DNA from: an uncultured Gammaproteobacteria bacterium
GTDB taxonomy: Bacteria; Patescibacteriota; Patescibacteriia; Magasanikbacterales; UBA922
DNA length: 64,000 nucleotides
Direction of reading: 5' to 3'
Assembly (NCBI GenBank): GCA_964418775.1
Contig: CAYQNA010000005.1
Span: forward strand, 3,066 to 67,065
Shown: positions 1-64,000 of the stretch, piece after piece
Layout of the letters: each line of letters starts with the position of its first letter
How positions within the stretch are numbered: position 1 is the stretch's first letter
Translations under genes and position numbers: made by a program
The notes under the pieces: generated by a model
The model's input: only the letters and a program-made list of their open reading frames with translations
Told to the model about the DNA's origin: nothing
Database searches by the model: none

Positions 1-2
1 CT

Positions 3-995
3 ATGACATTTTCTGAATTACACGCAGTGGCAAAATATTTGGTGTCCCCAGGCAAGGGAATTTTGGCGTCTGACGAGAGTGTGCATACGCTTGAAAAACA
101 TTTTGATGAGCATGGGATTGAGAAAAGTGATGAGAATCGTCGCGCGTATCGCGAATTGCTATTTACTGCGCCAGGCGCGAATGAATATATTAGTGGTGCG
201 ATCTTATTTGATGAAACAATTCAACAAAAAACCGCGGCTGGCGAGTGGTTTGTGGAGGTTTTGCGCGCGCAGGGAATTGTGCCGGGAATTAAAGTTGATT
301 TGGGTACTGAGCCGTTGGGGACGACCCCCGGAGAAATGACGACCAAGGGAATTGAAGGGCTCGCGCCGCGTTTGGCTGAATATTTTGGTATGGGTGCCCA
401 ATTTGCCAAGTGGCGCGCCGTGTTTACAATTTCCGACGCAACACCAAGTGAAGTGGCGATTGAAAATAATGTGACCTTGCTCGCTGAGTATGCGCGTTTG
501 TGCCAGGCTGCGGGTTTGGTGCCAATTGTGGAGCCCGAGGTGCTTATGGACGGCTCGCACTCAATTGAGCAGTGTTACGAGGCCTCGGTGCGCGTACAGA
601 CCGCTTTGTTTGCGGCGCTGGGGAAGGTGGGTGTGGATTTGAGGGCTATGTTGTTAAAGCCAAACATGATTGTGGCTGGGAGCGGTGTGGCCGAAGCTGC
701 GCCACGGGCGGTTGGCGCGTATACACTTAGTTGTTTGCAAACCACAGTCCCGAGCGCTGTGGCTGGGATTGTGTTTTTGTCTGGTGGGCAAAGTGACGAA
801 ACCGCGGTGGCGAATTTGCGGGCGATTGCGACCGAGGGTGCCAATGCTTCGTGGCCACTGACCTATTCATTTGGTCGCGCACTCCAAACCGCAGCCCTGG
901 CTACGTGGCAAGGCAAGCCCGAAAATATGGCGGCCGCTCAAAAAGCCTACCAGGAACAGGCAAAAAGGTGTGGTCTGGCTAGTCAAGGACTTTAA
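3..995 (+). CDS. fba: Fructose-bisphosphate aldolase, class I
   Basis: 330 aa; N-terminal GKGILASDES motif and overall class I (Schiff-base) aldolase layout; TAA stop at 993-995. Confidence 0.85.
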   Translation: MTFSELHAVAKYLVSPGKGILASDESVHTLEKHFDEHGIEKSDENRRAYRELLFTAPGANEYISGAILFDETIQQKTAAGEWFVEVLRAQGIVPGIKVDLGTEPLGTTPGEMTTKGIEGLAPRLAEYFGMGAQFAKWRAVFTISDATPSEVAIENNVTLLAEYARLCQAAGLVPIVEPEVLMDGSHSIEQCYEASVRVQTALFAALGKVGVDLRAMLLKPNMIVAGSGVAEAAPRAVGAYTLSCLQTTVPSAVAGIVFLSGGQSDETAVANLRAIATEGANASWPLTYSFGRALQTAALATWQGKPENMAAAQKAYQEQAKRCGLASQGL

Positions 996-1009
996 GACTT
1001 TGCACAGGA

Positions 1010-1039
1010 GCTGTCAGACAAAATTTGACAGCTTTTTTT
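1010..1039 (+). terminator. Rho-independent terminator after fba
   Basis: hairpin gctgtca(1010-1016)/tgacagc(1026-1032) followed by T7 run. Confidence 0.5.
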
Positions 1040-1070
1040 ATTGTGGTATTCTTTATATTAAGCCTAAAAT

Positions 1071-1805
1071 ATGAAGATTGAATTGCTCAAGAAATTAGGA
1101 TTTTCTGACAAAACAGCCCTGGTGTATACCGGGCTGCTTCAGCTTGGGCCAAGTTCAGTGCGGGGATTGGCTGAGCACTGCGAATTGAACCGCGGCTCGG
1201 CCTACGAAGCCCTCAAATGGCTCGAAGAGCGGGGTTTGGTGAGTTTTTACGAGAAAGAGGCCAAGCAGCACTTTGTGGCTGCCCCACCTGCCCGTTTGTT
1301 GGCCCTGGCCAAAGAAGAGGTCGATGCAGTTCACGAGGCGCAGGCCGACCTTAAACGCGTCTTGCCCGAGCTGGAGGCGCTCTACAATCGCGGGGGCGAG
1401 CAGCCCGTGGCCCGCTATTTTAGCGAGACCGAACTGCCCGAGATTCTGAACGATATTTTGGTAAGTTGCGCCGCTGCTGGCGAAACCATGTACCGCGTCT
1501 ATTCCACCGAAGGTATTCGCGACCGTCTCTATGCCAATTTTCCAACCTTTAGTGACGTGCGCGTCGGCAAAGGTATTAATGTGCGTGTCATTGCATTGGG
1601 TGCTGGCGGCTCACTGCGCGGCCTCGACGAACGCAAGTGGCTCGCCGTGCCCCAAACCAAACCAACCTACATTATTTTGTATCCCGGCAAGGCCGCTTAC
1701 ATTTCACTTAACACTGCCGGACAGGCTGTGGGCGTCGTAATTGCGAACGACGGCATTGCAGCGACGCAAATCGCGTTGTTTGACGCGCTGTGGCAAACCT
1801 TATGA
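1071..1805 (+). CDS. TrmB-family sugar-responsive transcriptional regulator
   Basis: 244 aa; N-terminal winged-HTH (LGFSDKTALVYTGLLQLGPSSVRGLAEHCELNRGSAYEALKWLEERGLV) typical of TrmB family, C-terminal sensor-like domain. Confidence 0.7.
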   Translation: MKIELLKKLGFSDKTALVYTGLLQLGPSSVRGLAEHCELNRGSAYEALKWLEERGLVSFYEKEAKQHFVAAPPARLLALAKEEVDAVHEAQADLKRVLPELEALYNRGGEQPVARYFSETELPEILNDILVSCAAAGETMYRVYSTEGIRDRLYANFPTFSDVRVGKGINVRVIALGAGGSLRGLDERKWLAVPQTKPTYIILYPGKAAYISLNTAGQAVGVVIANDGIAATQIALFDALWQTL

Positions 1806-2449
1806 AACATTTCTCCCACTGCTTAATTGATTTTGACAGCACGTTATACGATACGCACCTATTTGTAAATGGTTTAAAAGAGGTTTTATTATCGGCCGGC
1901 GTGACCGAAAAAGATTATCACGAGACCATGGACGCAACAAAACATGGACACGATGGACGTACATTTCAATATTCTTTTGCGGCGCACTTAGATAATTTAC
2001 GTCAGCGGGGCTACGATTTGCCCGAAGGTGTGGAGACTCAAATGCAAGCAGAATTATTGATTAACCGGGTAGCCGCTGGGGCCGTCGAACTAATTAGTAC
2101 GCTCAGAGAAACCTGTGACCACGTGTTTATTCTCTCGGCTGGTGATCAAGAATTTCAAATGGCTAAGCTGAATGTTTCTGGATTATTACCATTGGTTGAA
2201 GAAGTTATCATTGTGGCTACCAGTACGGAAAAATTAGAAATAGTTGAAAAATTAAAGCCAAGTGAAAATAAAATTTTATTTATTAACGATGAAATTCACC
2301 AAAATAACGAGGTTGCGGCTCATTACCCACAAGTAGCGGTGGTTGGCAGAAAGCACCCAGTGCGTCATAATGAAAGTCTGGTCGGCGATGTTCCTTATTT
2401 TGCCACAATCCCTGAAATACAAGATTTTATAACCAAACAATATGTCTAA
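1790..2449 (+). CDS. HAD-superfamily hydrolase
   Basis: 219 aa; HAD motif I IDFDSTL near N-terminus; otherwise uncharacterised. Confidence 0.55.
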   Translation: MANLMKHFSHCLIDFDSTLYDTHLFVNGLKEVLLSAGVTEKDYHETMDATKHGHDGRTFQYSFAAHLDNLRQRGYDLPEGVETQMQAELLINRVAAGAVELISTLRETCDHVFILSAGDQEFQMAKLNVSGLLPLVEEVIIVATSTEKLEIVEKLKPSENKILFINDEIHQNNEVAAHYPQVAVVGRKHPVRHNESLVGDVPYFATIPEIQDFITKQYV

Positions 2450-3197
2450 TCTCACTCCTAATGTTCGCGCGGTAATTTTAGCCGCTGGCATGGGTAAGCG
2501 CATGAATAGCACCATGCTTAAAGTCATGCACGAGGTGCATGGTCGCCCGATGATTGATTATGTCGTTAGTACAGTTGAAAAAGCGGGCTTGGCTAAACCA
2601 GTGGTGGTGGTGTGTGATACTGATCCCGCTGTACAAGATTTTCTTGGCGACCGTGCGCAGTATGTGGTACAAAAAAAGCGCTTGGGGACTGGGCATGCGG
2701 TTTCAATGGCTGAGCCAGAACTACGCAACAACGCCGAAAACATTGTGGTTTTGTATGGAGATATGCCATTTGTGACAGCCGATTCAGTGAAGCGTTTGGT
2801 GACGCGTCACCAGGAACGCAATAATACGTTAACCATGATGACGTTCACAGTGCCTGATTTCGATGAGTGGCGTTCGCCGTTTAATAGTTTTAGTCGCATT
2901 ATCCGCGGCACTGATGGTCATATTGCGCGCGATGTCCAATTCAAAGATGCTACACCGGCGGAATTAGAAATTAAAGAATTGAATCCGTGCGTGTATTGCT
3001 TTAAAAGCGAATGGCTGTGGGAAAATTTGAAAAATTTGAAAAATAATAATGTCCAGCAGGAGTATTATCTGACTGATTTAATTAGCGAAGCTATACACCA
3101 GGGGCAAAAGATTTCCTCAATTGAAATCGATCCAAAAGAAGCGATTGGAATTAATTCGCAGGCTGATTTGCAGTCAGTGCAAAATTTGGGCGTATGA
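2442..3197 (+). CDS. Sugar-1-phosphate nucleotidyltransferase, GlmU N-terminal-domain-like (no acetyltransferase domain)
   Basis: 251 aa; AVILAAGMGKRM resembles GlmU LAAGKGTRM pyrophosphorylase signature; length covers only the nucleotidyltransferase domain. Confidence 0.7.
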   Translation: MSNLTPNVRAVILAAGMGKRMNSTMLKVMHEVHGRPMIDYVVSTVEKAGLAKPVVVVCDTDPAVQDFLGDRAQYVVQKKRLGTGHAVSMAEPELRNNAENIVVLYGDMPFVTADSVKRLVTRHQERNNTLTMMTFTVPDFDEWRSPFNSFSRIIRGTDGHIARDVQFKDATPAELEIKELNPCVYCFKSEWLWENLKNLKNNNVQQEYYLTDLISEAIHQGQKISSIEIDPKEAIGINSQADLQSVQNLGV

Positions 3198-3832
3198 AAG
3201 CCGTGATTTTTGACATGGATGGTCTTTTGATTGACAGTGAAAAACACTGGATTGGACGTGATAAAGAAATGTGGGGTGCGCTGGGAATTGAGGCGACCGA
3301 GGAGTTTATGCAGAAACTAACGGGTTTAAATTTAAGAGATGGGTACGTGGTGGCGCAACAGTATAAGCCTGATTTAACATGGGATGCAATGATAGAGCAA
3401 AACAGTAAAGTCGCTACGGTTATTTATACCGAAATGACCGAACTGATGCCGGGTGTGATTGAATTACTGCAAAGAGTTAAGGATTCTAATTTGCGGATTG
3501 GATTGGCATCTTCGACATCATTAGATTGGATTAATATTGTTTTGCAGCGGTTTAATTTGGATCATTTTTTTGAAGTAAAGTTGTCGACTCATTCGATGAA
3601 CTTGCCAGGCAAACCTAAACCAGATGTGTATGTAGAGGCGATGAAGCAATTAGGAGTAAGTCCGCAAGACACAGTGGTGTTTGAAGATTCGATTCATGGT
3701 GTAACTGCGGCTAAGCACGCCGGCGCTTTTACGGTGGCAGTTCCTAATCCAGAATGGAATAAGGGTGATTATTCGATCGCGGATGTGATCCTAACGTCGC
3801 TGGCGGATTTTGATTTTTCTTTATTAGACTAG
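3194..3832 (+). CDS. HAD-IA phosphatase (beta-phosphoglucomutase-like)
   Basis: 212 aa; MKAVIFDMDGLLIDSE motif I, later DS and GxxAAKxAG motifs. Confidence 0.7.
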   Translation: MKAVIFDMDGLLIDSEKHWIGRDKEMWGALGIEATEEFMQKLTGLNLRDGYVVAQQYKPDLTWDAMIEQNSKVATVIYTEMTELMPGVIELLQRVKDSNLRIGLASSTSLDWINIVLQRFNLDHFFEVKLSTHSMNLPGKPKPDVYVEAMKQLGVSPQDTVVFEDSIHGVTAAKHAGAFTVAVPNPEWNKGDYSIADVILTSLADFDFSLLD

Positions 3833-3833
3833 T

Positions 3834-5666
3834 ATGTGCGGCATTATTGCATATGTGGGGAATGAGCAGGCGCTGCCGATTTTGGTACGGGGACTCCGCC
3901 GTTTGGAGTATCGCGGCTATGACAGTGCGGGTGTGGCTGTGGCCGAGCGCGGTGAATTGCAGCGCGTGCGGGCCGTTGGGAAAATTGATAATTTGTCCGC
4001 AGCTGTAAAAGAGGTGAATGTGACTGGTACGATTGGGATTGCGCATACGCGTTGGGCCACGCATGGCGGTGTGACTCAAGAAAATGCACACCCACACGCA
4101 GCTCTGGGCGGCAAGTTGATGATTGTTCACAACGGAATTATCGAGAATTACCGCGAATTGCGTCAGGCTTTGGAAAAAGAAAATCCAGCGCTTGAATTTA
4201 CGTCGCAGACCGATACCGAAGTGCTCGCGCATTTGATTGGCAAGCATTATCAGGGTGATTTGCGCATGGCGGTGGAAACCGCGCTTACGCATGTGCGGGG
4301 CACCTATGGTGTGGTCGCGATGCACGCGGACCATCCTGATCAATTGGTGGCGGCGCGGTTGGGAAGTCCGCTGGTGATTGGAATTAAAGATGGTGAATAC
4401 TTTTTGGCCAGTGACGCGACGCCGATTTTGGCTTACACCAACAAGGTGATTTTTTTGAACGATGGTGAGGTGGCCGATGTGCGCCGCAGTGGTTTGAATA
4501 TCTATACGATTCGCGACGAAAAAGTTGCCAAGCATGTGGAGGAAATTTCGTGGGACGAGACGCAGGCCGAAAAACAGGGCTTTCCACACTTCATGCTCAA
4601 GGAAATTTTTGACCAGCCCAATGTTTTGCAGGATGCAATTCGCGGCCGTTATAATTTGGAAGACGGAACCGCGCGTTTGGGTGGGCTCAACATGACCGAG
4701 GAGCAAATGCGCCGCGTGAATCGCGTGATATTTTTGGCGTGCGGCACAGCGTCATATGCGGGCCTGGTTGGAAAATATGCGTTTGAGCGTTTGGCTGGAA
4801 TTCCAGCCGAGGTTGAGGTAAGTAGTGAGTTCCGTTATCGCGATCCGGTAATTGACGAAAATACACTCGTGTTTGCAGTGTCACAATCAGGCGAAACTGC
4901 GGATACACTGGCAGCGGTACGCGAAGCCAAGCGTCGCGGGGCCTTTGTGCGCGGGATTGTAAATGCGATCGGCTCCACGATTGCGCGCGAAACCGATGGT
5001 GGTACATACATTCATGCTGGCCCAGAGCTGGCTGTGGCCTCGACCAAAGCCTACACTAACATGTCCGTGGTTATGATGTTGTACGCCCTGCAATTTGGGC
5101 GTTCGCGCCGCGTGTCAGTGGCCACAGGCCAGCGTTTGTTGCAAGCACTCGAGCAGGTGCCGCAAAAAATGAGTGAGATTTTGGCGCAGAGCGATACGAT
5201 CAAAACCATGGCCGAAGAATTAGTGAAATACAAAAATTGTTTTTTCTTGGGTCGGGGCATCAATTTCCCAATTGCACTCGAAGGTGCGTTAAAATTAAAA
5301 GAAATTTCGTACATTCACGCCGAGGCCTATCCAGGTGGCGAAATGAAGCATGGTCCAATCGCCTTGTTAGCGCCTGAATTTCCCGTTGTCGCCATCATGA
5401 CCAAGGATCAACTGTACGATAAAATGCGTAGCAACGTGGAGGAGGTTCGGGCGCGCAAAGCCCCGGTTTTTATGGTCGCCACGCATGGTGATGAATCAGC
5501 GCGCGAACTAGCCGAACACGTCATGTTTGTGCCCGAAACCATGGAGCTCTTGCAACCGCTCGTTACAACCTCGGCCCTGCAGCTCTTTGCGTATCACTGC
5601 GCCGTCGCTCTTGGCCGCGATGTTGATCGGCCGCGCAATTTAGCCAAGAGTGTAACCGTTGAATAA
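3834..5666 (+). CDS. glmS: Glutamine--fructose-6-phosphate aminotransferase
   Basis: 610 aa; N-terminal MCGIIAYVG (Ntn Cys), two SIS domains, C-terminal VE ending. Confidence 0.95.
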   Translation: MCGIIAYVGNEQALPILVRGLRRLEYRGYDSAGVAVAERGELQRVRAVGKIDNLSAAVKEVNVTGTIGIAHTRWATHGGVTQENAHPHAALGGKLMIVHNGIIENYRELRQALEKENPALEFTSQTDTEVLAHLIGKHYQGDLRMAVETALTHVRGTYGVVAMHADHPDQLVAARLGSPLVIGIKDGEYFLASDATPILAYTNKVIFLNDGEVADVRRSGLNIYTIRDEKVAKHVEEISWDETQAEKQGFPHFMLKEIFDQPNVLQDAIRGRYNLEDGTARLGGLNMTEEQMRRVNRVIFLACGTASYAGLVGKYAFERLAGIPAEVEVSSEFRYRDPVIDENTLVFAVSQSGETADTLAAVREAKRRGAFVRGIVNAIGSTIARETDGGTYIHAGPELAVASTKAYTNMSVVMMLYALQFGRSRRVSVATGQRLLQALEQVPQKMSEILAQSDTIKTMAEELVKYKNCFFLGRGINFPIALEGALKLKEISYIHAEAYPGGEMKHGPIALLAPEFPVVAIMTKDQLYDKMRSNVEEVRARKAPVFMVATHGDESARELAEHVMFVPETMELLQPLVTTSALQLFAYHCAVALGRDVDRPRNLAKSVTVE

Positions 5667-6639
5667 TATGAAAAAAATAGTTGTTATCGGCGGCGGGACC
5701 GGCACAGTGGCGGTGCTATCGGGCCTAAAACAATTCAATGATTATCAACTAAGCGTGATTGTAAGCATGACTGACGATGGTGGTAGCAATGCGGTCGTGC
5801 GTGATGAATTTGGCTTGTTGCCATTGTCTGACGTGCGCAAATCAATTATTGCGTTGGCCGAAAATGACAGCCAGTTGCTGCGCGAATTGTTTACGTATCG
5901 ATTTTCCAAGGGTGACGGACTGTCAGGCCACACGCTCGGTAACTTAATGATGATGGCAGCCGCAGATATTAGCGGCTCCGAGGAAACCGCGATTAAACGT
6001 TTATCAGTGCTGTTTAATGTTAAGGGACAAGTAATTCCCGTCACGCTTGAACAAACGCGTTTGGTGGCCGAGTACGCTTCGGGTGCACGGGTTGAGGGTG
6101 AGCATTTAATTGATGAACCAGAGGTAGATCCAGGACGCATTAAAAATTTATCACTTTCGGTTGCAGTCAACGCAAACCCCGCTGCACTCAAGGCGATTGC
6201 CGAAGCAGATGTGGTAATTATTGGCCCGGGTGACTTGTATACTAGTACGCTTGCTAACATTATTGTGCCTGGCGTTGCTGCCGCAATTCAGAATAGTCGT
6301 GCCCAGGTTATTTTTGTGAATAACTTAATGACCAAACGTGGTCAAACGCAGGGCATGAGTGCGCGGGATTTTGTGCAAGAGATCACTGCCTATGTTGGCC
6401 GCACGCCCGATGTGACTGTGCTCCACAATGGTGATTTTCCGGACGCAATTTTGCAAAAATATATGGTGCGGGGCGAGTATCCGATCGTCGATGATTTGGC
6501 CGCTAATCCTCACGTTGTGCGCACAGATGTCGCTAGCGATACTGAAACCAGGCCAGATTCGGGCGATACACTCGTGCGCAGTTTGATTCGCCATGATGCA
6601 AATAAATTGGCCGCCGCCCTTCGAAAAATTATCAATTAA
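5659..6639 (+). CDS. YvcK/CofD-like gluconeogenesis factor (UPF0052)
   Basis: 326 aa; KIVVIGGGTGTxxxLSGLK N-terminus characteristic of YvcK/CofD family. Confidence 0.8.
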   Translation: MNNMKKIVVIGGGTGTVAVLSGLKQFNDYQLSVIVSMTDDGGSNAVVRDEFGLLPLSDVRKSIIALAENDSQLLRELFTYRFSKGDGLSGHTLGNLMMMAAADISGSEETAIKRLSVLFNVKGQVIPVTLEQTRLVAEYASGARVEGEHLIDEPEVDPGRIKNLSLSVAVNANPAALKAIAEADVVIIGPGDLYTSTLANIIVPGVAAAIQNSRAQVIFVNNLMTKRGQTQGMSARDFVQEITAYVGRTPDVTVLHNGDFPDAILQKYMVRGEYPIVDDLAANPHVVRTDVASDTETRPDSGDTLVRSLIRHDANKLAAALRKIIN

Positions 6640-6642
6640 AAC

Positions 6643-6667
6643 AAAAAGCCCTCGGGAGGGCCTTTTG
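6643..6667. terminator. Bidirectional rho-independent terminator
   Basis: gccctc/gagggc hairpin flanked by A-run and T-run on both strands. Confidence 0.55.
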
Positions 6668-6746
6668 TGGACCGAGGGGGAATCGAACCCCAAAACCTAG
6701 AGTGGTAATTCTGGTTATGTCACCAGACACACTCGGCCCTCGATCC
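6668..6746 (-). tRNA. Atypical tRNA-like gene (isotype unresolved)
   Basis: minus-strand RNA GGATCGA...GGGGTTCGATTCCCCC TCGGTCC A: 7-bp acceptor stem, canonical T-arm/T-loop (TTCGATT); central part does not fold into standard D/anticodon arms by eye; own promoter upstream and terminator downstream. Confidence 0.45.
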
Positions 6747-6796
6747 AAAAGGATTGTAGCAAAAAGGGGTTAAAGAAAATCTAAAGATTTCTCTGA

Positions 6797-6832
6797 TTTA
6801 TAAACACCGTGTGGAAAAACTGTGCAAAACAA
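6797..6832 (-). promoter_or_regulatory. Putative sigma70-like promoter for the tRNA-like gene
   Basis: on minus strand TTGCAC - 17 nt - TTATAAAT about 45 nt upstream of tRNA-like 5' end. Confidence 0.35.
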
Positions 6833-6856
6833 AAAAGCCCCTTGCGGGGTTTTTGC
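6831..6856. terminator. Bidirectional terminator (serves minus-strand TerC gene)
   Basis: gcccc ttgc ggggt hairpin with A6 upstream and T5 downstream. Confidence 0.55.
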
Positions 6857-6932
6857 TTCGAGTAGTCAGTGACCACCAGAATTACCACTCTAACTAGAGT
6901 TAGAATAACTTAAGATTTTATATTTGTCAAGC

Positions 6933-7952
6933 CTAAATCTTTTTGGGAAAAATCACTGACAGGATCAGCGAGGCGGCCAACGCTGTCATAATTACCCCAA
7001 ACGAAATGAGTGGAGCCACGTGAATCCCAAAAATACCGGCGAGCATTTTGGCCCCAATAAACAAGAGGATAAACGCAAGCCCTTTTTGCAAGTGGTGGAA
7101 TTTATGGAGCACATTTTCAAGCAAAAAGAACAAGGCCCGGAGCCCCATCACGGCGTAAATATTAGCGGTAAAGATAATAAACGGATTTTGTGTAATTGCG
7201 AACGCAGCTGGAATTGAATCAACGGCAAAGATAATATCAGTACCTTCGATAAGCAGCATCACTAAGAACAAGGTGGTAAAGTAGCGTTTATCATTTTCTT
7301 TGACCCAAAATTTACCATTGTGGTGATTCGAGGTAAAAGACAAATATTTATGAGCAAACTTTACGATGGCGTTATTTTTAAAGTCAATGTGCTCTTCTTT
7401 TTTGTCGCGGAGTAATTTGATACCAGTGTACAATAGAATTGCGCCAAAAATGTACAACACCCAACTAAACTGACTGACAATTAAACTGCCGGCGGTGATA
7501 AAAATACCCCGGAACACAATCGCCCCCAAAATACCCCAGAACAAAACTTTGTGGTGGTACTGTTCTTCTAGTTTAAAGTAACTAAAAATCAGCATGATCA
7601 CGAACAGGTTGTCGACTGACAACATTTTTTCGGTTACGTACGCACTTAGGAATTCAACCGCGTGCGTGCGGCCTTCAGCCCAGTAAACTAGGGCAGCAAA
7701 GATGAGTGAGGCGCCGACCCAAAACAGGGATTGCCACAGGGCGGATTTCGCTGATATTTTGTGCGCTTTTCGATTGAGAAAACCCAAATCCGCGATTAAA
7801 AAACCAACAATCGACAGGCCGAAGACGGCCCAGAGCCAGTCATGTGGAGTCATAAAAATATAAATAAAAAACAACCGGAGGCCGGTTGTAATTAGTAGTG
7901 GTTCATAGGCCAAGACGGTCCCAAGGGACACCGATCGTCTTTTTCTCCCCAC
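6933..7952 (-). CDS. TerC-family integral membrane protein
   Basis: 339 aa; paired SVDNLFVIMLIF and AVDSIPAAFAIT motifs typical of TerC/Alx family; start may be internal Met (codon 7851-7853). Confidence 0.8.
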   Translation of the reverse strand: MGRKRRSVSLGTVLAYEPLLITTGLRLFFIYIFMTPHDWLWAVFGLSIVGFLIADLGFLNRKAHKISAKSALWQSLFWVGASLIFAALVYWAEGRTHAVEFLSAYVTEKMLSVDNLFVIMLIFSYFKLEEQYHHKVLFWGILGAIVFRGIFITAGSLIVSQFSWVLYIFGAILLYTGIKLLRDKKEEHIDFKNNAIVKFAHKYLSFTSNHHNGKFWVKENDKRYFTTLFLVMLLIEGTDIIFAVDSIPAAFAITQNPFIIFTANIYAVMGLRALFFLLENVLHKFHHLQKGLAFILLFIGAKMLAGIFGIHVAPLISFGVIMTALAASLILSVIFPKKI

Positions 7953-7994
7953 TACTCAAGGCTATGGTAAGTGTAGGGGATTGGGGCGATTTTG

Positions 7995-8327
7995 TCAATC
8001 CGCGTGCTTGTATACGCGCTGGTCGATTTCGCGGTATTTCTTAATAAATTCAGCCTCAATGTCAATACCGAGTTGAATACCAACCGCGAAAACCATGTTC
8101 AACACGTCAACAACTTCAGCGGCAGGGTCATAGTTTTTGGCTCGGGCTGCATCAGTTTTAATGCCTGTTTGCTTGCGACAGGCTTTGGCTAGTTCACCCA
8201 CTTCTTCGGTCAAAAGCAAGAGGCGCTGCTCTAGGCTTTCATCGTCAAAGCCCCAATCTTTGATCTTGGCCTCAATATAGGTTTGGAGAGTGCGAATTGT
8301 GTCCTTGGGGAGCGGTTGAATAGACAT
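7995..8327 (-). CDS. MazG-like nucleoside triphosphate pyrophosphohydrolase (small single-domain)
   Basis: 110 aa; EEVGELAKACRK and later acidic helix characteristic of MazG/all-alpha NTP-PPase. Confidence 0.65.
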   Translation of the reverse strand: MSIQPLPKDTIRTLQTYIEAKIKDWGFDDESLEQRLLLLTEEVGELAKACRKQTGIKTDAARAKNYDPAAEVVDVLNMVFAVGIQLGIDIEAEFIKKYREIDQRVYKHAD

Positions 8328-8431
8328 AGTAAACCTAGTCTAACACAGCCATGGGGCCATGCCAAATTGATTGACTTTTGGGGGTTTAGGAGTACAATTA
8401 ATCCATAAAAAGCCAACAAAAACGCCATAAT

Positions 8432-8764
8432 ATGGAAATAACCACACACACTAAAACTAGCCAGGCCGTCCGTTTGGCAGCCCAGGTCAACGGGCAAGAG
8501 GTTGGTCATGTGTATTTATACCTCATTTACAATGACTTGCATCAGGCACCGTATGGTTTATTCGAGGATATTCAAGTGAACGAAGATGTGCGTGGCCAAG
8601 GAACAGGCGGGCAGTTGGTGCAGGCCCTAATTGCCGAGGCTAAAAAACAGGGCTGTTATAAAATCGTAGCCAATTCGCGCTCCACTCGTCCCGAAATTCA
8701 CGCCTGGTACGAGCGGCTTGGGTTTGCCGAATATGGCAAGGAATTTAGAATGAATTTGGCTTAA
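8432..8764 (+). CDS. GNAT-family N-acetyltransferase
   Basis: 110 aa; acetyl-CoA motif A VRGQGTGGQLV. Confidence 0.75.
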   Translation: MEITTHTKTSQAVRLAAQVNGQEVGHVYLYLIYNDLHQAPYGLFEDIQVNEDVRGQGTGGQLVQALIAEAKKQGCYKIVANSRSTRPEIHAWYERLGFAEYGKEFRMNLA

Positions 8765-8766
8765 TT

Positions 8767-9627
8767 ATGAATATTGCCATTACCAAACCAAACGGCGGGT
8801 ATGCACTCCTGGACTCGGGCGCAGACGAAAAACTCGAGCAATATGGTGAGTTTGTGTTTTGTCGACCAGACCCGCAAGCGTTGTGGACTAAACATTTGAG
8901 TGAACAGGAATGGAAAAAAGCACAGGCCAGTTTTTCGCGCGATGGCAAAAAAGGTGATTGGGATTTAAAGTCGGGTGTGCCACAGCGATGGCCGATGGAA
9001 TTTGCAGATTTGAAATTTTGGATTCGTCCAACGTCATTCAAACACACGGGTTTATTTCCCGAGCAATCAGCAAATTGGGATTGGATGCGTGGAATCATCA
9101 ATAAATCCGGGCGTCCGGTGTCAGTGTTGAATTTGTTTGGTTACACGGGCGGGGCCACGCTGGCGTGCGCGCAAGCTGGGGCCGAAGTGGTGCATGTGGA
9201 TGGTTCCAAGGTGGCAATTCAGTGGGGCAAAGATAACGCCGCGCTGTCTGGTTTGGACAAAAAACCAATTCGCTGGATTTTGGATGATGCGCGCGCATTT
9301 GTGAAGCGCGAAATTAAACGTGGAAATAAATACGATGGGATTATTTTGGACCCGCCGGCTTTTGGTCATGGGGCCAACAAAGAGGTGTGGAAAATTGAAG
9401 AGGATCTCGTGCCATTGTTGCAGATGTGCCGTTCGATTATGAGTGAACAGCCCTTGTTTTTCCTGATCAATGGTTATGCTTCTGGCTATTCAGCGATTGC
9501 GTATGAAAATAATCTAACTGAATTGTTTGGTGCCACGGGGAAATACGAAAAAGGCGAACTCGCGATTGCGGAAAAAGATTCAGGCCGCTTGTTGCCATGC
9601 GGGATTTTTGCGCGCTGGCAGGCTTAA
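8767..9627 (+). CDS. Class I SAM-dependent RNA methyltransferase, RlmI/YccW-like catalytic domain
   Basis: 286 aa; LNLFGYTGGATLACAQAGA (motif I) and IILDPPAF (motif IV). Confidence 0.7.
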   Translation: MNIAITKPNGGYALLDSGADEKLEQYGEFVFCRPDPQALWTKHLSEQEWKKAQASFSRDGKKGDWDLKSGVPQRWPMEFADLKFWIRPTSFKHTGLFPEQSANWDWMRGIINKSGRPVSVLNLFGYTGGATLACAQAGAEVVHVDGSKVAIQWGKDNAALSGLDKKPIRWILDDARAFVKREIKRGNKYDGIILDPPAFGHGANKEVWKIEEDLVPLLQMCRSIMSEQPLFFLINGYASGYSAIAYENNLTELFGATGKYEKGELAIAEKDSGRLLPCGIFARWQA

Positions 9628-9628
9628 T

Positions 9629-10768
9629 ATGCACCGCGGGTTTTGGCACAATCCACTCGTAACTTTTTTTACGGCTTGGAAAATTAGTCTACTCGTAATT
9701 GGTGTTTTGGCGAGCCTGTTAATTGCGGGCACGCAGGGTGGTTTGGCTCAGGCTGGTAGGTTTGGTTTTTTGGAAGCCTGGGATGGCAAAATTTATCGTT
9801 TGATTGCCGAACGGGGTTATGCGCAAACCGGAATGGTGATCAACCAGTCCCCAAATACGGCCATCGTGTTTTTTCCTTTGTTTCCAGGCTTAATTGCGAG
9901 TTTCGGGTCGTTCACTGGTCACCTGGTACCTGGTGTGGTGGTGGCGCAAATCATCAATACAATTGCGGCCGCCGCGGCTGTGTGGTTTGCCTGGCGTATT
10001 GTGTCCGCGGAATTTGATTCTGTTTTGGCGCGTAGAACAGTATATTTATGGCTGCTAACTCCAGCGGCCATATTTCTTGCTGTTAATTATTCCGAACCAA
10101 TTTTTTTGTGTGTAGCGGCCGCAGCCCTGTATTATGCGGCGCAGCGATGTTTTGGTTTGGCGGCGCTGGCAGTTGCGTTAGCTTTGGTGGCCCGTCCAAC
10201 CGGCCTCGTGGTGCTATTGGCCGTGTTAATTGAGTATTGGCAAGCTTATGGTTGGAAGTGGCGACGCGAATTGGTGTGGATTGGTCTGGCACCATTGCCA
10301 CTCGTCGCATTTAGTGCGTATGCCTATTTTTTGACGGGTAATGCGCTGGCGTTTGTAACTCAACAATCTGGATATTGGGCGCGGCACACGTCTTTTTTCA
10401 GTGCGTACGATTCACTTGTCGCCACTGTTCTCGAGTTCGCGCACAGCGTACAAACAGCCGCTTGGGCTGCTGCGTTTAGTAATGGACTAGCACTCGCGAG
10501 TTTGTTTTTGTGGGTAATTTTGGTCATTGCCGGCCTTAAACTTCGTCGCTCATCCCACACCGCATTTGCAATTGGCATTGTGCTCTTGCCACTTGCCAGT
10601 GGTCTGACCTCACTACCGCGTTTTGTCGCTACAGCCTTTCCGCTGTACATGACTTTGACCGAATGGACTAAAGAGCGAGTTTGGGTTTATTATGTACTAG
10701 TTGGTTTGTCCGCGATTGGATTGTTGGTCAGCGCGATTTTATTTTCCAAAGGCTATTGGGTGGCTTGA
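9629..10768 (+). CDS. Polytopic membrane protein, possible GT-C type glycosyltransferase
   Basis: ORF track 9527-10768; likely ATG at 9629 just after upstream stop; >=10 predicted TM helices; no firm motif. Confidence 0.45.
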   Translation: MHRGFWHNPLVTFFTAWKISLLVIGVLASLLIAGTQGGLAQAGRFGFLEAWDGKIYRLIAERGYAQTGMVINQSPNTAIVFFPLFPGLIASFGSFTGHLVPGVVVAQIINTIAAAAAVWFAWRIVSAEFDSVLARRTVYLWLLTPAAIFLAVNYSEPIFLCVAAAALYYAAQRCFGLAALAVALALVARPTGLVVLLAVLIEYWQAYGWKWRRELVWIGLAPLPLVAFSAYAYFLTGNALAFVTQQSGYWARHTSFFSAYDSLVATVLEFAHSVQTAAWAAAFSNGLALASLFLWVILVIAGLKLRRSSHTAFAIGIVLLPLASGLTSLPRFVATAFPLYMTLTEWTKERVWVYYVLVGLSAIGLLVSAILFSKGYWVA

Positions 10769-10769
10769 T

Positions 10770-11429
10770 ATGCAAAACATTACGGTTTTATACGAGGATA
10801 ATCATATCATTGCCGTGCACAAGCCCGCGGGCATGTTGGTGCAGGGTGATGAGACTGGCGACGCCACACTGGCCGATGCCGTGAAATTGTACTTAAAACA
10901 AACACATAACAAGCTTGGCAATGTGTTTTTGGGAATTGTGCACCGCTTGGACCGTCCAGTGTCCGGCATTGTCGTGTTTGGCAAAACCAGCAAAGGCGCG
11001 TCGCGTTTGTCCGAGCAAATTCGCAACCATACATTTAAAAAAACCTATCATGCTTTGGTGTGTGGTGCGCCTCCGAAAGATACCGACACACTCATAAATT
11101 GGCTTAAAAAAGACGAACATACCAATACCGTCAAAGTCTATGACCGCGAAGTCGAGGAAAGCTTGCGAGCCGAGCTGGATTATGAAATAGTAGAAGAGCG
11201 GGGCGATAAGACTTTGCTTAAAATCAATCTAAAAACCGGTCGTCCGCACCAGATCCGCGCACAATTGGCACACTTGGGCTGCCCAATTGTCGGTGATGTT
11301 AAATATGGTGCGCCAGACACCACCAGTCATTTACCACATCACGAACTGGCCTTGTGCGCTACGCGCGTGGAATTCAAAAAGGCCGTAGGTGACGAGGCCG
11401 TAGTCGTGGAAATCCCATACAATTTGTAA
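10770..11429 (+). CDS. RluA-family pseudouridine synthase (no S4 domain)
   Basis: ATG at 10770; HRLDRPVSGIVVFGKT catalytic-Asp motif. Confidence 0.8.
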   Translation: MQNITVLYEDNHIIAVHKPAGMLVQGDETGDATLADAVKLYLKQTHNKLGNVFLGIVHRLDRPVSGIVVFGKTSKGASRLSEQIRNHTFKKTYHALVCGAPPKDTDTLINWLKKDEHTNTVKVYDREVEESLRAELDYEIVEERGDKTLLKINLKTGRPHQIRAQLAHLGCPIVGDVKYGAPDTTSHLPHHELALCATRVEFKKAVGDEAVVVEIPYNL

Positions 11430-11438
11430 CTCCCTTAT

Positions 11439-12047
11439 ATGGAATTCAATTTTCGTAAAGAGAAATTCGTTAGAATTATTGGCATTGCTTCGTTGATTTA
11501 TTGCGCATTAATGCTCCTGGCTATTGCCTGGACTTGGTATGGTCCAATTCCTGGTACGAGGTTTGAGGCAGTGGTGGAAACAAATAGCAGGGGGACATTT
11601 AGTTTACGACATAATCGCTATTTTTTATCACCAGATTTTGTTAAGGCTGGCCTGGCAATTCCAGTAAGAAATTTGCCACCTAGTTTGGGTCAGTCAGGAA
11701 TACGAGTAGAATGTCCGTACCGTGTACTTGAACGCGATAAGTATCAAGCGACTGTTTTGGATGGGGCAGACTGTACGGCAATTGAGCCTAGAGACACGGC
11801 GACTACAAAAATTGAAGCAGTGCGCACTTTGCCAATGGTACAAGAGTTTATAAAAGATGTGGAAGAGGCTAAAAATGGCCGTCGTGTCAGCTTTAGAATC
11901 GAAGATGCGGAATTGGTAAAGGATGAGGTGGCGGTTGTTTCGGAAACGGATGACACCAAAGAAACAGTCTGGCGCCGGTTTTTGGTTCAAGGGCAAACAA
12001 TCACCGTGGAAAATCCTTTGACTGGCGAATTTGAGCCGTTACCATAA
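11439..12047 (+). CDS. Hypothetical membrane-anchored protein
   Basis: 202 aa; single N-terminal TM helix, no recognisable motif. Confidence 0.4.
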   Translation: MEFNFRKEKFVRIIGIASLIYCALMLLAIAWTWYGPIPGTRFEAVVETNSRGTFSLRHNRYFLSPDFVKAGLAIPVRNLPPSLGQSGIRVECPYRVLERDKYQATVLDGADCTAIEPRDTATTKIEAVRTLPMVQEFIKDVEEAKNGRRVSFRIEDAELVKDEVAVVSETDDTKETVWRRFLVQGQTITVENPLTGEFEPLP

Positions 12048-12405
12048 CTATATGTCCGAATTTTTTTTACCACACGCAGAGATGGAAAAAAATTTAGAAC
12101 CCCCTTTGGTTGATCGGGTGGTGGGAAGCCTAAGTAGTACTCTGAAAAGTATTTTTTTAGAAAATATTAATGGACACCAGCTTAAAAAAATTTTAGCCGA
12201 ACGACTGGATTTGAATGCCCTAAAAAAGTATGTCGAACGTGCCGATGTTGAGTCTAGTGTACTCCGTGCTGAGACGGAACAGATAAGGGCAGAGGTACTA
12301 CAACACCTGCAGTCTTTTTTGGAAATCGAAGTGGAACATGCGCCAAATACGGCTAAACGTGGGTATTGGCTCTCGCGCCTGAATACAGTAAAAAATTTAT
12401 TATGA
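12031..12405 (+). CDS. Hypothetical protein (helical, charged)
   Basis: 124 aa ORF, 17-nt overlap with upstream gene; no motif. Confidence 0.35.
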   Translation: MSRYHNYMSEFFLPHAEMEKNLEPPLVDRVVGSLSSTLKSIFLENINGHQLKKILAERLDLNALKKYVERADVESSVLRAETEQIRAEVLQHLQSFLEIEVEHAPNTAKRGYWLSRLNTVKNLL

Positions 12406-13559
12406 ACCTATACGAATTTGAAGGTAAACAATTGTTTGCTAAACATGGTTTGAAAATACCCCGCGGTGTAGTGGTGCGTCGTGGCGATGATGTGGCGGCG
12501 AAGTATACTGAATTGGGAGTCGCGGAGGTGGTTGTTAAGGCGCAGGTTTTGTCGGGCAAGCGCGGGAAAAATAATGGCATTAAATTTTGCAACTCAGTTG
12601 CATCGGTAGTGGAGGCCTGTGAGGAATTGTTTGGTAATGCAATTCGGGGTCAACAAGTGGCCGCGATTTTGATTGAAGAAAAGTTGCAAATTGCCGAGGA
12701 ACATTATGTTTCGGTGACGTATGATACCAATCGACGCCAGCCAATGTTGATTTATTCCAGTGCTGGTGGGGTGGATATTGAGGACGTGCCGGCCGAAAAA
12801 ATCATGCGCGTGGATTTGAATATTCGCAGTGACAAGTTACCCGAAGCCCAGGCGGGTTGGGATTTTGCACAAAAATTGTACGCTGTCTTTAAAGCCGAGG
12901 ATGCGCGTGTGGCCGAAATTAATCCACTCGTAAAAACTACGAGTGGGGAGTGGGTCGCGGCTGATGCCAAGATTGCGTTGGATGATGATGCGTTTTACCG
13001 CCACAAAGAATGGGAAACGCTCGAACCGCGCACTATGCTGGGTCGTGCGCCAACGGAGCGCGAAGTAGCGGTGAAAAAAATTGACGAAGGCGAGAATTAT
13101 TATCGTGGTACTGCTGGTAAATATATTGAAATGGATGGCGATATTGGTTTGATTTTAAATGGTGGTGGGGCCAGCATTGCGAACATGGACGCGTTGTTAG
13201 CTGCGGGTTTGCAGCCAGCGAATTATACAGAATATTCGGGCAATCCACCACGCGAAAAGGTGTACCAGTTGGCGAAAATTGTGTTGTCAAAACCAGGTTT
13301 GCGCGGGCTCTGGATGTGTGGTGTGGTGGCAAATTTTACCAACATCAAAGACACATTCATGGGCATTGTCGATGCGCTCGACGAAATCAAACCGCAGTAT
13401 CCAATTGTGGTGCGCCGCGATGGGCCGGAAAGTGCGGAGGCCAAACAATTAATTTTGGAGTGTGCGGAACGCAACCACTTGAATCTCAAGTGGTTTGGCA
13501 AAGAAACATCCATGGCTGACACGGCGCAAGTTTTGGCCGAAATGGTTAATGCCCAATAA
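12402..13559 (+). CDS. sucC: ADP-forming acyl-CoA synthetase beta subunit (SucC family; candidate citryl-CoA synthetase large subunit)
   Basis: ATG at 12402; MNLYEFEGKQLFAKHGLKIP ATP-grasp N-terminus identical in style to SucC. Confidence 0.8.
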   Translation: MNLYEFEGKQLFAKHGLKIPRGVVVRRGDDVAAKYTELGVAEVVVKAQVLSGKRGKNNGIKFCNSVASVVEACEELFGNAIRGQQVAAILIEEKLQIAEEHYVSVTYDTNRRQPMLIYSSAGGVDIEDVPAEKIMRVDLNIRSDKLPEAQAGWDFAQKLYAVFKAEDARVAEINPLVKTTSGEWVAADAKIALDDDAFYRHKEWETLEPRTMLGRAPTEREVAVKKIDEGENYYRGTAGKYIEMDGDIGLILNGGGASIANMDALLAAGLQPANYTEYSGNPPREKVYQLAKIVLSKPGLRGLWMCGVVANFTNIKDTFMGIVDALDEIKPQYPIVVRRDGPESAEAKQLILECAERNHLNLKWFGKETSMADTAQVLAEMVNAQ

Positions 13560-13561
13560 AT

Positions 13562-14443
13562 ATGAGTATTTTGATTACTAAAGAAACCAAAGTGTTGGTG
13601 CAGGGAATTACGGGTAAGGAGGGTTTGAAGGCTGCGAAAGCCATGAGTGATTATCACACCCAGGTTTTGTGCGGCGTAACTCCAGGCAAGGGCGGACAAA
13701 TGGCCGAGCAGTGGCCAGTGTTTAATTCGATTGGCGAAGCTCGCGCACAATTTCCCGAATTGAACGCAACGGCAATTTATGTACCCCCATTTGCGGCTAA
13801 AGCCGCGATTATGGAGGCGATTGACAATAATATTTCGCTCATTAGCGTGATTGTCGAGCGCATGCCAATTCAAGACACCGCGTATTGTGTGGCGGCTGCG
13901 CAAGAAAAAGGCTTGCGCATAATTGGCCCGAGTTCATTGGGTTTTATTGTGCCTGAGGTTGGACGCATGGGCGTGGTCGGTGGTCCGGCCGTGCGCGAAA
14001 TTTTCACCCCCGGGCACATTGGCATTGTGTCGCGCAGTGGTGGTATGACAAACGAGCTTTCGTGGCAAGTCCGCCAGGCCGGCCTGGGCCAAAGCGCGGC
14101 CGTGCATGTGGGCGGCGACCTGCTCATGGGCACCACGTATGCCGATGTGTTGCGCTTATACGAAGCTGACCCGGACACGCACGCGGTGATTATTTTTGGT
14201 GAGCATGGTGGCAGTTATGAATTTGAAATTGTTGACCTCATTGAACGCAAAGAATTCACCAAACCACTCGCCATTTACATTGGCGGCAAATTCGCCAATT
14301 CATTACCCGAAGGCACCAACATTGGACATGCTGGCGCCATTGTGGAGCGTGGCAAAGGCGCGGCCGAGAAAAAAGCTGCTCTCGCGGCCGTTGGCGTGCG
14401 TGTCGCCGAGCGGGTGGAGGATTTAGTTTCGCTCGTAAAATAA
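13562..14443 (+). CDS. sucD: Acyl-CoA synthetase alpha subunit (SucD family; candidate citryl-CoA synthetase small subunit)
   Basis: 293 aa; KVLVQGITGKEG...GVTPGKGGQ CoA-binding signature, phosphohistidine region GHAGA. Confidence 0.85.
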   Translation: MSILITKETKVLVQGITGKEGLKAAKAMSDYHTQVLCGVTPGKGGQMAEQWPVFNSIGEARAQFPELNATAIYVPPFAAKAAIMEAIDNNISLISVIVERMPIQDTAYCVAAAQEKGLRIIGPSSLGFIVPEVGRMGVVGGPAVREIFTPGHIGIVSRSGGMTNELSWQVRQAGLGQSAAVHVGGDLLMGTTYADVLRLYEADPDTHAVIIFGEHGGSYEFEIVDLIERKEFTKPLAIYIGGKFANSLPEGTNIGHAGAIVERGKGAAEKKAALAAVGVRVAERVEDLVSLVK

Positions 14444-14462
14444 TTGTGATAAGGTAGAACAT

Positions 14463-15206
14463 ATGAAATTCCAAACTGCTATTACCCACATTACGCCCGC
14501 GGGCGAACGAATTCGCGGCTATGAATTGGCCGAATTAGCCCAGCAAAACAGCTTTGCCAAGTCAATTTGGTTACTTTTGCGTGGTGAGTTACCAAACCAG
14601 GCCGAGTCCAAATTGTTCAGTGCCCTTTTAACCATGGCCATTGACCATGGTCCAGGCACTGCCTCTGGGCAGGTTACGCGCATCGCTGCCTCGGCCAAAA
14701 CTTCGATTCAGGCCGCCGTGGCAGCGGGTTTGTTGGCCATGGGTGAGCGCCATATAGCAGCTTTGGAAAACGCAGCTAAGTTTTTTCTCGAGAATAAAGA
14801 CTCAGATAATGTGGCTCAATTGGTTAAAGATTTAAAAGATAAAAAAGTCCGTGTGCCTGGCTTTGGTCACGCAGTGTTAACCGAAGATAAGCGCAGTATT
14901 TTTTTGTTAAGTCTGGCGCGCGAATTGGAATTGTACGGACCGCACGCCGCATTTGCCGAAAAAGTTGGCGTAGAATTAAATGCCATTTCCAGCAAACCGT
15001 TGCCGCTTAACATTGATGGTTCAATGGCTGCGATTTTACTTGACCTTGGGTTTGCGCCGCAGGCCCTAACTGGCGTATTTATTATTGCGCGTGTGCCAGG
15101 CTTGGTGGCGCAAGCGACCGAAGAAATGACGAATGATGTCGGCTTACGTCGTTTATCCGAAGACGAAATTGAATACACTGGCCCTGCTCCACGCAAGTTG
15201 GCTTAA
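14463..15206 (+). CDS. Citrate synthase-family small protein (citryl-CoA lyase-like)
   Basis: 247 aa; VPGFGHAVL matches citrate synthase PG(Y/F)GHAVL catalytic-His motif, DHGPGTASG resembles DHEGGNVS region; lacks the N-terminal half of full-length citrate synthase. Confidence 0.7.
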   Translation: MKFQTAITHITPAGERIRGYELAELAQQNSFAKSIWLLLRGELPNQAESKLFSALLTMAIDHGPGTASGQVTRIAASAKTSIQAAVAAGLLAMGERHIAALENAAKFFLENKDSDNVAQLVKDLKDKKVRVPGFGHAVLTEDKRSIFLLSLARELELYGPHAAFAEKVGVELNAISSKPLPLNIDGSMAAILLDLGFAPQALTGVFIIARVPGLVAQATEEMTNDVGLRRLSEDEIEYTGPAPRKLA

Positions 15207-15211
15207 TTGGT

Positions 15212-15691
15212 ATGCATATGACGGCCTTATTTGGTGGTTTAGCCGTGATTAGCGCAGTTTTAGCCGGCTTAATAACGCATGTTTCCCCACAACCAACTAC
15301 TCGGATCAAAGTCCCGACCGATTTTTGGATTCAGCGCGAAGAGAGTGGTGGTATGATGCCGAGCGGTAGTTTGGTGGTTATAACTCCGACCGAGATTCAG
15401 TACGAACGGTATGGGGCAGAAGATACCAAAGAGCGCTGGCAAGCCACCCCAACTCCAGCTGAAATCGAAAAACTCTACCAGGCTTTGGAAACCAAACAAT
15501 TTGCCACCATACAAACTTACACGGAAAAAGTGTATGACCGCGGTGGCATAACTATTTCGTACATGGCGAATGAACAAACAATTACCAAATCCGACAGCGG
15601 TCAATCTTTTGTGAAAAAGGGCGAAAGCACAACGCGCTTTTACGCTATCAACGATATTATCATGGATATTGTGGCCAGCCATGCGAAGTAA
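15212..15691 (+). CDS. Hypothetical secreted/membrane-anchored protein
   Basis: 159 aa; N-terminal hydrophobic segment. Confidence 0.4.
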   Translation: MHMTALFGGLAVISAVLAGLITHVSPQPTTRIKVPTDFWIQREESGGMMPSGSLVVITPTEIQYERYGAEDTKERWQATPTPAEIEKLYQALETKQFATIQTYTEKVYDRGGITISYMANEQTITKSDSGQSFVKKGESTTRFYAINDIIMDIVASHAK

Positions 15692-15692
15692 T

Positions 15693-16958
15693 ATGGAAGT
15701 GATTGTTGATTTGCACATTCACTCCAAGTATTCGCGCGCCTGTTCGTCTAACTTGGTGTTGCCAGTGATTGCTAAGACTTGTGAGCAGCGCGGAATTGGT
15801 CTGGTGGCGACTGGTGATTTTACCCATCCAGCCTGGTTTAAACATCTCACAGAAAATTTGCGTGAGACCGGCGAAGGTGTGTATCAATTGGCTGATGGTT
15901 CATCACCAACTCGGTTTATTATTGGCACCGAAGTGGCGTCAATCAAAAAACACAAAGACAAGTTGCGGCGCGTGCACCATTTGCTGTTTGCACCGAATTT
16001 GGCAGTGGCGGCGCAGTTCAACCAGAAATTAGTTGATCGTGGTTTAAACATTCGCGCTGATGGCCGGCCAATTCTTGGGCTCACCTCCAAAGAAATTTTG
16101 GAGCTTATGCTCGAAACTGACGAACAAATGTTGATGGTGCCGGCACATGCCTGGACACCGTGGTTTGGAATTTTTGGCTCAAAGGGTGGTTACAATACGC
16201 TCGAGGAAGCGTATGACGAACTCGCGCACCATGTTCGGGCCATCGAAACTGGCCTGTCCAGCGACCCACTTATGAATTGGCGCGTGCCCGCGGTTGACGG
16301 TCTTACGCTTATTTCCAATTCAGACGCACATAGCCCGCAGAAACTTGGACGCGAGGCTAATGTGTTTGCATTTGACCATGAATCCGACATTTCGTATTCG
16401 GAAATACGTCGTATTATTCAAACTGGCGATCGGGCTAAATTTTTGCGCACCATCGAATTTTATCCCGAAGAGGGTAAATATCATTACGACGGTCATGCGG
16501 CGTGCCAATTTTCGTGTCCACCAACTGAAACTAAAAAATATGGTGGTCTGTGTCCAAAGTGCGGTAAACCCTTGATTATCGGGGTGATGAATCGCACCGA
16601 AGAATTGTCGGCTCGCAGTGAAACCGAGGCGCGTGCGTTGGGTCGCATTCCGTTTCAAAGCGTGGTACCACTGCCCGAAATTATTGCCGATGTCCTTGGT
16701 GTTGGCGTGAGTAGCAAAAAAGTGGTAGCGCAATACAACGCGCTACTAGAATCCCTTGGATCTGAATTTGAAATTTTGTTAAAAATCCCGGTTGAAAAAA
16801 TTGCCAAAGCGAGCACGCTGGAAATTGCACGCGCAGTGGAGCGGATGCGTGATGGCAATATCACCATTACGCCTGGATATGATGGGGTTTTTGGCAAAGT
16901 GCACGTGTTTACCGACAACGAACAGCGTCGTAATCACCAAGAAACACTGGAGTTGTAA
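15693..16958 (+). CDS. PHP-domain nuclease, endonuclease Q-like
   Basis: N-terminal DLHIHSKYS PHP motif, further His/Asp ligands, internal C-x3-C...C-x2-C zinc finger (CQFSCPP...CPKCG), ~420 aa like archaeal/Bacillus EndoQ. Confidence 0.55.
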   Translation: MEVIVDLHIHSKYSRACSSNLVLPVIAKTCEQRGIGLVATGDFTHPAWFKHLTENLRETGEGVYQLADGSSPTRFIIGTEVASIKKHKDKLRRVHHLLFAPNLAVAAQFNQKLVDRGLNIRADGRPILGLTSKEILELMLETDEQMLMVPAHAWTPWFGIFGSKGGYNTLEEAYDELAHHVRAIETGLSSDPLMNWRVPAVDGLTLISNSDAHSPQKLGREANVFAFDHESDISYSEIRRIIQTGDRAKFLRTIEFYPEEGKYHYDGHAACQFSCPPTETKKYGGLCPKCGKPLIIGVMNRTEELSARSETEARALGRIPFQSVVPLPEIIADVLGVGVSSKKVVAQYNALLESLGSEFEILLKIPVEKIAKASTLEIARAVERMRDGNITITPGYDGVFGKVHVFTDNEQRRNHQETLEL

Positions 16959-16969
16959 TCTGCAGTAAT

Positions 16970-16997
16970 AAAAAATCCGACCGAAGTCGGATTTTTT
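16970..16997. terminator. Bidirectional terminator
   Basis: aaaaaatccgac cgaa gtcggatttttt perfect hairpin. Confidence 0.6.
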
Positions 16998-17011
16998 ATG
17001 TCTAAGAAAAA

Positions 17012-17233
17012 TTATTTCTTAGCGGCGCGGCGAGCTGGGCGCTTTGCGCGCTTAGCTGCTGGACGCTTAGCTTTGCGAGCTGCTGGACGCTTTGGGGCGG
17101 TCTTGCGAGCTGGGCGCTTTGCGCGCTTAGCTGCTGGACGCTTTGCAGCGGTCTTGCGAGCTGGCTTTCTTTTGGCAACTGCCATAAGATTCAGATTAAT
17201 GATTGGCGCAAATTTGATGGGACCATGGTACAC
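17012..17233 (-). CDS. Histone H1-like Lys/Ala/Pro-rich DNA-binding protein
   Basis: 73 aa; tandem KRPAAKRAKRPARKTA-type repeats; terminator directly after stop; plus-strand overlapping ORF is Arg/Ala nonsense. Confidence 0.6.
   Translation of the reverse strand: MYHGPIKFAPIINLNLMAVAKRKPARKTAAKRPAAKRAKRPARKTAPKRPAARKAKRPAAKRAKRPARRAAKK
17031..17170. repeat. Tandem DNA repeats (~40-63 bp units) encoding the Lys/Ala repeats
   Basis: gctgggcgctttgcgcgcttagctgctggacgctt repeated with variants. Confidence 0.6.
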
Positions 17234-17424
17234 ACCAAATGGTATTGCGCGAGTTGGAGAGTTTACACGACAAGCATTGGCGTAAACATCTCAGGGCTGC
17301 GTGTAACACGCAGTGTTCGACCTTTGACGTGTAGTATATGTTATTTTGCACAAACTGAAAATAGTTTTTGTACAATCACCTGTGTATAACTTTTGTTTGC
17401 AAAAAATTTTTGCAATGTAATGTG

Positions 17425-17496
17425 TGCTCCCGCCAGGAGTTGAACCTGGATTTCCGGCTTCGGAGGCCAGTGTCATATCCATTAGACGACAGGAGC
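17425..17496 (-). tRNA. tRNA-Arg (anticodon CCG)
   Basis: GCTCCTG acceptor, D-arm with GG, anticodon loop CTCCGAA, T-arm CCAGGTTCAACTCCTGG; 72 nt. Confidence 0.85.
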
Positions 17497-17505
17497 GTGT
17501 AAATT

Positions 17506-18219
17506 TTATTTTTCTAACAACTCTTTGGCAATTGTATTCATGCGTGCATATAATTTTTTTGTCCATTGCACATTAAACATGCGTTCGTGCCATTGCACAA
17601 TTTGATTTGTGCGCATCCAGTCTACAACCTCACGCAAAGCCTTTAAAAATAAGGGTAAAGCGACTTCGCTCTTTACCATTGCGTGTCGTGTAATCAAAAT
17701 GTAACTGGCCAAAAAACGATAACTCGCGCGATGCAAGCGACTCTTACTAATCACTTCGTGAATTTTTCCAAGTCGCGCGGTTGATAAAATATCAATTTTG
17801 TCTGCATCAGTCAAAAGTGTAAGCAAGAAACGCGTGCGACGACGAAGCAACCAACTAAATAATTTTCCCGTGCCAAAGCTGTGACAAAAAATTAAACGCG
17901 TTGACATACCAGCCACACTACCAAACAAACGCAAACGAATTGTTTCATGCCACAACATCAGCGCCGAAATTAAATCGTCCAAAAAAATCATAAACACAAA
18001 TGATGAACGACTGAGCACTGTGCGGCCAACATCGTGCCACCATGCCGCCAAAACTAAGGCCTCGGTCTCGGCCTGGGTTAAGCGCGCGGCTGTGGCACAG
18101 GCCTCGGCTGTTGCCGCCACACCGGCAGCGTGGTGATACCCATGAATCGGGTCTTCGGAACCCCGCATGCGTTTGGCAGCAATATCAATGAGAATTTGGA
18201 CTTTTGGCGAATATTCCAT
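17506..18219 (-). CDS. HD-domain phosphohydrolase
   Basis: 237 aa; H..HH...WWHDVGR HD metal-binding motif in N-terminal half. Confidence 0.7.
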   Translation of the reverse strand: MEYSPKVQILIDIAAKRMRGSEDPIHGYHHAAGVAATAEACATAARLTQAETEALVLAAWWHDVGRTVLSRSSFVFMIFLDDLISALMLWHETIRLRLFGSVAGMSTRLIFCHSFGTGKLFSWLLRRRTRFLLTLLTDADKIDILSTARLGKIHEVISKSRLHRASYRFLASYILITRHAMVKSEVALPLFLKALREVVDWMRTNQIVQWHERMFNVQWTKKLYARMNTIAKELLEK

Positions 18220-18221
18220 AG

Positions 18222-18294
18222 TGGGCCAGGGTGGAATTGAACCACCGACCGCGTCGTTATAAGCGACGTGCTCTAACCGCTGAGCTACTGGCCC
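18222..18294 (-). tRNA. tRNA-Ile (anticodon UAU)
   Basis: GGGCCAGTAGCTCAGCGGTTAGAGC...anticodon loop CTTATAA...GGTCGGTGGTTCAATTCCACC CTGGCCC A; body strongly Ile-like. Confidence 0.8.
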
Positions 18295-18357
18295 TTGCGG
18301 CCCAGCTTACCACGCATAGCTTGCTTTTTCAAGGTATTCAGGTATAATCGCCTCATT

Positions 18358-19356
18358 ATGTCTGTCCCTCTCCAAACGTACCAAGTAGTAGACGATGAGT
18401 CCGGCGAACGCCTGGATGTGATTTTGGCGTCTGCAGCCGAGACAACTCGCGCCCAAATCCAGGGTCTTATCAAACGCGGTCTCGTGACTGTGAATGGTAA
18501 GGCACCTAAAAAAGCCGGTGACATGCTTAAAACAGGGGATACTATTGAATGGCGCAATGAACCAAAAGTTGCTTCGGTAACCGAAGTCGTCGATGATACA
18601 CCAACACCAGACCCAATTGTCGTGAGTGAAACTAATGAATATCTGGTGCTCGAAAAACCGACTGGCTTGGTAGTGCATCCACCAGTTGAAAGTACTGACA
18701 AAATTGAAATCACAAACTCAAAAACATTGTCGGGTTGGTTGCTCCGCACGTATCCAAAGTTGTGGCAGGTTGGCGAGCATCCAAATCGTCCGGGTATGGT
18801 GCACCGTCTTGATAAGGACACATCTGGTTTAATGGTTGTCGCCAAAACACAGGCTGCGTTTGAAAATCTCAAGCAACAATTCAAAGACCGTAGTGTGGAA
18901 AAGCACTATTGGGCGCTTGTTCATGGCGTGCCGGCCAATGAGCATGAAATGCTTGATTTTCCGATTGACCGTGGTCATGATGGTCGTATGGTGGCACGTC
19001 CAATTGTCAAAGAAGTCACGTTGCGCAATGTAAATGCACTCCAGCCGGGCCGCACGGCTCTCACGGAATTTTTGATTTCCAAACAGTGGGTCAACCACAC
19101 ACTCCTTGATGTGCGTTTGCACACGGGCCGCACGCACCAAATTCGTGTGCACATGTTTGCGTATGGCCATCCAGTGGTTGGCGATATTTTGTATCATCAG
19201 AAACAATATCAAAATGCAATGAAAAAATTTCCTTGTCCGCGCTTATTCCTCCATTCATACGAATTGTCATTTACTGAGCCAAAAAGTGGTGCGCGTGTAA
19301 CGTTCCGCAGTGAATTACCCGCTGAACTCAAACAGTATTTAACCACGTTACCATAA
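18358..19356 (+). CDS. rluD: RluD-like 23S rRNA pseudouridine synthase (S4 + RluA domains)
   Basis: ATG at 18358; N-terminal S4 RNA-binding region, VHRLDKDTSGLMVVAKT catalytic motif. Confidence 0.85.
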   Translation: MSVPLQTYQVVDDESGERLDVILASAAETTRAQIQGLIKRGLVTVNGKAPKKAGDMLKTGDTIEWRNEPKVASVTEVVDDTPTPDPIVVSETNEYLVLEKPTGLVVHPPVESTDKIEITNSKTLSGWLLRTYPKLWQVGEHPNRPGMVHRLDKDTSGLMVVAKTQAAFENLKQQFKDRSVEKHYWALVHGVPANEHEMLDFPIDRGHDGRMVARPIVKEVTLRNVNALQPGRTALTEFLISKQWVNHTLLDVRLHTGRTHQIRVHMFAYGHPVVGDILYHQKQYQNAMKKFPCPRLFLHSYELSFTEPKSGARVTFRSELPAELKQYLTTLP

Positions 19357-19357
19357 T

Positions 19358-19927
19358 ATGCCCGGCTTACTCGTCATTGTTTCCGCACCATCCGGTGGTG
19401 GCAAGACCACGATTGTGAGCCGTTTGCTCGAAGAGATGTCCAATGCTGCCCGTCTGGTCACCACCACGACACGTTCGCCACGACCGGGTGAGTCCGATGG
19501 GGTTGATTACCACTTTATCACGCGCGGTACATTTCAAAGCAAAATTCAAAAGGGTGACTTTTTAGAGTGGGTGGAATTTGCCGGGGCCTTTTATGGAACA
19601 GACCGTCACGAAGTAGAAAAAATACTCGGAGATAATGATTTTGTATTTGCAAATGTGGATGTGCGTGGAAAAGATAGTTTGGTGCAGGCTGGCTTCCCTT
19701 GCCTCTCCATTTTCCTTATGCCCGAAAGCGAGGAAGTCCTCCGCGCTCGTCTGGCCCGCCGCCCCCGCGCCACCGAGGACTACATTACCAGCCGCCTAGC
19801 CCGCGCTGCGGCCGAAATCGCCATGGCTCCAACCTTTGACTATCAGGTTATAAACCGCGAAGGCCATCTGGCCGAGGCCCTGGCCGAAATCCAGACAATC
19901 CTTGACAAACACGCCCAAACACGCTAA
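19358..19927 (+). CDS. gmk: Guanylate kinase
   Basis: 189 aa; SAPSGGGKTT P-loop and GMP-binding region TTRSPRPGE. Confidence 0.9.
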   Translation: MPGLLVIVSAPSGGGKTTIVSRLLEEMSNAARLVTTTTRSPRPGESDGVDYHFITRGTFQSKIQKGDFLEWVEFAGAFYGTDRHEVEKILGDNDFVFANVDVRGKDSLVQAGFPCLSIFLMPESEEVLRARLARRPRATEDYITSRLARAAAEIAMAPTFDYQVINREGHLAEALAEIQTILDKHAQTR

Positions 19928-19992
19928 ACTGGGCCCATTATCCCTTGCGACGTTGGCCCGCAATGCGACCAACCTCTCCCTAATTATTCCAT

Positions 19993-20334
19993 ATGGAAGA
20001 CATTCGTAACGCCCTTAAACCAGGCATGATCGTGCGCGTGCACCAGAAAATTAAGGAAATTAACACCAAAGGCGAAGAAAAAGAACGTATCCAGATTTTC
20101 GAAGGTATCGTTCTCTCGCTCAAGCATGGTGGCCAGCCAGGCGCAACCGTAACTGTGCGCAAGGTTAGCGAAGGCGTAGGTGTGGAAAAAATCTTCCCAA
20201 TCCACGCTCCAGTGGTCGACAAGATCGAGCTCGTGCGCCAAATGCATGTTCGCCAGGCTCGCCCTCTTTACCTCCGCACTTACAAAAAGAAGTTGCGCGA
20301 AGTAAAGCCAGCCAAGGCCGAAGCCAAAGCGTAA
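19993..20334 (+). CDS. rplS: 50S ribosomal protein L19
   Basis: 113 aa; canonical bL19 sequence (FEGIVL, RKVS). Confidence 0.95.
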   Translation: MEDIRNALKPGMIVRVHQKIKEINTKGEEKERIQIFEGIVLSLKHGGQPGATVTVRKVSEGVGVEKIFPIHAPVVDKIELVRQMHVRQARPLYLRTYKKKLREVKPAKAEAKA

Positions 20335-20346
20335 TTACGACAAAAT

Positions 20347-20376
20347 TAAAAACCCGGCACAAACCGGGTTTTTTGT
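20347..20376. terminator. Bidirectional terminator between rplS and uvrA
   Basis: aaaaacccggcacaaaccgggtttttt. Confidence 0.6.
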
Positions 20377-20386
20377 TTTTCGTTTT

Positions 20387-23203
20387 TTACAGCGCCTCTC
20401 TTAAATACTTACCGGTCCAACTCGTTTTCACTTTTGCCACATCGGTTGGGCGGCCCTGGGCGACAATTTCACCACCTTTTTTACCACCCTCTGGACCAAG
20501 ATCAATAATCCAGTCAGCTGACTTAATAATGTCGAGGTTGTGTTCGATGATGAGTACGGTGTTACCTTTTTCCACAAGTTGATTGAGAACGTTGAGGAGT
20601 TTTTTAATGTCTTCGAAATGCAAACCAGTACTTGGTTCATCAAGAATGTACAAAGTTTTGCCAGTGCTGCGGCGCGAAAGTTCGGTGGCGAGTTTAATGC
20701 GTTGCGCTTCACCGCCCGAGAGTGTGGTGGCTGGTTGGCGGAGACGGAGATAGCCCAAACCAACGTTGCGCAAGATCTGTAATTTCTCGCGAATGTTGCT
20801 GGAGTTGTGAAAGAATTTAAACGCTTCTTCGACCGTCATGTCTAGGACTTCGGCAATGTGTTTGCCTTGGTAGTGAATTTCGAGCACTTCGCGCGTGTAG
20901 CGAGTGCCGCGACATTCACTGCATTCGATAAACACGTCGTTGAGGAAGTGCATTGGGATTGTGGTGTAGCCCTCGCCGCCACACGCTTCGCAGCGTCCGC
21001 CATCTTTCACATTGAAACTAAAGGCACCAGCGTTTAAGCCACGCAATTTTGCTTCGGGTAAGTCAGCGTACAAATCGCGAATCAGTGTAAAAATGCCGGT
21101 GTAAGTAGCTGGGTTACTGCGTGGTGTGCGTCCAATTGGTGCCTGATCAATTGCAATTACCTTATCAATGTTTTCCAGACCCTGGATACTTTTGTGTTCA
21201 CCTGGCAAAGCTTGGGCGCGGTAAAAATAGGCATCAAGCGCTTTGCTTAAAATATCAATGACCAGCGTAGATTTACCCGAACCTGAGACGCCAGTAAAGC
21301 ACACGAGCTGGCCAAGTGGAATATCAATATCCAGATTTTTCAGGTTGTGCGCTTTTGCGCCCTGAATTGTGAGCTTGAGGCCATTGCCTTTGCGTGGTGG
21401 ACCAAGTGGTTCAATACTGTCTTTGCCTGATAAATAACGACCAGTAATTGAATTTTTGTCTTTCGTAATTTCGGTTGGTGTTCCGGCTGCCATAATTTGA
21501 CCACCGTATTCACCAGCACCCGGACCAACGTCGATTAAGTAGTCGGCTGCTTCCATGATGGCTTTGTCGTGTTCGACCACAATCACGGTGTTGCCAGCGT
21601 CGCGGAGCCGCACTAGCGTGGCAATAAGCGTATCATTGTCCTTTGAATGCAAACCAATTGATGGTTCGTCGAGAATGTAAATTAAGCCCGACAAACCGGC
21701 GGACAATTGCGTGGACAAACGAATGCGCTGCGCTTCACCACCCGAAACAGTATTGAGTGAACGGTCCAAGTTCAAATAAGGAAGACCAACTTGGCACAAA
21801 TTTTCCAAGCGACGCAAAACTTCCTTGGTAATTGGCGACGAAATGGCGAGCTCACTAGCCGTATATTCGTTATTTTTGTTCGCATTCAAAGTGGCAAAAA
21901 AATCGCGGCATTCCTCGATGCTTTGGGCAACGACCTCGGCCAAATTTCGGCCATGAATACGAATGTATTGGTTGTCTTCCTTCAAACGGCGGCCGTGGCA
22001 GAGTGAGCAGGTTTTTTCGCGCATGTACTGCTCGATTTCTTTTTTCAAATATTCGGACTTGGTGTCGTAATATCGCTTGGACAAGTGCGGAACAATACCG
22101 TCAAACGTGGTTTTGAGTTTGCCAATGGTGTATTCGGTCCCGTCTGTGCCATAGAGTAAAATTTCCATGGCTGCGGCAGTTAGATCTTGTACAGGTGTGT
22201 GGACGGAAAAATTATTAGCCTCAGCCACAGCATTCAGTAATTCAGCGTAGTGCGCCTGATTGCCCACCAAGCGTGTCCAAGGTTGAATTGCGCCCTCGCC
22301 CAACGTGAGGCGTGGATTTGGAATCACGAGTTCTGGGGCGACTTCGAGTGTTTTGCCAAGACCGGTACAGCGCGGACAAGCGCCGTATGGGCTGTTGAAG
22401 CTGAATGAACGCGGTTCAATTGGCGAGAACGTGCGACCGCATTGTTCGCATACCGGCACTGTGGCCAAGGTTTCCTCGGTTCCGGCCCCATCGTCGCGCA
22501 ATTTAATAAACCCATTGCCCAGGTCAAGTGCACGATCAACTTCGCTGGCCAGCGCGGTTTTATTTTTGCTTGTTAAAACCGCCACGACCACATCAATATC
22601 GTACGTTTTTTTAGGATCAAACGAAAATGTGCTCAAATTTTTGAGGGCAACAGCCACGCCATTTACATATAAGCGCTCAAAACCGGTTTTTTCCAAGCGG
22701 CTCTTGAGCGTCTTTGGGTTCACAGCCTGGCGACGCAAAAATGAGGCAGACAAAATTAATTCAGCCTCGCCGCGCAATTGCTTGCGGATGCGTTCCACAA
22801 TTGTACCGGCCGTGTATGTGCGTACGGCGATTTTGCACGTTGGGCAATATTGCACACCCAACCGCGCAAATAACAAGCGCAAATAATCGTAAATTTCGGT
22901 TGTCGTACCAACAGTCGAGCGTGGATTTTGGGTAAAGTTTTGTTGGTGAATTGCAATCGTTGGTGACAAACCTTGGATCTCGTCCACATCTGGCTTGTCT
23001 GACAGGTCCATGAATTGGCGCGCATACGCGTTCAAACTCTCGGCATAGCGACGCTGACCCTCGGCATACACTGTATCAAAGGCCAAGCTCGATTTACCTG
23101 AACCCGACAATCCGGTGATAACGACTAATTTATTTTTGGGAATCGACAGCGAAACATTTTTTAAATTATGAACGCGCGCACCACTAATTTTAATTTCAGA
23201 CAT
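20387..23203 (-). CDS. uvrA: Excinuclease ABC subunit A
   Basis: 938 aa; two ABC ATPase modules, zinc-finger Cys clusters, classic UvrA N-terminus. Confidence 0.97.
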
Positions 23204-23206
23204 AGA

Positions 23207-24637
23207 TTATTGTTGCGTGGCAATGGTGCCGTAACATTTTACACGATCTTTTTGGTCTTCAAAAACCGGACAAAAACGAGCCGCGTCAATGTTTAAAATC
23301 AGGCCTTTTAGAATTTGTTCTTTGGTCATGTACGACTCTGGGCTGGCAGCTTTGTTGATTGGTACTGGAATATCATAATCATAGTGACCAAGTGCGCTAA
23401 ATTTACCCATGTCACCCAGGTCAATTGCGCCACCACTCGCTGTTCTGCCCACCACGTGGGCTTCATCCTCGACAACATCGTTTGGATTATTTAGGTCAAT
23501 ACGCAGTGCGAAACCTTTGAACCCGCCATGCTCAGAACATTGGTTCATGCCACTGTTCAGAGCTGCTTCGTCGACTGAAACGGTGTAGATTTGGTCTGCA
23601 TTTTTAATACTGGATTGGAGTGTGTAAGAACTGCTGACATCATCTAGTGTGCCATCCTGGCACACATAAAGCATACGGATACTACCTAAAACACTAGTGT
23701 CTGGAACCCAGGGGAATTCCCAGAAATCAGACACACCATCGGCCAACAAGTCCGCCACCCAACTGTCGGCGTTATTGACAGCCATGTCAACCAGGGATGA
23801 GTTTGTAATACGACCACCAATTTTACCTGGGAGACAGCTTTCTTCAGTTGATTCAAGTTTACGCAGACACACATTACCGGTTTGGCACGCGGTACCACGA
23901 CAACTTTGTCCGCCACCACTGCTAAACACGTACTGCTTGCCACATTCAGCATCAGCCGGATTAGTGGAAAAGGTGCCAGCTTTGAATTTAGCTGCTTTTG
24001 CTTCTGAAGAAATTTTTTCATTACCGCCGCCAATGTATTCAACTTTGTCTGATTCCTCTAAAACCGAACAATACTCAGCCATGCCTTGGCCGTTAATTAA
24101 CCAAATTTGGGGTAGACGGAAGTTAACCAAGTATGGATTTACCGTGTTAAGTACAACATAGGATACGAGCAGTAGCACTAGACCGGCTAAGGCACCGGCA
24201 ATACGATTTTTGGCCGAGCTAATACTGTCGCTATTGCCACCGCTGGCGGCCCACTGAAAGCCGGCCACTACAAGCATTGCGGCCGCCAAGATACCTGCCA
24301 CCCAAATTACATAACGGTACATTGATTTAATGAACACACCAATATCGGAGAATTTGGTTTCACCACCAAAAGAAATTTTGGTTTCAGTTTGACCAGCCGG
24401 CAAACAAAAACCAACATCTTTTTTTTCCCATTTTAACCCACCGCACGCAACTTCAGTCTGATTGTCTTGTATAAACCCACCGTTAAGGTCTTTATCGGTC
24501 AAAGTATCGCCAGCCAGAATTTTCCGTTGCGTAATACAATCTTCCTTGACCCAACATTTTTGGTCAATTTGCGCGTGTGCAATAAATGGAAGAGCCAAAC
24601 CAGCCACGAGCAAGGTTGTCAGCAGAAAACGCTTCAT
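23207..24637 (-). CDS. Cys-rich secreted/membrane protein with central VirB2/TrbC-pilin-like two-helix hairpin
   Basis: 476 aa; signal peptide; segment YVIWVAGILAAAMLVVAGFQWAASGG...RIAGALAGLVLLLVSYVVLN resembles T4SS pilin hairpin; >20 Cys. Confidence 0.45.
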   Translation of the reverse strand: MKRFLLTTLLVAGLALPFIAHAQIDQKCWVKEDCITQRKILAGDTLTDKDLNGGFIQDNQTEVACGGLKWEKKDVGFCLPAGQTETKISFGGETKFSDIGVFIKSMYRYVIWVAGILAAAMLVVAGFQWAASGGNSDSISSAKNRIAGALAGLVLLLVSYVVLNTVNPYLVNFRLPQIWLINGQGMAEYCSVLEESDKVEYIGGGNEKISSEAKAAKFKAGTFSTNPADAECGKQYVFSSGGGQSCRGTACQTGNVCLRKLESTEESCLPGKIGGRITNSSLVDMAVNNADSWVADLLADGVSDFWEFPWVPDTSVLGSIRMLYVCQDGTLDDVSSSYTLQSSIKNADQIYTVSVDEAALNSGMNQCSEHGGFKGFALRIDLNNPNDVVEDEAHVVGRTASGGAIDLGDMGKFSALGHYDYDIPVPINKAASPESYMTKEQILKGLILNIDAARFCPVFEDQKDRVKCYGTIATQQ

Positions 24638-24646
24638 ACAAAAAGG

Positions 24647-25459
24647 TTAACGCAATTGACTAATAATGACCTGGTCCCATTGGGCCGCACTAGCGACACC
24701 CTCAATGACCGTTTTATTAACAAAATAGGTTGGCGTGCCGCGCACACCTAGTGCAATAGCCTCGTTTACATCGGCTTCGATTTCGGCTTGGTGACGCTGT
24801 GATTTTATGCAGGCTACAAATTTAGCCTGGTCAAGTTTAAGAGTCTCGGCCGCACTTGTCAAGCCGGCATCGTCGAGCGCTTCTCTTTTGAAGAGTAAGT
24901 GGTAATATTCCCAAAATTTGCCCTGGTCTTGGGCGCAGGCTGCGGCATTGGCAGCGGCGAGCGCGTTGGGGTGAATGCTGGTAAGGGGGAGTGCTTTGTA
25001 CACAACGCGTACGGCGGGACCGTATTTTTCTAAAACCGTGTCAAAAATCGGCTGGCTTTGGCGACAAAATGGACACTCAAAGTCAATAAAAGCAATAATT
25101 GTGACTTTGGCGCTGGCTGGACCAAGGGTTGGGTTGGTGGTTTTAATGTGGGATTTAGGGTCGCTCAATGGGGGAGGAGCATCGCCCGTTTTGGTTCCAC
25201 TCCATTCGCCAGACTGAAATTGGGCCTGTAATTTGGCTATTTCACCCGGGTTACCGTAGCGAAATTGCCACATATAATAACCTACCTGGGACAAAAAACC
25301 TAAAATCAGCAAGCTAATCACCCCAACTACAATCCAGCGCCCCCAGCGACGTGTGGGGCGGACCTGGCTAGCACCAGCCAAATTAGGAGACTGTGGCATA
25401 TAAGTGGCCCCATTATACCATAAAATTGAATTGTCAACAGTCCTTGGCTCAATTGACAT
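24647..25459 (-). CDS. DsbA-family thiol:disulfide oxidoreductase, membrane-anchored
   Basis: 270 aa; N-terminal TM, CPFC active site, thioredoxin fold features. Confidence 0.75.
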   Translation of the reverse strand: MSIEPRTVDNSILWYNGATYMPQSPNLAGASQVRPTRRWGRWIVVGVISLLILGFLSQVGYYMWQFRYGNPGEIAKLQAQFQSGEWSGTKTGDAPPPLSDPKSHIKTTNPTLGPASAKVTIIAFIDFECPFCRQSQPIFDTVLEKYGPAVRVVYKALPLTSIHPNALAAANAAACAQDQGKFWEYYHLLFKREALDDAGLTSAAETLKLDQAKFVACIKSQRHQAEIEADVNEAIALGVRGTPTYFVNKTVIEGVASAAQWDQVIISQLR

Positions 25460-25508
25460 GTGGGTTCGCTTCTGCTAGACTGGGCCCAATGTTTATGGTA
25501 TAGTTTTA

Positions 25509-25736
25509 ATGTTCTGTATGGTTCATACTATTTTGACAATTATTAATTTGGTCTCCGCCGTGCTCCTTATTGTCGCAATTTTATTGCAGCAAAAAGGCGC
25601 TGGTATGGGTGCGGCTTTTGGTGGCTCGGGTTCTGTATACACCACTCGTCGTGGTTTGGACCGCACGTTGTTCCAGGCAACTATTGTACTTTCCGTAGTC
25701 TTTTTTGCTACGGCAATTGCCTTCCTTCTGGTTTAA
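25509..25736 (+). CDS. secG: Preprotein translocase subunit SecG
   Basis: 75 aa; LLQQKGAGMGAAFGGSGS ... RGLDRTL motif. Confidence 0.85.
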   Translation: MFCMVHTILTIINLVSAVLLIVAILLQQKGAGMGAAFGGSGSVYTTRRGLDRTLFQATIVLSVVFFATAIAFLLV

Positions 25737-25786
25737 TTTACCCGTTACACCCTGACCGCAGGGTGTGTTAGGGAAATGCCTGTTCT

Positions 25787-27775
25787 GTGGCTTCCCGCCT
25801 GATGTCTAAAGTTCGCCAAACTTGGCAGCGCTTGTTTAAACCAAGCTCTTCTTTGGTCACGCCACACCATGATATGGCGGTTTTGCGACGTTTGCGCGGG
25901 CGTCGTTGGCCACAGTGGCGTCAGTGGCGTCACTTTAGCAAGTTGCTCGATAAGTCTGAACGACGTTGGTACCGTGTGGGCCAAACCTCACTGGTGGTTG
26001 GTTTGGCGCTATTGGTCACAGCCATTGTGTGGCATTATCGCATCCCACAGCCAGCGGTTGGCGGTGAATATACCGAAGGAATTGTCGGTGCGCCGCATTT
26101 GGTAAATCCAATTTTCGCACCACTCAATGAAACAGACATGGATTTGTCGCGCCTCGTGTATTCGGGTTTGTTGCGCTATGATGCAGTCGGGAATCTAGTA
26201 CCAGATTTGACAACTGAGTATCAAACCAGTGCTGATCGCAAGACTTATACATTCACGCTCCGCAAAGGCGTTATGTGGCACGATGGTGAGCCGTTTACCT
26301 CGCGCGATGTGGCGTTTACAATTGAAGTTATCCAAGACCCAACAGTTGGTAGTCCTCTTTTGTCTACATTTCAGGGTGTAAAAGTATCTGCAATCGACGA
26401 TTACACCGTGCAATTGAGTGTAAATGAGGTGGCACCCGGATTGCTTTCGAGTTTGACCGTTGGTATGCTGCCGGAGCACATGTGGGGTGGTTTACCACGT
26501 GACCAAATTCGTTTGGCACCAGTTAATATTTCCCACCCAATTGGTACTGGTCCGTACATGATGAAGCGTTTGTACAAAGACGACACTGGGTATGTGTACC
26601 GTTACACACTTACGCGTTTTGCAAGTTATTATGCTCAGCCAGCTTATGTAACCGACTTGTCGTTCCAGTTTTTTAGTGACTACGATGGCGACCAGGGTGC
26701 GATTCAGGCTCTGCTCGAGCGCAAAGTCGATGGTTTGCACTTTGTACCGGCCGCATTCCGCGACCGTGTGCAGCGCAAACATACGGTTTTGCACACTTTG
26801 CAGTTACCACAATATTCAGCCGTCTTTTTTAACCAGGACCGCAATGCTGATTTGGCCGATAAGGACGTGCGTGTGGCTTTAAACACCGCCCTTGACAAAG
26901 AGCGCATTTTACAGCAATCTGTAGGAGGTGAGGGAACGGTTTTGACTGGCCCGGTTTTGCCTGGCTTCCCTGGCTACCAGTTTACGACCACGACCCCAGT
27001 TGGCTCGATTGACGAAGCCAACGCCCTGCTTGATAAAAAATGGAAACGGATTACGGTTGATGAGTACAAAGAAGCGCTCCGCAAGAAGTTCCGCGCTGAA
27101 CGCCAAGCCTCCGAAACTCCAGTAGCTACGACCACACCAAGCACAGCCTCTAGTACTACCCCAACCACAAATAGTTTGAATGACTCGGAAATTGAACAGT
27201 TGGTCGAAGCTGAGTTAAACGAAAGCCAGTTGTTCTATCGTCAAAATAAAGATGGCCGTATTTTGCAAGTTGATGTGGTCACGGCTGATACGTTTGAATA
27301 TCGTGCGGCCGCCCAATTGATTGCTGGGTATTGGGGGGATTTAGGTGTTAGGGCAGTGGTCTCGTATGTAGCCCCAAAGGACATTACGCGTACAGCGTTG
27401 AAAGACCGGGTGTATGACGCGCTTTTGTATGGTATTATTGTGGGCGCTGACCCAGATCAAACTCCATTCTGGCATTCAAGCGAAGTGGATTACCCGGGTT
27501 TGAACTTGGCTCGTTATAATAATAAAAAAGTCGATGATTTGCTGACCAAAATTCGCCAGTCAACTACGGTAAGTAGCACAGCGGATTTATCAGTCCAGTT
27601 TAATCAAATAGTTCACGACGATTTGCCGGCAATTTTCTTGTACACACCAACCTATACCTATTTACAGGGCACAAACGTTCAAGGATTTGGCGTAACACGC
27701 ATCGCTCACCCTGCTGATCGTTTTGCCAATGTAACTGATTGGTACACCAATACACGTGGTGTCTGGTCTCGTTAA
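25787..27775 (+). CDS. Extracellular solute-binding protein, family 5 (oligopeptide/nickel type), membrane-anchored
   Basis: 662 aa; SBP_bac_5-like core, Arg/Trp-rich cytoplasmic N-extension, TM helix, internal Ser/Thr linker; true start uncertain. Confidence 0.7.
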   Translation: MASRLMSKVRQTWQRLFKPSSSLVTPHHDMAVLRRLRGRRWPQWRQWRHFSKLLDKSERRWYRVGQTSLVVGLALLVTAIVWHYRIPQPAVGGEYTEGIVGAPHLVNPIFAPLNETDMDLSRLVYSGLLRYDAVGNLVPDLTTEYQTSADRKTYTFTLRKGVMWHDGEPFTSRDVAFTIEVIQDPTVGSPLLSTFQGVKVSAIDDYTVQLSVNEVAPGLLSSLTVGMLPEHMWGGLPRDQIRLAPVNISHPIGTGPYMMKRLYKDDTGYVYRYTLTRFASYYAQPAYVTDLSFQFFSDYDGDQGAIQALLERKVDGLHFVPAAFRDRVQRKHTVLHTLQLPQYSAVFFNQDRNADLADKDVRVALNTALDKERILQQSVGGEGTVLTGPVLPGFPGYQFTTTTPVGSIDEANALLDKKWKRITVDEYKEALRKKFRAERQASETPVATTTPSTASSTTPTTNSLNDSEIEQLVEAELNESQLFYRQNKDGRILQVDVVTADTFEYRAAAQLIAGYWGDLGVRAVVSYVAPKDITRTALKDRVYDALLYGIIVGADPDQTPFWHSSEVDYPGLNLARYNNKKVDDLLTKIRQSTTVSSTADLSVQFNQIVHDDLPAIFLYTPTYTYLQGTNVQGFGVTRIAHPADRFANVTDWYTNTRGVWSR

Positions 27776-27784
27776 AATTTAAAA

Positions 27785-27868
<84 letters not shown>

Positions 27869-27943
27869 CGCATGTGATTCCTTTGGAATCATTGAATTTA
27901 AGTCGCGCTCGCGACAATTAATCTAGTTAGTTTTATTTTTGGT

Positions 27944-29971
27944 ATGTCTGAACAATTCAGCAGCAATCGTCCGTCACGCCCACCACAACGTCGTTTTGTG
28001 CGTCGTCGCGTTGGCAGCACCACACTCGAGGCTGGCCCAGTGGCCGCTCGTCCCATTACGGCTCCTCGTCCAGCCCGTCAGTACCCAACGGCCCCACGTC
28101 CAGCTGTGGCCGGGGCTACACCCGTTACGCGTACATTTCAGCGTAATTCGGCAGCCAAGGGACGTTTTAACAATAATCGTCCAGCTGTGCCGCAACGCCC
28201 AGGTGGTTATGCGCCAGCGCCCCGTGCACCGCGTGCCAATGGTCCACGCTCGGCCGCTGGCTATCCAGTTCACACCGAGGCCGAAATTACCGTGCCGGGG
28301 GGCAATCCAAAAGCGCTCCGCATTATTCCGGTTGGTGGTTGTGAAGAGGTTGGTCGCAACATGACCATTTTTGAGTATGGTCAGGACATTGTCATTCTCG
28401 ACATGGGTTTGCAATTCCCCGAGGATGACATGCCGGGTATTGATTACATTATCCCAAACATCAAGTATTTGCAGGGCAAGGAGCACCGTGTGCGTGGTGT
28501 CGTGTTTAGTCACGGCCACCTTGACCACATTGGCGCGGCCCCAATTTTGTTGGAAAAATTAAATTACCCACCAGTTATTGCCATGCCTTTGACCTTGGCC
28601 ATGATTAAACGTCGCCAAGAAGATTTTAACAAAGGCTCAGTAGGTAAAATCAAAACCATCGAAGTTACTGATGTAAATAAGCGCATTCAACTTGGTGAAA
28701 TCACTGTGCGTTTTTTTCAGGTAGAGCACTCGATCATGGATTCGGTGGGAACAATTATCGAAACTCCAGCTGGTTCGGCAATTCACCCAGGTGACTGGAC
28801 CATGGAGCGTGATACCAGCGGTAACACGCATGTGCGTTACGACCACTTGGCCAATGTAGCGCGCCCATCGGTTTTAATGCTCGAAAGTTTGGGTGCCCTT
28901 AACGACCGCCGTCATGGCACGTACGAAGAAATGTACGCTAATTTGCACCGCATTATCACCGAGGCGCCAGGCCGTGTGATTGTAACCACGTTCGGTTCCC
29001 AGGTGGAGCGTGTTAAGTGGATTTTGTACGCTGCGGGTGAATTGGGTAAAAAAGTTGCGCTTGATGGCTACAGCATGAAGACCAACATCGAAATCGCCCA
29101 GCAACTCGGTTACATCAAGGTCAATCGCGGTGTCATGATTACGGTCGATGAAATCGATAATTATCCCGATGACAAAGTAGTTATCGTGTGTACAGGTGCG
29201 CAGGGTGAAGATCGTGCCGCTTTGTCCCGTATTTCCAGCGGTGAACATCGTGTGATCAAGTTACGCAAAAAAGACACGATCATTTTCTCGTCCTCGGTTA
29301 TTCCGGGCAACGAACGTTCGGTGCAACGCTTAAAAGATAATATCTACCGTCAGTCTGATCATGTTATTCACGGTGATTTGATGGATGTGCACGTTAGTGG
29401 CCACGCCACCCGTCGTGATATTGTGGATATTTTGCAGCAGATTCAACCAAACTACTTTATGCCGGTATACGGCAACCATTTCTTCCTCAAGGAAGCACGT
29501 AGTTTGGCCGTTTCGCAAGGTTTCCCCGAGGAGCACGCAGTGGTGCCAGATAACGGTTCGGTCATCGAGCTTGACGCAAGTGGGATTCGCACATTGCCAG
29601 GTAAAATCCCAACCGACTATGTGTTTGTAGATGGTTTGGGAATTAGCGACACCCAGCACGTTGTGCTCCGCGACCGTCAGGTTTTGGCCGAAGATGGTAT
29701 GTTGGTCGTAATCGCCACGGTTGATTCCAAGCGTGGGGTTCTCCTTCAGAATCCGGATATTATTTCGCGCGGGTTTGTATTCCTCAAGGATAACAAAGAT
29801 TTGATCGAAGACATTCGCCATAAAGTTAAGAAAATGGTGATTGAATCAAACCCAGCGACTTGGGCTGATAGTAACCAGATCCGCAACGACATCCGTGACA
29901 AAATTGGTCAATTCGTGTTTACTAAGACCGAGAAGCGACCAATGATTTTGCCAGTGGTAATCGAAGTCTAA
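27944..29971 (+). CDS. rnj: Ribonuclease J with ~115-aa basic Pro/Arg-rich N-terminal extension
   Basis: 675 aa; metallo-beta-lactamase HGHLDHIGAAP motif, beta-CASP and C-terminal domains. Confidence 0.9.
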   Translation: MSEQFSSNRPSRPPQRRFVRRRVGSTTLEAGPVAARPITAPRPARQYPTAPRPAVAGATPVTRTFQRNSAAKGRFNNNRPAVPQRPGGYAPAPRAPRANGPRSAAGYPVHTEAEITVPGGNPKALRIIPVGGCEEVGRNMTIFEYGQDIVILDMGLQFPEDDMPGIDYIIPNIKYLQGKEHRVRGVVFSHGHLDHIGAAPILLEKLNYPPVIAMPLTLAMIKRRQEDFNKGSVGKIKTIEVTDVNKRIQLGEITVRFFQVEHSIMDSVGTIIETPAGSAIHPGDWTMERDTSGNTHVRYDHLANVARPSVLMLESLGALNDRRHGTYEEMYANLHRIITEAPGRVIVTTFGSQVERVKWILYAAGELGKKVALDGYSMKTNIEIAQQLGYIKVNRGVMITVDEIDNYPDDKVVIVCTGAQGEDRAALSRISSGEHRVIKLRKKDTIIFSSSVIPGNERSVQRLKDNIYRQSDHVIHGDLMDVHVSGHATRRDIVDILQQIQPNYFMPVYGNHFFLKEARSLAVSQGFPEEHAVVPDNGSVIELDASGIRTLPGKIPTDYVFVDGLGISDTQHVVLRDRQVLAEDGMLVVIATVDSKRGVLLQNPDIISRGFVFLKDNKDLIEDIRHKVKKMVIESNPATWADSNQIRNDIRDKIGQFVFTKTEKRPMILPVVIEV

Positions 29972-29972
29972 T

Positions 29973-30167
29973 ATGAAAAAATTATTTCGTTCCCGCACTG
30001 ATCGCATGATTGCCGGGATTTGCGGGGGTTTGGCCGAATATTGGAACATTGACCCATCGCTCGTGCGCCTTGGTGTTTTGGCCTTGCTGTTTGTTAGTAG
30101 TGGTGGAATGGCGATTGCTTATATTGCTGGCGCCATCATAATTCCCGAAAAACCATTAAATCAATAA
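29973..30167 (+). CDS. PspC-domain membrane protein
   Basis: 64 aa; RSRTDRMIAGICGGLAEYWNIDPSLVR. Confidence 0.7.
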   Translation: MKKLFRSRTDRMIAGICGGLAEYWNIDPSLVRLGVLALLFVSSGGMAIAYIAGAIIIPEKPLNQ

Positions 30168-30176
30168 TTTACGCGT

Positions 30177-31160
30177 ATGTCTCGTCCAGTTATCTTGTCT
30201 GGGATCCAACCAACGGGGAATTTCCACGTGGGTAATTATTTGGGTGCAGTCAAAAACTGGGTGGATTTGCAGGCCAAAGGCGAGCATGAGATGTTTATTT
30301 TTATTCCTGACTTACATTCCTTGACTGGAGATTTGTCAGCTAATGAACGTCGCGCGCTCATGACAAATGCGGCGGTTGAATTATTAGCGTGTGGAATTGA
30401 CCCACAAAAAACAACCTTGTTTGTGCAGTCACACGTACCAGAACACGCGGAGTTGGCTTGGATTTTTAACTGTGTTACGCCTGTGGCCGAGCTCGAACGC
30501 ATGACGCAATACAAAGATAAGTCCGAAAAACAGGCCAAAAACATTAATGCTGGTTTGCTCACGTACCCCGCCTTAATGGCCGCCGATATTCTGCTGTACC
30601 GTGCGACGGTGATTCCGGTTGGTATGGATCAGATTCAGCATGTGGAATTAACTCGTGATACCGCGCGTTGGTTTAATAATCGGTTTGGTGAATTTTTTGC
30701 AGAACCAAAGCACTTGTTGTCGCCAGTCCCAAAAGTAATGAGTTTGACTGAACCGACCAAGAAGATGAGCAAGAGTCATGGTGCAGATACAGTGCTTTAT
30801 TTGTCCGACGAGCCTGCCGAATTATTGCGTAAATTAAAAAAGGCCGTGACTGCGACCGAAGGCGGGGTTGGCGCGCCCGGAGTGCAGAATTTGCTTGATT
30901 TATTGATGCGCTTTGGCAGCGCAGAAGCGCACGCCCAATTTGTGGCAGCGGAAAAAGACGGGGGTATTCGCTACGGCGATCTAAAAGCTGCTGTGGCCGA
31001 AGCCGTGGGAAATTATTTTGCGGATTTCCGTGCGCGTCGTCAAGAATTGCTGGCTAACCCAGCGGAAATCGATCGTATTCTGGCTGATGGGGCCGAACGT
31101 GCCCGCGCTGTGGCGCAGAAGACAATGAGTGAGGTGAGAAAATTAGTGGGCATTCGATAA
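30177..31160 (+). CDS. trpS: Tryptophan--tRNA ligase
   Basis: 327 aa; HVGNYLGA (HIGH) and KMSKS motifs. Confidence 0.95.
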   Translation: MSRPVILSGIQPTGNFHVGNYLGAVKNWVDLQAKGEHEMFIFIPDLHSLTGDLSANERRALMTNAAVELLACGIDPQKTTLFVQSHVPEHAELAWIFNCVTPVAELERMTQYKDKSEKQAKNINAGLLTYPALMAADILLYRATVIPVGMDQIQHVELTRDTARWFNNRFGEFFAEPKHLLSPVPKVMSLTEPTKKMSKSHGADTVLYLSDEPAELLRKLKKAVTATEGGVGAPGVQNLLDLLMRFGSAEAHAQFVAAEKDGGIRYGDLKAAVAEAVGNYFADFRARRQELLANPAEIDRILADGAERARAVAQKTMSEVRKLVGIR

Positions 31161-31216
31161 TTAAAATCAAATTCTAAAAACCGCCCTTACAGACGGTTTT
31201 TTAGTGCAGAAATATT

Positions 31217-31235
31217 AATGCAACTAAGTTGCACT
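31217..31235. promoter_or_regulatory. Putative Zur box 1 (AATGCAACTAAGTTGCACT)
   Basis: 9-1-9 palindrome, one mismatch to consensus; 17 bp upstream of TTGACA (31252-31257). Confidence 0.55.
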
Positions 31236-31290
31236 TATCCACAGGCTTATATTGACAACGTAGTCCTGATAGGGTACAGTGCATATGTCT

Positions 31291-31309
31291 AATGCAACTA
31301 AGTTGCTTT
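31291..31309. promoter_or_regulatory. Putative Zur box 2 (AATGCAACTAAGTTGCTTT)
   Basis: lies just downstream of predicted -10 TACAGT (31275-31280), upstream of the His/Cys-repeat protein gene. Confidence 0.55.
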
Positions 31310-31378
31310 TGGCCCAACCGGACAGCTTCCTGAGACGCCGTCTGTCCGGTTGGTTCATATCCTTCCTGAGTATACTCT

Positions 31379-32926
31379 ATGGCCTGGCACGGCCGTTTTT
31401 TAATCATGGCAATTATTGGGCTGACCAGTTTCTGGGCGCAGTCTGTTTTGGCTTTAAATGTATTTGTCGATGCCTGTCAGCCAGTTTTTAAGGGAATTCA
31501 AATCAAACGCAATTTTTCTAATACGTGGCAAACATTAACAAACGGCTGTCGTGATGCCGGGTATGGTTTACGAGATTATACATTACAGTGCCTTTCTAGC
31601 ACGCAATACCGGGTAGAGTGGAGTGAGTGTGTGGTGCCGACAGAAACTCAAACTACGCCACAAAATACGCCTGTAGTAAGTGTGCCGGCGCCAGTGAATG
31701 TTCAGCCAATTATTCAACCAGTGGCAATGCCATCTCCAGTTGAAACGTTTGACTCGCACGCTTTAGAGGCAGTAGCGGGCACGTCAGTGAGCAATGCCTG
31801 TAGCGGACATGGCTGGGTGCATGGCGATCATTGTCATTGTGATGCGGGATATTATGCCGCTGGTTTGGAATGCCGGGCATTACCTACAACTTCTGTTCCG
31901 ACCCCTGTATCTGTTGTGGCTTCAGCCTCATCACATAATCAGCCTGTTACGCAAGTAGCTGTTCAGACTAATACGCAATCAGTGGTTGTGGCGTGTAGCG
32001 GACATGGTTGGGTTCACGGAGACCACTGCCACTGTGACGCGGGGTATTATGCCTCCGGATTACAGTGTTTAACTCTGCCTTCATCTACACCGGTTCAGTT
32101 AGTAAATGCTCAGGCGGCTGTAAAAAATACAACCCCGACTGTTAAGAATTCCGGGTCAACGACTGGAGCCGCTAAATCGACTGTCGGAAACACAAAAACA
32201 GCCCTAGAATGCAATGGCCATGGCTGGATTCATGGCGATCATTGTCATTGTGATGCGGGATATTATGCCTCTGGCACACAATGCCTGGCTTTGCCGGGCA
32301 CAGTTTTAAATAGTACTAATAACAAAACCGAATCAATTAAAAGCTCCACAAAAAGCACTATTGCCACTGCTGTAAAAAAACCATCAAATGAGATGGTTCC
32401 TGTTCAAACTACCACTCCAATTATTGAATGTAATGGCCACGGCCATTTACATGGTGACCAGTGTCACTGTGATAACGGATTTGTAGCCGAAGGTCAGAGC
32501 TGCGTAATAATGCCACAACGAGAAGCGGTCGTGTTTAAGGCCATAAATGGCCATTCTTATAAAGACGGAGATTTTTGGGTGCGACCACTAACATTGTTTG
32601 TCTATGATTTTGAGGGTAAATCAATTGTGCATTGGGAGGGTGCGCAAGGGGACTATGATGGGTTTTTAGTGTATGTCAAACCTGGGAGTTTTGCTGGTCC
32701 ACTTGACGCGTATCAGCCAATTTGGCTTAGCCGACGTCAATATTCATTTGCTTATGATTCGGCCCGTTCTGGTCAGCACACAATGTATGTTTTTCCGTAT
32801 ATTACCTTAACTAATGGGGAAGTCCGTCGTTTGGAACCAGGCGGGGTTATTTCTTGGATTCAACCTGGCCAGACTCCGAAACTTTCGGGTTGGCAGATTT
32901 TTTTGAATATTTTGAAAGGAAATTAG
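31379..32926 (+). CDS. Secreted His/Cys-rich tandem-repeat protein (putative metal/zinc-binding)
   Basis: 515 aa; signal-like N-terminus; four ~65-aa repeats each containing C(S/N)GHGWxHGDHCHCDAGYYAxGxxC; C-terminal ~130-aa domain. Confidence 0.6.
   Translation: MAWHGRFLIMAIIGLTSFWAQSVLALNVFVDACQPVFKGIQIKRNFSNTWQTLTNGCRDAGYGLRDYTLQCLSSTQYRVEWSECVVPTETQTTPQNTPVVSVPAPVNVQPIIQPVAMPSPVETFDSHALEAVAGTSVSNACSGHGWVHGDHCHCDAGYYAAGLECRALPTTSVPTPVSVVASASSHNQPVTQVAVQTNTQSVVVACSGHGWVHGDHCHCDAGYYASGLQCLTLPSSTPVQLVNAQAAVKNTTPTVKNSGSTTGAAKSTVGNTKTALECNGHGWIHGDHCHCDAGYYASGTQCLALPGTVLNSTNNKTESIKSSTKSTIATAVKKPSNEMVPVQTTTPIIECNGHGHLHGDQCHCDNGFVAEGQSCVIMPQREAVVFKAINGHSYKDGDFWVRPLTLFVYDFEGKSIVHWEGAQGDYDGFLVYVKPGSFAGPLDAYQPIWLSRRQYSFAYDSARSGQHTMYVFPYITLTNGEVRRLEPGGVISWIQPGQTPKLSGWQIFLNILKGN
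31795..32500 (+). repeat. Four coding tandem repeats (~200 bp period) of the His/Cys motif
   Basis: tagcggacatggctgggtgcatggcgatcattgtcattgtgatgcgggatattatgcc recurs with variants at ~31801, ~31999, ~32213, ~32425. Confidence 0.7.
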
Positions 32927-32951
32927 AGCTGTCCACAGGGTCCTCTTGACA

Positions 32952-32970
32952 AATGCAACCCAGTTGCATT
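32952..32970. promoter_or_regulatory. Putative Zur box 3a (AATGCAACCCAGTTGCATT)
   Basis: immediately follows TTGACA at 32945-32950. Confidence 0.55.
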
Positions 32971-32986
32971 AGAATGGCAACAGACA

Positions 32987-33005
32987 AACGCAACTAAGTT
33001 GCATT
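32987..33005. promoter_or_regulatory. Putative Zur box 3b (AACGCAACTAAGTTGCATT)
   Basis: abuts RBS GGAGGGG (33006-33012) of the downstream lipoprotein gene. Confidence 0.55.
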
Positions 33006-33016
33006 GGAGGGGTCTC

Positions 33017-34219
33017 ATGAGGGGTATTCAGATCATCGTCCTCGCCATCGTTGCCATGGTCCTCGGCGCCTGCAAGGGTGCTGTCGTGACCAAGTCAGTT
33101 GTCTGTGAGCGTGGTAACTCCGCGCTGGATGCGGACTGCGATGGACAAGACGACGACTGCGACGGCGAGACGGACGAGGGCTTCGAGCCCACGTCCACGC
33201 AGTGCGGCCAGGGTGGCTGCGAGGCCAGCGGGGAGACCCGCTGCGTCAATGGCAAGAAGGTCAACTCCTGCCGTCCGGGACAGAAGCACGACGAATCGTG
33301 CAACAATCAGGATGATGACTGTGACGGCCAGACTGACGAAAACGTCGACCGTCTATGCATGGTCTCGTGCACATCGGGTCGCGAACAATGTTCGGCCGGG
33401 CGGTGGGGCGCGTGTGACGCGCCTGGTCCTCAGGCAGAGGTCTGCGGGGACGGCATCGACAACGACTGCAACAATATCACGGACGACGGCTGTCCGCCGC
33501 CCGCACCCAAGTGCGGGGACGGCACGTGCAGCGAGCCGACTGAGTCTTGCGATTCGTGTCCGTCGGATTGTGACGTCTGTCCCACCGAGTGCGGTGATGG
33601 CACGTGTGACACGGTTCAAGGTGAAAGCAGCCAACAGTGCGTGGTCGACTGCCCCGAGCAGTGCGGCAACGGCTACTGTGGTCAAGCCGAGGACGCGGGC
33701 AACTGCAGCATCGATTGTCCCGCGACGTGCGGAGACAAAATCTGTAGTGCGACCGAGTCCGCCAAGTCCTGTCTGGACGACTGTCCCGTGACCTGCGGCG
33801 ACGGTGTCTGCACCACGTCTCAAGACGAGGACGCAGGCAGCTGCGCCAAGGACTGCGCGGACGAGTGCGGCGATAACATCTGCGGGGTGACCGAAAATAC
33901 CTGTACGTGCGACGACTGCACTGGCGCGTGCTGCGGCGACGAGGTCTGCGATGCGGACGAGGGCTACGAAACGTGCCCGTCCGACTGCAAGAAACCGACC
34001 TGTGAGGCCGACAGCGACTGCGGACCGACCCCGGTCGTGGGGCAGTTCACCCTGAACTGGTGCCACCACTGGGCCGAGCCGCGGCATTGCCACGGCGTCG
34101 TGGACTGCTCGCAGGACGCGAGCAAGTGCGACGACCCCGAGCTCGTCGGTCCGTACGCCGGCAAGACCGCGTGCCAGGAGCCCTTCCCGGGCTTCAAGGC
34201 CTGCGTCTTGATCGAATAA
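33017..34219 (+). CDS. Cys/Asp-rich repeat lipoprotein encoded by GC-rich (foreign) DNA
   Basis: ORF track 32999-34219 (TTG); likely ATG 33017; MRGIQIIVLAIVAMVLGAC lipobox; >12 repeats of C-x2-DCP-x2-CGDGxC type and DDDCDG motifs; GC and third-position G/C far above surrounding genes. Confidence 0.6.
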   Translation: MRGIQIIVLAIVAMVLGACKGAVVTKSVVCERGNSALDADCDGQDDDCDGETDEGFEPTSTQCGQGGCEASGETRCVNGKKVNSCRPGQKHDESCNNQDDDCDGQTDENVDRLCMVSCTSGREQCSAGRWGACDAPGPQAEVCGDGIDNDCNNITDDGCPPPAPKCGDGTCSEPTESCDSCPSDCDVCPTECGDGTCDTVQGESSQQCVVDCPEQCGNGYCGQAEDAGNCSIDCPATCGDKICSATESAKSCLDDCPVTCGDGVCTTSQDEDAGSCAKDCADECGDNICGVTENTCTCDDCTGACCGDEVCDADEGYETCPSDCKKPTCEADSDCGPTPVVGQFTLNWCHHWAEPRHCHGVVDCSQDASKCDDPELVGPYAGKTACQEPFPGFKACVLIE

Positions 34220-34367
34220 ACCCCAAGCGATCGCGGCGCGTTAAGCGACCGTTTGGGAAAATCAATCACGTCAGGGGTGCAACGCGCTGCATCCCTACCT
34301 ACAAATTGATAAACTTTTGGAATTGCTTGTTTCTAGAATTTTATTAATTTATTTATATTTTAGGATT

Positions 34368-34925
34368 ATGAAATTGAAATTATATTTAGGTATTATTGGT
34401 GGTTTGGTGGCCGCTACTTTTATTGGTGGTGTAACATACGCAGCCTTTAATCCTTCCAGTAACGTGGTCCCGGTTGATGTGTGTTATTCAGCAGGCAAAA
34501 ACGCAGTTACGGTGCGTCGTTTTGGGGCGGTTTATCGTTTGAACCCAGGCTGTTATGACGCAGGCCACGGTAAGCGCAATTATACATTTCAATGCGTGAG
34601 TTCCAATCGCTATCAGGTTAAATGGACTGGTTGTGGTAATTCTATGCCTGCACCAACCCCAACCCCAACCCCAACCCCAACCCCAACCCCAACCCCAACC
34701 CCAACCCCACCAGCGAAATTTGTCTGCTCATCTCACAATGATTGCAATGATAATGTTGCCCATACTGTCGACTGGTGTCATAGTCCTGGTACAGCGGATT
34801 CACATTGCCATAATGACGTCATTCAGTGTAATAGCGACAGTCAATGTCAGCCCGCCACAGGCCTAACAGGCTACAGTTGCGGCACACCATTTGGTGCCAG
34901 CGCCCCTAAATTCTGCACAAAGTAG
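34368..34925 (+). CDS. Secreted protein with conserved N-domain, (PT)n linker and Cys/His-rich C-terminus
   Basis: ORF track 34317 (TTG); ATG 34368 MKLKLYLGIIGGLVAATFIGG; N-domain ends GCYDAGHGKRNYTFQC...YQVKWTGC; PTPTPT x9; C-terminal CSSHNDCNDN...CHSPG...HCHND. Confidence 0.55.
   Translation: MKLKLYLGIIGGLVAATFIGGVTYAAFNPSSNVVPVDVCYSAGKNAVTVRRFGAVYRLNPGCYDAGHGKRNYTFQCVSSNRYQVKWTGCGNSMPAPTPTPTPTPTPTPTPTPTPPAKFVCSSHNDCNDNVAHTVDWCHSPGTADSHCHNDVIQCNSDSQCQPATGLTGYSCGTPFGASAPKFCTK
34652..34708 (+). repeat. (CCAACC)n hexanucleotide repeat encoding Pro-Thr linker
   Basis: ~9 tandem copies of ccaacc. Confidence 0.8.
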
Positions 34926-34932
34926 ATTGACA

Positions 34933-34951
34933 AACGCAACTTAATTGCGTA
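34933..34951. promoter_or_regulatory. Putative Zur box 4 (AACGCAACTTAATTGCGTA), autoregulatory
   Basis: near-palindrome sharing GCAACT-n-AnTTGC core, 13 bp upstream of the Fur-family gene start. Confidence 0.5.
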
Positions 34952-34963
34952 TAGTGGGGGAAT

Positions 34964-35404
34964 ATGAAAACTGACCATATCCTAACCACCCTTAAGGCGC
35001 GAGGCGAGCGCTTAACTCCAGCCCGTCGCTTGATTATTGAATTATTTGTGAAGCAGGACGCGCCAGTATCAGCCGATGATATTCGCGCTGCTCTGACTAA
35101 GAAAAAAGTAACGGTCAATAAAACAACCGTGTATCGTGAACTAGAGTTTTTGTTGGCGGCTGGTTTTATCCGTCCAGTATACCTCAATGACCAGCGTAAA
35201 TATTATGAGTTGGCGTTAGTGGACAGTGAACACCATCATCATGTAGTCTGTCGCGATTGCGGGCGTGTCGAAGATGTGGAGGTTGGGGGCGTGGAAAAAT
35301 TACTAGCTCCACTGGAAAAAAAGCTGGCTAAAAAAATTAAATTTGCCGATATTCGGCACAGCTTGGAGTTTTTTGGATGGTGTGGTAGGTGTCGTCGTTC
35401 TTAA
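34964..35404 (+). CDS. zur: Fur-family metalloregulator, probably Zur
   Basis: 146 aa; wHTH N-domain, HHHH and CxxC...CxxC metal sites; sits directly upstream of znuACB. Confidence 0.75.
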   Translation: MKTDHILTTLKARGERLTPARRLIIELFVKQDAPVSADDIRAALTKKKVTVNKTTVYRELEFLLAAGFIRPVYLNDQRKYYELALVDSEHHHHVVCRDCGRVEDVEVGGVEKLLAPLEKKLAKKIKFADIRHSLEFFGWCGRCRRS

Positions 35405-35424
35405 CTATTTCTGTTTTCTTTGGT

Positions 35425-36393
35425 ATGGCTAATAAATTTTTGGCCACGGTTGGAATTTTTGCAATTATTGCGGCAATTGGTTGGACTGCCACGCACCGTA
35501 CTCAAACCGTTGATAAATCGGTTGGAGTTGTTGACGACACCAAGATTACTGTTGCCGCCACTTTCTATCCCTTGGCATATTTGGCCGAGCAAGTTGGTGG
35601 GGGGCAGATTACCGTTATTAACGCGACACCAACCGGCGTTGAGCCGCACGATTATGAACCAAGCCCGCGTGAGTTAGTCAAAGTGGGCGAGGCTGATGTT
35701 TTGCTGATTAACGGTGCTGGTCTGGATCCATGGGCCGAAAAGGCCAGTGTGGATTGGCAGAAAAACGGGCAGCGTGTACTGGTAATGAGTGAAGTGTTGG
35801 AAACACTGCCAACTGCCGAGGAGCATGAGGAAGAACACGAAGACGAACATGCTCATGAACATGGTGCGTATGACCCACATTTTTGGCTTGACCCAGTGCG
35901 CGCACGCCAAATGATTGGGGTGATTCGCGACGCCTTAATTCAAGCTGATCCTACACACGCTGACCAATACCGCCAAAACGCTGTGGAGGCAGTGGGGCGC
36001 ATGTCTAAGCTCGATGATGATTACAAAACTGGTCTAGCCAGCTGCCAACAACGCGAAATTGTGGCGGCCCATGATGCGTATAATTATTTGGCCAATCGTT
36101 ATGATTTGGAATTGCACGCCATCGCGGGTCTGAGTCCCGATGCGGAGCCATCGGCGCGCCGTTTGGCTGATTTGGCAAATTTGATAAAGGCGCGTGAAAT
36201 CAGTACGATTTTTTTTGAAACGTTAGCTTCGCCAAAATTAGCAGACACATTGGCTCGTGAAACTGGGGCCAAAACTGCGGTCCTAAATCCGATTGAGGGT
36301 TTAACTGCCGAGCAAATAGTTGGTGGTAAAAATTATGATATACTAATGCGAGAGAACTTAGCGCAATTGCGTCTCGCCCTGGTATGCCAATAA
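35425..36393 (+). CDS. znuA: Zinc ABC transporter substrate-binding protein
   Basis: ORF track 35389 (GTG); ATG 35425; cluster-9 SBP with His/Glu-rich loop EEHEEEHEDEHAHEHG. Confidence 0.8.
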   Translation: MANKFLATVGIFAIIAAIGWTATHRTQTVDKSVGVVDDTKITVAATFYPLAYLAEQVGGGQITVINATPTGVEPHDYEPSPRELVKVGEADVLLINGAGLDPWAEKASVDWQKNGQRVLVMSEVLETLPTAEEHEEEHEDEHAHEHGAYDPHFWLDPVRARQMIGVIRDALIQADPTHADQYRQNAVEAVGRMSKLDDDYKTGLASCQQREIVAAHDAYNYLANRYDLELHAIAGLSPDAEPSARRLADLANLIKAREISTIFFETLASPKLADTLARETGAKTAVLNPIEGLTAEQIVGGKNYDILMRENLAQLRLALVCQ

Positions 36394-37148
36394 AAAAACA
36401 CGACAACGAAAACTGTATTCAATTTAACCACGTTGATTTTGCGTACGGCACGGCACCGGTTTTGAGTGACGTGTCGTTTTCAATTCCTGTCGGTGATTAT
36501 GTGGGTGTAATTGGTCCAAATGGCGGGGGAAAAACAACTTTGTTGAAGTTATTGCTGGGTATTTTAAAGCCTGATGCGGGCACAATTCAATTGTTTGGGC
36601 ACAGTGTGCGCGAAGCCAAAGCGCATTATGAAATCGGGTATGTACCGCAAAATGTGGTCCAAACTGATTTGGCGTTTCCGGCAACTGTGGCCGAAGTGGT
36701 GGCAAGTGGACGCACACGGCGTCGTGGTTTACTCGGTGGCATGAGCAAAAGTGATCGCACGGCCGTTGAGCAGGCGATTGAATTGACCGGTGTGCGTGAA
36801 TTTCAGGGCGCGCGTTTGGGTGAACTCTCGGGCGGGCAGCGTCAGCGTGCATTTATTGCACGCGCCCTGGCTGGTGAACCAAAAATTTTAATTCTCGACG
36901 AGCCAACTGTGGGCGTTGATATTGCTTCGGTCACGCAGTTCAACCGTGTGCTTGATGAATTAAATGCGAGCGGACTCACGATTTTACTGGTGTCGCACGA
37001 TGTTGATGCAGTGGCCACGCAAGTAAAACACGTTTTGTGCATTAACAAGGAGGTCGTGTGTCATGTGGCTTCGCGTCAATTTGATAAAGCGGGCACACTG
37101 CGTGATTTGTATGGCGGCGCGCGCCAGCCGGTTGCACATGACCACTAG
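36384..37148 (+). CDS. znuC: Zinc ABC transporter ATP-binding protein
   Basis: 254 aa; Walker A GPNGGGKTT, LSGGQRQR signature, Walker B ILILDEP. Confidence 0.85.
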   Translation: MPIKKHDNENCIQFNHVDFAYGTAPVLSDVSFSIPVGDYVGVIGPNGGGKTTLLKLLLGILKPDAGTIQLFGHSVREAKAHYEIGYVPQNVVQTDLAFPATVAEVVASGRTRRRGLLGGMSKSDRTAVEQAIELTGVREFQGARLGELSGGQRQRAFIARALAGEPKILILDEPTVGVDIASVTQFNRVLDELNASGLTILLVSHDVDAVATQVKHVLCINKEVVCHVASRQFDKAGTLRDLYGGARQPVAHDH

Positions 37149-37149
37149 T

Positions 37150-38208
37150 ATGACTGAAATTTCGACCACAACCGAGGCTCCGACTCTTGACCAAACGTAT
37201 GTTCGGGGCAAGGTTTTAAAAGTCGAGAGCGCAAACACGGACACTGAATTTGGCGAGCCGATTGTAACCCAGCAAATTCGTATCAAAATCACGACTGGTA
37301 ATGAAATCGGTAAAGAAATGGTGGTGGAATATCAAGTCCGTGGCAGTGGCGCGAGCGAGCGCACATTGCACGAAGGGCAGCCCGTGGTCGTTAGTCGGAC
37401 CGCAATTCCAGGTGGTGAAATTACGTATGCGATTACCGAGCCATTGCGGTTGCCTGTGATTGGGTGGACGTTGGCTGGGTTTTTTGTTTTAACGATTTTG
37501 TTTGCGGGCCGCCGCGGACTTATGGCCTTTGTGGGGCTCGCGGTTACTGCCGCGATTATCGCATGGTATGTGGTACCGCAAATTACCACTGGCGCGAATC
37601 CATTTGTGGTGAGTCTGGTGGCCACGGCCGCAATTGCGTGCACATCATTATTTTTAGCGCATGGATTTAATCGCCGCACAGCCGTGGCATTTGTGAGTAT
37701 TTTAATTACAATTGTGCTCGCGATTGGTTTGACTGAGTGGGTGGTGGCCGCTGCGCATTTAACAGGCCTCGGAAGTGAGGAGTCGTATTATTTGCAATTT
37801 GCGCCAACCGCCACAATTAATTTACGCGGACTGTTACTTGGCGGTATAATAATTGGAGTGCTGGGCGTGCTCGATGATGTGGCCACGGCGCAAACCGCCG
37901 CGGTCGCAGAGTTAAAGGCCGCGAATAAATCATTTGCGTGGCGCGAATTGTATCGTCGCGGCAGTGTGGTGGGGCGCGAGCACATCACCTCGCTCGTGAA
38001 TACGCTTGTGTTGGCCTATGTGGGTGCGTCGTTTCCATTACTACTATTGTTTTCAGCCTACAGCACACCATGGTGGGTGACGCTCAACACCGAATTACTG
38101 ACCGAAGAAGTCGTGCGCACATTAGTCGGTAGTATGGCGCTGGTGGCGGCCGTGCCAATTACAACCGCGCTCGCGGCTTGGGTGTTTACCCGCTATCCTG
38201 AAACATAA
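37150..38208 (+). CDS. YibE/F-like polytopic membrane protein inserted between znuC and znuB
   Basis: ORF track 37063; ATG 37150 MTEISTTTE; N-terminal soluble ~100 aa then ~8 TM helices. Confidence 0.45.
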   Translation: MTEISTTTEAPTLDQTYVRGKVLKVESANTDTEFGEPIVTQQIRIKITTGNEIGKEMVVEYQVRGSGASERTLHEGQPVVVSRTAIPGGEITYAITEPLRLPVIGWTLAGFFVLTILFAGRRGLMAFVGLAVTAAIIAWYVVPQITTGANPFVVSLVATAAIACTSLFLAHGFNRRTAVAFVSILITIVLAIGLTEWVVAAAHLTGLGSEESYYLQFAPTATINLRGLLLGGIIIGVLGVLDDVATAQTAAVAELKAANKSFAWRELYRRGSVVGREHITSLVNTLVLAYVGASFPLLLLFSAYSTPWWVTLNTELLTEEVVRTLVGSMALVAAVPITTALAAWVFTRYPET

Positions 38209-38209
38209 T

Positions 38210-39013
38210 ATGCTCGAGATTTTCCAATATGACTTCATGAACCGCGCACTTGTCGCGGGTTTGGCTGTCGCGATTGTGGCGCCGTTGGTTGGTTTGTTTT
38301 TGGTTGTGCGCCGCTATTCATATTTGGCCGACACGTTGGCTCATGTCTCGCTCGTGGGTGTGGCTGTAGCAGTCCTCGGCGGTTTTAGTCCTGTTCTGGC
38401 TGCCACTGTGGCGGCAATTGCTGCTGGTGGTGGGATCGAAGCGCTGCGCCGCAATCAGCGTGTATTTAGTGAGTCAGTCCTCGCAGTTTTTCTCTCGGGC
38501 AGTTTGGCCCTCGCTGTGGTGCTCATGAGCGTGGGTAAGCGTTTACACCAAGATTTGTTTTCGTATTTGTTTGGCAGTATTACAACCGTAACGCCAACCG
38601 AGGTTTGGACGATCGCGATTGTCGCAGGCGTGGTCGCACTCACGGTTTTAATTGTGTTCAAAGAATTGTTTCTCCTAACACTCCACGAGGAATTGGCTCA
38701 GGCCGAGGGCTTGCGCGTACGTGTGTATTCGGTCTTGCTCATGGTTTTGTCTGCCGTCACAATTGCAGTGGCCATGCGTGTGGTGGGGAGTTTGCTCGTG
38801 GGCGCGCTCATGGTTATTCCTGTACTCACAGCCGCGCAAATCGCGCGCAGTTTTTGGGCTACCGCAATTTGGTCTGTGTTCCTCTCAGTCCTAGCAACAT
38901 TTCTAGGCCTTATTGGTTCATTTTATTTTGATATTCCGAGCGGCGCGTCAATTGTTGTCGCCGCACTTTTAATTCTGGTAGCCACATTTGTGTGCATGCC
39001 CCAACGTCGTTAA
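38210..39013 (+). CDS. znuB: Zinc ABC transporter permease (ABC-3 family)
   Basis: 267 aa; ABC-3 permease topology and conserved mid-protein motifs. Confidence 0.85.
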   Translation: MLEIFQYDFMNRALVAGLAVAIVAPLVGLFLVVRRYSYLADTLAHVSLVGVAVAVLGGFSPVLAATVAAIAAGGGIEALRRNQRVFSESVLAVFLSGSLALAVVLMSVGKRLHQDLFSYLFGSITTVTPTEVWTIAIVAGVVALTVLIVFKELFLLTLHEELAQAEGLRVRVYSVLLMVLSAVTIAVAMRVVGSLLVGALMVIPVLTAAQIARSFWATAIWSVFLSVLATFLGLIGSFYFDIPSGASIVVAALLILVATFVCMPQRR

Positions 39014-39014
39014 C

Positions 39015-39293
39015 ATGCCCAAAGAAAAACTCCAAAAAATTCGCCAAACATCGGCCGAACTCTCACGCGAAGTTCGCGAAAAAGTCGTTGGTTACATTGT
39101 GGCTGCGCTTGGTTTGGTCGCTGGTCTAGCTTGGAATGATGCGGTCAAAGCCACAATCGAAAGTATTTTCCCCGCTCAAGAAAATTCACTGTGGGCACGC
39201 TTTGGCTACGCCATTTTTATCTCCATTGTCATTGTGATTATTTCCATCAACTTGGTAAAAATTACCAAGCGTGATGACGAGGATAAAAAATAG
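39015..39293 (+). CDS. Small membrane protein (hypothetical)
   Basis: ATG 39015 MPKEKLQK; two hydrophobic helices. Confidence 0.4.
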   Translation: MPKEKLQKIRQTSAELSREVREKVVGYIVAALGLVAGLAWNDAVKATIESIFPAQENSLWARFGYAIFISIVIVIISINLVKITKRDDEDKK

Positions 39294-39337
39294 CGGTATT
39301 GCCCAGGCATGGGCCCCTGGTGTACACTAAGGGGACT

Positions 39338-40306
39338 ATGATGTCCGAAGCAATTGCTAATTTTTCGAAACAATTTTCGTTTGAGCCCGTGGTTGAGAAT
39401 GCTGGTGCACTGCGACCGTTTACGCGGGCGTTGATTTGTGGCATGGGTGGTTCGCATTTGGCCGCTGATTTGTTGCCAATTTTGACTCCTGGCCGTCGCG
39501 AGGTTGTGTATTCTGATTATGGTTTGCCTGTGCTGGGTGAGGATGACAGGGCCGAGACACTCGTGATTTTGTCATCATATTCTGGTAATACCGAAGAGGT
39601 GATTGAAGCGGCCGAACAAGCCAGAGCGCTTGGTTTGAATGTGGCCGTGATTGCGGTTGGTGGCACGTTGCTCCAAATGGCGAAAGATAATAACTGGCCA
39701 TATGTGGCGCTTCCAAACACAGGTGTGCAGCCGCGCTCGGCTTTGGGTTTGGCAGTGATTGCTTTGCTCGCGCTTTTGAATGAGACCGCGGCTTTGGCCG
39801 AAGTGCAATCATTTGTGAATTTTGATGGCACAGGTTTGCACGCCAAGGGTCAGGCTTTGGCCAAACGTTTGGCGGGTTTTGTACCCGTAATTTATGCTTC
39901 GCACCGTAATCAGGCTTTGGCCTATAATTGGAAAATTAAATTCAATGAAACTGGTAAAATTCCGGCCTTTTACAATGTCATTCCTGAACTGAATCACAAT
40001 GAAATGAATGGCTTTGACTATAATTCCCAGACGCGTGCGTTGTCCGAGAAATTTTGTTTTATTTTTTTACGCGATGCATCTGACCTCCCGATGAACCAAA
40101 AGCGGTTCGAGGTGCTGGCACGGTTATATGCGGATCGCGGTTTGCCAGTGGAAGTGATTGAAGTAAGTGGCGCAACACCAACGGAAAAAGTGTTTAGTAA
40201 CTTGCTCTTGGCTGACTGGACTGCGCTTAGTATTGCGGATAATAATGGCGCCGAGCCCGAGGCCGTGCCAATGGTCGAAGAGTTTAAAAAATTAATTCGC
40301 ATATGA
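39338..40306 (+). CDS. Bifunctional phosphoglucose/phosphomannose isomerase (SIS-domain, archaeal type)
   Basis: ORF track 39299 (TTG); ATG 39338; ICGMGGSHLAADL and ILSSYSGNTEE SIS motifs; ~320 aa. Confidence 0.75.
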   Translation: MMSEAIANFSKQFSFEPVVENAGALRPFTRALICGMGGSHLAADLLPILTPGRREVVYSDYGLPVLGEDDRAETLVILSSYSGNTEEVIEAAEQARALGLNVAVIAVGGTLLQMAKDNNWPYVALPNTGVQPRSALGLAVIALLALLNETAALAEVQSFVNFDGTGLHAKGQALAKRLAGFVPVIYASHRNQALAYNWKIKFNETGKIPAFYNVIPELNHNEMNGFDYNSQTRALSEKFCFIFLRDASDLPMNQKRFEVLARLYADRGLPVEVIEVSGATPTEKVFSNLLLADWTALSIADNNGAEPEAVPMVEEFKKLIRI

Positions 40307-40545
40307 AATATATTTTAGGCTTGCTTGTGATTGCGCTGGGCGCGGTCATGGTTATTAAAACCGAGTGGTTTATTGAAAATTTTGGCCAAAGCAGCTGGGC
40401 CGAAGATAAATTGGGCAATGGCGGCTCGCGTTTGATGTACAAACTCATTGGGATTGCGGCCATTATTTTGTCACTCATGGCTATGACTGGCATGCTTGGT
40501 GAAGTGATTTTGAGTATTTTTGGTGGTTTATTTGGTTTAAAATAA
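40303..40545 (+). CDS. Small membrane protein (hypothetical)
   Basis: 80 aa, two TM helices. Confidence 0.35.
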   Translation: MKYILGLLVIALGAVMVIKTEWFIENFGQSSWAEDKLGNGGSRLMYKLIGIAAIILSLMAMTGMLGEVILSIFGGLFGLK

Positions 40546-40546
40546 T

Positions 40547-41101
40547 ATGACCTACCATGCTGGCAATGCCGTAATTGACCCGGAAATGTTGCTTGCCAAA
40601 AGCGGATTGCGGGCTGGCATGCATGTGGCTGATTTTGGCACTGGTCGCACGGGACACATGATTTTTCCCGCGGCTCGCGTGGTGGGTGCGAGCGGTGTTT
40701 TATATGCGGTTGATTTGCAAAAAGACGTGCTTGAGACGATTGGGCGTCGCGCTAAGCAAGAGGCTGTGAATAATTTGTATCCAGTGTGGGGTGATATTCA
40801 AGTGAAAAATGGCGTGTTAATTCCACCGCAAACGCTCGACATGGTGTTTATGGTGAATATTTTGTGGCGTTGTGCACATCCATTAGCACCACTCACCGAG
40901 GCTTTGCGTTTATTGCGACCAAAAGGCCGTATTATTGTGGTGGATTGGACTGATACAATTGCGTCTGTGGGTCCAACTGAAAAACAGAAATTGGATTTTG
41001 CTGGCCTGATTGCCGAGGCGCGCCGCGTGGGCCTGGCCGTGCAAGAAGATTTTACGGTTAGCGAATATCACCGCGCTTTAATTCTCTATCGTCACGATTA
41101 A
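40547..41101 (+). CDS. Class I SAM-dependent methyltransferase
   Basis: 184 aa; VADFGTGRTG motif I, acidic motif II VDLQ. Confidence 0.65.
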   Translation: MTYHAGNAVIDPEMLLAKSGLRAGMHVADFGTGRTGHMIFPAARVVGASGVLYAVDLQKDVLETIGRRAKQEAVNNLYPVWGDIQVKNGVLIPPQTLDMVFMVNILWRCAHPLAPLTEALRLLRPKGRIIVVDWTDTIASVGPTEKQKLDFAGLIAEARRVGLAVQEDFTVSEYHRALILYRHD

Positions 41102-41103
41102 CT

Positions 41104-41460
41104 ATGCCACACAGGAGGGAAGTGGGGGCTTGGGGCGAACAGCTCGCTGTCACTTGGCTGGAAAAACAGGGGTACACAATTGTGGCCCGCAATTATTACA
41201 CGCGTTGGGGCGAAATTGATATTGTGGCGCGAGGTGCGAATTGGCTCAGTTTTATTGAGGTAAAGTTGCGTACGCGCGGCGAGGGTTCGGCTGAACGCGC
41301 AATTACGGTCACCAAACGCGCGCATTGGCAACGGGCGGCGCAGTGGTTTTGCGTCAAAGAAACTGTGGCCGCGGATTGCGCGATTATTTTTGAGCAAATT
41401 AGTTTGTATGTGGACCAAGCTGCGCGCATGGTGCGCTGCCGCAAATACATCGTTTCCTGA
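41104..41460 (+). CDS. YraN-family (UPF0102) endonuclease-like protein
   Basis: 118 aa; GxxGExxA...GEIDIVA...EVKxR pattern of YraN. Confidence 0.75.
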   Translation: MPHRREVGAWGEQLAVTWLEKQGYTIVARNYYTRWGEIDIVARGANWLSFIEVKLRTRGEGSAERAITVTKRAHWQRAAQWFCVKETVAADCAIIFEQISLYVDQAARMVRCRKYIVS

Positions 41461-42856
41461 ACAATCGTCGGGCGAAGCGTGGTGCCTGAGCACAATCAGC
41501 GGTGCACTTTTTGTGACGCTTCTGTATGCCGTGTCGCGCGTATTTTGGTATGTGCGTGATGGTGCGCTCGGGTTTGGTTATGACACAGGCATTTATCGTC
41601 ATATTATTCAGGGCTATTGGGACGATCGCGGGCAGCATTTACAGGCATTTGGTTTTGCACGGATTACTAATGTCCTGCGTTGGACAGGAATTTCAACTGA
41701 CGCAATTTTGATTGGAGGCTACATGGTGAGTGCGGTGTTGTTGGTGTGGGCAGTATATTTGGTTTTGCAAAAACAAATCAATCGTCGTGCGGGTTTGGTC
41801 GGCGTTTTTATGGTAACGGTTTCACTCACGCAAATTGAATTTTATCATTGGTTTTATTACCGTAATTTGCTCGCTGCTAGTTTGGTTTTACTCGCAATAG
41901 CGCATCGTGACCGCCCCTGGGTCAGTGGGCTGTGGCTGGGGCTGGTTGGTATTATTCACCCCCTATCCCTGGTGCCGATTGCACTGGCGTTTGGAATTTG
42001 GGCTTTGTGCAAAAAAGACCGGTTCACTTTGATACTGAAAATGCTAGGGTTTGCCGCTCTAATCACTTTGATCGGTAATTGGTCCGAGTGGCTACTGTAT
42101 GTGCAACCATTGTGGCAATATCGTGGTTTAGCAAGCACAGCCGTAATGTCAGCGCCCGAGTTTAACGGACAATTTATAACAGTGAGACAATGGTTGGGGT
42201 GGTCATGGCCGTATTTAATTTTAGCGGCGCCTGGAGTCTGGCTTACGCGTCGTGTTTTGGCACCGCTTTGGTGGCTCGCAATTTTGGCTGGTTTGGGAAT
42301 CGCGGCGCAGGTTTTATTTTATCGTCGTTTGATTGTCTGGCTTGATTTGGCGGCAATTATCAGTGCCTCAGCGGCAATTGAATATGCCTGGCAGCGTTGG
42401 CGCCTGAATTGGGCGGTATGTATGTTTGGAATTATCGGCCTCTTCTATGGCTCTCGAGCACTGGTACACTATAAGCCAGCTATGTCTTTGGTCGATTGGT
42501 TGAGTCTGCAACAATTAAATACATTGCCGGCAAAATCGCTGATCATGACAATTACACCACAATATGCACCGTGGCTTTATGGTTACACCACGCAGCGGAT
42601 TATTGCGCCGGGTATGCTCGATGAAAATATCTGGAATCGAGCGCGGTGGGAGTTGTTTTGGGGTACACGCGAACCAGCTGAACGCGCCACCCTTTTGTCT
42701 CAATACCCTGCGCCACACGTATATATTTTTTTGACCCAAAGCCAAAGTCAGTTTGGTTTGCTATTGGGTGCTGACTCGAATTTTGTACCGCTTTCATCGC
42801 AAGTTTGGCAGTTCAATAATCCAAATTATCCACAGAAAAAAAACATAAACGAATAG
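41390..42856 (+). CDS. Polytopic membrane protein (possible glycosyltransferase/ polymerase; start uncertain)
   Basis: 488-aa ORF overlapping YraN by 70 nt; true start probably downstream (after 41460); >=10 TM helices. Confidence 0.45.
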   Translation: MSKLVCMWTKLRAWCAAANTSFPEQSSGEAWCLSTISGALFVTLLYAVSRVFWYVRDGALGFGYDTGIYRHIIQGYWDDRGQHLQAFGFARITNVLRWTGISTDAILIGGYMVSAVLLVWAVYLVLQKQINRRAGLVGVFMVTVSLTQIEFYHWFYYRNLLAASLVLLAIAHRDRPWVSGLWLGLVGIIHPLSLVPIALAFGIWALCKKDRFTLILKMLGFAALITLIGNWSEWLLYVQPLWQYRGLASTAVMSAPEFNGQFITVRQWLGWSWPYLILAAPGVWLTRRVLAPLWWLAILAGLGIAAQVLFYRRLIVWLDLAAIISASAAIEYAWQRWRLNWAVCMFGIIGLFYGSRALVHYKPAMSLVDWLSLQQLNTLPAKSLIMTITPQYAPWLYGYTTQRIIAPGMLDENIWNRARWELFWGTREPAERATLLSQYPAPHVYIFLTQSQSQFGLLLGADSNFVPLSSQVWQFNNPNYPQKKNINE

Positions 42857-42916
42857 TTTATTAGTCTCTGTCTCAGAAAGGTGTTATAATACGCGCATTA
42901 TTGTTTACTAATTTTT

Positions 42917-43684
42917 ATGGCCCGTCCAACAAAACGTTCTTTGTCTTCCGGCACTAGAACCAAGGTGAATTCAGTTACCTCAATTAAATTGGCCTTAAGC
43001 GTGCTTGCGCTTGGCTTTGCATCATTCGCGGCTGCAGCTGCGGCCACAACAGGTCCACAACGTCCTGATTTGACTATTAGTAAGATTCAGCTTAACTACA
43101 CAGGCTATTATTACAATGACCTGCCAGTTGTAAATACCTCAATCGTGGTTTCGAATATTGGTAATGCGGCCACACCAAGCACTCGTCCATTCCGCATTCT
43201 TTTGCGCGCCAACACAACCAATCGTTTGGTTTGTGGTTTTGGTGTGTATGGGTGCCAAACTGGTAAACCATTACCAGAAACTAGTAAGGGTAGTAAGACT
43301 TTCTATATTGAAATCCCAGCAGGTTACAGTATCCCAGCCGGTGGTAGTCGCTTGGTTGAATTCATGATTGGCGGGATTACCAATGAATCGTCTTTAAAGA
43401 ATTTTGCAGCCGTCACTCAAGTTCAGGCTGCAGTTGACACTTCCGGGTATTTCCCAGAACTCAGCACCACAAACAACGCCTTCTCGTATAAATTCATGAC
43501 CAAAATGTTGGTTGTAAAGAAGTTTAATGCCATTGAGTTTATCCCTGGTCTTTGTGGCAGCTCAGGTTCTGAATACGGGTATGGGTACAACAATAACACT
43601 GGTTGCTATCCAATCATCCCTCCATATTCTGAATGTGGCTACGGATACGGTTATAACAATGCCAAAGGTTGCGTGAAATTGTAA
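42917..43684 (+). CDS. Secreted protein with CARDB-like domain and C-terminal GYGYN repeats
   Basis: 255 aa; signal/TM; VVNTSIVVSNIGNAATP-type beta-sandwich signature; SECGYGYGYNNAKGC x2. Confidence 0.45.
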   Translation: MARPTKRSLSSGTRTKVNSVTSIKLALSVLALGFASFAAAAAATTGPQRPDLTISKIQLNYTGYYYNDLPVVNTSIVVSNIGNAATPSTRPFRILLRANTTNRLVCGFGVYGCQTGKPLPETSKGSKTFYIEIPAGYSIPAGGSRLVEFMIGGITNESSLKNFAAVTQVQAAVDTSGYFPELSTTNNAFSYKFMTKMLVVKKFNAIEFIPGLCGSSGSEYGYGYNNNTGCYPIIPPYSECGYGYGYNNAKGCVKL

Positions 43685-43700
43685 AAAAACTTTAGAGGCT

Positions 43701-44900
43701 ATGGAATTATTGCCCCAGGACTTGGCCGGTTCGCTGCGCTGGGTTGGCTCGGCATTGCTTATTGCCGGAACAACCTGGTATTTGTTTGCGCGTCGCAACG
43801 AGGGTGGGGGCAGTAAGTTTTCGGTAGGGCGCAGTAATTCAGTCACGCCAACACTTGATTTGTTCGCGTTGGATTTAACGCAGGCAGCCAAGGAGGGGCG
43901 GATTGATCCAGTCGTGGGGCGCGACGAGGAAATTGCGCGTGTGACCCAGGTTCTTACCCGTCGTACCAAAAATAACGTGATTTTAATGGGGCCGCCAGGG
44001 GTTGGTAAGACGGCAATTGTCGAGGGGCTGGCGCTTAAGATTGTTACGGGTGATGTGCCGCCAATTTTGGCTGGCAAGCGTTTGCTCTCTTTGCAAATTG
44101 CCGAATTGTTGGCCGGTACGAAATACCGTGGTGAGTTTGAAGAGCGCATAAAACATTTGGTTGAAGAGCTTCGTCAGTCTGACCGCACCGTAATTTTGTT
44201 TATTGATGAAATTCACACGGTCATGCAGACGCGTGGCGCCGAGGGGTCAGTGCATTGGTCTGATATTTTAAAACCAGCCCTGGCGCGCGGTGATTTACAA
44301 TTGATTGGCGCTACCACTGAGAAAGAGTACCAACAATATATTCAACCTGAAGAAAGCTGGGACCGTCGTTTCCAGCCGGTTTTGGTTGACGAACCGACTG
44401 TCAATGAATCAATTAAAATCTTGCACGGCGTAAAAAAGAATTACGAAACATTCCACCGGGTTACGTTTACTGACGATGCGCTCAGTGCAGCCGTACGTTT
44501 GTCGGCCGAATATATCAAGGGTCGTCGTTTGCCTGATAAAGCGATTGACGTGATTGACGAAGCTGCGGCGATGATTAATGTGCAAAACGGCAATCATGAC
44601 CATGCGGCGGCGCTTTTACATGGCGCTGGTGCGCGCGCGGCGGCTAAAAATGGCCCCGATGAGTCAGTTGAAGTGGAAAAATTAAAAGCCAAATTGGCCA
44701 AACTTCAAGATGACGAGGACAAAACCACTGATGAAAAAAGTTTGCGCCAATTGCGCCGCGAGATTGTGAGTGTGGTAAAATTAATTGAGACCCAAGAGAA
44801 AAAAGAGCGCGCGTCCGCGGGTTGGCCAACCGTAACCGTGGACCATGTGAAAGAAGTCGTGGCTGATTGGGTGGGCGTAAAGATTAAGGATATTCACTAG
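43701..44900 (+). CDS. Membrane-anchored Clp/Hsp100-type AAA+ ATPase containing only the D1 module
   Basis: 399 aa; N-terminal TM; LDPVVGRDEEIARVTQVLTRRTKNNVILMGPPGVGKTAIVEGLALKI nearly identical in pattern to ClpB/ClpC D1; ends where D2 would begin. Confidence 0.7.
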   Translation: MELLPQDLAGSLRWVGSALLIAGTTWYLFARRNEGGGSKFSVGRSNSVTPTLDLFALDLTQAAKEGRIDPVVGRDEEIARVTQVLTRRTKNNVILMGPPGVGKTAIVEGLALKIVTGDVPPILAGKRLLSLQIAELLAGTKYRGEFEERIKHLVEELRQSDRTVILFIDEIHTVMQTRGAEGSVHWSDILKPALARGDLQLIGATTEKEYQQYIQPEESWDRRFQPVLVDEPTVNESIKILHGVKKNYETFHRVTFTDDALSAAVRLSAEYIKGRRLPDKAIDVIDEAAAMINVQNGNHDHAAALLHGAGARAAAKNGPDESVEVEKLKAKLAKLQDDEDKTTDEKSLRQLRREIVSVVKLIETQEKKERASAGWPTVTVDHVKEVVADWVGVKIKDIH

Positions 44901-44901
44901 T

Positions 44902-46065
44902 ATGGCCAAGGGACCTAAAAAAACTGTGCGTGCGGCTGTGGCCGTGCCAGTGCGCGTACAGACCGTGGCCACGACCAAGTTGGCTCTAGCTCTCACTTTT
45001 TTAGGAGCTTCGTTTTTAGCTGCTTCGGCAGCGGTTGGCAGCAAACCTACGGTTCAAACTTCAGCTGCGCGGACGATTACACCAGTTGGTGTGACCATGT
45101 TGAGTCCAACGGCCGCAGACCGCACGTTGTTTGTGCCAGTTGGCAAAACTGCGACAGATGGCGCGCCAATTATGAGCGTAACACTGACCGCACCAACGGC
45201 GAGCAGCGCCCAATTACGCGCCCTAGCATTCAATGTTATTCGCGCAACTGAAACTGGCTGGGCTGGCGACCCAACTGGGTGTGGCATTGCCAAATATAGC
45301 CTAACGTCAAACGACGGCGCATTACTGGGCTTGGCTACTAAACAAATTGGTGACAGTTCAGCCGTTCGCTTCACACTCGAATCGCCATTGGTTATTGCTG
45401 GTTCGGCTTCTTTGCAACTCCGTCCACTCGAATTTTTCCCTCAGGCTACCGAAGCCAGTGCGGTGCGCGCGCTGCATGATTGCCGCTTGCTCCCGGTTTT
45501 GTCGCCAAGCAATATTGATTTAGTTGGGGCTAATAACCAACCATTGCCTGTGTTAAATGGTCCGGTTTACGGGGCTTTAACGCAGATTGCGGCTGTGCAA
45601 CCACAAGTAAGCTGGTCAACCAATGTACCAGCCACACTAGTATCTGATACTGATAAAAAAATTACGCTCGCGCGTTTTGAATTTAAAAATACGACTGGCG
45701 CTGAACAAACAATTGATATTGCATCACTGCCACTGCTCGTCCGTACTAATGCACAAGCCACTGGTTCGCTTACATTTTCATTAACTCCAGATAATGGTGC
45801 CACACCTTTTGTACAAACACTTTTGCCCGAAGAATTACGCGAGCAAAATACTTTGAGCATTTACACCCCTGCACCAAGTGCATGGACAATTAAAGCAAAT
45901 GAAATCGTAACCTTTACGTTGCAGGCTCAGGGTTCGCTTCAGGGTCAGCCAGGCTGGTACGCCTGCACTTCCATTCCCGCTGACTCACAAATGGCTTGGG
46001 ATTTAGGCGACCAAGCACACACTGCCACCATCCAATTGCCCGAGTTCTGTGTGGTAAAGCCCTAA
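44902..46065 (+). CDS. Secreted hypothetical protein
   Basis: 387 aa; N-terminal signal/TM; Ala/Thr/Ser-rich, no motif. Confidence 0.4.
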   Translation: MAKGPKKTVRAAVAVPVRVQTVATTKLALALTFLGASFLAASAAVGSKPTVQTSAARTITPVGVTMLSPTAADRTLFVPVGKTATDGAPIMSVTLTAPTASSAQLRALAFNVIRATETGWAGDPTGCGIAKYSLTSNDGALLGLATKQIGDSSAVRFTLESPLVIAGSASLQLRPLEFFPQATEASAVRALHDCRLLPVLSPSNIDLVGANNQPLPVLNGPVYGALTQIAAVQPQVSWSTNVPATLVSDTDKKITLARFEFKNTTGAEQTIDIASLPLLVRTNAQATGSLTFSLTPDNGATPFVQTLLPEELREQNTLSIYTPAPSAWTIKANEIVTFTLQAQGSLQGQPGWYACTSIPADSQMAWDLGDQAHTATIQLPEFCVVKP

Positions 46066-46082
46066 TTTTAGTTTAAAGAGAG

Positions 46083-46107
46083 CCGACGTTGACCCGTCGG
46101 TTTTTTT
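46083..46107 (+). terminator. Rho-independent terminator
   Basis: ccgacg ttgacc cgtcgg + T7. Confidence 0.6.
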
Positions 46108-46143
46108 GTGTTAAACCATGTGCAGCGCAATGGAGGCGCTGAC

Positions 46144-46623
46144 ATGGCAGGCAAACGAAGTTATGTCGCAGTTGTTCGCCGTGGCGACACGGTGGATAAC
46201 AAGTTCACGGTCCGCGGAAGTGCGGAGATAGAGACCTTGGCCCAGCGACTGAGGGAGAAGACTGCTCAAAAGGCCGTCAACTTCTTTGTGGTGCGTCCGG
46301 ATGCTGAGCGCTACGCGCCCAGCACGTACATGCTCACGCGACTGCTGGACGGAAAGTCTTACATCGAGTTGGGTCTGAATCATGACGAGACGGACCCGCT
46401 CAACGACAAGCTCCCGTTCCCAGGCGGCTGGGGCCCGCTCTTTGGGAAGGCGGGCTACTGCATGGTCGTCGTGGCGCCCGGCGGCACCCGCCTGGTGCGT
46501 TGCGTCCAGTCGCTCAGCAAGGAGTTTGGGATCAACCTTCCCGACCTCAACGCCTTCTCGTTCCAGCGCATGGGGCACGGCTACTTCCTGGACCTGCGCC
46601 AGCGGACACTCGTCGAGATCTGA
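46144..46623 (+). CDS. Hypothetical protein on GC-rich insert
   Basis: ORF track 46108 (GTG); ATG 46144 MAGKRSYVAVVRRG; ~60% GC with G/C third positions unlike flanks; followed by ggtcagcgcg...cgcgctgacc hairpin. Confidence 0.5.
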   Translation: MAGKRSYVAVVRRGDTVDNKFTVRGSAEIETLAQRLREKTAQKAVNFFVVRPDAERYAPSTYMLTRLLDGKSYIELGLNHDETDPLNDKLPFPGGWGPLFGKAGYCMVVVAPGGTRLVRCVQSLSKEFGINLPDLNAFSFQRMGHGYFLDLRQRTLVEI

Positions 46624-46710
46624 TGCCTGGACTCAGGCGGCGGCGCCGGCACACGGCAGGGGTCAGCGCGGTTAAGCCTACTGCGCTGACCTCACTGACT
46701 CTTTGGATAT

Positions 46711-46739
46711 TTGACAAAATTGGTTCGACATGGTAATAT
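46711..46739 (+). promoter_or_regulatory. Promoter of nusA (TTGACA-17-TGGTAATAT extended -10)
   Basis: sequence match to sigma70 consensus ~80 bp upstream of nusA. Confidence 0.5.
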
Positions 46740-46817
46740 TTGACTATTAATGGTAGCTATAACATAGCTGCTTTTTTTATAGCCAAATTTTAACTTGTTT
46801 ATTATTTTCTAGTAGGT

Positions 46818-48047
46818 ATGTCCGAGATTACAAAAGCGATTCAGATCTTGTGCGATGACAAGGGTCTGCAGTACGAAACCGTGATGGAAGCACTCGAAGC
46901 CGCGCTCGCTGCGGCCTATCGCAAGGATTTTGGTAACCGTCAGCAGAACATCAAAGTTAAATTTGATGCCGAAACCGGTGATATGAAAGTGTGGGATGAA
47001 AAAATCGTAGTTGCCGATATTCCAGCCGAAGAATTGGAAGCGGCTCAGGAAAAATTAGCCGAACGTCGCGAAGAAGCGCGCAAAGAAGGTCGTGAATTAA
47101 CTGATGAGGAAATTACCGACCTCGTGCAGTTCAACCCTAAGACCGAAATCATGTTGGCCGAAGCGCAAGCAATTAAAAAGAAAGCTGAAATTGGCGAGAC
47201 TTTGATTATTGATTTGCCGGTGCCTGGGGACTTTGGTCGCATGGCGGCGCAAACTGCCAAGCAGGTAATTATTCAGAAAATTCGCGAGGCCGAACGCACA
47301 AGTGTAATGGCTGACTTTAAACAGCAAGAAGGTACTATTGTGCATGGTTTTGTACAACGCTTTGACCGCAGTGGTGTTTTGATTATTGACCTCGGCAAAG
47401 TGACCGGTATTGTGCCACCAGAACACCAAATTCGTCGCGAACACTTTAAGCTCGGCACCCGTACCAAATTCTACGTGGTGTCCGTGGGCATGGGCGTGCG
47501 TGGTCCAGAAATTATTTTGTCTCGCGCAGACAAGCGCATGGTCGAAGTGATTTTTGCTCAGGAAATCCCCGAAATTTCGAGTGGTGACGTGCAAATCCGC
47601 GGTATTGCGCGCGATGCTGGTGGTCGTTCCAAAGTCGCGGTTTCGACCGAAGACGACGGCATTGACCCAATTGGCGCTTGTATTGGTCAGCGCGGCAGCC
47701 GCATCACCACAATTATCGAAGAATTGGGTGGTGAAAAAGTGGACATTATCCAATACAGCCCTGACGCCGTGGCTTACATTAAGCAAGCCTTGGCTCCAGC
47801 CAAAGTTAGTGACGTGGTTTTGAATGATGCCGACAAAACTGCGGTTGCACAAGTCGTACCAGATCAATTCTCACTCGCGATTGGTCGCGAAGGCCAGAAC
47901 GTTCGCCTTGCCTCGGACCTCACAGGTTGGAAAATCACAGTCCAGGAAATTGGCGGTACAGGCTTAAGTACTGACGGTGAAACTGAATTGCCAGTAGCTG
48001 AAGCACAAACTGAGGCTGAAACTGTTACCGAAACAGCCGCTGAATAA
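46818..48047 (+). CDS. nusA: Transcription termination/antitermination factor NusA
   Basis: 409 aa; N-terminal domain, S1, two KH domains (GxxG), acidic C-tail. Confidence 0.9.
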   Translation: MSEITKAIQILCDDKGLQYETVMEALEAALAAAYRKDFGNRQQNIKVKFDAETGDMKVWDEKIVVADIPAEELEAAQEKLAERREEARKEGRELTDEEITDLVQFNPKTEIMLAEAQAIKKKAEIGETLIIDLPVPGDFGRMAAQTAKQVIIQKIREAERTSVMADFKQQEGTIVHGFVQRFDRSGVLIIDLGKVTGIVPPEHQIRREHFKLGTRTKFYVVSVGMGVRGPEIILSRADKRMVEVIFAQEIPEISSGDVQIRGIARDAGGRSKVAVSTEDDGIDPIGACIGQRGSRITTIIEELGGEKVDIIQYSPDAVAYIKQALAPAKVSDVVLNDADKTAVAQVVPDQFSLAIGREGQNVRLASDLTGWKITVQEIGGTGLSTDGETELPVAEAQTEAETVTETAAE

Positions 48048-48052
48048 TCTTT

Positions 48053-48805
48053 ATGCAAGAAATCTTCCAAACCATTATCTACCAGCCAATTTTTAATTTG
48101 TTGGTTGGTTTGTACAATGTGATCCCAGACATGGGTGTGGTGATTGCGCTGGTAACACTGGTTATTAAATTGGCGTTGTGGCCACTGACCTCGTCGTCAA
48201 TCAAAGCGCAAAAAGCCATGACAGATTTGCAGCCAAAACTCGAAGAATTAAAAGTGAAGTATAAAGACAATCAGCAACAGCTTGCACAGGAAACCATGAA
48301 GATTTACAAGGAAAATAAAGTAAATCCATTTGGTTCGTGTTTGCCGCTCCTGATCCAATTGCCAATTTTCTTGGCTTTGTATTGGGCACTGGGTGCTGGT
48401 TTATCGTCACAGAATTTTAATTTGTTGTACTCGTTCGTTCACAACCCAGGCACAATTAATACAGTAACCCTGGGGCTGTTTGACCTGAATCATGCCAGCT
48501 ACGTGCTTGCGATTTTGGCCGGTGCGGCACAGTTCTGGCAAGCCAAAATGCTCATGAGTCGCAAACCACCAAAGGCTGCAGGCGAGGGTGGTAAGGACGA
48601 AAGTATGGCTGCCATGATGAACAAGCAAATGCTGTATATGATGCCGGCGTTGACGGTAATTATTGGTTTTAAATTGCCTAGCGGTTTGACATTGTACTGG
48701 TTGATTTCTACGATTTTGACCGTGATTCAGCAAATGATTTTGTTCAAGAAACACAGTAGTCCCGCACCAGACGTAATTGAAGGTAAAATAGTTGACCAAA
48801 AGTAA
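48053..48805 (+). CDS. yidC: Membrane protein insertase YidC (short, Gram-positive/CPR type)
   Basis: 250 aa; five-TM Oxa1/YidC core with conserved GCLPLLIQLPIF helix. Confidence 0.85.
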   Translation: MQEIFQTIIYQPIFNLLVGLYNVIPDMGVVIALVTLVIKLALWPLTSSSIKAQKAMTDLQPKLEELKVKYKDNQQQLAQETMKIYKENKVNPFGSCLPLLIQLPIFLALYWALGAGLSSQNFNLLYSFVHNPGTINTVTLGLFDLNHASYVLAILAGAAQFWQAKMLMSRKPPKAAGEGGKDESMAAMMNKQMLYMMPALTVIIGFKLPSGLTLYWLISTILTVIQQMILFKKHSSPAPDVIEGKIVDQK

Positions 48806-48810
48806 GCAAG

Positions 48811-48841
48811 AAACCGGCCTTGGGCCGGTTTTCTTTTTTTT
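48811..48841 (+). terminator. Rho-independent terminator after yidC
   Basis: aaaccggcc ttg ggccggtttt cttttttt. Confidence 0.6.
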
Positions 48842-48869
48842 AGGTGTGGGGTACACTTAGGGGAACATT

Positions 48870-49820
48870 TTGTCTATGCGTCTGCTCCAAGAATCCATTC
48901 TCAACACTCTCGCGTTTTTTGCGATTTTTGATTGGCCGCTGACTGCGACCGAGGTGCATGACCGGCTTTGGGACGCGCCAGTCGGTATTGGCCCGAGTGA
49001 GGTGATTGTTGAGCTCGAGAAGCTCGTGCAGGCGGGGATTGTGGTCAGTGGGGGTGGTTATTTTGCGTTGGAAAATATGGCAGCCGCACGTGAACGCCGG
49101 CGGGGAGCCCATTGGCTCGTAATGCACAAACTCAAGCGGGCGCGTCGAGCTTTGCGTTTTGCGGCCTGGGTACCATTTATGCGTGCGGTTTTTATTTGCA
49201 ATACAGTGGCATTTGGTTGGCCACGCGCGCAAAGCGACATTGACGTGTTTGTGGTAGTGCGCCGCGAACGATTGTGGCTCACCCGCCTTTTATTGACCGT
49301 CGCAATTAGCGTATCTGGTTACCGACGCCACGGTAAGCACGTGGCCGACCGTGTGTGTTTGAGTTTTTATATTACGGACAATGTACTTGACTTAAGCTCA
49401 GTGCGCCGGGGTGAAGATGATGTTCTTCTTACGTATTGGAGTTTGTCTTTGCATCCGCTGTATGATCCAGAAAATGTCGCGGCCGAAGTACGCGCGGCCA
49501 ATGTGTGGGCAACAGCGCGTGTGTCTAATGCGCCAACTGATGTCATGATGCACCCAAATTCACCACGGTTTTGGTTTAGTTTGAAAATTAAAAAATTACT
49601 TGAAAAAATATTGGCCGGCACACTTGGTTCGATTTTAAATACGTGGGCCGGTGTTTTGCAAAAACGCAAAATGCAAGGTAACGAGGAGAGTGTCCAAAAT
49701 TTTCCGGATAGCCGAGTGGTAATCTCAGACACCATGCTCAAATTTCACGAAAATGACCGTCGCGACCTGTACCGTGAACAGTGGAATATTCGACGCGAAG
49801 CAGCTAGGGCGCGCCTATGA
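48870..49820 (+). CDS. Hypothetical protein, possible winged-helix + Pol-beta-type nucleotidyltransferase fold
   Basis: 316 aa; AFGWPRAQSDIDVFVVV fits hG[GS]...DxD NTase motif loosely; no other motif. Confidence 0.35.
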   Translation: MSMRLLQESILNTLAFFAIFDWPLTATEVHDRLWDAPVGIGPSEVIVELEKLVQAGIVVSGGGYFALENMAAARERRRGAHWLVMHKLKRARRALRFAAWVPFMRAVFICNTVAFGWPRAQSDIDVFVVVRRERLWLTRLLLTVAISVSGYRRHGKHVADRVCLSFYITDNVLDLSSVRRGEDDVLLTYWSLSLHPLYDPENVAAEVRAANVWATARVSNAPTDVMMHPNSPRFWFSLKIKKLLEKILAGTLGSILNTWAGVLQKRKMQGNEESVQNFPDSRVVISDTMLKFHENDRRDLYREQWNIRREAARARL

Positions 49821-51007
49821 AAAAGTATTGGGAATACGTGGTCCTCGCGTGGTTGGCGCTTGTGCCTTGGGGCACAGTTTTGATCATGCGCGATGCGGCG
49901 GTTGAATATGAAAAATTGTTGCTGTACGGAACTGAGATTTTGTTTTGGTCTTTGTTTATTTGGGGTTTGAGTGCGCGATTTTTTGAGCGGCCAAAGTTAA
50001 ATTGGCGCATGTATTTGCTCGCATTTTTTTTAGTGATCAATATCTTCGCCTCAGCTGATTGGTTATTGAGTTTGCAAAGCGTGCGATTATTGTTAATGGC
50101 GGCGAGCATAATTTGGTTGCTAGGAAAAAATACAATTCCGAATCAAAAAATTACATTCGCGTTTGGAATTGGGATGATGCCGGTAATTGGTTTGGGACTC
50201 GCCCAGTTTTTCTGGCAAACTGCCTGGGGTTTTAAATGGCTAGGATTATCGTCACACCTGGCCTGGGAGCCTGGCGCCAGTGTAGTGGTGGGTGAATTTG
50301 GCCGTTGGCTTCGCGCCTATGGTTCGTTTCCGCATCCCAATATTTTTGGCGGGTACTTGGTACTCACAATTTTGTTGTCTGCGTTTGGAATTAAAAATAA
50401 TCACTACCAAAAATTTTGGTTGCTGCTCGTCGGATTCGCTAGTGTGTGTTTGGTATTTACATTTAGCCGCAGTGCTTGGCTTGGTTTATTGGCAGCATTT
50501 GTGGTTGGTTGGAAATGGTTTAAAGATGAACAGTTGCGTATGTGGTGGGTAGTAGTTTTGCTGAGTGCAATTGCGGCCGCGAGTTTGGTGTGGCCGCTCA
50601 TTGTTGGACGCGCGCAAATCACGGGCGTATATGAGCAGCAATCTGTAGACGAGCGGGTGGGCGGGTGGCACGAGGCAATCGCGATTTGGAAAACAAAACC
50701 ACTACTTGGGGTGGGTTTGGGGAATTATACAACCGCAGTTCAGCAGATCTACCCAACTAACCCAACATGGGCATATCAACCCGTTCATAACCTGGCCCTC
50801 CTTTTGCTGGCTGAACTGGGTGTGGCAGGTTTAATTTTAGTGTTCAGTGTATTTTTGGTACCTTTATGGCGCGCCCGAACCCACTGGTGGTGGGTGCCCC
50901 CAATCGCAATTATTGGCTTATTTGACCACTATTTTTTGACTTTGTACCCGGGCTTACTCCTCCTTGGTCTTTGGGTTGGTACCTGGGTAAAATTTGTACA
51001 CAGGTAA
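49817..51007 (+). CDS. O-antigen ligase/polymerase-like membrane protein (Wzy_C family)
   Basis: 396 aa; ~11 TM; FTFSRSAWLGLL and HN..LxxLAELG motifs. Confidence 0.7.
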   Translation: MKKYWEYVVLAWLALVPWGTVLIMRDAAVEYEKLLLYGTEILFWSLFIWGLSARFFERPKLNWRMYLLAFFLVINIFASADWLLSLQSVRLLLMAASIIWLLGKNTIPNQKITFAFGIGMMPVIGLGLAQFFWQTAWGFKWLGLSSHLAWEPGASVVVGEFGRWLRAYGSFPHPNIFGGYLVLTILLSAFGIKNNHYQKFWLLLVGFASVCLVFTFSRSAWLGLLAAFVVGWKWFKDEQLRMWWVVVLLSAIAAASLVWPLIVGRAQITGVYEQQSVDERVGGWHEAIAIWKTKPLLGVGLGNYTTAVQQIYPTNPTWAYQPVHNLALLLLAELGVAGLILVFSVFLVPLWRARTHWWWVPPIAIIGLFDHYFLTLYPGLLLLGLWVGTWVKFVHR

Positions 51008-51227
51008 TCCACTGTTTATCCCCGTTGACGTTTTTTCGCCTCAATCTAGCCAAGTTGACTAAACCCCAAAACTCCCGTATAGTTACTAAAGCGTTAAAGA
51101 ACCCACGCTTGGTAATAGGCACGAATTGTACGCCAAGGGAGCCCGTGTTACTGACAGGCATCACGGTCTCATACCGGTCGTCTATTTGAGCTTATTACCG
51201 AGCCTGGGTTTTTTGTTAGGCGAGGTC

Positions 51228-51287
51228 TTGACAAGAAAAAAAACTCATGTAAAAATGTCTTTATCACTCTCGCGTGGGGAGTGATAA
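51228..51287 (+). promoter_or_regulatory. groESL promoter with CIRCE-like HrcA operator
   Basis: TTGACA (51228-51233), TAAAAAT (51250-51256), inverted repeat TTATCACTC-N9-GAGTGATAA (51261-51287) resembling CIRCE TTAGCACTC-N9-GAGTGCTAA. Confidence 0.6.
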
Positions 51288-51311
51288 AAATCCTAATTTT
51301 TTACTTATTAT

Positions 51312-51605
51312 ATGCAGATTAAACCACTCGGCGACCACATTGTGGTTAAGTTGGTTAAGGAGGAAGAAGTAACCGCGTCAGGTATCGTCCTACCAGATAC
51401 GGTGGATAAGGAAAAAAAGGCCGAAGGCGAAGTGGTGGCGGTTGGCCCGGGCAAACTGCTCGACAGTGGTGCCCGCGCCGCTATGGAAGTAAAAGTTGGT
51501 GATCGCGTACTTATCAAAAAGTGGGGTGGCGACGAAGTGGAAGTTGACCGCCAAGAATACAAAATTGTCGCACAGAGCGATGTGTTGGCAGTGTTGGAAA
51601 AATAA
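51312..51605 (+). CDS. groES: Co-chaperonin GroES
   Basis: 97 aa canonical. Confidence 0.95.
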   Translation: MQIKPLGDHIVVKLVKEEEVTASGIVLPDTVDKEKKAEGEVVAVGPGKLLDSGARAAMEVKVGDRVLIKKWGGDEVEVDRQEYKIVAQSDVLAVLEK

Positions 51606-51616
51606 TTTCACTTTGA

Positions 51617-53263
<1,647 letters not shown>

Positions 53264-53281
53264 TTTGTTTAAAAATATAAA

Positions 53282-53312
53282 ACAACCCTAGAACGCTAGG
53301 GTTGTTTTTTTA
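53282..53312 (+). terminator. Rho-independent terminator after groEL
   Basis: acaaccctag aacg ctagggttgt + T7. Confidence 0.65.
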
Positions 53313-53338
53313 TTTGAATTTAGGTAGAGTGTGGTCAT

Positions 53339-54457
53339 ATGAGCGACGCATTATTTAGTTTAAAAGCTAAAATAACCGAAACAGTGCGGGTTTTGGATAT
53401 CGCCGCCAAACGTGCCGAAATGAAGGATTTAGAAACGCACATGCAAGCGCCGGATTTTTGGTCGCAGCCTGAAAAGGCGAGTGTGGTGGCACGCAATTTT
53501 GAAGCCCTCAAAGATGAGGTCGAAGGTTGGGAAAAATTACAGTCTAATGTGAATGAGTTAATTCATTTAGCTGAAGAGTTAGCGATTAGTCCTGACGCGG
53601 AAATGAGTGCTGAGGTTGAGAAGCAAACCCAGGAATTGCAGGCTGAATTTGCGCATCGTGAATTTTTCTTATTATTTTCGGGCAAGCACGATGCCAAAAA
53701 TGCAATCGTCTCGTTCCATGCTGGTTCGGGTGGTACCGAAGCGCAAGATTGGACCGAAATGCTCGTGCGCATGATTTCACGCTTTGCCGAACACAAGGGC
53801 TGGAAAGTCGAATTGCTCGAAGAAACACGTGGTGGCGAAGCCGGAATTAAATCCGCCCTGTTCCGTATTAGCGGCCGTTACGCGTATGGCCAATTGCAGT
53901 CCGAGCATGGCACACACCGGCTGGTGCGCATTTCACCATTTGATGCGGAGCAAATGCGCCACACCTCGTTTTCGTTGATCGAAGTTGTGCCAGAAATTGA
54001 ATCAGTTGATGCTGTGCTCGACATGAAAGATTTGCGTATTGATGTGTTTATGGCTGGTGGTAAGGGTGGGCAAAGCGTGAACACTACATATTCAGCAGTG
54101 CGCGTTGTGCATGTGCCAACTGGTGTGACTGTACAGTGCCAAAACGAGCGCTCGCAACAACAGAACAAAGAAATGGCACTCAAAGTTTTGGCTGGTAAAT
54201 TGCAGAAAATGCAGGAAGACAAAGAAGCCAACGAGCGCGCGGCTCTGCGCGGTGAATTCAAGAGCCCAGAGTGGGGGAGTCAAATCCGCTCATACGTCTT
54301 GCACCCGTATCACATGGTCAAGGACTTGCGCACGCGCTACGAAACCGCAGACACAGATGCGGTTTTGAATGGTGAACTTGATGCGTTAGTTGAAGCTTAC
54401 TTGCGTTGGGTAGCTGAGGGACGCCCAGATCGCAAAGGTGCGGCCAATGACGAATAA
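53339..54457 (+). CDS. prfB: Peptide chain release factor 2 (single ORF, no programmed frameshift)
   Basis: 372 aa; SPF tripeptide motif, GGQ motif (GGKGGQSVNTT). Confidence 0.9.
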   Translation: MSDALFSLKAKITETVRVLDIAAKRAEMKDLETHMQAPDFWSQPEKASVVARNFEALKDEVEGWEKLQSNVNELIHLAEELAISPDAEMSAEVEKQTQELQAEFAHREFFLLFSGKHDAKNAIVSFHAGSGGTEAQDWTEMLVRMISRFAEHKGWKVELLEETRGGEAGIKSALFRISGRYAYGQLQSEHGTHRLVRISPFDAEQMRHTSFSLIEVVPEIESVDAVLDMKDLRIDVFMAGGKGGQSVNTTYSAVRVVHVPTGVTVQCQNERSQQQNKEMALKVLAGKLQKMQEDKEANERAALRGEFKSPEWGSQIRSYVLHPYHMVKDLRTRYETADTDAVLNGELDALVEAYLRWVAEGRPDRKGAANDE

Positions 54458-54492
54458 TGCTATAATCACTTGGCTAATAATTAATAAACACT

Positions 54493-55620
54493 ATGAAAAA
54501 AATCTTCATCACTACGGTCGCAGCCTTGGTACTCGTCCCAACCCTTGTGTCGGCAGCGCAGCCAACTGCCAGCAGCATTATTCGTCAAAGTCTCCGCTCA
54601 TGGGGCTCGATCGAACAATCGCGCGGTCAGGCCATTACGCTTGACATGGCTGTGAATTATCAGAAAACCTACAATGACAAAAAGAAAGCCGCTGACCAAT
54701 ACGCCCTTAAGCTCAACGTGGGCGGCACGGATTTTCCAGTGACTGAATTACAAAGTAACAGTGAGTTAAACTATTCGATTCCACAGCTTTTGGTTAAATC
54801 CGAAGGCGAAACAATTGTCGATGCCACAAATGCTTTTTCCGCTGACGCGCGTTTGTTCCCAGTTGAAAAAGCGGCCTATGTGCGTCTTAATCACCTCGAT
54901 GGCGCGGCTGTCAACATGCTCAAAGAATTGGGTATGAACGTCGATCCAATCATGGGCAGCTGGATTAAATTCAGTTTAGATGATGCCAAAAGTTTGTTAG
55001 GTTCGGGTGAAGCCTCGGCGGTGTCTGTTGACACATTTACGAACGAAGCAGAATTAAAAGAATTGCGTACCTGGTATTTGGCCAATGAATTAAAACTCGG
55101 TTCGCCGGTTACAATTAGTAGTTCGGGTCGTATTACCAAAAATGCAGCTGGTGAAAAAGTACAAACCGTGCGTGTGGTGCCAAACTCCCGTTGGTACGCG
55201 CCAATCGAGGCTTTGGCTTTGAAGGAGTACAAGAAAAATAATCCAAGCGCCACTGCGGCCGAAGTGCGTGAATACCGAAAGGAATTCAAGGCCGATTTGG
55301 CTAAGTTCAAACAGGCTGTAGCCAAAATCAATGTACAAGTGAGTGTAAATTTAACAACTGCCAAAATCACAGGCGTAACGGTATCGTTTAAAGATAGCAA
55401 AGTTGCGTACCGCACTCATTACAGTTATGTGCGAGGCAGAGAGGTGACCAGAAAAATCGCCGAAGGTCGTGAAGCAATTAATATTTCCGCTGGTCTAAAT
55501 TGGGGCCCAGCCGTAAGTAGTGCGCTTGGTGAGCCGAAAACTGCGCTCACTCCAGAAGCAGCTTGGGCTTTGGTCTACCCAAAAACAACTTCGAGCACAC
55601 TTGACTTAAGCACACTGTAA
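54493..55620 (+). CDS. Secreted hypothetical protein
   Basis: 375 aa; signal peptide; no motif. Confidence 0.4.
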   Translation: MKKIFITTVAALVLVPTLVSAAQPTASSIIRQSLRSWGSIEQSRGQAITLDMAVNYQKTYNDKKKAADQYALKLNVGGTDFPVTELQSNSELNYSIPQLLVKSEGETIVDATNAFSADARLFPVEKAAYVRLNHLDGAAVNMLKELGMNVDPIMGSWIKFSLDDAKSLLGSGEASAVSVDTFTNEAELKELRTWYLANELKLGSPVTISSSGRITKNAAGEKVQTVRVVPNSRWYAPIEALALKEYKKNNPSATAAEVREYRKEFKADLAKFKQAVAKINVQVSVNLTTAKITGVTVSFKDSKVAYRTHYSYVRGREVTRKIAEGREAINISAGLNWGPAVSSALGEPKTALTPEAAWALVYPKTTSSTLDLSTL

Positions 55621-56147
55621 TGAAGTTATCGTGGAGCCACAAATTGTTTTTGTACGTAAATCGTTGGGCCGGTAAATCGCGGGCCTATGATGTGCTCGTG
55701 CGGTTTTGGGCTGAGTATGCGCTATTCTTGCTCGCCGCCGCTGTCGTTGTATTTTTACTGTGGCAAAACCTACACATCGCGACCGTAATTTTTGTGTTCG
55801 TGTGGTTGCCGCTCATGTGGGTCGCAGGCATGGGCATAAGTTGGCTTGTCGGGTGGGCTTATCCGCACCGTCGGCCAGCCATTGAGTTCCCTAAAACTCA
55901 CCAAATCATTACCCCGCTTAGTAATTGGAAATCATTACCCAGTGACCACGCTTTTTCTGCGTGGTTATTGGTTTTTGCGGCTATTTTTGGTTCTACAGCT
56001 AGCGTGAGTCTATTGCCACTCGTGGTGTTTGTGGGGTGCGCTGTATTTATTTCTGCTGCCCGGGTTTTGGCCGGGGTCCACTACCCACGCGATATTGTTG
56101 CGGGTACGGTCTTGGCCGGGGTTGTCGCCTGGGCATTTTTCGGGTAA
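55620..56147 (+). CDS. PAP2-family phosphatase (undecaprenyl-diphosphatase-like)
   Basis: 175 aa; RP, PSDH, SAARVLAGVHYPRD motifs. Confidence 0.7.
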   Translation: MKLSWSHKLFLYVNRWAGKSRAYDVLVRFWAEYALFLLAAAVVVFLLWQNLHIATVIFVFVWLPLMWVAGMGISWLVGWAYPHRRPAIEFPKTHQIITPLSNWKSLPSDHAFSAWLLVFAAIFGSTASVSLLPLVVFVGCAVFISAARVLAGVHYPRDIVAGTVLAGVVAWAFFG

Positions 56148-56159
56148 AGTTAATCCACT

Positions 56160-57209
56160 ATGCAAACAATTATTTTTGCTGGTGGCGCTGGGACCCGCCT
56201 GTGGCCCCTTAGTCGCCGCCGCACTCCCAAGCAGTTTGAAAAATTAAAAGACGACCAGTCCACGCTCGAAATGGCGGTGGAGCGGATTCAACCACTGGGT
56301 TTGGAAAATGTGTATATTGCGACCCAAGCCGAATACAGTGAGATTATTCGCGAGCAATTGCCTGAGATTCCCGTTGACCATGTGATGATCGAGCCAGCGC
56401 GCCGCGATTTGGCGGCTGCGGTTGGTTTGGCTTTGTTCCGCCTCAAAGCGCAGGGTGCGAGTGGTCCGACCGCAATTTTGTGGGCTGACCATTTTATGGA
56501 TCACCCTGATAATTTTTTAGCCGCGCTTAAACAAGGCGAACAGTTGGTCAAAAAAAATTCACAGCAGCTTGTTTTCCTTGGTGAAAAAGCGCGCTTTGCG
56601 AATCACAATTTGGGTTGGATCAAACTGGGTCAGTCGGTGCATGATAATGTCTATCAATTTGAGGCGTGGAAATATCGTCCTGAACTCGAGCAGTGCCGTC
56701 AAATGTTTGCGAGTCATGACTGGGTGTGGAATCCAGGCTACTTTATTTTTGACCTGGATTTCTTGCTCGAGTTGTATCGTATTCACCAACCAGAATTAAG
56801 TGCGGCACTTCAAGAAATGGTGACTGACCCGACGCAATTGTATGGTTATAATAAATTGCCCGCATTATCGTTTGACCAAGCCATTATTGAAAAAATTTCC
56901 CCAGACCAGGCCGTGGTCCTTAAAGTAAATTTGGGTTGGAATGATCCGGGCACACTATACGCACTCAAACAAGCGCTTGCGCCAGGTGAAACTGAAAATT
57001 ATATTGTGGGTAATACCAAGGTTTTGGATTCGCAAGATTGTTTGGTTTACAATGGTGAGCCGACCAAAATTGTGACTGCGATTGGGCTCGATGGCGTGGT
57101 GGTTGTGAATACTGGCGACGCACTCCTCGTTTGTCACAAGGACAAGGTACCAGAAATCAAAACCTTATTGGCCGAACTCGAGGCTGATGGGAAAACTAAT
57201 TATCTCTAG
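56160..57209 (+). CDS. manC: Mannose-1-phosphate guanylyltransferase
   Basis: 349 aa; IIFAGGAGTRLWPLSRRRTPKQF signature N-terminus. Confidence 0.75.
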   Translation: MQTIIFAGGAGTRLWPLSRRRTPKQFEKLKDDQSTLEMAVERIQPLGLENVYIATQAEYSEIIREQLPEIPVDHVMIEPARRDLAAAVGLALFRLKAQGASGPTAILWADHFMDHPDNFLAALKQGEQLVKKNSQQLVFLGEKARFANHNLGWIKLGQSVHDNVYQFEAWKYRPELEQCRQMFASHDWVWNPGYFIFDLDFLLELYRIHQPELSAALQEMVTDPTQLYGYNKLPALSFDQAIIEKISPDQAVVLKVNLGWNDPGTLYALKQALAPGETENYIVGNTKVLDSQDCLVYNGEPTKIVTAIGLDGVVVVNTGDALLVCHKDKVPEIKTLLAELEADGKTNYL

Positions 57210-57212
57210 CAT

Positions 57213-58253
57213 ATGCGGTTGCTGCGCTGGGTCGTTTTGTTAGGGCTCGCGTATGCAGGCTGGTGTGTGGCAGCCATGTTTTGGTTGAGTTTGTCGACTG
57301 GCGCTCAGGCTGGGGAGCCGCTTCATTTTACTGTGGCCCAAGGCGCCTCGTACGATGTGTTAGAAAAACATTTGGCTACGCAGTGGCCACGCAAAAAACT
57401 GACTGATTTGCCACTTAAATTGTACGTAAAGTGGGCTGGGATAGACCGTAAACTTGTACCTGGTGATTACACGGTGTTGCCACCGCACACAGCCAAACGA
57501 TTTGTAGAAGCGCTGGAACGTGGACCAAGTCAGGGTGAGACATTTACCATTATCCCGGGTTGGGATTTGCGCGACATTGCGAATGCGCTTGTAAAATCTG
57601 GCCGCGCCAGCACTACGGATGCAGTGTATACACTGCTTGGCAAGCCAGCGGCGTGGGGCAAACCTGGCTACCAACCAACGGCGCTTACTTTGTTTGCTGA
57701 CGGTAAACCAGCCAATGTGAGTTGGGAAGGCTATTTAGCGCCTGAAACCATTGCGTTTGCCAATGATGCTACTATTGAGGACATTGCTCGTAAATTTTCC
57801 GAGCACCAAATAGAATTGTTCACACCGAAAATGCTCGCGGATATTAAAGCAAAAAAACGCACTGTGCACGAAATTTTAACCATGGCGTCATTGCTCGAAC
57901 GCGAAGTGCGTTCGGTTAAGGACAAGACCATCGTGGCTGATATTTTTTGGAAGCGGCACGATGCGAATATGGGCTTGCAAGCTGACTCAACTGTGCATTA
58001 TGCGACGGGTAAAGAGGGGAGTGTGTTCACTTCCAACGCTGACCGTGACAGCAAAAACCCCTGGAATACGTATGAATACCCGCAGTTGCCGCCTGGTCCA
58101 ATTGCGTCACCAAGCGTAGCTTCAATCCAAGCGGCTATTTATCCCGAAGCCAACGATTACTGGTATTTCTTAACCACGCTTGATACGGGCGAAGTAAAAT
58201 ACGGCCGCACCCTCGCCGAGCACAATGCTAATGTGCAAAAATATTTACGCTAA
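57213..58253 (+). CDS. mltG: Endolytic murein transglycosylase MltG (YceG-like)
   Basis: 346 aa; N-terminal TM, YceG domain pattern incl. C-terminal YFLTT...G...Y region. Confidence 0.75.
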   Translation: MRLLRWVVLLGLAYAGWCVAAMFWLSLSTGAQAGEPLHFTVAQGASYDVLEKHLATQWPRKKLTDLPLKLYVKWAGIDRKLVPGDYTVLPPHTAKRFVEALERGPSQGETFTIIPGWDLRDIANALVKSGRASTTDAVYTLLGKPAAWGKPGYQPTALTLFADGKPANVSWEGYLAPETIAFANDATIEDIARKFSEHQIELFTPKMLADIKAKKRTVHEILTMASLLEREVRSVKDKTIVADIFWKRHDANMGLQADSTVHYATGKEGSVFTSNADRDSKNPWNTYEYPQLPPGPIASPSVASIQAAIYPEANDYWYFLTTLDTGEVKYGRTLAEHNANVQKYLR

Positions 58254-58255
58254 AT

Positions 58256-59335
58256 ATGTTAACGTCAGACTTTGATTTTGAATTGCCTGCCGAAAGGATT
58301 GCACAGGCGCCGGTGGAGCCGCGCGACCATTCGCGTCTAATGGTCGTTGACCCAAAAAATAAAACCATTGCGCATAAACAATTTTTTGACCTCGTAAATT
58401 TTTTGCGTCCGGGTGATTTAATTGTGTGGAATAATTCCAAAGTGTTTAAGGCGCGTTTGTTTGGTCAATTAGTTTCGGCCACAGGCGAAGTGTTACGCGA
58501 CCATGCTAAGCCAGTGGAAATTTTTTTGGTCAGGCCAATGGAAAATTCCGGAGTGTGGAAAGTGCTCGCCAAGCCCGGCCGTCATGTACGTCCGGGTATG
58601 CGCGTCGTATTTGCGTCAGATTTTAGTTGCGAAGTGTTGGTCAAAGAAGCCGAGGGGACGATTTTAGTGCAGTTTGCGGATAGTGACGAAGTTGTGCGCG
58701 CGAAATCAAATCAGTATGGACTGATCCCGTTGCCACCGTATGTAAAAGACGAAAAGCATGAAATCGATGTGCAGTCTTACCAAACAGTGTATGCCAAAAC
58801 CGAGGGTTCGGTCGCTGCACCAACGGCTGGATTCCACTTTACACCTGAGTTAATTGAGAAAATAAAAGCCTTGGGTGTAGAATTTGCCGAAGTTACACTC
58901 CATGTCGGTTTGGGGACTTTTTTGCCGGTTAAGGCAGAACGCGTGACTGACCACACCATGCACAGCGAGGTTGTCCAGATTACACCCGAAACCGCGGCTG
59001 CGATTAATCGCGCCAAAGCTGAGGGGCGTCGGGTCATTGCCGTGGGCACGACCACAGTCCGCACACTCGAGGGGGTGGCCCACTTTAATAATGGCGAACT
59101 CGTGGCTTACCATGGGGACCTGAACATTTTCATTACCCCAGGCTTTCAGTTCTGCGTTATTGACGCCCTCGTGACCAATTTTCACCTCCCCAAGTCCACC
59201 CTTCTTATGTTGGTCTCGGCTTTTGTAGGCGATACTGCCTTCACACTCGACTGCTATCGTCAGGCCGTGGTCCAGGAATACCGCTTTTACAGCTTTGGCG
59301 ACGCGATGTTTATATCCCCAGGCAGTCTGGACTAA
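58256..59335 (+). CDS. queA: S-adenosylmethionine:tRNA ribosyltransferase-isomerase
   Basis: 359 aa; MLTSDFDFELP N-terminus and conserved QueA core. Confidence 0.9.
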   Translation: MLTSDFDFELPAERIAQAPVEPRDHSRLMVVDPKNKTIAHKQFFDLVNFLRPGDLIVWNNSKVFKARLFGQLVSATGEVLRDHAKPVEIFLVRPMENSGVWKVLAKPGRHVRPGMRVVFASDFSCEVLVKEAEGTILVQFADSDEVVRAKSNQYGLIPLPPYVKDEKHEIDVQSYQTVYAKTEGSVAAPTAGFHFTPELIEKIKALGVEFAEVTLHVGLGTFLPVKAERVTDHTMHSEVVQITPETAAAINRAKAEGRRVIAVGTTTVRTLEGVAHFNNGELVAYHGDLNIFITPGFQFCVIDALVTNFHLPKSTLLMLVSAFVGDTAFTLDCYRQAVVQEYRFYSFGDAMFISPGSLD

Positions 59336-59384
59336 AAAGGCCCCTTGTGCTAGGGTTAGTGTAGAGGAGTTAACTCTTAAGTAT

Positions 59385-60335
59385 ATGCTTATGAAGAAAT
59401 ATTTGGCTTTTGGTGCAGCCGTTGTGGTGGCTCTAGGTGGACCACTTCTGGCTCGCGCTGTAACACTCAACGTAAACACGAGTAATGATGTCTCGGTAGC
59501 CAACTGTGAACAAGTTGGTTCAGACATTCGCATTCGCCGCTCAGCCGGCGACCAGTCTAGTATTTTGACAAGCGCCTGCCGCGATGCTGGGCATGGTCTA
59601 CGTCAGTACACTATGACCTGTGTTTCGCCAACAAAGTACCGTGTGTCCTGGACAGACTGTAGCACACCAACTCCGGCTCCAGCCGACACTCAGGCGCCAA
59701 CCGTAACTGTTTCGGCCAATGCTGTGGCTAGTTCGCTCAATGGTTCTTGGTATAAATATGATGTAACTGTTTCGGCCCAGGACTCGGTCAGCAATATCAA
59801 GGGTGTTGAGGTGACGGTAAAAGGTCCAGATAATCAGGTTGTGCAGAGTTGGTGGGTAGACGGTCGCAACGCTGCCTCGAATGGTTCGTTTGGTACCAAA
59901 TCTATCACACGTTCGGTAACTCGCGGGTGGCTCCAAACCAACAAACAGTACACAATTACTGCCAAGGCTTATGATGCGGCTAGCAATAGTGCCACAAGTG
60001 CTGCCACTACAGTGTACCTATCTGGTGACACAGTGGCCCCTACAATTGGGGTCGACGTGACTTATAATGCCCAGTGGTACCCTGGCAACAGTGCCAAACG
60101 TATGGTCCCAACCTTGGTTGTTCGTGCCAATGACAACCAGCGTGTTAGCAAAATTACCATCTACTACAACAACATTGGCCTTAGCGAGGGTTATGGTGAG
60201 CTTCGTACCTGTAATGTAAGTGGTACAAGCGCTGCTTGCAGCCACACCTTTAGCGACATGACTCGTGGCAATTTCTATGCCACGGCCTGGGACGAGGCTG
60301 GTAATGCTGTAAGTTCGTACAAAATCGCGTTCTAA
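59385..60335 (+). CDS. Secreted protein with the shared N-domain plus Ig-like repeats
   Basis: ORF track 59295; ATG 59385 MLMKKYLAFGAAVVVALGG; N-domain ends ACRDAGHGLRQYTMTC...YRVSWTDC, then TPTPAPADT linker. Confidence 0.5.
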   Translation: MLMKKYLAFGAAVVVALGGPLLARAVTLNVNTSNDVSVANCEQVGSDIRIRRSAGDQSSILTSACRDAGHGLRQYTMTCVSPTKYRVSWTDCSTPTPAPADTQAPTVTVSANAVASSLNGSWYKYDVTVSAQDSVSNIKGVEVTVKGPDNQVVQSWWVDGRNAASNGSFGTKSITRSVTRGWLQTNKQYTITAKAYDAASNSATSAATTVYLSGDTVAPTIGVDVTYNAQWYPGNSAKRMVPTLVVRANDNQRVSKITIYYNNIGLSEGYGELRTCNVSGTSAACSHTFSDMTRGNFYATAWDEAGNAVSSYKIAF

Positions 60336-60345
60336 GACAAAAACA

Positions 60346-60378
60346 AAAGGCCGGCCCTATGGGGCTGGTCTTTTTTTT
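60346..60378 (+). terminator. Rho-independent terminator
   Basis: GC hairpin ggccggccc tat ggggctggtc + T8. Confidence 0.5.
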
Positions 60379-60394
60379 GTTACAATGGGTGCAT

Positions 60395-61495
60395 ATGAAA
60401 ATTGGGATTGATTGTCGCATGCTGGGACCAGAACAGGGCGGTCTAGGCCGGTATGTTGAACAGCTCGTAAAACACCTTGGCCAGATTGACCAGCGCAATG
60501 AGTATGTGTTGTTTTTGCGACGCGATAATTTTGAGCAGGTGTTAGTAAGTGGTTTTAGGGCAATTAAAGTTCTGGCTGATATACCCTGGTACAGTTTGCG
60601 TGAACAGACTGAGTGGCCGGCGGTCATTGCAGCGCAAAAAGTAGACCTAATGCATTTTCCGCACTGGAATATTCCATTGCGCTACCACGGGCGGTTTGTG
60701 GTCACGATTCATGACCTAATTATGTATCATTATCCACGGCCAGAGGCTACAACATTGGGGCCAGTGGGGTATTGGTTCAAGGATAAAGTTGCGCGCTATG
60801 TGACCAAGCAGGCTGCGCTTCGGGCGGTCCATATTTTAACCACGAGCGAATTTACTAAACGCGACCTAATTCAAACTTTGGGCGTGCCGCACGACAAAAT
60901 AACCATCACTTACCAAGCTCCGACTGCTTTACCTGTGCCATCACCGAGCGCGGTAACGAGCCAGTCCCCGTACGCGCTCTACGTGGGGAGTGCCTATCCA
61001 CACAAAAATCTGGAAACTTTGGCGCGCGCCTGGTCTGAAGTAAATAGTCAAACTAACGGGCGATTTCGCCTGGTTTTAATTGGTGCGCCCAGTGTGTTTT
61101 ACGACCGATTAGAACAGATAATTGCAACCGAACAAATCCCCCATATTATTCGTGTGAATCACCAGTCTGATGCCGCACTTGCTGCCTGGTACAAACAGGC
61201 CAGCGCCTATGTTTTCCCCAGTTTGTACGAAGGGTTTGGTTTGCCACCGCTCGAAGCCATGCAATCGGGAGTGCCAATTGTGGCGTCCGATGCCTCGTGT
61301 TTACCCGAAGTGCTTGGTTCCGCCGCGGCGTACTTCGACCCAACTGCACCTGATGATATTGCCCGCGCCTTATTACGTGTTTTGACTGAAAAAACTGTAG
61401 CTACCGCCTTAACTGACTTGGGTCAAAAGCAGCTGGCGCGCTACTCGTGGGAAAAACTCGCCCACCAAACGCTCGCTGTGTACGAACAAAACTAA
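60395..61495 (+). CDS. Glycosyltransferase family 4
   Basis: ATG 60395; EGFGLPPLEAMQSGVPIVASD Glycos_transf_1 motif. Confidence 0.8.
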   Translation: MKIGIDCRMLGPEQGGLGRYVEQLVKHLGQIDQRNEYVLFLRRDNFEQVLVSGFRAIKVLADIPWYSLREQTEWPAVIAAQKVDLMHFPHWNIPLRYHGRFVVTIHDLIMYHYPRPEATTLGPVGYWFKDKVARYVTKQAALRAVHILTTSEFTKRDLIQTLGVPHDKITITYQAPTALPVPSPSAVTSQSPYALYVGSAYPHKNLETLARAWSEVNSQTNGRFRLVLIGAPSVFYDRLEQIIATEQIPHIIRVNHQSDAALAAWYKQASAYVFPSLYEGFGLPPLEAMQSGVPIVASDASCLPEVLGSAAAYFDPTAPDDIARALLRVLTEKTVATALTDLGQKQLARYSWEKLAHQTLAVYEQN

Positions 61496-61529
61496 ATTGT
61501 GATATACTAAGCGCATTATTTCTGCGTGC

Positions 61530-63863
61530 ATGCCTGCAAATTCGTCGGACAATCGTTGTGCGTGGTGCCACGCGCCTGGACACATGGAGCCAATGTGCCC
61601 GTATCGCCGTCGCCGTTCTTCGCCATACGTACCTGTAAAAGCAGGCACGAGTCGTTTGTCGCCCCATGTGGTGGAATTAGCCAAGCCGCAGACGGACTGG
61701 TCTAACGAGGTGCCTGTGTACCAAAACCAGCATCGTCCAGTACAGAGACAGGTTGCTGACCTGGCCGCAATTGTACACGAAGCCAATCAGAAACAGGCTC
61801 AAACTCCTGATGAACCGATTTCTATTCCAATTGCTGCCAAACCACGCCGAGCTAAGCGTGAATGGAAGCAATCACTCAGTTTAAAAAAATTCGCACTCAC
61901 CACGGCTGCGCTTGCGCTGTTAATTGGCTTGCCATACCCAACCGTTGGCTATGTGCAAAAGCTCAAAGCTGACGCGAACCGTGTGGTCGAGGAAAGCACG
62001 AACGCGTTTTTGTCGCTTCAATCATCGACCATGGCTGCACTCCACACGGATTTGCCCCAGGCCCAACATGATTTAAACGCCGCGCTCCAGTCATTTGGTC
62101 AAGCTGAACAAATTTTGGAAAAAGAACACCGCGCCCTAGTGTATGTGGGAAGTTTGTTACCTGTTGTTGGTCCGCAAGTTCGCAGCCGTCAGCATCTATT
62201 GGCGGCTGGTCATGAAGTTGCGCTAGGTAATGCGTATTTGGTCAAGGGTATCGAAGCTGCGACCGCCACTAACACGCCATTTGCCGTGGATCGCATTGCA
62301 ATTATGCGTAACCATATTCGCGGGGCTGTGCCGCAATATCAGCGTGCGCTCGACGAATTAGACCAGGTTGACCCAGCTGCATTGCCGGCCGAATATCAGC
62401 AATCGTTCACGGATTTCAAGCGATTGTACAGCTCGTTCACGAGCGACATGCAGTCCTTAGCATCGGTACTTGGTGGCCTCGAAACCATGCTCGGCAGTAA
62501 TGACTTGCGTCGTTATTTGGTCCTATTTCAAAACAACCACGAGGCTCGTCCGACTGGTGGTTTTGTGGGTAGTTTTGCTGTACTCGACTTGCAAAAAGGC
62601 GCGATTAAAAATATTGATCTTCCACCAGGTGGCACATACGATGTGCAGGGTCAGCTCGACACGTATGTAAAACCACCATTGCCACTCCAGTTAATTAATT
62701 ATCGTTGGGAATTCCAAGACGGTAACTGGTTCCCGGATTTTCCGGCCAGTGCGCAAAAAATGGCCTGGTTTTACCAGCACAGCCGCGGCGCCACAGTTGA
62801 TGGTGTAATTGCCGTAAATGCAACTGTTCTCGAACGAGTACTAAAAGTACTCGGGCCGGTTGATAGTCAGAAATTCGGTATTTCTGTGGATGCAGACAAA
62901 GGTTTGGCCGTGCTCCAGGACTATGTTGAGAGTGGTTATGATAAAACTACCAACCAACCAAAAGCCGTACTTGCCGATATTTTGGCAAACTTAATTGCGA
63001 GTGTGCAGCAAATTGGCCCGCAACAGATTTTGTCACTCGTAACTGAACTCAATACCGCCTTGCAACAAAAAGAAGTCCAGGTGTATATGCGTGATGTCAC
63101 GGTGCAGACTCAGTGGAAACAATTTGGTTGGACTGGCGAAGTCGCCAAATCTGCGCCAGGCCAGGATTACCTTATGATTGTGAATGCCAATGTTGGTGGC
63201 GGAAAAACTGATATGCGCGTCGTCCAAACCATGGAGCACGAGGCAGCGGTTCAGGCTGATGGCAGTGTTATTGGGACCGCGATTATCCGTCGCCAGCATA
63301 CAGGCCAGCCAGGTGAACAATATTATGGTGGTGACAACATTAATTATGTACGCGCCTATGTGCCCGAAGGTGCGGAATTGCTCGACGCCGGCGGCTTTGT
63401 GTATCCAGCCGAGGAATCATTTTTGGTTCCAGAAAAATGGTACAAAGACGACCCGGATTTGCAGACCAATGAAAAAGAATTAGGTGTGCATGTAGGGAGC
63501 GGCACGCGCATTACGAATGAATTTGGCAAAACCGTGTTTGGCAATTGGATTGTAACCAAAGCTGGCGAAACTTCAGAAATTTGGTTCAAATATAAATTGC
63601 CATTTAAAGTTTTGGGCCCACAAAAAATTGCGGCCAATGCGACAGATACACTTGGTAATGGTGATGATGTTTCGCGTTATAGTCTGCTATGGCAAAAACA
63701 ATCAGGCAGCGAGCCAACCGTGCATACGCAGGTTTTGTACCCAAGTGGCTGGCGCCCAGTCTGGCGTGTGAACGAGGCGATTGAGCTCCGCGCCAATGGC
63801 GCCACATACAAAGGAAAACTCGATACTGACCATGTGGTTGGCGTAGTTATGAAACGATTCTAA
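61530..63863 (+). CDS. Large membrane-anchored extracellular protein (hypothetical; start uncertain)
   Basis: 777 aa; Cys/His/Arg-rich cytoplasmic N-term, TM helix (FALTTAALALLIGL), large extracellular domain. Confidence 0.45.
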   Translation: MPANSSDNRCAWCHAPGHMEPMCPYRRRRSSPYVPVKAGTSRLSPHVVELAKPQTDWSNEVPVYQNQHRPVQRQVADLAAIVHEANQKQAQTPDEPISIPIAAKPRRAKREWKQSLSLKKFALTTAALALLIGLPYPTVGYVQKLKADANRVVEESTNAFLSLQSSTMAALHTDLPQAQHDLNAALQSFGQAEQILEKEHRALVYVGSLLPVVGPQVRSRQHLLAAGHEVALGNAYLVKGIEAATATNTPFAVDRIAIMRNHIRGAVPQYQRALDELDQVDPAALPAEYQQSFTDFKRLYSSFTSDMQSLASVLGGLETMLGSNDLRRYLVLFQNNHEARPTGGFVGSFAVLDLQKGAIKNIDLPPGGTYDVQGQLDTYVKPPLPLQLINYRWEFQDGNWFPDFPASAQKMAWFYQHSRGATVDGVIAVNATVLERVLKVLGPVDSQKFGISVDADKGLAVLQDYVESGYDKTTNQPKAVLADILANLIASVQQIGPQQILSLVTELNTALQQKEVQVYMRDVTVQTQWKQFGWTGEVAKSAPGQDYLMIVNANVGGGKTDMRVVQTMEHEAAVQADGSVIGTAIIRRQHTGQPGEQYYGGDNINYVRAYVPEGAELLDAGGFVYPAEESFLVPEKWYKDDPDLQTNEKELGVHVGSGTRITNEFGKTVFGNWIVTKAGETSEIWFKYKLPFKVLGPQKIAANATDTLGNGDDVSRYSLLWQKQSGSEPTVHTQVLYPSGWRPVWRVNEAIELRANGATYKGKLDTDHVVGVVMKRF

Positions 63864-63865
63864 TA

Positions 63866-64000
63866 TGCCAAAGCCTGTCGCCCCGCGTTTCCAGCATAAA
63901 CGGCTGGGTAAGAAAAAAGCAGAGGCCGTGGTCCCAGATGACTCTGCACTATCCGAAAATTTGCAAAAAATTTATGCAAACAGCGACGGTACTATGCCAG
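63866..64000 (+). CDS. 5' fragment of a further ORF running off the window
   Basis: ATG 63866 MPKPVAPRFQHKRLGKKK... open to the window end. Confidence 0.3.

What the first reader, a model, noticed from the sequence alone, without database searches (positions are those of the whole stretch)
6668..6898. Atypical tRNA-like gene whose core is duplicated, inverted, in the 3' UTR of the neighbouring TerC gene
Seen: the minus-strand RNA from 6746 to 6668 has a perfect tRNA acceptor stem, T-arm and TTCGATT loop, plus its own promoter and terminator. Its middle, 79 nt before CCA, does not form standard D and anticodon arms. The candidate anticodon hairpin TCTGGT-GACATA-ACCAGA has a 6-nt loop. Its central 17-28 nt (agagtggtaattctggt) reappear as a perfect inverted copy at 6876-6892. 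That copy lies inside the 3' UTR of the TerC mRNA, so the two transcripts share ~25 nt of complementarity. Inference: either a non-canonical tRNA or tRNA-derived sRNA that could base-pair with the terC 3' UTR, or a MITE-like inverted-repeat element that has overprinted a tRNA gene.
Basis: seen in the sequence. Interest (0 to 1): 0.6.

Follow-up and report, generated by a model that had tools for sequence, protein, structure and literature searches.

The report
Irregular alanine-type tRNA with antisense partner
Between two housekeeping genes of an uncultured Patescibacteria (CPR) bacterium lies a small, strongly conserved pair of RNA genes: an odd-shaped tRNA carrying the alanine identity mark but a non-alanine anticodon, and beside it a short RNA complementary to that tRNA's core, which probably holds it in check.

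Summary
An 18-nt perfect inverted repeat (6698-6715 / 6875-6892) links a tRNA-like gene (minus strand, 6739-6668) to a sequence just downstream of terC. The tRNA-like RNA is not a standard 7/5 tRNA. ARAGORN calls a defective tRNA-Gly(ACC), and Rfam's tRNA model misses it. It does fold into an 8/4 cloverleaf with a selenocysteine-tRNA-like D-arm, G3·U70 and A73 (alanine identity), and its 3' half is identical to phage tRNA-Ala genes. The closest known kind is the irregular 8/4 'allo-tRNAs', but it lacks their long variable arm. The block is absent from most close relatives. It is present in a lineage whose synonymous sites are saturated against the window (39-40% identity), yet the tRNA is 70/72 identical, the complementary arm 18/18, and the few changes keep RNA pairing. 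This indicates purifying selection on both partners. The complementary copy sits in the terC 3' UTR and also has its own conserved TTGACA -35 box. The arm has no other copies in the window or in the metagenome or viral collections, so a MITE is not supported. Inversion is disfavoured. Best reading: an alanine-accepting irregular tRNA controlled by a neighbouring antisense RNA. Function and expression are untested.

The parts
5668..6639 (+). Flanking gene: CofD/YvcK-family protein. It converges on the block and marks its left boundary.
   Evidence: Pfam PF01933, E = 9.8e-77. The exact product was found on other contigs.
6641..6668 (-). Terminator 1. It is bidirectional, ending both the tRNA-like gene and cofD, and starts right at the tRNA's discriminator base.
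   Evidence: Terminator scan: 12-pair stem plus T-run on the minus strand, and GCCCTCGGGAGGGC on the plus strand. The stem differs in L100 through compensatory changes.
6668..6739 (-). Irregular tRNA gene, 72 nt, CCA not encoded. Predicted 8/4 cloverleaf: acceptor GGGCCGAG/CUCGGUCC with G3·U70, A73; D-arm UGUGUC-UGGU-GACAUA; anticodon arm ACC-AGA[AUUACCAC]UCU-A-GGU; variable region UUU; T-arm GGGG-UUCGAUU-CCCC.
   Evidence: ARAGORN tRNA-Gly(acc). Rfam tRNA-Sec 29.6 bits, below its cut-off. The 8/4 cloverleaf scores -30.2 against an MFE of -30.9 kcal/mol. The 3' half is identical to 14 phage tRNA-Ala(TGC) genes. 72/72 identical in L098 and 70/72 in L100.
6698..6715 (-). Left arm of the 18-nt perfect inverted repeat. 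In the RNA it reads ACCAGAAUUACCACUCUA, which is the whole anticodon arm of the tRNA-like RNA.
   Evidence: In L100, A25 becomes G (position 6715), which turns an A-U pair into G·U, both with the partner RNA and within the tRNA's own stem.
6753..6761 (-). Candidate extended -10 promoter TGCTACAAT for the tRNA-like gene. The predicted start is near 6746, giving a leader of about 7 nt.
   Evidence: Read by eye. Conserved as TGTTACAAT in L100. Not flagged by the scan tool, which needs a -35 box.
6799..6827 (-). Candidate upstream promoter: TTGCAC, 17-nt spacer, TTTATA. The spacer contains a small palindrome, ACAC(C/G)GTGT. This stretch is more conserved than its surroundings.
   Evidence: Read by eye. 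In segment 6790-6825, 29 of 36 positions are identical in L100, and the core TTATAAACACNGTGTGGAAAAACTGTGC is nearly invariant. Not flagged by the scan tool.
6826..6857 (-). Terminator 2. It ends terC and the complementary RNA. It is a 73%-identical direct repeat of terminator 1 (6638-6667).
   Evidence: Direct repeat D1. RNAfold places a terminator hairpin here. The stem changes compensatorily in L100, GCCCC..GGGGC. The window's stem has only 4 G-C pairs, so the scan tool did not list it.
6858..6897 (-). Complementary RNA, called R' in this report: ..UUAGAGUGGUAAUUCUGGUGGUCACUGACUACUCGAA. Predicted hairpin 1 (6892-6877) has the loop GGUA. Hairpin 2 (6876-6862) is GUGGUC-ACU-GACUAC. R' lies in the terC 3' UTR and is possibly also a separate transcript of about 65-70 nt.
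   Evidence: Conserved in L100: arm 18/18, hairpin 2 plus linker 15/17. In hairpin 2 a G·U pair becomes A-U in L100. Co-folding with the tRNA gains 18.6 kcal/mol, against a mean of +1.9 for shuffled R'.
6875..6892 (-). Right arm of the 18-nt perfect inverted repeat. In the RNA it reads UAGAGUGGUAAUUCUGGU.
   Evidence: Identical in L098 and L100.
6902..6930 (-). Promoter-like site TTGACA-17-TATTCT, starting 2 nt after the terC stop codon. The predicted start is near 6895, which would make R' an independent small RNA.
   Evidence: Promoter scan, 10 of 12 matches. The -35 TTGACA is 6/6 conserved in L100, while the spacer and -10 region are only 11/23 identical. The L100 equivalent reads TTGACA-17-TAAATT.
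6933..7853 (-). Flanking gene terC (306 aa from the ATG at 7853; a GTG at 7952 is also possible). Its 3' UTR contains R'.
   Evidence: Pfam PF03741, E = 6.6e-52. The exact 306-aa product was found on another contig.

Best explanation
The roughly 260-bp block between cofD and terC is a two-gene small-RNA module.

Gene 1 encodes an irregular tRNA. It has an 8-bp acceptor stem and a 4-bp T-stem, a selenocysteine-tRNA-like D-arm and a very short variable region. It carries the alanine identity set (G3·U70, A73). Its anticodon loop does not read alanine: ACC (a glycine anticodon) in a 7-nt register, inside an 8-nt loop in the best cloverleaf.

Gene 2 (R') lies upstream on the same strand, inside the terC 3' UTR and probably also behind its own promoter. 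It arose as an inverted partial copy of gene 1, so its RNA is complementary to the tRNA's D-arm and whole anticodon arm (18 perfect pairs, about 38 nt in all). Its two hairpins mirror the tRNA's two arms. Their loops face the tRNA's loops: GGUA opposite anticodon ACC, and ACU (ACC in L100) opposite the D-loop UGGU.

Inferred mechanism: R' (or the terC mRNA tail) captures the tRNA by loop-loop contact and zips into a long duplex. That unfolds the L-shape and blocks processing, charging or decoding. This would set how much active tRNA exists.

Inferred purpose: to keep an alanine-charged tRNA that would misread non-alanine codons, or that donates alanine outside translation, under tight control.

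What is shown: the anatomy, the complementarity, the alanine-type acceptor end and selection on both partners. What is inferred: transcription, alanylation, duplex formation in the cell and the biological role.
For: - The repeat is beyond chance.
- The RNA is tRNA-like but irregular.
- The 8/4 cloverleaf is within 0.7 kcal/mol of the MFE. ARAGORN's 7/5 drawing scores only -13.6 kcal/mol.
- The 23-nt T-arm and acceptor 3' half is identical to tRNA-Ala(TGC) in 14 phage tRNA arrays. G3·U70 and A73 are present.
- The 3' end follows the same A73 + C, no-CCA pattern as the window's genuine tRNAs.
- Selection: against L100, four-fold degenerate sites of cofD and terC are 39-40% identical. Yet the tRNA is 70/72, the R' arm 18/18, R' hairpin 2 is 15/17 and the R' -35 box 6/6. 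Interleaved segments have decayed (11/23 and 4/9), and terminator stems changed compensatorily. This mosaic argues against recent transfer of the block.
- All three substitutions in the pairing zone are compatible with RNA pairing: A-U to G·U, U·G to C-G, and G·U to A-U in R' hairpin 2.
- Co-folding gains 18.6 kcal/mol, against +1.9 ± 2.5 for shuffled R'.
- L125 has lost the tRNA and keeps only a decayed R' remnant, as expected if R' is useful only together with the tRNA.
[quoted passage not shown] Ser-accepting allo-tRNAs with leucine anticodons arrested growth and killed E. coli when induced. The genes often lie near toxin-antitoxin systems, and a regulatory non-coding role has been suggested for them (PMC5389517).
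Against: - There are no expression data. Both promoters of the tRNA gene are by-eye calls, and terminator 2 was not flagged by the scan tool.
- Only two independent lineages carry the block (window/L081/L098, and L100), so covariation rests on three substitutions, none of them a full double compensatory change.
- Pairing beyond the 18-mer adds only modest energy: 14 of 300 partial shuffles do as well.
- The anticodon stem is bulged or mismatched and the loop is 8 nt in the best cloverleaf. The conserved nucleotides A14 and A21 are missing, so ribosomal decoding is doubtful.
- The competing non-cloverleaf fold is marginally more stable.
- The block is missing from most close relatives (L099, L101, L122, L123, L124), so it is dispensable.
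- No partner protein such as a Fem-type transferase, MprF or a toxin gene lies within 0-23 kb.
Confidence: 0.55

Rival explanations
1. The tRNA-like RNA is the regulator and terC is the target. It acts as a tRNA-derived small RNA that pairs with the terC 3' UTR and changes the stability or 3' processing of the terC mRNA.
For: The complementary sequence is certainly part of the terC 3' UTR, since it lies between the stop codon at 6933 and terminator 2. Both partners are conserved. The block always sits next to terC.
Against: Relatives with 84-90% identical TerC manage with a 15-40-nt 3' UTR and no block. A TTGACA -35 box is conserved just after the stop codon, which suggests R' is made independently of terC. 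Nothing links a TerC-family membrane protein to an alanine-type tRNA. A regulator RNA would not need an intact alanine-identity acceptor end and T-arm, yet these are invariant.
Confidence: 0.2
2. The module is an insulator acting in cis. When terC transcription reads through terminator 2 into the tRNA gene, R' in the same transcript folds back on the tRNA's 5' two-thirds. This prevents maturation, so active tRNA arises only from its own, possibly repressor-controlled, promoter.
For: All parts are on one strand in the order R', terminator 2, promoter, tRNA. Terminator 2 is weak in the window, with 4 G-C pairs, and was not flagged. A conserved palindrome sits in the upstream promoter's spacer.
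Against: This needs no separate promoter for R', yet a -35 box is conserved there. It explains control, not function. No read-through data exist.
Confidence: 0.1
3. The inverted repeats are DNA recombination sites of an invertible promoter switch. Flipping the 159-bp segment would separate the tRNA's 5' part from its 3' part and point the promoter(s) into the end of terC.
For: 18-bp perfect inverted repeats flank a 159-bp segment that holds the candidate promoters. One MAG of the same species has a 100-N gap exactly here (L001).
Against: All four assemblies that cover the block have the same orientation. No recombinase gene lies within 0-23 kb. In L100 the arms are not homogenised: position 6715 changed to a base that is a mismatch in DNA but a G·U pair in RNA. 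The imperfect complementarity beyond the arms also keeps RNA-type wobble pairs.
Confidence: 0.05
4. The block is functionless debris: a decaying tRNA-Ala pseudogene plus a fragment left by an inverted duplication or by the passage of a mobile element.
For: The anticodon stem is defective in the standard register. Distribution among relatives is patchy, with evident losses. L125 shows that the region can decay.
Against: The tRNA is 97% identical and the arm 100% identical across a divergence where synonymous sites are at 39-40% identity, while neighbouring non-functional segments have randomised. There are no other copies in the window or in the metagenome or viral collections.
Confidence: 0.05

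Closest known systems
Allo-tRNAs, the irregular bacterial tRNAs with an 8/4 or 9/3 acceptor branch (Mukai et al. 2017, Nucleic Acids Res 45:2776; PMC5389517)
   Same: A 12-bp acceptor branch split 8 + 4. A tRNA-Sec-like D-arm with a long stem and tetraloop. An anticodon unrelated to the amino-acid identity. A minority of allo-tRNAs carry G3:U70 and insert alanine. They were picked up as sub-threshold tRNA-Sec hits, as this one was. The authors suggested they may act as toxic or regulatory RNAs.
   Different: No long variable arm (3 nt here). A73 rather than G73 or U73. A bulged anticodon stem with an 8-nt loop. The host is a Patescibacteria/CPR bacterium, whereas allo-tRNAs were reported from Clostridia, Proteobacteria and Acidobacteria. 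No dedicated complementary RNA partner was described for allo-tRNAs in the two papers read here (PMC5389517, PMC7609411).
Canonical bacterial and phage tRNA-Ala(UGC)
   Same: G3·U70 and A73. The 23-nt T-arm plus acceptor 3' strand is identical to 14 phage tRNA-Ala genes.
   Different: 8/4 instead of 7/5. A Sec-like D-arm. No UGC/GGC anticodon. Below the Rfam tRNA threshold.
Mistranslating tRNA-Ala anticodon variants, for example human tRNA-Ala(ACC) (reviewed in PMC11415595)
   Same: Alanine identity combined with the glycine anticodon ACC. AlaRS ignores the anticodon.
   Different: Those are otherwise normal 7/5 tRNAs in eukaryotes with no antisense partner. Here the body is irregular and decoding is untested.
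Antisense-RNA control by loop-loop kissing (CopA/CopT, RNAI/RNAII) and RNA-only toxin-antitoxin pairs (type VIII, such as CreT/CreA). Named from my own knowledge, not tested here.
   Same: A small structured RNA whose hairpin loops are complementary to the loops of its target, encoded right next to it. This is a possible RNA-versus-RNA neutralisation.
   Different: The target here is a tRNA-shaped RNA, not an mRNA or replication primer. Complementarity arises from an inverted partial duplication on the same strand, not from overlapping convergent transcription. Toxicity is not shown.
T-box leader Specifier Loop
   Same: An RNA hairpin loop presents a codon-like triplet (GGU in the loop GGUA) to the tRNA anticodon (ACC).
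   Different: There is no T-box architecture, no antiterminator with a UGGN bulge and no downstream regulated gene. Pairing extends to 18 or more nt and would unfold the tRNA rather than dock on it. There is no Rfam T-box hit.

Membership tests
Canonical elongator tRNA (Rfam RF00005) | Reaches the family's gathering score of 29 bits | tested here: not met
   Not among the gathering-threshold hits, although the three other tRNAs of the window were found. In the permissive search the best hit in the clan is tRNA-Sec at 29.6 bits.
Canonical elongator tRNA (Rfam RF00005) | 7-bp acceptor and 5-bp T-stem, a 5-bp anticodon stem with a 7-nt loop, and the conserved nucleotides U8, A14 and A21 | tested here: not met
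   The ARAGORN 7/5 drawing has a U·C mismatch in the T-stem and A·A and A·C mismatches in the anticodon stem, and scores -13.6 kcal/mol. Position 8 is G in that register, and the D-loop lacks A14 and A21.
tRNA-Ala (AlaRS substrate) | G3·U70 wobble pair in the acceptor stem, with discriminator A73 | tested here: met
   Read directly from the sequence and from the ARAGORN drawing. The 3' half is identical to 14 tRNA-Ala(TGC) genes. Actual charging was not tested.
tRNA-Ala (AlaRS substrate) | An anticodon that reads GCN codons | tested here: not met
   The loop is UUACCAC or AUUACCAC, with no NGC triplet in anticodon position.
Allo-tRNA (8/4 or 9/3) | 12-bp acceptor branch split 8/4 or 9/3 | tested here: met
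   The MFE fold and all near-optimal folds have an 8-bp acceptor stem and a 4-bp T-stem. This is a prediction only.
Allo-tRNA (8/4 or 9/3) | tRNA-Sec-like D-arm with a long stem and a tetraloop | tested here: met
   UGUGUC-UGGU-GACAUA aligns to the D-arm of the tRNA-Sec model with high posterior probability and is part of the -30.2 kcal/mol cloverleaf.
Allo-tRNA (8/4 or 9/3) | Long variable arm, the SerRS identity element | tested here: not met
   Only UUU (UCU in L100) lies between the anticodon arm and the T-arm.
tRNA-Sec (Rfam RF01852) | Gathering score of 47 bits, UCA anticodon and a long variable arm | tested here: not met
   29.6 bits. The variable arm is deleted in the alignment and the anticodon is not UCA.
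MITE or other dispersed inverted-repeat element | Multiple copies in the genome or in related genomes | tested here: not met
   There are two arms only in the 64-kb window. All 20 metagenome hits to the 17-mer are unrelated in their flanks. There are no viral hits. A covariance-model search of 701 kb of related loci found no further copies. The rest of this genome could not be searched.
Invertible promoter switch (inverton) | Both orientations occur, and a cognate recombinase is present | tested here: inconclusive
   All four assemblies have the same orientation, and there is no recombinase within 0-23 kb. Raw reads and the rest of the genome were not available.
T-box riboswitch | Stem I with a Specifier Loop plus an antiterminator that pairs with NCCA, upstream of a regulated gene | tested here: not met
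   No Rfam T-box match even at E <= 10. R' is followed by a terminator and then a promoter, not by a regulated coding sequence.

The most novel reading that the evidence does not exclude
This could be an RNA-only 'dangerous tRNA and its keeper' module. An alanine-charged 8/4 tRNA would misread glycine GGU codons, or a four-base codon through its 8-nt loop. It would normally be neutralised by a neighbouring antisense RNA that presents the matching codon in a hairpin loop. That would amount to a tRNA-based toxin-antitoxin or regulated-mistranslation switch in a CPR bacterium. The evidence also leaves open a non-ribosomal alanine donor gated by antisense RNA.
Probability: 0.2. Interest if true: 0.8.

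Novelty: new variant of a known kind. Interest (0 to 1): 0.62.

Why it matters
Irregular tRNAs whose amino-acid identity and anticodon disagree are rare, and it is unclear how cells tolerate or use them. This one comes with a built-in, co-conserved complementary RNA, which suggests a direct way to switch such a tRNA on and off. If confirmed, it would extend 8/4-type tRNAs to the Patescibacteria, which have small genomes and a reduced translation apparatus. It would also add 'antisense control of a tRNA' to the known ways of regulating decoding. The pair is compact, about 260 bp, so it could be tested in E. coli and possibly used as a switchable suppressor in synthetic biology.

Tried and rejected
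- MITE or dispersed repeat: I searched the arm in the window, in viral contigs and in metagenome contigs. Only chance hits with unrelated flanks turned up.
- Phage origin: a distant blastn of the whole block against 50,697 phage records found nothing. Scans for the D-arm core and for an 8-bp-acceptor pattern gave only unrelated coding sequence or no hits. The only viral matches are to the generic tRNA-Ala 3' half.
- Paralogues: a covariance model of the 8/4 cloverleaf, run over the window and 88 related loci, found only ordinary tRNAs at 27 bits or less.
- Known RNA families: nothing reaches threshold. The sub-threshold hits (rnk leader, Atu_C8, sar, ctRNA and others) are driven by the terminators and are noise.
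- Integration-site remnant (att duplication in a tRNA gene): rejected. The duplicated part is the 5' two-thirds of the tRNA, it is inverted, it lies only 159 nt away, and there is no integrase or foreign DNA.
- L002 and L003, the closest species representatives in the genome collection, are uninformative. Their gene next to terC is only 32-33% identical to this cofD.
- L001, a MAG with 98% identical TerC, has a 100-N gap over the block.
- L082 diverges right after cofD but is a 2x-coverage contig and may be chimeric.
- The first two exact-protein look-ups failed because I used the wrong start codons.
Full report
**Setting.** The window comes from an uncultured Patescibacteria (CPR) bacterium close to Candidatus Magasanikbacteria. 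This rests on the record titles of the nearest TerC loci. The finding sits in a housekeeping neighbourhood: glmS (3834-5666, +), a CofD/YvcK-family gene (5668-6639, +), then terC on the minus strand (6933-7853), followed by GNAT, methyltransferase and pseudouridine synthase genes. cofD and terC converge. The 293-bp gap between them holds everything discussed here.

**The observation.**
- The inverted repeat is real: 18 perfect nucleotides at 6698-6715 and 6875-6892, 159 nt apart. None of 100 dinucleotide shuffles gave two matches even with three mismatches allowed.
- ARAGORN calls a 'tRNA-Gly(acc)' at 6739-6667 on the minus strand.
- At gathering thresholds Rfam finds the window's three normal tRNAs but not this one. 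In a permissive search its best hit is tRNA-Sec at 29.6 bits, below that family's cut-off of 47.
- An intrinsic terminator follows the gene directly.
The mature 5' end is at 6739. Position 6746 is roughly where a by-eye extended -10 promoter (TGCTACAAT, 6761-6753) would start transcription. CCA is not encoded, which is also true of the window's genuine tRNAs; these share the same 'A73 then C' 3' flank.

**What the RNA is.**
- ARAGORN's standard 7/5 drawing is poor. It has a U·C mismatch in the T-stem and A·A and A·C mismatches in the anticodon stem, and it scores -13.6 kcal/mol.
- The minimum-free-energy fold and all near-optimal folds have an 8-bp acceptor stem (GGGCCGAG/CUCGGUCC) and a 4-bp T-stem (GGGG-UUCGAUU-CCCC).
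- Within that frame a full cloverleaf scores -30.2 kcal/mol, against the MFE of -30.9. Its D-arm is UGUGUC-UGGU-GACAUA (six pairs and a tetraloop, as in tRNA-Sec). Its anticodon arm is ACC-AGA[AUUACCAC]UCU-A-GGU (six pairs, one bulge, an 8-nt loop). Its variable region is UUU.
The two folds compete.
- The acceptor stem carries G3·U70 and the discriminator is A73. This is the alanine identity set that AlaRS reads without using the anticodon (established knowledge; restated in PMC5389517 and PMC11415595).
- The 23-nt T-arm plus acceptor 3' strand occurs exactly in 14 viral contigs. In every one it belongs to a tRNA-Ala(TGC) gene inside a phage tRNA array.
- The RNA is therefore an alanine-type acceptor and T domain joined to a Sec-like D-arm and a non-alanine anticodon loop.

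**Closest known kind.** These are the 'allo-tRNAs' of Mukai et al. (PMC5389517).
- Shared features: an 8/4 or 9/3 acceptor branch, a Sec-like D-arm, anticodons unrelated to identity, and some members with G3:U70 that insert alanine in E. coli.
- In that study, two Ser-accepting allo-tRNAs with leucine anticodons caused growth arrest and cell death when induced in E. coli.
- The genes often lie near toxin-antitoxin systems, and the authors suggested a regulatory non-coding role.
- This RNA lacks their long variable arm, has A73, and comes from a phylum not listed for allo-tRNAs in that paper or in the 2020 review (PMC7609411).
- I therefore class it as allo-tRNA-like, not as a member.

**The complementary copy (R').**
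- Read on the plus strand, 6858-6892 resembles the tRNA's 5' two-thirds beyond the 18-mer (CGAGT..GTGAC..ACCAGAATTACCACTCTA). It looks like an inverted partial duplicate of the tRNA gene.
- On the transcribed minus strand it is antisense to the tRNA's D-arm and entire anticodon arm.
- It lies between the terC stop codon (6933) and terminator 2 (6826-6857), so it is part of the terC 3' UTR.
- The promoter scan also found TTGACA-17-TATTCT at 6930-6902, immediately after the stop codon. That would start a separate RNA of about 65-70 nt near 6895.
- R' is predicted to form two hairpins that mirror the tRNA's two arms. Hairpin 1 has the loop GGUA, opposite anticodon ACC. Hairpin 2 has the loop ACU, opposite the D-loop UGGU.
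- Co-folding R' with the tRNA gains 18.6 kcal/mol, while shuffled R' gives +1.9 ± 2.5. The pairing outside the 18-mer contributes about 6 kcal/mol, and 14 of 300 partial shuffles match that.

**Comparative evidence.** I collected the same locus from relatives through exact-protein look-ups.
- L081 is identical to the window.
- L098 (CofD 97% identical) has an essentially identical block: the tRNA and R' are unchanged, with four base differences elsewhere. L100 (CofD 85% identical) carries the whole block in the same arrangement.
- Against L100, four-fold degenerate sites of cofD and terC are only 39-40% identical, so neutral positions are saturated.
- Within the block, conservation against L100 is a mosaic:

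| Segment | Identical positions |
|---|---|
| tRNA | 70/72 |
| R' 18-mer arm | 18/18 |
| R' hairpin 2 plus linker | 15/17 |
| R' -35 box | 6/6 |
| R' promoter spacer and -10 | 11/23 |
| 6893-6901 | 4/9 |

- Both terminator stems changed compensatorily, and the core of the tRNA's upstream promoter is nearly invariant.
- This mosaic is what long vertical divergence under purifying selection produces. It is not what a recent transfer would leave.
- The three substitutions inside the pairing zone all fit RNA pairing. Position 6715 changes A-U to G·U, both in the tRNA's own stem and in the duplex. The loop of R' hairpin 2 changes U·G to C-G against the D-loop. Position 6874 changes G·U to A-U in R' hairpin 2.
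- The first of these is a mismatch at the DNA level, which counts against a DNA-recombination role for the repeat.

**Distribution.**
- The block is missing from L099, L101, L122, L123 and L124. These have a single shared terminator, or even overlapping gene ends, between cofD and terC.
- On the CofD tree the carriers (window/L098, and L100) fall in one clade together with the non-carrier L099. The TerC tree places L100 next to L124 and L125. The simplest history is one gain followed by repeated loss.
- L125 looks like an intermediate. After the terC stop it has a decayed -35 box (TTGGCA), a recognisable but degraded R' hairpin 2 in the same orientation (23/30 matches) and one terminator, with no tRNA.
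- That is the product expected from a deletion between the two similar terminators (direct repeat D1) followed by decay of an R' that no longer has a partner.

**What it is not.**
- It is not a dispersed element. The arm has no other copy in the window. The 20 metagenome hits to its 17-mer core have unrelated flanks. Viral collections have none.
- A covariance model found no paralogues in 701 kb of related loci.
- Nothing phage-like matches the block.
- Inversion cannot be excluded without reads. Against it: all four assemblies agree in orientation, no recombinase is nearby, and the arms are not homogenised in L100.

**Mechanism, with shown and inferred steps.**
- Shown: the anatomy, the alanine-type acceptor end, the complementarity and selection on both RNAs.
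- Inferred: both are transcribed. AlaRS charges the tRNA. R', as a separate RNA or as the terC mRNA tail, binds it through loop-loop contacts and zips into a duplex of 18 to about 38 bp that destroys the L-shape. This would limit the amount of active tRNA.
- Why a cell would keep such a pair is speculative. The tRNA might misread glycine or four-base codons as alanine and be harmful unless restrained, which would make the pair a toxin-antitoxin-like or regulated-mistranslation device. Alternatively it might donate alanine outside translation.
- Rival readings remain possible and are scored separately: regulation of terC by the tRNA, cis insulation against read-through, and a DNA switch.

**Verdict.** This is a real, selectively maintained and unusual small-RNA pair. 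It is a new variant of the irregular 8/4 tRNA kind, with a co-conserved antisense partner that was not described for such tRNAs in the papers read here. Expression and function are untested, and only two independent lineages carry it.

Noticed in passing
window 18221-18294 (-); also L009 73-147: A tRNA-Ile with a UAU anticodon, scoring 73.4 bits against Rfam tRNA. AUA codons would then be read by a UAU tRNA rather than by the usual lysidine-modified CAU tRNA. A related Magasanikbacteria locus has the same arrangement next to tRNA-Arg(CCG).
   Followed up: no
window 12366-15206 (+): Three adjacent genes have ATP-grasp/citrate-binding, CoA-binding/CoA-ligase and citrate-synthase C-terminal domains. 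Together they look like a split ATP-citrate lyase or a citryl-CoA synthetase plus lyase, which is unexpected in a reduced CPR genome.
   Followed up: no
L001 5026-5124: The GTDB representative MAG with 98% identical TerC (probably the same species) has a 100-N run that replaces the whole tRNA/R' block and the 3' 580 nt of cofD. The inverted repeat may break short-read assembly here. The same MAG has an extra 288-aa ORF between cofD and glmS.
   Followed up: partly
L082 1452-1582: A 1.6-kb, 2x-coverage ENA contig encodes an identical CofD. It departs from the window at position 6647, inside terminator 1, and continues as unrelated AT-rich sequence. It is either a chimeric assembly or a strain with a different junction.
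   Followed up: partly
window 6805-6815 (within the spacer of the upstream tRNA promoter): A small palindrome, ACAC(C/G)GTGT, lies inside a stretch (TTATAAACACNGTGTGGAAAAACTGTGC) that is nearly invariant between the window and L100. It is more conserved than a promoter alone would need, so it may be a repressor binding site.
   Followed up: no
L002 2159-3094 and L003 2376-3341: In the two next-closest species representatives, the gene between terC and glmS is only 32-33% identical to this window's CofD. The flanking terC and glmS are clear orthologues, so the gene appears to have been replaced at a conserved position.
   Followed up: partly
window 6600-6667 compared with L098 2540-2607: L098 is essentially identical to the window from the tRNA gene onward (4 base differences in about 290 aligned positions). 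It differs at 10 of the last 40 cofD positions and 8 of 28 terminator-1 positions. This suggests a recombination breakpoint at terminator 1.
   Followed up: no

Follow-up and report, generated by a model that had tools for sequence, protein, structure and literature searches.

A putative split citrate-cleavage system encoded by a ccsA-ccsB-ccl gene trio beside amino-sugar genes in Patescibacteria

Known citrate-cleaving enzymes and the organization of the trio

The closest described counterpart of the genes reported here is the system of Hydrogenobacter thermophilus, in which the large and small subunits of citryl-CoA synthetase (CCS; CcsA and CcsB, KEGG K15232 and K15233, PDB 6HXQ) and citryl-CoA lyase (CCL; Ccl, PDB 6HXP) are separate proteins. 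The two-subunit ATP-citrate lyase (ACL) of bacteria and archaea (AclB/AclA; structures from Chlorobium limicola, 6HXJ, and Methanothrix, 6HXI) has the same domain set and carries out the same overall reaction, but its AclA subunit (~600 aa) fuses the small subunit with the lyase, and the eukaryotic ACLY is a single fused polypeptide of 1100 aa. Succinyl-CoA synthetase (SCS; SucCD) and citrate synthase (GltA) belong to superfamilies homologous to these enzymes, the former sharing with them the phosphohistidine mechanism and the latter the catalytic His/His/Asp and Arg residues of the lyase.

We analysed a 64,000-nucleotide stretch of DNA (hereafter the window) whose host is a Magasanikbacteria-like member of Patescibacteria (CPR) with a small genome. 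It carries a trio of contiguous, co-directional genes (table 1), with a gap of 2 nt between ccsA and ccsB and of 19 nt between ccsB and ccl, which appear to form one operon. As in H. thermophilus and unlike in ACL, small subunit and lyase are separate ORFs: ccsB ends in a TAA codon followed by the 19-nt spacer, and the two genes are likewise unfused in about 70 related loci. The ATG taken as the start of ccsA yields an N-terminus (MNLYEFEG...) that agrees with those of CcsA and SucC; an alternative start, a TTG at position 12366, was judged unlikely.

Homology E-values for the three proteins (1e-40 to 1e-70) exclude chance similarity, and they share moderate sequence identity with the characterised enzymes (CcsA 36%, CcsB 42%, Ccl 43%). 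The H. thermophilus CCS/CCL provides the best or a near-best solved relative of each of them, and Citrate_bind, the phosphohistidine loop and the indels of the CcsB type are common to it and the trio. The CPR proteins are, however, shorter (385 versus 429 aa for CcsA, 293 versus 353 aa for CcsB) and have neither the insertions in the ATP-grasp domain nor the C-terminal extensions seen in H. thermophilus.

A preceding sequence-only reading of the window had described the trio as adjacent genes for an ATP-grasp beta subunit, a CoA-binding alpha subunit (with the motif GHAGA) and a 247-aa protein with the motif PGFGHAVL, and had proposed that they constitute a citryl-CoA synthetase/lyase module rather than a succinyl-CoA synthetase of the TCA cycle. 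The description is borne out by the ORFs, Pfam domains and motifs, and the proposal gains support from the NCBIfam cutoffs, trees, motifs and fold presented below. We are fairly confident that the trio is a split, Hydrogenobacter-type system for the ATP-dependent cleavage of citrate, with a role in anabolic acetyl-CoA supply and not in the reductive TCA cycle.

Table 1. Genes of the trio and of its upstream neighbourhood in the window.
Feature	Position	Strand	Length	Basis or remark
UDP-GlcNAc-type cluster	1071-6639	+		Pfam, NCBIfam
TrmB regulator	1071-1805	+		Pfam
HAD	1790-2449	+		Pfam
GlmU, uridylyltransferase half only	2442-3197	+		NCBIfam GlmU profile matched only at 2-233 of 447
beta-PGM-like HAD	3194-3832	+		Pfam
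GlmS	3834-5666	+		Pfam
YvcK/GlmR-type CofD protein	5659-6639	+		TIGR01826 (UDP-GlcNAc-binding YvcK), 266 vs cutoff 196
mini-GNAT, acetyl-CoA-dependent acetyltransferase	8432-8764	+	110 aa	Pfam Acetyltransf_1, 5.9e-13
small ORF	12031-12405	+	117-124 aa	stop overlaps ccsA start (ATGA)
ccsA-like gene	12402-13559	+	385 aa	ATP-grasp domain and ACL/CCS-type citrate-binding domain
ccsB-like gene	13562-14443	+	293 aa	CoA-binding Rossmann domain, phosphohistidine loop
ccl-like gene	14463-15206	+	247 aa	citrate-synthase-like catalytic core without N-terminal region

The two synthetase subunits

Judged by names, the first two genes could be taken for an ordinary SucCD pair with a shortened or decaying citrate synthase gene behind it: their best-named NCBIfam matches are SucC and SucD, and some of the GenBank homologues are called 'Succinyl-CoA synthetase, beta subunit'. 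Both proteins, however, score below the cutoffs of the respective equivalogs (249.3 bits against 370 for SucC in the case of the large subunit, 283.9 bits against 336 for SucD in the case of the small one). The large subunit combines ATP-grasp_2 (1.7e-41) with Citrate_bind (PF16114, 2.1e-25), whereas the Ligase_CoA domain of the SCS type was not found in it by Pfam, its C-terminal domain belonging to a different family from that of SucC. The SCS motifs NGAGL, GGGA and IFGGIxR are absent from the protein too.

What the large subunit does contain are the citrate-pocket motifs common to ACL and CCS, i.e. GGGAS, EYSG/EYSGNP, ANFT and RRxGP (at residues 253, 277, 310 and 338), embedded in the segments NGGGAS (residue 253), ANYTEYSGNPP (273), VVANFTNI (308) and VVRRDGPE (336). 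They follow the motifs of ACL (GGGAS, EYSG, ANFT, RRGGP) nearly letter for letter, and the citrate loop has the ACL form ANFTN, in contrast to ANNTR in H. thermophilus. These signature motifs are kept in 59 CPR homologues and are absent both from SCS and from a divergent, paralogous trio of the Planctomycetota type. As equivalents of ACLY motifs they presumably shape the citrate pocket, an assumption that we base in part on the ACLY citrate-complex structures. In ACLY itself, R379 (corresponding to R339 here) is cited as a citrate-binding residue, and N346, F347 and T348 together with R378 line the same pocket.

Comparisons of the whole large subunit point the same way. Its best PDB match is the CCS large subunit (6hxq_B, 1.4e-64), with the best SCS-beta at 1.3e-47, and its C-terminal domain alone matches CCS at 1e-32, ACL at 4e-18 and SCS at 9e-14. 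In a neighbour-joining (NJ) tree based on a limited sampling of references (three SCS-beta sequences; 100 bootstraps), it groups with H. thermophilus CcsA with 92% support, being sister to CcsA and not to AclB, and further with ACL-B, apart from SCS-beta (100%).

By score alone, the small subunit is ambiguous. Its Pfam domains are CoA_binding, Ligase_CoA and Succ_CoA_lig, and it has the GHAGA phosphohistidine loop (His256) and the segment SRSGGMTNE (the SxSGG loop) at residue 157, but the CoA-binding domain, GHAGA and SxSGG occur in SCS-alpha and ACL as well. Its identity to both CcsB and SCS-alpha is 42-44%, and its highest-scoring PDB match, a further point in favour of SucCD, is an archaeal SCS-alpha (3.9e-68, 233 bits), with CcsB at 7.4e-61 (209.5 bits). 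It nevertheless bears two indels of the CcsB type (the insert 'GGxxxx' and another of 3 aa), and the NJ tree, which like that of the large subunit was built with few references, their sequences having been copied out of PDB alignments, assigns it to a clade that includes CcsB but not SCS-alpha (92%), although the inner CcsB node receives only 57%. Phylogeny had been named at the outset as one way to check the proposed identity, and in the trees, as by the SucC/SucD cutoffs, neither subunit clusters with the canonical succinyl-CoA synthetases.

The lyase and the predicted reaction

The third protein matches Citrate_synt in Pfam (6e-39), carries PGFGHAVL at residues 132-139 and exceeds the curated cutoff of the NCBIfam family NF004869, citryl-CoA lyase (236.4 bits against 212). 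Among solved structures, it aligns end to end with CCL (6hxp, 2.3e-51), the values for ACL and citrate synthase being 7e-23 and 2.5e-19. An AF2 model of the protein (pLDDT 87.9) has 6hxp as its top Foldseek match (TM 0.90/0.87), the next 40 matches are all CCL modules of ACL, and citrate synthases reach TM values of only 0.6-0.7. Residues H62, H97, H136, R144, D185, F206, R210 and R229/R230 are invariant in 18 diverse homologues. H136 and D185 align with H491 and D543 of ACL-A, which have been described as diagnostic catalytic residues (PMC13147460).

With its 247 aa, the protein has the full length expected of the CCL family, in which solved representatives measure 256-268 aa and 623 homologues 238-257 aa. 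The sequence-only reading was right in that an N-terminal region is missing relative to citrate synthase, but overstated its extent, as not half but only about a third is concerned: the protein lacks the first ~120 citrate synthase residues and aligns with positions ~122-363 of the 372-aa citrate synthase profiles. The gene passes the family cutoff, matches CCL along its full length and retains the invariant residues, and is not a citrate synthase fragment or pseudogene; the existence of more than 600 homologues and the confident CCL fold speak against a citrate synthase remnant, too. The combination of SucCD with a citrate synthase fragment, set apart from the trio by the cutoffs, the domain composition, the trees (100% and 92%) and the CCL fold, is thus largely refuted, and we give it very little credence.

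By homology with SCS, ACL and CCS, the reaction would start with the phosphorylation of CcsB His256 by ATP bound in the ATP-grasp domain of CcsA. The phosphoryl group would then pass to citrate, presumably held in the C-terminal domain of CcsA by the ACL-type loop N311-F312-T313 together with R338-R339 and Y278-S279-G280, to give citryl phosphate, and attack by CcsB-bound CoA would produce citryl-CoA. Ccl is predicted to cleave citryl-CoA into acetyl-CoA and oxaloacetate by a retro-Claisen reaction employing the citrate-synthase-type His136 and Asp185, with H62, H97, R144, R210 and R229/R230 probably binding the oxaloacetate/citrate moiety. Judging from the sequences, the most probable overall reaction of the trio is the cleavage of citrate to acetyl-CoA and oxaloacetate.

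The same chemistry could in principle be applied to a different hydroxy-acid, such as 2-methylcitrate, homocitrate or citramalate, with propionyl-CoA or another keto-acid among the products. The 2-methylcitrate synthases of the citrate synthase family share the oxaloacetate-binding residues, and the divergent Planctomycetota trio adjoins genes for homoaconitase and an isocitrate/homoisocitrate-type dehydrogenase, indicating that the architecture has been put to use in a different setting as well. However, it is precisely the Planctomycetota type that has lost the ACL citrate-loop motifs ANFT and RRxGP, both kept in the CcsA of the window, and for each of the three proteins the nearest characterised relatives use citrate or citryl-CoA. 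We therefore consider another substrate improbable.

Both steps lie near equilibrium (in the cleavage direction, -5.9 +/- 3.9 kJ/mol for CCS and -2.1 +/- 3.9 kJ/mol for CCL, about -8 kJ/mol overall), so the enzymes themselves do not dictate the direction. CPR bacteria are believed to depend on substrate-level phosphorylation, and in a fermentative CPR cell the system might run in reverse as an ATP-conserving citrate synthase, converting acetyl-CoA, oxaloacetate, ADP and Pi into citrate, CoA and ATP. Such a function would be easier to accept if genes using citrate or making oxaloacetate were present in the window or recurred beside the trio in other loci, but none of this kind was found, and the conserved neighbours use acetyl-CoA rather than make it, except for Tdh/Kbl in a few loci. 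Operation in reverse is thus in our view unlikely, about as much so as another substrate, and we favour citrate cleavage.

Gene neighbourhood, distribution and possible role

The order ccsA-ccsB-ccl recurs in about 70 loci, mostly from Magasanikbacteria, Uhrbacteria and other CPR, and is kept in virtually all related loci whose flanking DNA is long enough; one close relative has an 11.8 kb insertion between ccsAB and ccl, with all three genes intact. The initial impression that the trio would be unusual in a small-genome organism does not hold for this lineage: it occurs widely across Patescibacteria, annotation pipelines (IMG and PGAP) already give its genes CCS/CCL names, and a 2022 preprint placed CPR sequences within the CCS/CCL clades. 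The identity of the enzymes is therefore not new, and what we add is their gene context.

The one role of CCS/CCL that experiments have established is to cleave citrate in the reductive TCA cycle by which Aquificaceae fix CO2 autotrophically (Aoshima et al. 2004, as cited elsewhere). The trio differs from the H. thermophilus system in that its genes are contiguous in the window and that its host is a presumably non-autotrophic CPR bacterium, with no reductive TCA context seen in the window. Genes for 2-oxoglutarate:ferredoxin oxidoreductase, PFOR, fumarate reductase, aconitase and IDH are found neither in the 64 kb window nor in the flanks of the ~70 related CPR loci; the remark that no other TCA genes are visible here holds for the whole window. 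The hosts are small-genome Patescibacteria, with related chromosomes of 1.2-1.3 Mb, and we regard a part in autotrophic CO2 fixation as highly implausible. A citrate transporter or an oxaloacetate-consuming enzyme is likewise not visible within the window.

Immediately upstream of ccsA lies a small ORF without any Pfam or NCBIfam match, whose ATGA overlap with ccsA suggests translational coupling; a 117-aa ORF with the identical 4-nt overlap is present in two other loci (L087 and L088), and the ORF is conserved only in the closest relatives. The co-directional array running through ccl begins with the mini-GNAT gene, next to a promoter-like site at 8371-8398. Several glucosamine-6-P N-acetyltransferases are among the weak PDB matches of the mini-GNAT. 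Further upstream lies the UDP-GlcNAc-type cluster, whose GlmU homologue is devoid of the acetyltransferase half, and the same cluster order is found beside the trio in many other loci (L003, L005 and L088 among them). Upstream sequence of 2.5 kb or more is available for 41 CPR loci, and among these an acetyltransferase gene directly precedes ccsA in 18 and occurs somewhere in the locus in 26, with GlmS present in 24 and YvcK in 29; in the window itself the mini-GNAT does not adjoin ccsA but is located 3.6 kb upstream of it. Uhrbacteria have a stand-alone LbH acetyltransferase of the GlmU-C type in place of the GNAT next to ccsA, and the Saccharibacteria locus is ordered GlmS-ccsA-ccsB-ccl-GNAT. 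Some loci add Tdh-like and Kbl proteins, a second acetyl-CoA-forming pair, and loci of the Minisyncoccota type are flanked by DegT aminotransferase and glycosyltransferase genes.

Given this position inside a UDP-GlcNAc/amino-sugar cluster, usually just after an acetyltransferase gene, the trio likely serves the anabolic supply of acetyl-CoA (and oxaloacetate) from scavenged citrate rather than the reductive TCA cycle of autotrophs, and the gene context suggests that the acetyl-CoA is meant for N-acetylation of cell-envelope amino sugars. By this proposed role the trio would be a functional analogue of eukaryotic ACLY, which draws on citrate as a source of acetyl-CoA for acetylation and biosynthesis apart from the TCA cycle. 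A more specific idea, which we put forward only tentatively and with slightly less than even confidence, is that the patescibacterial CCS/CCL is a dedicated ACLY-like acetyl-CoA line genetically coupled to UDP-GlcNAc and cell-envelope synthesis, in which citrate from the host or the environment would feed a mini-GNAT or LbH acetyltransferase replacing the missing half of GlmU. It draws on the acetyltransferase directly upstream of ccsA, on the exchange of GNAT and LbH at one position (a non-orthologous displacement), on the recurrence of the GlmS-trio-GNAT linkage in Saccharibacteria, on the presence of Tdh/Kbl as another acetyl-CoA source in the same cluster, and on the DegT aminotransferase and glycosyltransferase genes around the Minisyncoccota-type loci. 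It is weakened by the fact that unrelated neighbours (an rRNA methyltransferase, RluA and a PHP/Zn-ribbon TIGR00375 protein) are kept beside the trio as tightly as the amino-sugar genes, synteny in these genomes being partly inertia.

CCS/CCL is usually taken as a marker of reductive-TCA autotrophy, yet here it is widespread in ultra-small CPR bacteria without other TCA genes nearby, and metagenomic surveys that score ccsA, ccsB, ccl or aclAB as 'carbon fixation potential' would misjudge these organisms. For CPR bacteria, the trio would open a simple route from citrate, an abundant host metabolite, to acetyl-CoA and oxaloacetate, and it bears on the question of how they, with their minimal metabolism, come by the activated acetyl groups that go into the cell wall.

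Identity of the three-gene module

The sequence-only reading had proposed that a SucC-like, a SucD-like and a shortened citrate-synthase-like gene form a citrate-cleavage module, i.e. citryl-CoA synthetase (CCS, subunits CcsA and CcsB) plus citryl-CoA lyase (CCL). ORF calling and Pfam searches recovered three adjacent genes exactly where this reading had placed them, with the motifs it had named, GHAGA in the second product (His256) and PGFGHAVL in the third (residues 132–139). The intergenic gaps are 2 nt and 19 nt, and an upstream ORF of 124 aa terminates in an ATGA overlap with the ccsA start codon. The domains are ATP-grasp_2 and Citrate_bind (PF16114, 'ATP citrate lyase citrate-binding') in the first product, CoA_binding, Ligase_CoA and Succ_CoA_lig in the second, and the C-terminal part of the Citrate_synt profile only in the third. 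The third protein is indeed shortened at its N-terminus, but profile alignment places the loss at about the N-terminal third of citrate synthase and not at the half originally suggested. As the GC content of the trio (0.47–0.49) matches that of the window (~0.48), there is no compositional sign of a recent transfer. Family scores, motifs, fold and trees support the interpretation of the trio as a putative CCS/CCL module rather than a succinyl-CoA synthetase (SCS) accompanied by a citrate synthase fragment.

The third protein scores above the curated NCBIfam cutoff for citryl-CoA lyase (NF004869, 236 bits versus 212); with the citrate synthase and methylcitrate synthase models, its scores are all far below cutoff. 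Its comparison with lyases and citrate synthases, proposed as a check in the sequence-only reading, yielded a match over the whole length to the solved structure of the H. thermophilus citryl-CoA lyase (6HXP, 2.3e-51), against 7e-23 for the CCL module of the Chlorobium ATP-citrate lyase (ACL) and 2.5e-19 for the best citrate synthase. An AlphaFold model built with 18 homologues as input (pLDDT 87.9, pTM 0.83) likewise has 6HXP as its top PDB fold match (TM 0.90/0.87); matches 2–41 all come from CCL modules of ACL (bacterial, archaeal and human), and citrate synthases rank after them with TM values of 0.6–0.7. H136 and D185 align with H491 and D543 of ACL-A, which have been used as diagnostic residues (PMC13147460), and H62, H97, R144, F206, R210 and R229/R230 are the counterparts of oxaloacetate/citrate-binding residues of citrate synthase; all are invariant among 18 aligned homologues of 50–91% identity. 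Since nearly all of the 623 homologues retrieved at E<1e-10 are 238–257 aa long, the gene appears to be complete and functional, not a fragment.

The CcsA-like protein falls below the NCBIfam SucC equivalog cutoff (249 versus 370), and the CCS large subunit of H. thermophilus is its closest match among solved structures (1.4e-64, compared to 1.3e-47 for the best SCS-beta). The score difference between CCS and SCS resides in the C-terminal domain, which, when searched alone, matches CCS at 1e-32, ACLs at 4e-18 and 1e-14, and SCS at 9e-14. Alignments reveal in the protein the ACL/CCS signatures NGGGAS, ANYTEYSGNPP, VVANFTNI and VVRRDGPE, nearly invariant across 59 homologues from the Candidate Phyla Radiation (CPR), whereas SCS has NGAGL, ANFLDxGGGA, IFGGIxR and VxRLxGT at these positions. 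The motifs correspond to Y307-S308-G309, N346-F347-T348 and R378-R379 of human ACLY, residues that bind citrate in crystal structures of ACLY. The literature lends this indirect support: a pocket with the equivalent residues has been described for ACLY, and R379 is the residue altered in a published 'citrate binding domain' mutant. In the subunit phylogeny suggested by the sequence-only reading (neighbour-joining, 100 bootstraps, few references, whose sequences were copied out of HMMER alignments to PDB chains), the window's protein and its CPR homologues join H. thermophilus CcsA with 92% support, AclB comes next (85%), and this group is separated from three SCS-beta sequences with 100% support.

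CcsB is the least diagnostic member of the trio. It falls below the SucD cutoffs (284 versus 336 in NCBIfam), but in the PDB it scores highest against archaeal SCS-alpha (233 and 225 bits), with H. thermophilus CcsB behind (209.5), and it is 42–44% identical to both. Nevertheless, it has two insertions in common with H. thermophilus CcsB and in contrast to SCS-alpha, GGxxxx ahead of the SRSGGMTNE loop and three residues ahead of GHAGA. A neighbour-joining tree, again with few references, places it in a clade that contains CcsB and excludes SCS-alpha with 92% support, although the inner node reaches only 57%. These indels, the tree and the invariable position between ccsA and ccl are the reasons for its assignment as CcsB.

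Coordinates of features in the window and in related loci (handles beginning with L)
Feature	Position	Strand	Remarks
Class I fructose-bisphosphate aldolase	3–995	+	
GlmU homologue	2442–3197	+	uridylyltransferase half only, profile positions 2–233 of 447
GNAT acetyltransferase	8432–8764	+	110 aa
ccsA-like gene	12402–13559	+	385 aa; ATG start giving MNLYEFEG..., canonical SucC/CcsA N-terminus
ccsB-like gene	13562–14443	+	293 aa
ccl-like gene	14463–15206	+	247 aa
PHP-domain and Zn-ribbon protein	15669–16958	+	429 aa; TIGR00375 184 bits, below cutoff; MJ0043_C in Pfam tables
K/R/A/P-rich repeat ORF	17012–17233	-	73 aa, extremely basic; contains KRPAAKRAKRPARKTAPKRPAARKAKRPAAKR; mirrored by ORF 16998–17285 (+)
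tRNA-Ile, anticodon UAU	18221–18294	-	ARAGORN; Rfam tRNA 73 bits
476-aa protein	23207–24637	-	weak T4SS-pilin-like segment
515-aa protein	31379–32926	+	teneurin-type EGF repeats, below cutoff
Archaeal-type bifunctional phosphoglucose/phosphomannose isomerase	39299–40306	+	
Threonine-dehydrogenase-like gene and Kbl	L003 2277–4626		also in L042, L047, L053
Region with the insertion between ccsAB and ccl	L088 12070–21158		Logan SRR25018351_22195
Region with the insertion between ccsAB and ccl	L002 1–9979		Logan SRR25018351_22195

Distribution of the trio and a divergent relative

The module had been expected to be unusual in a small-genome organism, an expectation that is not borne out. A scan with one genome per species returned 80 related loci, and the order ccsA-ccsB-ccl, assessed with tblastn, is kept in essentially all those with enough upstream DNA. 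The nearest relatives come from MAGs of Candidatus Magasanikbacteria, a member of the Patescibacteria/Parcubacteria group (Ccl identity 92%, then 69–61%); further hosts are Uhrbacteria, Paceibacter, Minisyncoccota, Saccharibacteria and Patescibacteria, and distant Ccl relatives (36–42% identity) occur in Planctomycetota/Phycisphaerae, Zixibacteria and Thermomicrobiales. The taxonomic placement of the window is based on its closest relatives, the Magasanikbacteria MAGs. Many large subunits are named 'citryl-CoA synthetase large subunit' in IMG and the lyases 'citryl-CoA lyase' by PGAP, with GenBank names for the large subunit varying between ATP-grasp protein, hypothetical protein and SCS beta. 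A 2022 preprint states that CPR and DPANN proteins carrying an SCS or citrate synthase annotation form monophyletic groups with CCS or CCL, and a 2025 paper reported aclAB to be enriched in Saccharimonadia MAGs. The trio is thus typical of the lineage and already recognised at the annotation level; on the role of CCS/CCL or ACL in CPR, we found only passing mentions in the literature.

A seemingly stand-alone lyase gene in locus L002 was rejected as such, as locus L088 has both ccsAB and ccl on one contig, with ccsAB lying 11.8 kb upstream of ccl. The insertion separating the genes in this close relative (identities of 92% for CcsA and 79% for Ccl) carries giant ORFs of 2377 aa, with an ABC1-kinase-like domain, and 1462 aa, with no domain match.

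Many TPA_asm MAG records titled 'uncultured Gammaproteobacteria bacterium', including loci L007, L009, L010, L012 and L014–L016, have Patescibacterial gene content and synteny, and contigs labelled 'Udaeobacter' and 'Kapabacteria' exhibit CPR synteny too, which suggests mislabelling or mis-binning. Locus L044 and proteins P0031 and P0160 belong to the same label-conflict set.

A divergent ccsA-ccsB-ccl-like trio (CcsA identity 28–33%) is present in Planctomycetota/Phycisphaerae MAGs and one MAG labelled Eubacteriales (loci L078, L079, L081–L083 and L086). It lacks ANFT and RRxGP, the ACL citrate-loop motifs, and is followed by genes for a GNAT, an HD protein, a fused homoaconitase (TIGR00139, 733 bits versus a cutoff of 530) and an Iso_dh-family (isocitrate/isopropylmalate-type) dehydrogenase; it may represent an uncharacterised (homo)citrate-related pathway variant. 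As the CPR and divergent trios, members of one superfamily, differ in both motifs and neighbours, the citrate-pocket motifs track context, which strengthens the reading that the CPR-type trio would act on citrate.

Other features of the window

AUA decoding in bacteria normally employs a lysidine-modified CAU tRNA, and a genomic UAU tRNA-Ile is uncommon; its presence may mean that TilS is absent from the host. The K/R/A/P-rich sequence, a candidate ORF on either strand, is reminiscent of nucleoid proteins of the histone H1 or AlgP type and gave no family match. The class I aldolase and the phosphoglucose/phosphomannose isomerase belong to the 'archaeal-flavoured' glycolytic enzymes typical of CPR genomes. 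The 476-aa and 515-aa proteins are probably located at the cell surface.

Gene neighbourhood and possible physiological role

As the sequence-only reading had noted, no other gene of the TCA cycle is visible in the window: Pfam searches of its ~50 ORFs found no further TCA or reductive TCA (rTCA) gene, and none occurs in the flanks of related CPR loci, which makes participation of the trio in carbon-fixing rTCA unlikely. The conserved gene order is instead TrmB, HAD, a GlmU homologue consisting of the uridylyltransferase half, a beta-PGM-like HAD, GlmS, a YvcK/GlmR-type CofD protein (TIGR01826, 266 versus a cutoff of 196), the 110-aa GNAT and the trio, sometimes with an rRNA methyltransferase and RluA between GNAT and ccsA-ccsB-ccl. 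The GlmU homologues of the window and of related loci (median length 252 aa) lack the LbH acetyltransferase half. Of the 41 CPR loci that extend at least 2.5 kb 5' of ccsA, 18 have an acetyl-CoA-dependent acetyltransferase gene directly preceding ccsA and 26 have one somewhere in the locus; 24 carry GlmS and 29 YvcK. In the window, GNAT is 3.6 kb from ccsA. As regards its acceptor substrate, the PDB matches of GNAT are weak and mixed, GNA1-type enzymes appearing among generic GNATs and RimI also weakly. Promoter and terminator scans, both weak evidence, found one plausible promoter before GNAT and no convincing plus-strand terminator within the array.

The synteny partly reflects inertia, because unrelated genes are equally conserved beside the trio, for example RluA, Gmk and the PHP/Zn-ribbon protein of the TIGR00375 family, which has no evident metabolic link and comes after ccl in 34 of the 79 loci. 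Three arrangements are more than simple gene-order inheritance. Uhrbacteria loci (L042, L053, L075) have, in the GNAT position adjoining ccsA, a stand-alone LbH protein matching the acetyltransferase half of archaeal-type GlmU (TIGR03992 positions 213–388, 1e-50); one Saccharibacteria locus has the order GlmS-ccsA-ccsB-ccl-GNAT; and in some CPR loci a threonine-dehydrogenase-like gene and glycine C-acetyltransferase (Kbl; NF005394, 580 bits versus a cutoff of 460), a potential second source of acetyl-CoA, are inserted into the GlmS/YvcK/ccs cluster. In locus L003, which has this pair, a Liv-type ABC transporter follows ccl. In Minisyncoccota-type loci, the flanks encode glycosyltransferases and a DegT-type sugar aminotransferase.

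These conserved amino-sugar neighbours and their replacements suggest that the CPR trio could supply acetyl-CoA anabolically for N-acetylation of amino sugars, a proposal that we hold tentatively, at somewhat short of an even chance. A malic enzyme encoded two to three genes downstream in six loci might drain oxaloacetate or malate. No gene for a citrate transporter was recognised in the window. The combined CCS and CCL reactions lie close to equilibrium (cleavage about -8 kJ/mol), which would also allow the trio to run toward citrate and conserve ATP, but nothing in the gene context calls for this direction and we regard it as very improbable. What is mildly new is the conserved embedding of the trio in an amino-sugar cluster. 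The proposed supply of acetyl-CoA to amino-sugar N-acetylation in CPR would have its counterpart in the provision of acetyl-CoA by ACLY in the eukaryotic cytosol.

Follow-up and report, generated by a model that had tools for sequence, protein, structure and literature searches.

A Predicted Zur-Type Operator at a Zinc-Uptake Operon and at Genes for Secreted Cys/His-Rich Proteins in a Patescibacteria Genome

Introduction

Classical Zur regulons, such as those of Bacillus subtilis, E. coli, Mycobacterium and Streptomyces, are built on a Fur-family dimer with a Cys4 structural zinc site, which represses znuABC or adcABC from a promoter-overlapping 7-1-7 or 9-1-9 palindrome and is autoregulated through an operon containing zur. 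A palindrome of this kind is the canonical operator geometry of the Fur family. For the box described here, the nearest precedent is a prediction made for two Desulfovibrio genomes, in which the 17-bp ZUR_D box ATGCAACNNNGTTGCAT lies upstream of znuABC-zur, one site per genome, and the regulator shows only weak similarity to Fur, Zur and PerR proteins that have been characterised (Rodionov et al., 2004, Genome Biol. 5:R90; PMC545781). No experimental evidence for this box type was found in the literature searched. Secreted or surface proteins are also encoded beside, or co-regulated with, zinc ABC importers in other bacteria, as with ZepA of Anabaena, the streptococcal Pht proteins and ZinT. 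The Pht motif is HxxHxH. That of ZepA is H-X2-9-H-F/Y-H (PMC10957091).

How uncultivated Patescibacteria regulate transcription has hardly been explored. With its regulator, operator and small regulon, the locus reported here could be tested in a surrogate host. It lies in a 64-kb window, the whole stretch of DNA that was analysed. Its boxes are identical to ZUR_D in core half-sites and spacing and likewise stand upstream of an operon that joins znu genes with a Fur-family gene; site 3 matches all 14 specified bases of ZUR_D, sites 1, 2, 4 and 6 match 13, and site 5 matches 11. The half-site, TGCAAC, differs from those of classical Zur regulons, which are of the AT-rich TCGTAAT or GTTATA types. 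In contrast to the Desulfovibrio prediction, the box is found in a Patescibacteria genome, is extended to 19 bp (AA...TT), can sit exactly in the −35/−10 spacer, and occurs in five clustered copies that also accompany genes for secreted proteins. A preliminary description of this DNA had called the motif organism-specific, which does not hold, since a prediction of the core dates from 2004 and many Patescibacteria, Nitrospirota and Deltaproteobacteria have it. The operator result mainly extends that existing prediction; the newer part is the presence of the box in front of unusual secreted Cys/His-rich proteins.

Results

The Boxes Coincide with the Best Promoters of the Locus

All five palindromes listed in the preliminary description are present as described and lie far above chance expectation (Table 1). 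Sites 1–4 each differ from its consensus by one or two mismatches, where shuffled sequences lead one to expect 0.06 matches; operator 5 differs by five and escapes a search allowing three. A weight matrix built from sites in other genomes only, and then applied to this window, gives operator 5 a score of 22.2; the highest score that 40 random sequences of 64 kb reach is 20.1. On this matrix the sites score 22–30 and the next best position 9.5, such that the only strong matches in the 64 kb are the five sites and a sixth copy (24.3). This copy had been missed; it is intragenic, and an obvious target is absent.

Table 1. Positions of the boxes, promoters and genes of the locus within the window. 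Positions of znuA and yibE/F are those of the maximal ORF; gene callers start znuA 12 codons later.
Feature	Position	Strand	Sequence or description	Evidence
Operator 1	31217..31235		AATGCAACTAAGTTGCACT	Arm complementarity 8/9
Operator 2	31291..31309		AATGCAACTAAGTTGCTTT	Arm complementarity 8/9
Operator 3	32952..32970		AATGCAACCCAGTTGCATT	Arm complementarity 8/9
Operator 4	32987..33005		AACGCAACTAAGTTGCATT	Arm complementarity 8/9
Operator 5	34933..34951		AACGCAACTTAATTGCGTA	Arm complementarity 7/9
Sixth box copy	12586..12604		TTTGCAACTCAGTTGCATC, inside sucC-like ORF	Perfect TGCAACT-C-AGTTGCA
Promoter P1	31252..31280	+	TTGACA, 17 bp, TACAGT	10/12 matches
Promoter P2	32946..32975	+	TTGACA, 18 bp, TAGAAT	11/12 matches
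Promoter P3	34927..34955	+	TTGACA, 17 bp, TATAGT	11/12 matches
Leader hairpin	31314..31353	+	12-bp, between operator 2 and gene 1	Invariant loop TGAGACGCCGT
Gene 1	31379..32926	+	Surface protein, 515 aa	Pfam EGF_TEN/EGF_Teneurin
Gene 2	33017..34219	+	Cys-rich lipoprotein, 400 aa	Lipobox LGAC, C-terminal WCH..HCH module
Gene 3	34368..34925	+	Membrane-anchored protein, 185 aa	7e-13; 2.8e-7 to C terminus of L137 gene-2 homolog
fur (putative zur)	34964..35404	+	Fur-family regulator, 146 aa	Pfam FUR PF01475, 3.4e-24
znuA	35389..36393	+	ZnuA/AdcA-type zinc-binding protein, loop EEHEEEHEDEHAHEH	Pfam ZnuA PF01297, 6.5e-82
znuC	36384..37148	+	ABC ATPase	Best match AztA, 6.9e-53
yibE/F	37063..38208	+	YibE/F-family membrane protein	Pfam YibE_F, 6.4e-72
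znuB	38210..39013	+	ABC-3 permease	Profile match

The palindromes had also been placed on or next to −35/−10 elements. This applies to all three of the best promoters: P1, P2 and P3 are the three top-scoring σ70-like sites within 31000–39500, and each coincides with boxes. The second TTGACA had, however, been placed one base too early, at 32945, and the third, just before operator 5, had not been included. Operators 3 and 5 fill the spacers of P2 and P3, respectively. Operator 4 follows operator 3 by 35 bp; it falls in the short leader of gene 2 and directly precedes the ribosome-binding site, GGAGG. The fur ATG is only 9 nt past the P3 −10 hexamer, so the fur mRNA would be nearly leaderless. 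At P1, whose hexamers are both invariant in an alignment with loci L002, L003, L004 and L007, operator 1 lies 16 bp upstream of the −35 hexamer, its center at approximately −61 from the predicted start site, and operator 2 lies 10 bp downstream of the −10 hexamer, at approximately +4 to +22. The −61 position is not a classical one for repression. A conserved element, TTATCCACA, adjoins operator 1. In the leader hairpin of gene 1, five pairs show compensatory change among four sequences (leader z = −3.1); it has no Rfam match.

The Box Recurs in Front of Fur-Family and Zinc-Uptake Genes

In 13 of 13 relatives fetched, the box lies directly upstream of the orthologous Fur-family gene, the regulators being 53%–100% identical, and these 13 loci contain no box elsewhere in up to 16 kb. 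Either the 74-bp operator pair or the spacer-embedded design is kept in relatives, though the flanks diverge. Operators 1 and 2, 74 bp apart, have the same placement in L002–L007; the P2-type architecture recurs in L014 and L137, including the 35-bp operator pair, with a 34-bp pair in L138/L139; and the P3-type design, a box in the spacer before fur, is also seen in L001, L008–L016 and ∼100 genome loci.

A scan of species genomes with the pattern of a promoter-embedded box, TTGACA-RAY-GCAAC-N3-R-TTGC (TTGACARAYGCAACNNNRTTGC), identified at least 120 loci. Among the matches listed, a Fur-family ORF lies no more than 1.5 kb downstream of the box in 87 of 120 loci, opening within ∼65 nt of the −35 hexamer in 81 of these 87 and usually followed next by ZnuA/C/B. 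At most of the listed loci that have no such ORF, the box precedes ZnuA/ZnuC, ZIP transporters or a nicotianamine-synthase-like gene; ∼20 of the 120 look like chance matches or sites of other regulators, for example in Clostridia in front of a Y-family polymerase gene. A box embedded in TTGACA-N17/18-TAnnnT before Fur-family or znu genes is found in ∼100 species genomes among the matches listed, and ∼100 such 8-kb loci contain only two further strong sites. Siderophore, ferrous-iron and peroxide-defence genes were not seen behind the box in the loci examined. One hundred promoter-embedded sites give the consensus AATGCAACTAAGTTGCATT, and the primary sequence of the box, beyond mere pairing, is conserved across phyla. 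Box-bearing genomes span many Patescibacteria classes, Nitrospirota, Deltaproteobacteria, Planctomycetes and others, with the proviso that many taxon labels of these third-party assemblies are doubtful. The recurrence in distant phyla of a box inside a canonical TTGACA-N17-TATAAT promoter suggests that, when the zur-znu cassette moves, its control region moves with it.

Genomic Context Points to Zinc as the Probable Signal

The Fur-family gene and the znuA-znuC-znuB genes downstream of it, with a His/Glu-rich loop in ZnuA, had been recognised previously and are borne out by profile matches and by the ZnuA alignment; a YibE/F gene, unmentioned before, sits between znuC and znuB. The position of yibE/F in the operon is conserved in L002–L009, and in L080 it lies directly behind the box. 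Operator 5 is followed by zur-znuA-znuC-yibE/F-znuB, and a comparable context is found in L001–L013 and in most of the 87 listed loci with a Fur-family ORF. The best solved relatives of ZnuA are AdcA and YcdH (1e-60), and the ten best are all zinc or Lmb-type proteins (1e-60 to 1e-34), with manganese proteins at 1e-30 or weaker. His87, His164, His228 and Glu303 share alignment columns with His63, His140, His204 and Glu279 of AdcA, respectively, the third metal ligand being His, as in the zinc type, and not Glu, as in manganese proteins. The His/acidic-rich loop AEEHEEEHEDEHAHEHG (residues ∼143–159) aligns with the His-rich loop of AdcA and YcdH.

The regulator scores 85.7 bits against the Fur-family profile (cut-off 23.1), with residues 13–136 covered. 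It has a Cys4 structural zinc site, C96-x2-C99 and C140-x2-C143, whose CxxC pairs align with those of PerR, Mycobacterium Zur and Nur, as well as a His cluster (H90–H93) and the recognition helix NKTTVYREL. The helix N-K-T-T-V-Y-R-E-L recurs in box-associated regulators among the matches listed, with N in 72, K in 78, R in 86 and E in 61 of 87. By its sequence alone, the protein is not typeable as Zur and its subtype is ambiguous. It scores 60.9 bits against the NCBIfam Zur model NF008646 (cut-off 167), and its best NCBIfam match, a Bacillus-type Fur model, gives 81.5 bits (cut-off 220); no NCBIfam model reaches its cut-off. The best solved relatives, PerR, Mycobacterium Zur and Nur, have nearly equal scores. 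We take the sensing site of Mycobacterium FurB/Zur (2O03) to be Asp62, Cys76, His81 and His83. Aligned with 2o03_A, the regulator keeps the His cluster but has Ala at the Cys76 position and Arg at the Asp62 position, in contrast to actinobacterial Zur.

In our reading, to which we give a probability of roughly 0.8, a dimer of this Fur-family protein uses the palindromes (core TGCAAC-N3-GTTGCA) as operators and acts as a zinc-loaded repressor, Zur. The proposal of a Zur box made in the preliminary description finds its footing in the targets, conservation and promoters and not in the regulator sequence, which is not typed as Zur. An operator role with zinc-uptake-type targets is supported, at the level of sequence, by all relatives, by the promoter positions, by the ZnuA ligands and by the ZIP and nicotianamine-synthase-like targets, and the Zur reading is well supported by context because the box contexts, the four AdcA ligands of ZnuA and its His/Glu loop agree. 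The ZUR_D prediction, made independently for Desulfovibrio, points the same way. It is improbable, by comparison, that the adjacent protein binds the boxes but senses iron, manganese, nickel or peroxide, as in a Fur, Mur or PerR-type regulon. Neither family models nor solved structures set the regulator apart from Fur, PerR or Nur, two ligands of the Mycobacterium sensing site are missing, and small CPR genomes may have a single Fur-family regulator with a broad role. However, the genes behind the box are of zinc type here and in ∼100 other genomes among the matches listed, with ZIP transporters and nicotianamine-synthase-like genes as further targets, ZnuA has His/His/His/Glu ligands and a His-rich loop, and siderophore, ferrous-iron and peroxide-defence functions are not among the targets seen.

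Operator Placement Suggests Repression of Three Transcription Units

It is very unlikely that a different, unlinked transcription factor binds the palindromes and that the nearness of the Fur-family gene is incidental: such a gene lies directly behind the box in 87 of the 120 listed loci, the regulators found there have a common recognition-helix signature, and the geometry is that expected of the family. Nevertheless, the core may be usable by other proteins, since similar boxes in Clostridia (L093, L101) precede the Y-family polymerase gene with no Fur-family gene nearby, and other factors may act at P1, since TTATCCACA is conserved beside operator 1. Least likely of all is that the repeats work as RNA, be it as hairpins, as terminators or as processing sites, or that they are functionless leftovers from the duplication of a promoter. 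In favour of this, every repeat could fold into a hairpin of 8 bp with a 3-nt loop, two of the repeats appear on the minus strand in a terminator scan, and the transcripts would include operators 2 and 4. Against it, operators 3 and 5 are in promoter spacers, which are not transcribed, operator 1 is upstream of a −35 hexamer, and conservation across phyla extends to the primary sequence and not just to the pairing. An identity as intrinsic terminators or structured RNAs was rejected, as proper sense-strand T-tracts after the boxes are absent and no Rfam family matches; within 30900–35600, Rfam gave nothing at E = 1 except a chance RNAI match at the trpS terminator.

For the Fur-family repressor, the arrangement is consistent with the following model. 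In P2 and P3, the full 17–18 bp spacer between TTGACA and the −10 hexamer is taken up by the operator, and bound repressor would therefore exclude RNA polymerase; at P2, the second operator, 35 bp downstream, would additionally cover the transcript start. At P1, operators at approximately −61 and +13, seven helical turns apart, bracket the core promoter, an arrangement that would permit a roadblock and perhaps cooperative binding from one side of the promoter to the other, with looping. When zinc is scarce, the repressor would shed its regulatory metal and leave the DNA, and three transcription units would be expressed: the zur-znu operon, as autoregulated zinc import; gene 1, encoding an EGF-like/FN3 surface protein with H-x-x-H-C-H motifs; and gene 2, encoding a Cys-rich lipoprotein, probably together with gene 3 by read-through. 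Unlike in classical Zur regulons, ribosomal-protein paralogs and COG0523 genes were not seen in the 64-kb window.

The Box Also Precedes Genes for Secreted Cys/His-Rich Proteins

In the gene 1 protein, an N-terminal helix and a small β N-domain are followed by four EGF-like modules with the motif C-x-G-H-G-x-x-H-G-D-H-C-H-C-D-x-G-Y and then by an FN3-like domain at the C terminus; in its AF2 model the modules have a pLDDT of 84–89, and Foldseek finds matches to FN3. Gene 2 has a GC content of 64% (GC3 0.79) in a window of 49% GC. The N-domain of the gene 3 protein is a homolog of the gene 1 N-domain; the protein further has a Pro-Thr linker and a single Cys-rich WCH..HCH module. A Pfam search of genes 1–3 (E ≤ 0.01) returned a teneurin-type EGF for gene 1 only, and for gene 2 NCBIfam profiles likewise gave no match.

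Co-regulation of all three proteins with znuACB had been proposed. For genes 1 and 2 this is supported by their own box-bearing promoters, an arrangement kept for distant homologs (L137, L138/L139 and L014). The box is thus shared by distant homologs from two other lineages; homologs of both (28%–43% identity) lie behind the box, beside fur-znu, in L137 and L138/L139, and the gene 1 homologs P0125 and P0126 are likewise behind a box. Gene 3, in contrast, has no palindrome in its upstream region and would be controlled only if co-transcribed with gene 2.

Together, these box-associated products, an EGF-like/FN3 protein bearing four H-x-x-H-C-H motifs, a Cys-rich lipoprotein and a small WCH..HCH protein, might form an undescribed extracellular zinc-capture module of CPR bacteria, analogous in function to ZepA or the Pht proteins, an idea that we put forward tentatively and regard as rather doubtful. 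Relatives of genes 2 and 3 have His/Asp-rich stretches resembling the ZnuA loop. Induced on zinc starvation, such proteins would strip zinc from the environment or a host cell surface and hand it to ZnuA. They are candidates for zinc acquisition by an episymbiotic cell with a minimal genome and, if they do bind zinc, would be a new class of protein among the few extracellular zinc scavengers on record.

ZepA and Pht have His-triad-like motifs, and gene 1 has H-G-D-H-C-H four times. By Pfam scan genes 1–3 do not belong to the ZepA or Pht families, and only the short H-x2-H-x-H is similar, ZepA having been compared by motif alone. We detected no kinship in sequence or fold with ZepA, Pht or ZinT, the EGF-like and FN3-like domains of gene 1 being typical of adhesion proteins. 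Its modules match the teneurin/tenascin-type EGF repeats PF25024/PF23106, and its nearest homologs outside the CPR are in Myxococcus, Corallococcus and Archangium, with the common consensus GHGxLHGDHCHCDxGY. In contrast to the teneurin-type and Myxococcota proteins, the gene 1 modules are fused to a CPR-specific N-domain and stand under a putative Zur-type operator. The Myxococcota homologs are named “DUF3466 family protein” by NCBI/UniRef.

Palindromes in the Predicted Promoters

All five 19-bp palindromes that the preliminary description had proposed as Zur sites are present, on direct inspection, at the positions given there. Four of them lie within one or two mismatches of AATGCAACTAAGTTGCATT, for which shuffled sequence gives 0.06 matches. 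Operator 5 (AACGCAACTTAATTGCGTA) has five mismatches to this consensus and is missed when three are allowed; it ranks fifth among the weight-matrix matches in the window and scores 22.2 with a matrix built solely from sites in other genomes, where the best score in 40 random 64-kb sequences is 20.1. With five copies in 3.7 kb the window is unusually box-rich. A sixth copy, TTTGCAACTCAGTTGCATC, was overlooked in the preliminary description. It scores 24.3 with the independent matrix, more than operator 5 and above chance expectation, and has no obvious target gene. After these six, the next window position scores 9.5.

The top three sigma-70-like promoter predictions between 31000 and 39500 are those that bear boxes (P1–P3; see table). 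Alignment of P1 with related promoters reveals conserved islands, comprising the two boxes, both hexamers, a TTATCCACA element beside box 1 and a leader hairpin, separated by diverged sequence. The hairpin, which has an invariant 16-nt loop region (...TGAGACGCCGT), precedes gene 1 in the window and fur in the relatives. Comparison of four sequences reveals compensatory change at five of its pairs, including a G-U pair that argues for RNA; the hairpin has no Rfam match.

Features of the fur-znu region and of comparison loci from other genomes (window positions unless a locus is named)
Feature	Position	Description
Operator 1	31217	16 bp upstream of the P1 -35 hexamer
Operator 2	31291	10 bp downstream of the P1 -10 hexamer
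Operator 3	32952	Fills the P2 spacer
Operator 4	32987	35 bp beyond operator 3
Operator 5	34933	Fills the P3 spacer
Sixth box	12586-12604	Near-perfect (TGCAACT-C-AGTTGCA); in sucC-like (succinyl-CoA synthetase beta) coding sequence, ~180 nt past the ATG at 12403
P1 (gene 1)	TTGACA at 31252	17-bp spacer, TACAGT
P2 (gene 2)	TTGACA at 32946	18-bp spacer, TAGAAT
P3 (fur-znu operon)	TTGACA at 34927	17-bp spacer, TATAGT; regulator ATG nine bases past the -10 hexamer
Gene 1	31379-32926	Secreted protein
Gene 2	33017-34219	Secreted protein
Gene 3	34368-34925	Secreted protein
Fur-family regulator	34964-35404	146 aa; PF01475, 3.4e-24; downstream of P3
ZnuA-family binding protein		Downstream of P3; Pfam, 6.5e-82
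ABC ATPase		Downstream of P3, after the binding protein; profile match
YibE/F-family membrane protein	37063-38208	Inside the znu operon
ABC-3 permease		Last of five genes downstream of P3; profile match
TTATCCACA copies	31235-31243, 42826-42834; L002 1584, 9546; L004 5681, 13644; L007 2176, 10105	
Leader hairpin	31314-31353; L002 about 1663-1702; L007 about 2250-2290	Conserved, 12 bp; past operator 2
GC3-rich Cys-rich lipoprotein gene	33017-34219; L138 7502-8809; L014 802-2058; L137 2128-3312	

The Linked Operon Encodes a Zinc-Type Transporter

Among relatives of the ZnuA-family protein, AdcA and B. subtilis YcdH, both zinc proteins, are closest (about 1e-60); manganese-specific ones score 1e-30 or weaker. 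By alignment count, its His87, His164, His228 and Glu303 share columns with His63, His140, His204 and Glu279 of AdcA, the four zinc ligands in the crystal structure. The His-rich loop of AdcA and YcdH is matched in the alignment by the loop EEHEEEHEDEHAHEH of the window protein. Together, this likeness, the four ligands and the loop identify the transporter, as judged from sequence, as the zinc type.

Sequence comparison does not assign the regulator to a subtype. No NCBIfam model matches at its cut-off, a Bacillus-type Fur model outscores Zur, and PerR, Mycobacterium Zur and Nur score almost equally among solved structures. Both CxxC pairs are present, as is an HHHH cluster, but Arg and Ala occupy the columns in which Mycobacterium Zur has its sensing Asp and Cys. 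The same regulator might therefore answer to another metal or signal, since its sequence does not type it; all of the cargo genes, however, argue for zinc, and we consider this alternative improbable.

The YibE/F gene within the znu operon went unmentioned in the preliminary description. At one comparison locus (L080) the corresponding gene (1696-2814) stands first behind the operator, ahead of fur. Both placements suggest that the family functions in connection with zinc; a literature search linking YibE/F with zinc found nothing useful.

The Box Is Conserved and Widespread

Judged by homologs of its regulator, the organism groups with Patescibacteria, the named matches being Moranbacteria-like. 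We compared 13 related loci whose regulators are 53–100% identical to that of the window, and found the conserved order RNase J - PspC - TrpRS - [variable] - fur - znuA - znuC - yibE/F - znuB - DUF5654 - PGI. A box lies directly upstream of the regulator gene in all 13 and is absent elsewhere in up to 16 kb. Relatives at 79–85% identity have two boxes 74 bp apart that flank a conserved promoter, as in P1 of the window, and in those at 53–55% identity a lone box fills the promoter spacer, as in P3.

Scanning GTDB representatives (one genome per species, 596 Gb) with the promoter-embedded form TTGACARAYGCAACNNNRTTGC, for which our arithmetic predicts ~35 chance matches, recovered at least 120 loci. 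A Fur-family open reading frame, detected with the regulator-family profile, lies within 1.5 kb downstream in 87 of the 120 listed loci; its start is no more than about 65 nt from the -35 hexamer in 81 of these. ZnuA, ZnuC and ZnuB generally come next, in some cases with YibE/F. At seven of the remaining 33, ZnuA or ZnuC is directly behind the box. ZIP zinc transporters follow it at two loci (L056 and L091) and also at L104, there ahead of the fur gene, and other genes in this position encode a nicotianamine-synthase-like protein (L049), a P-loop NTPase and a porin. About 20 of the 120 listed loci (Flavobacteria, Prevotella, Clostridia) resemble chance or other systems. By record label, 48 listed loci are Patescibacteria of many classes and 18 come from other named groups (Deltaproteobacteria, Nitrospirae/Nitrospirota including Magnetominusculus, Planctomycetes, Methylococcaceae, Hyphomicrobiales and Syntrophomonadaceae); a further 34 are third-party assemblies with the doubtful labels [quoted passage not shown].

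The consensus of 100 listed sites is TTGACA-AATGCAACTAAGTTGCATT-A.A.T, so that the operator is itself the promoter spacer. Only two further strong boxes occur in ~100 loci of 8 kb, and the box is therefore highly specific. Binding of the palindromes by an unlinked factor is unlikely, given that the regulator is directly behind the box at so many of the listed loci and that the box-linked regulators have a common recognition helix, N-K-T-T-V-Y-R-E-L. An RNA-level or inert-repeat role fails, because boxes 3 and 5 sit in promoter spacers, which excludes an RNA reading, and the primary sequence of the box is conserved; an Rfam search at E <= 1 also gave nothing relevant.

The core of the box is identical to that of the ZUR box predicted for Desulfovibrio by Rodionov et al. 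(2004; PMC545781), where it lies ahead of znuABC-zur in two genomes. A prediction of this box type was thus already in print, and the earlier description of it as organism-specific was wrong, both in view of that report and of its place before Fur-family or znu genes at about 100 of the listed loci, which come from many phyla. No experimental test of this box type, and nothing on Zur in Patescibacteria, was found in the literature searched, and a search for experimental work on Desulfovibrio Zur (DVU1340) found nothing useful. Considered together, the comparative data make the reading of the window palindromes as predicted Zur operators, as proposed in the preliminary description, well supported.

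Predicted Mode of Repression

The likeliest mechanism is classical Fur-family repression, in which a zinc-loaded dimer, presumably of the linked regulator, would bind the palindrome. At P2 and P3 the operator coincides with the spacer, so a bound dimer would block RNA polymerase; the second box of P2 would additionally cover the first transcript bases, just ahead of the ribosome-binding site. At P1, the boxes would be centered at about -61 and +13 from the predicted start site, seven helical turns apart, and the pair could act as a roadblock, perhaps cooperating across the promoter by looping. Zinc depletion, the presumed signal, would release the repressor and switch on import and the surface proteins. 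With zur first in its operon, the regulator would also be subject to negative autoregulation.

Secreted Proteins Linked to the Box

The interval between trpS and fur (31161-34963) is an insertion hot spot when compared with L004–L008 and L012. It is empty in L007, holds a copper ATPase/CsoR/HMA cluster in L004–L006 and a small open reading frame in L008, and contains the three secreted-protein genes in the window; a DUF6122 gene is another cargo in related genomes.

The proposal that all three genes are co-regulated with znuACB holds for genes 1 and 2, whose link to the box is conserved in sequence comparisons, and extends to gene 3 by inference only. In L137, a gene-1 homolog (39% identical) comes straight after trpS behind a promoter-embedded box, followed by a box pair with 35-bp spacing, then a gene-2 homolog (43% identical); L014, a strain-level variant, has the same pair ahead of gene 2. 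The L138/L139 regulator is only 28% identical, and there a box pair 34 bp apart precedes a 435-aa GC3-rich Cys-rich protein with a HDHDDHGHADEHDVHDDHDH stretch and a WCH..HCH ending. Next come two proteins with the same N-domain, one of 319 aa with a single His-bearing EGF module and one of 714 aa with seven, and then a weaker box (score 15.6) and fur-znuA-znuC-znuB-yibE/F. Gene 3 lacks its own box: the conserved stretch before it (GGGGTGCAACGCGCTGCATCCC) lacks one base of the box spacing, falls under the scoring threshold and was not counted as a site. Zinc control of gene 3 would thus depend on read-through from P2. The dual-site P2 architecture was found at six metagenome loci, none with a secreted-protein gene behind it; a Fur-family gene lies downstream in five, and the sixth (L141) is too near the end of its contig to judge.

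Gene 1 (515 aa) encodes an N-terminal hydrophobic helix, a small β domain, four EGF-like modules and a C-terminal sandwich with FN3 domains as its Foldseek matches. The modules match teneurin-type EGF profiles in Pfam and are modeled at pLDDT 84–89; each bears C-x-G-H-G-x-x-H-G-D-H-C-H-C-D-x-G-Y, and alignment with 14 homologs shows no variation at H148, D150, H151, C152 or C154. Its homologs outside the CPR are mostly Myxococcota proteins. Gene 2 encodes a 400-aa lipoprotein rich in Cys, Asp and Gly. The gene-3 protein (185 aa) has an N-domain homologous to that of gene 1 (7e-13) and a C-terminal Cys-rich module with WCH...HCH, which also terminates gene 2 and its homologs. Neither Pfam nor NCBIfam gave a match for genes 2 and 3 or for the Cys-rich repeat proteins matched by the gene-3 C terminus. 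In the AF2 model of gene 3 the C-domain has low confidence (pLDDT 35–60), and Foldseek returned nothing better than E = 0.38.

A full-library search with the gene-3 module matched 152 representative proteins, many of them giant, with up to 23 tandem copies, and the module appears to be an undescribed repeat. Arrays of it (C-x-D-x-N-x-x-T-x-D-x-C-x-x-P-G-T-x-x-S-x-C-x-N) occur in proteins of up to 6297 aa (P0158–P0306). In generic copies other residues mostly replace His.

The EGF-plus-FN3 architecture of the gene-1 model suggests adhesion. The invariant H-x-D-H-C-H/D motif and the His/Asp-rich stretches of relatives (P0179 and the L138 protein) suggest that the surface proteins may capture zinc, by analogy with the exoprotein ZepA, which is under Zur control and has an H-X2-9-H-F/Y-H site (PMC10957091).

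Gene 2 has a GC3 of 0.79, compared with 0.37–0.55 for other window genes. Its Cys-rich lipoprotein counterparts reach 0.76–0.82 (0.63 in L137) against 0.26–0.55 for their neighbors, and automatic gene callers called the GC-rich gene of L014 and L138 on the wrong strand. Recent horizontal transfer is doubtful as a complete explanation, because homologs are also GC3-rich in lineages with 43% identity or a very different Zur. The composition may reflect either repeated acquisition from a high-GC donor, an option raised by the Myxococcota relatives of the Cys-rich and EGF modules, or a gene-specific compositional constraint.

Additional Elements near the Boxes

The TTATCCACA element matches the DnaA-box consensus exactly. 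It abuts operator 1 and is invariant across P1-type promoters despite diverged flanks, and relatives keep a second exact copy at a syntenic position ~8 kb downstream. Either DnaA or another factor could bind there.

L042 encodes, some 250 nt past its operator and before fur, a 54-aa Cys-free protein (MKFYNVKTRQAVDV...) that has no Pfam match. We take it to resemble a small zinc-ribbon protein devoid of Cys; the switch to Cys-less paralogs of such proteins is typical of Zur regulons.

In two Oscillospiraceae/Ruminiclostridium loci (L093 and L101), TTGACAAACGCAACTTAATTGCGTATAAT holds a box identical to operator 5 of the window. This box and a second AATTGCGTAT copy precede a Y-family DNA polymerase gene, with no Fur-family gene nearby, and probably serve an unrelated regulator with a similar half-site.
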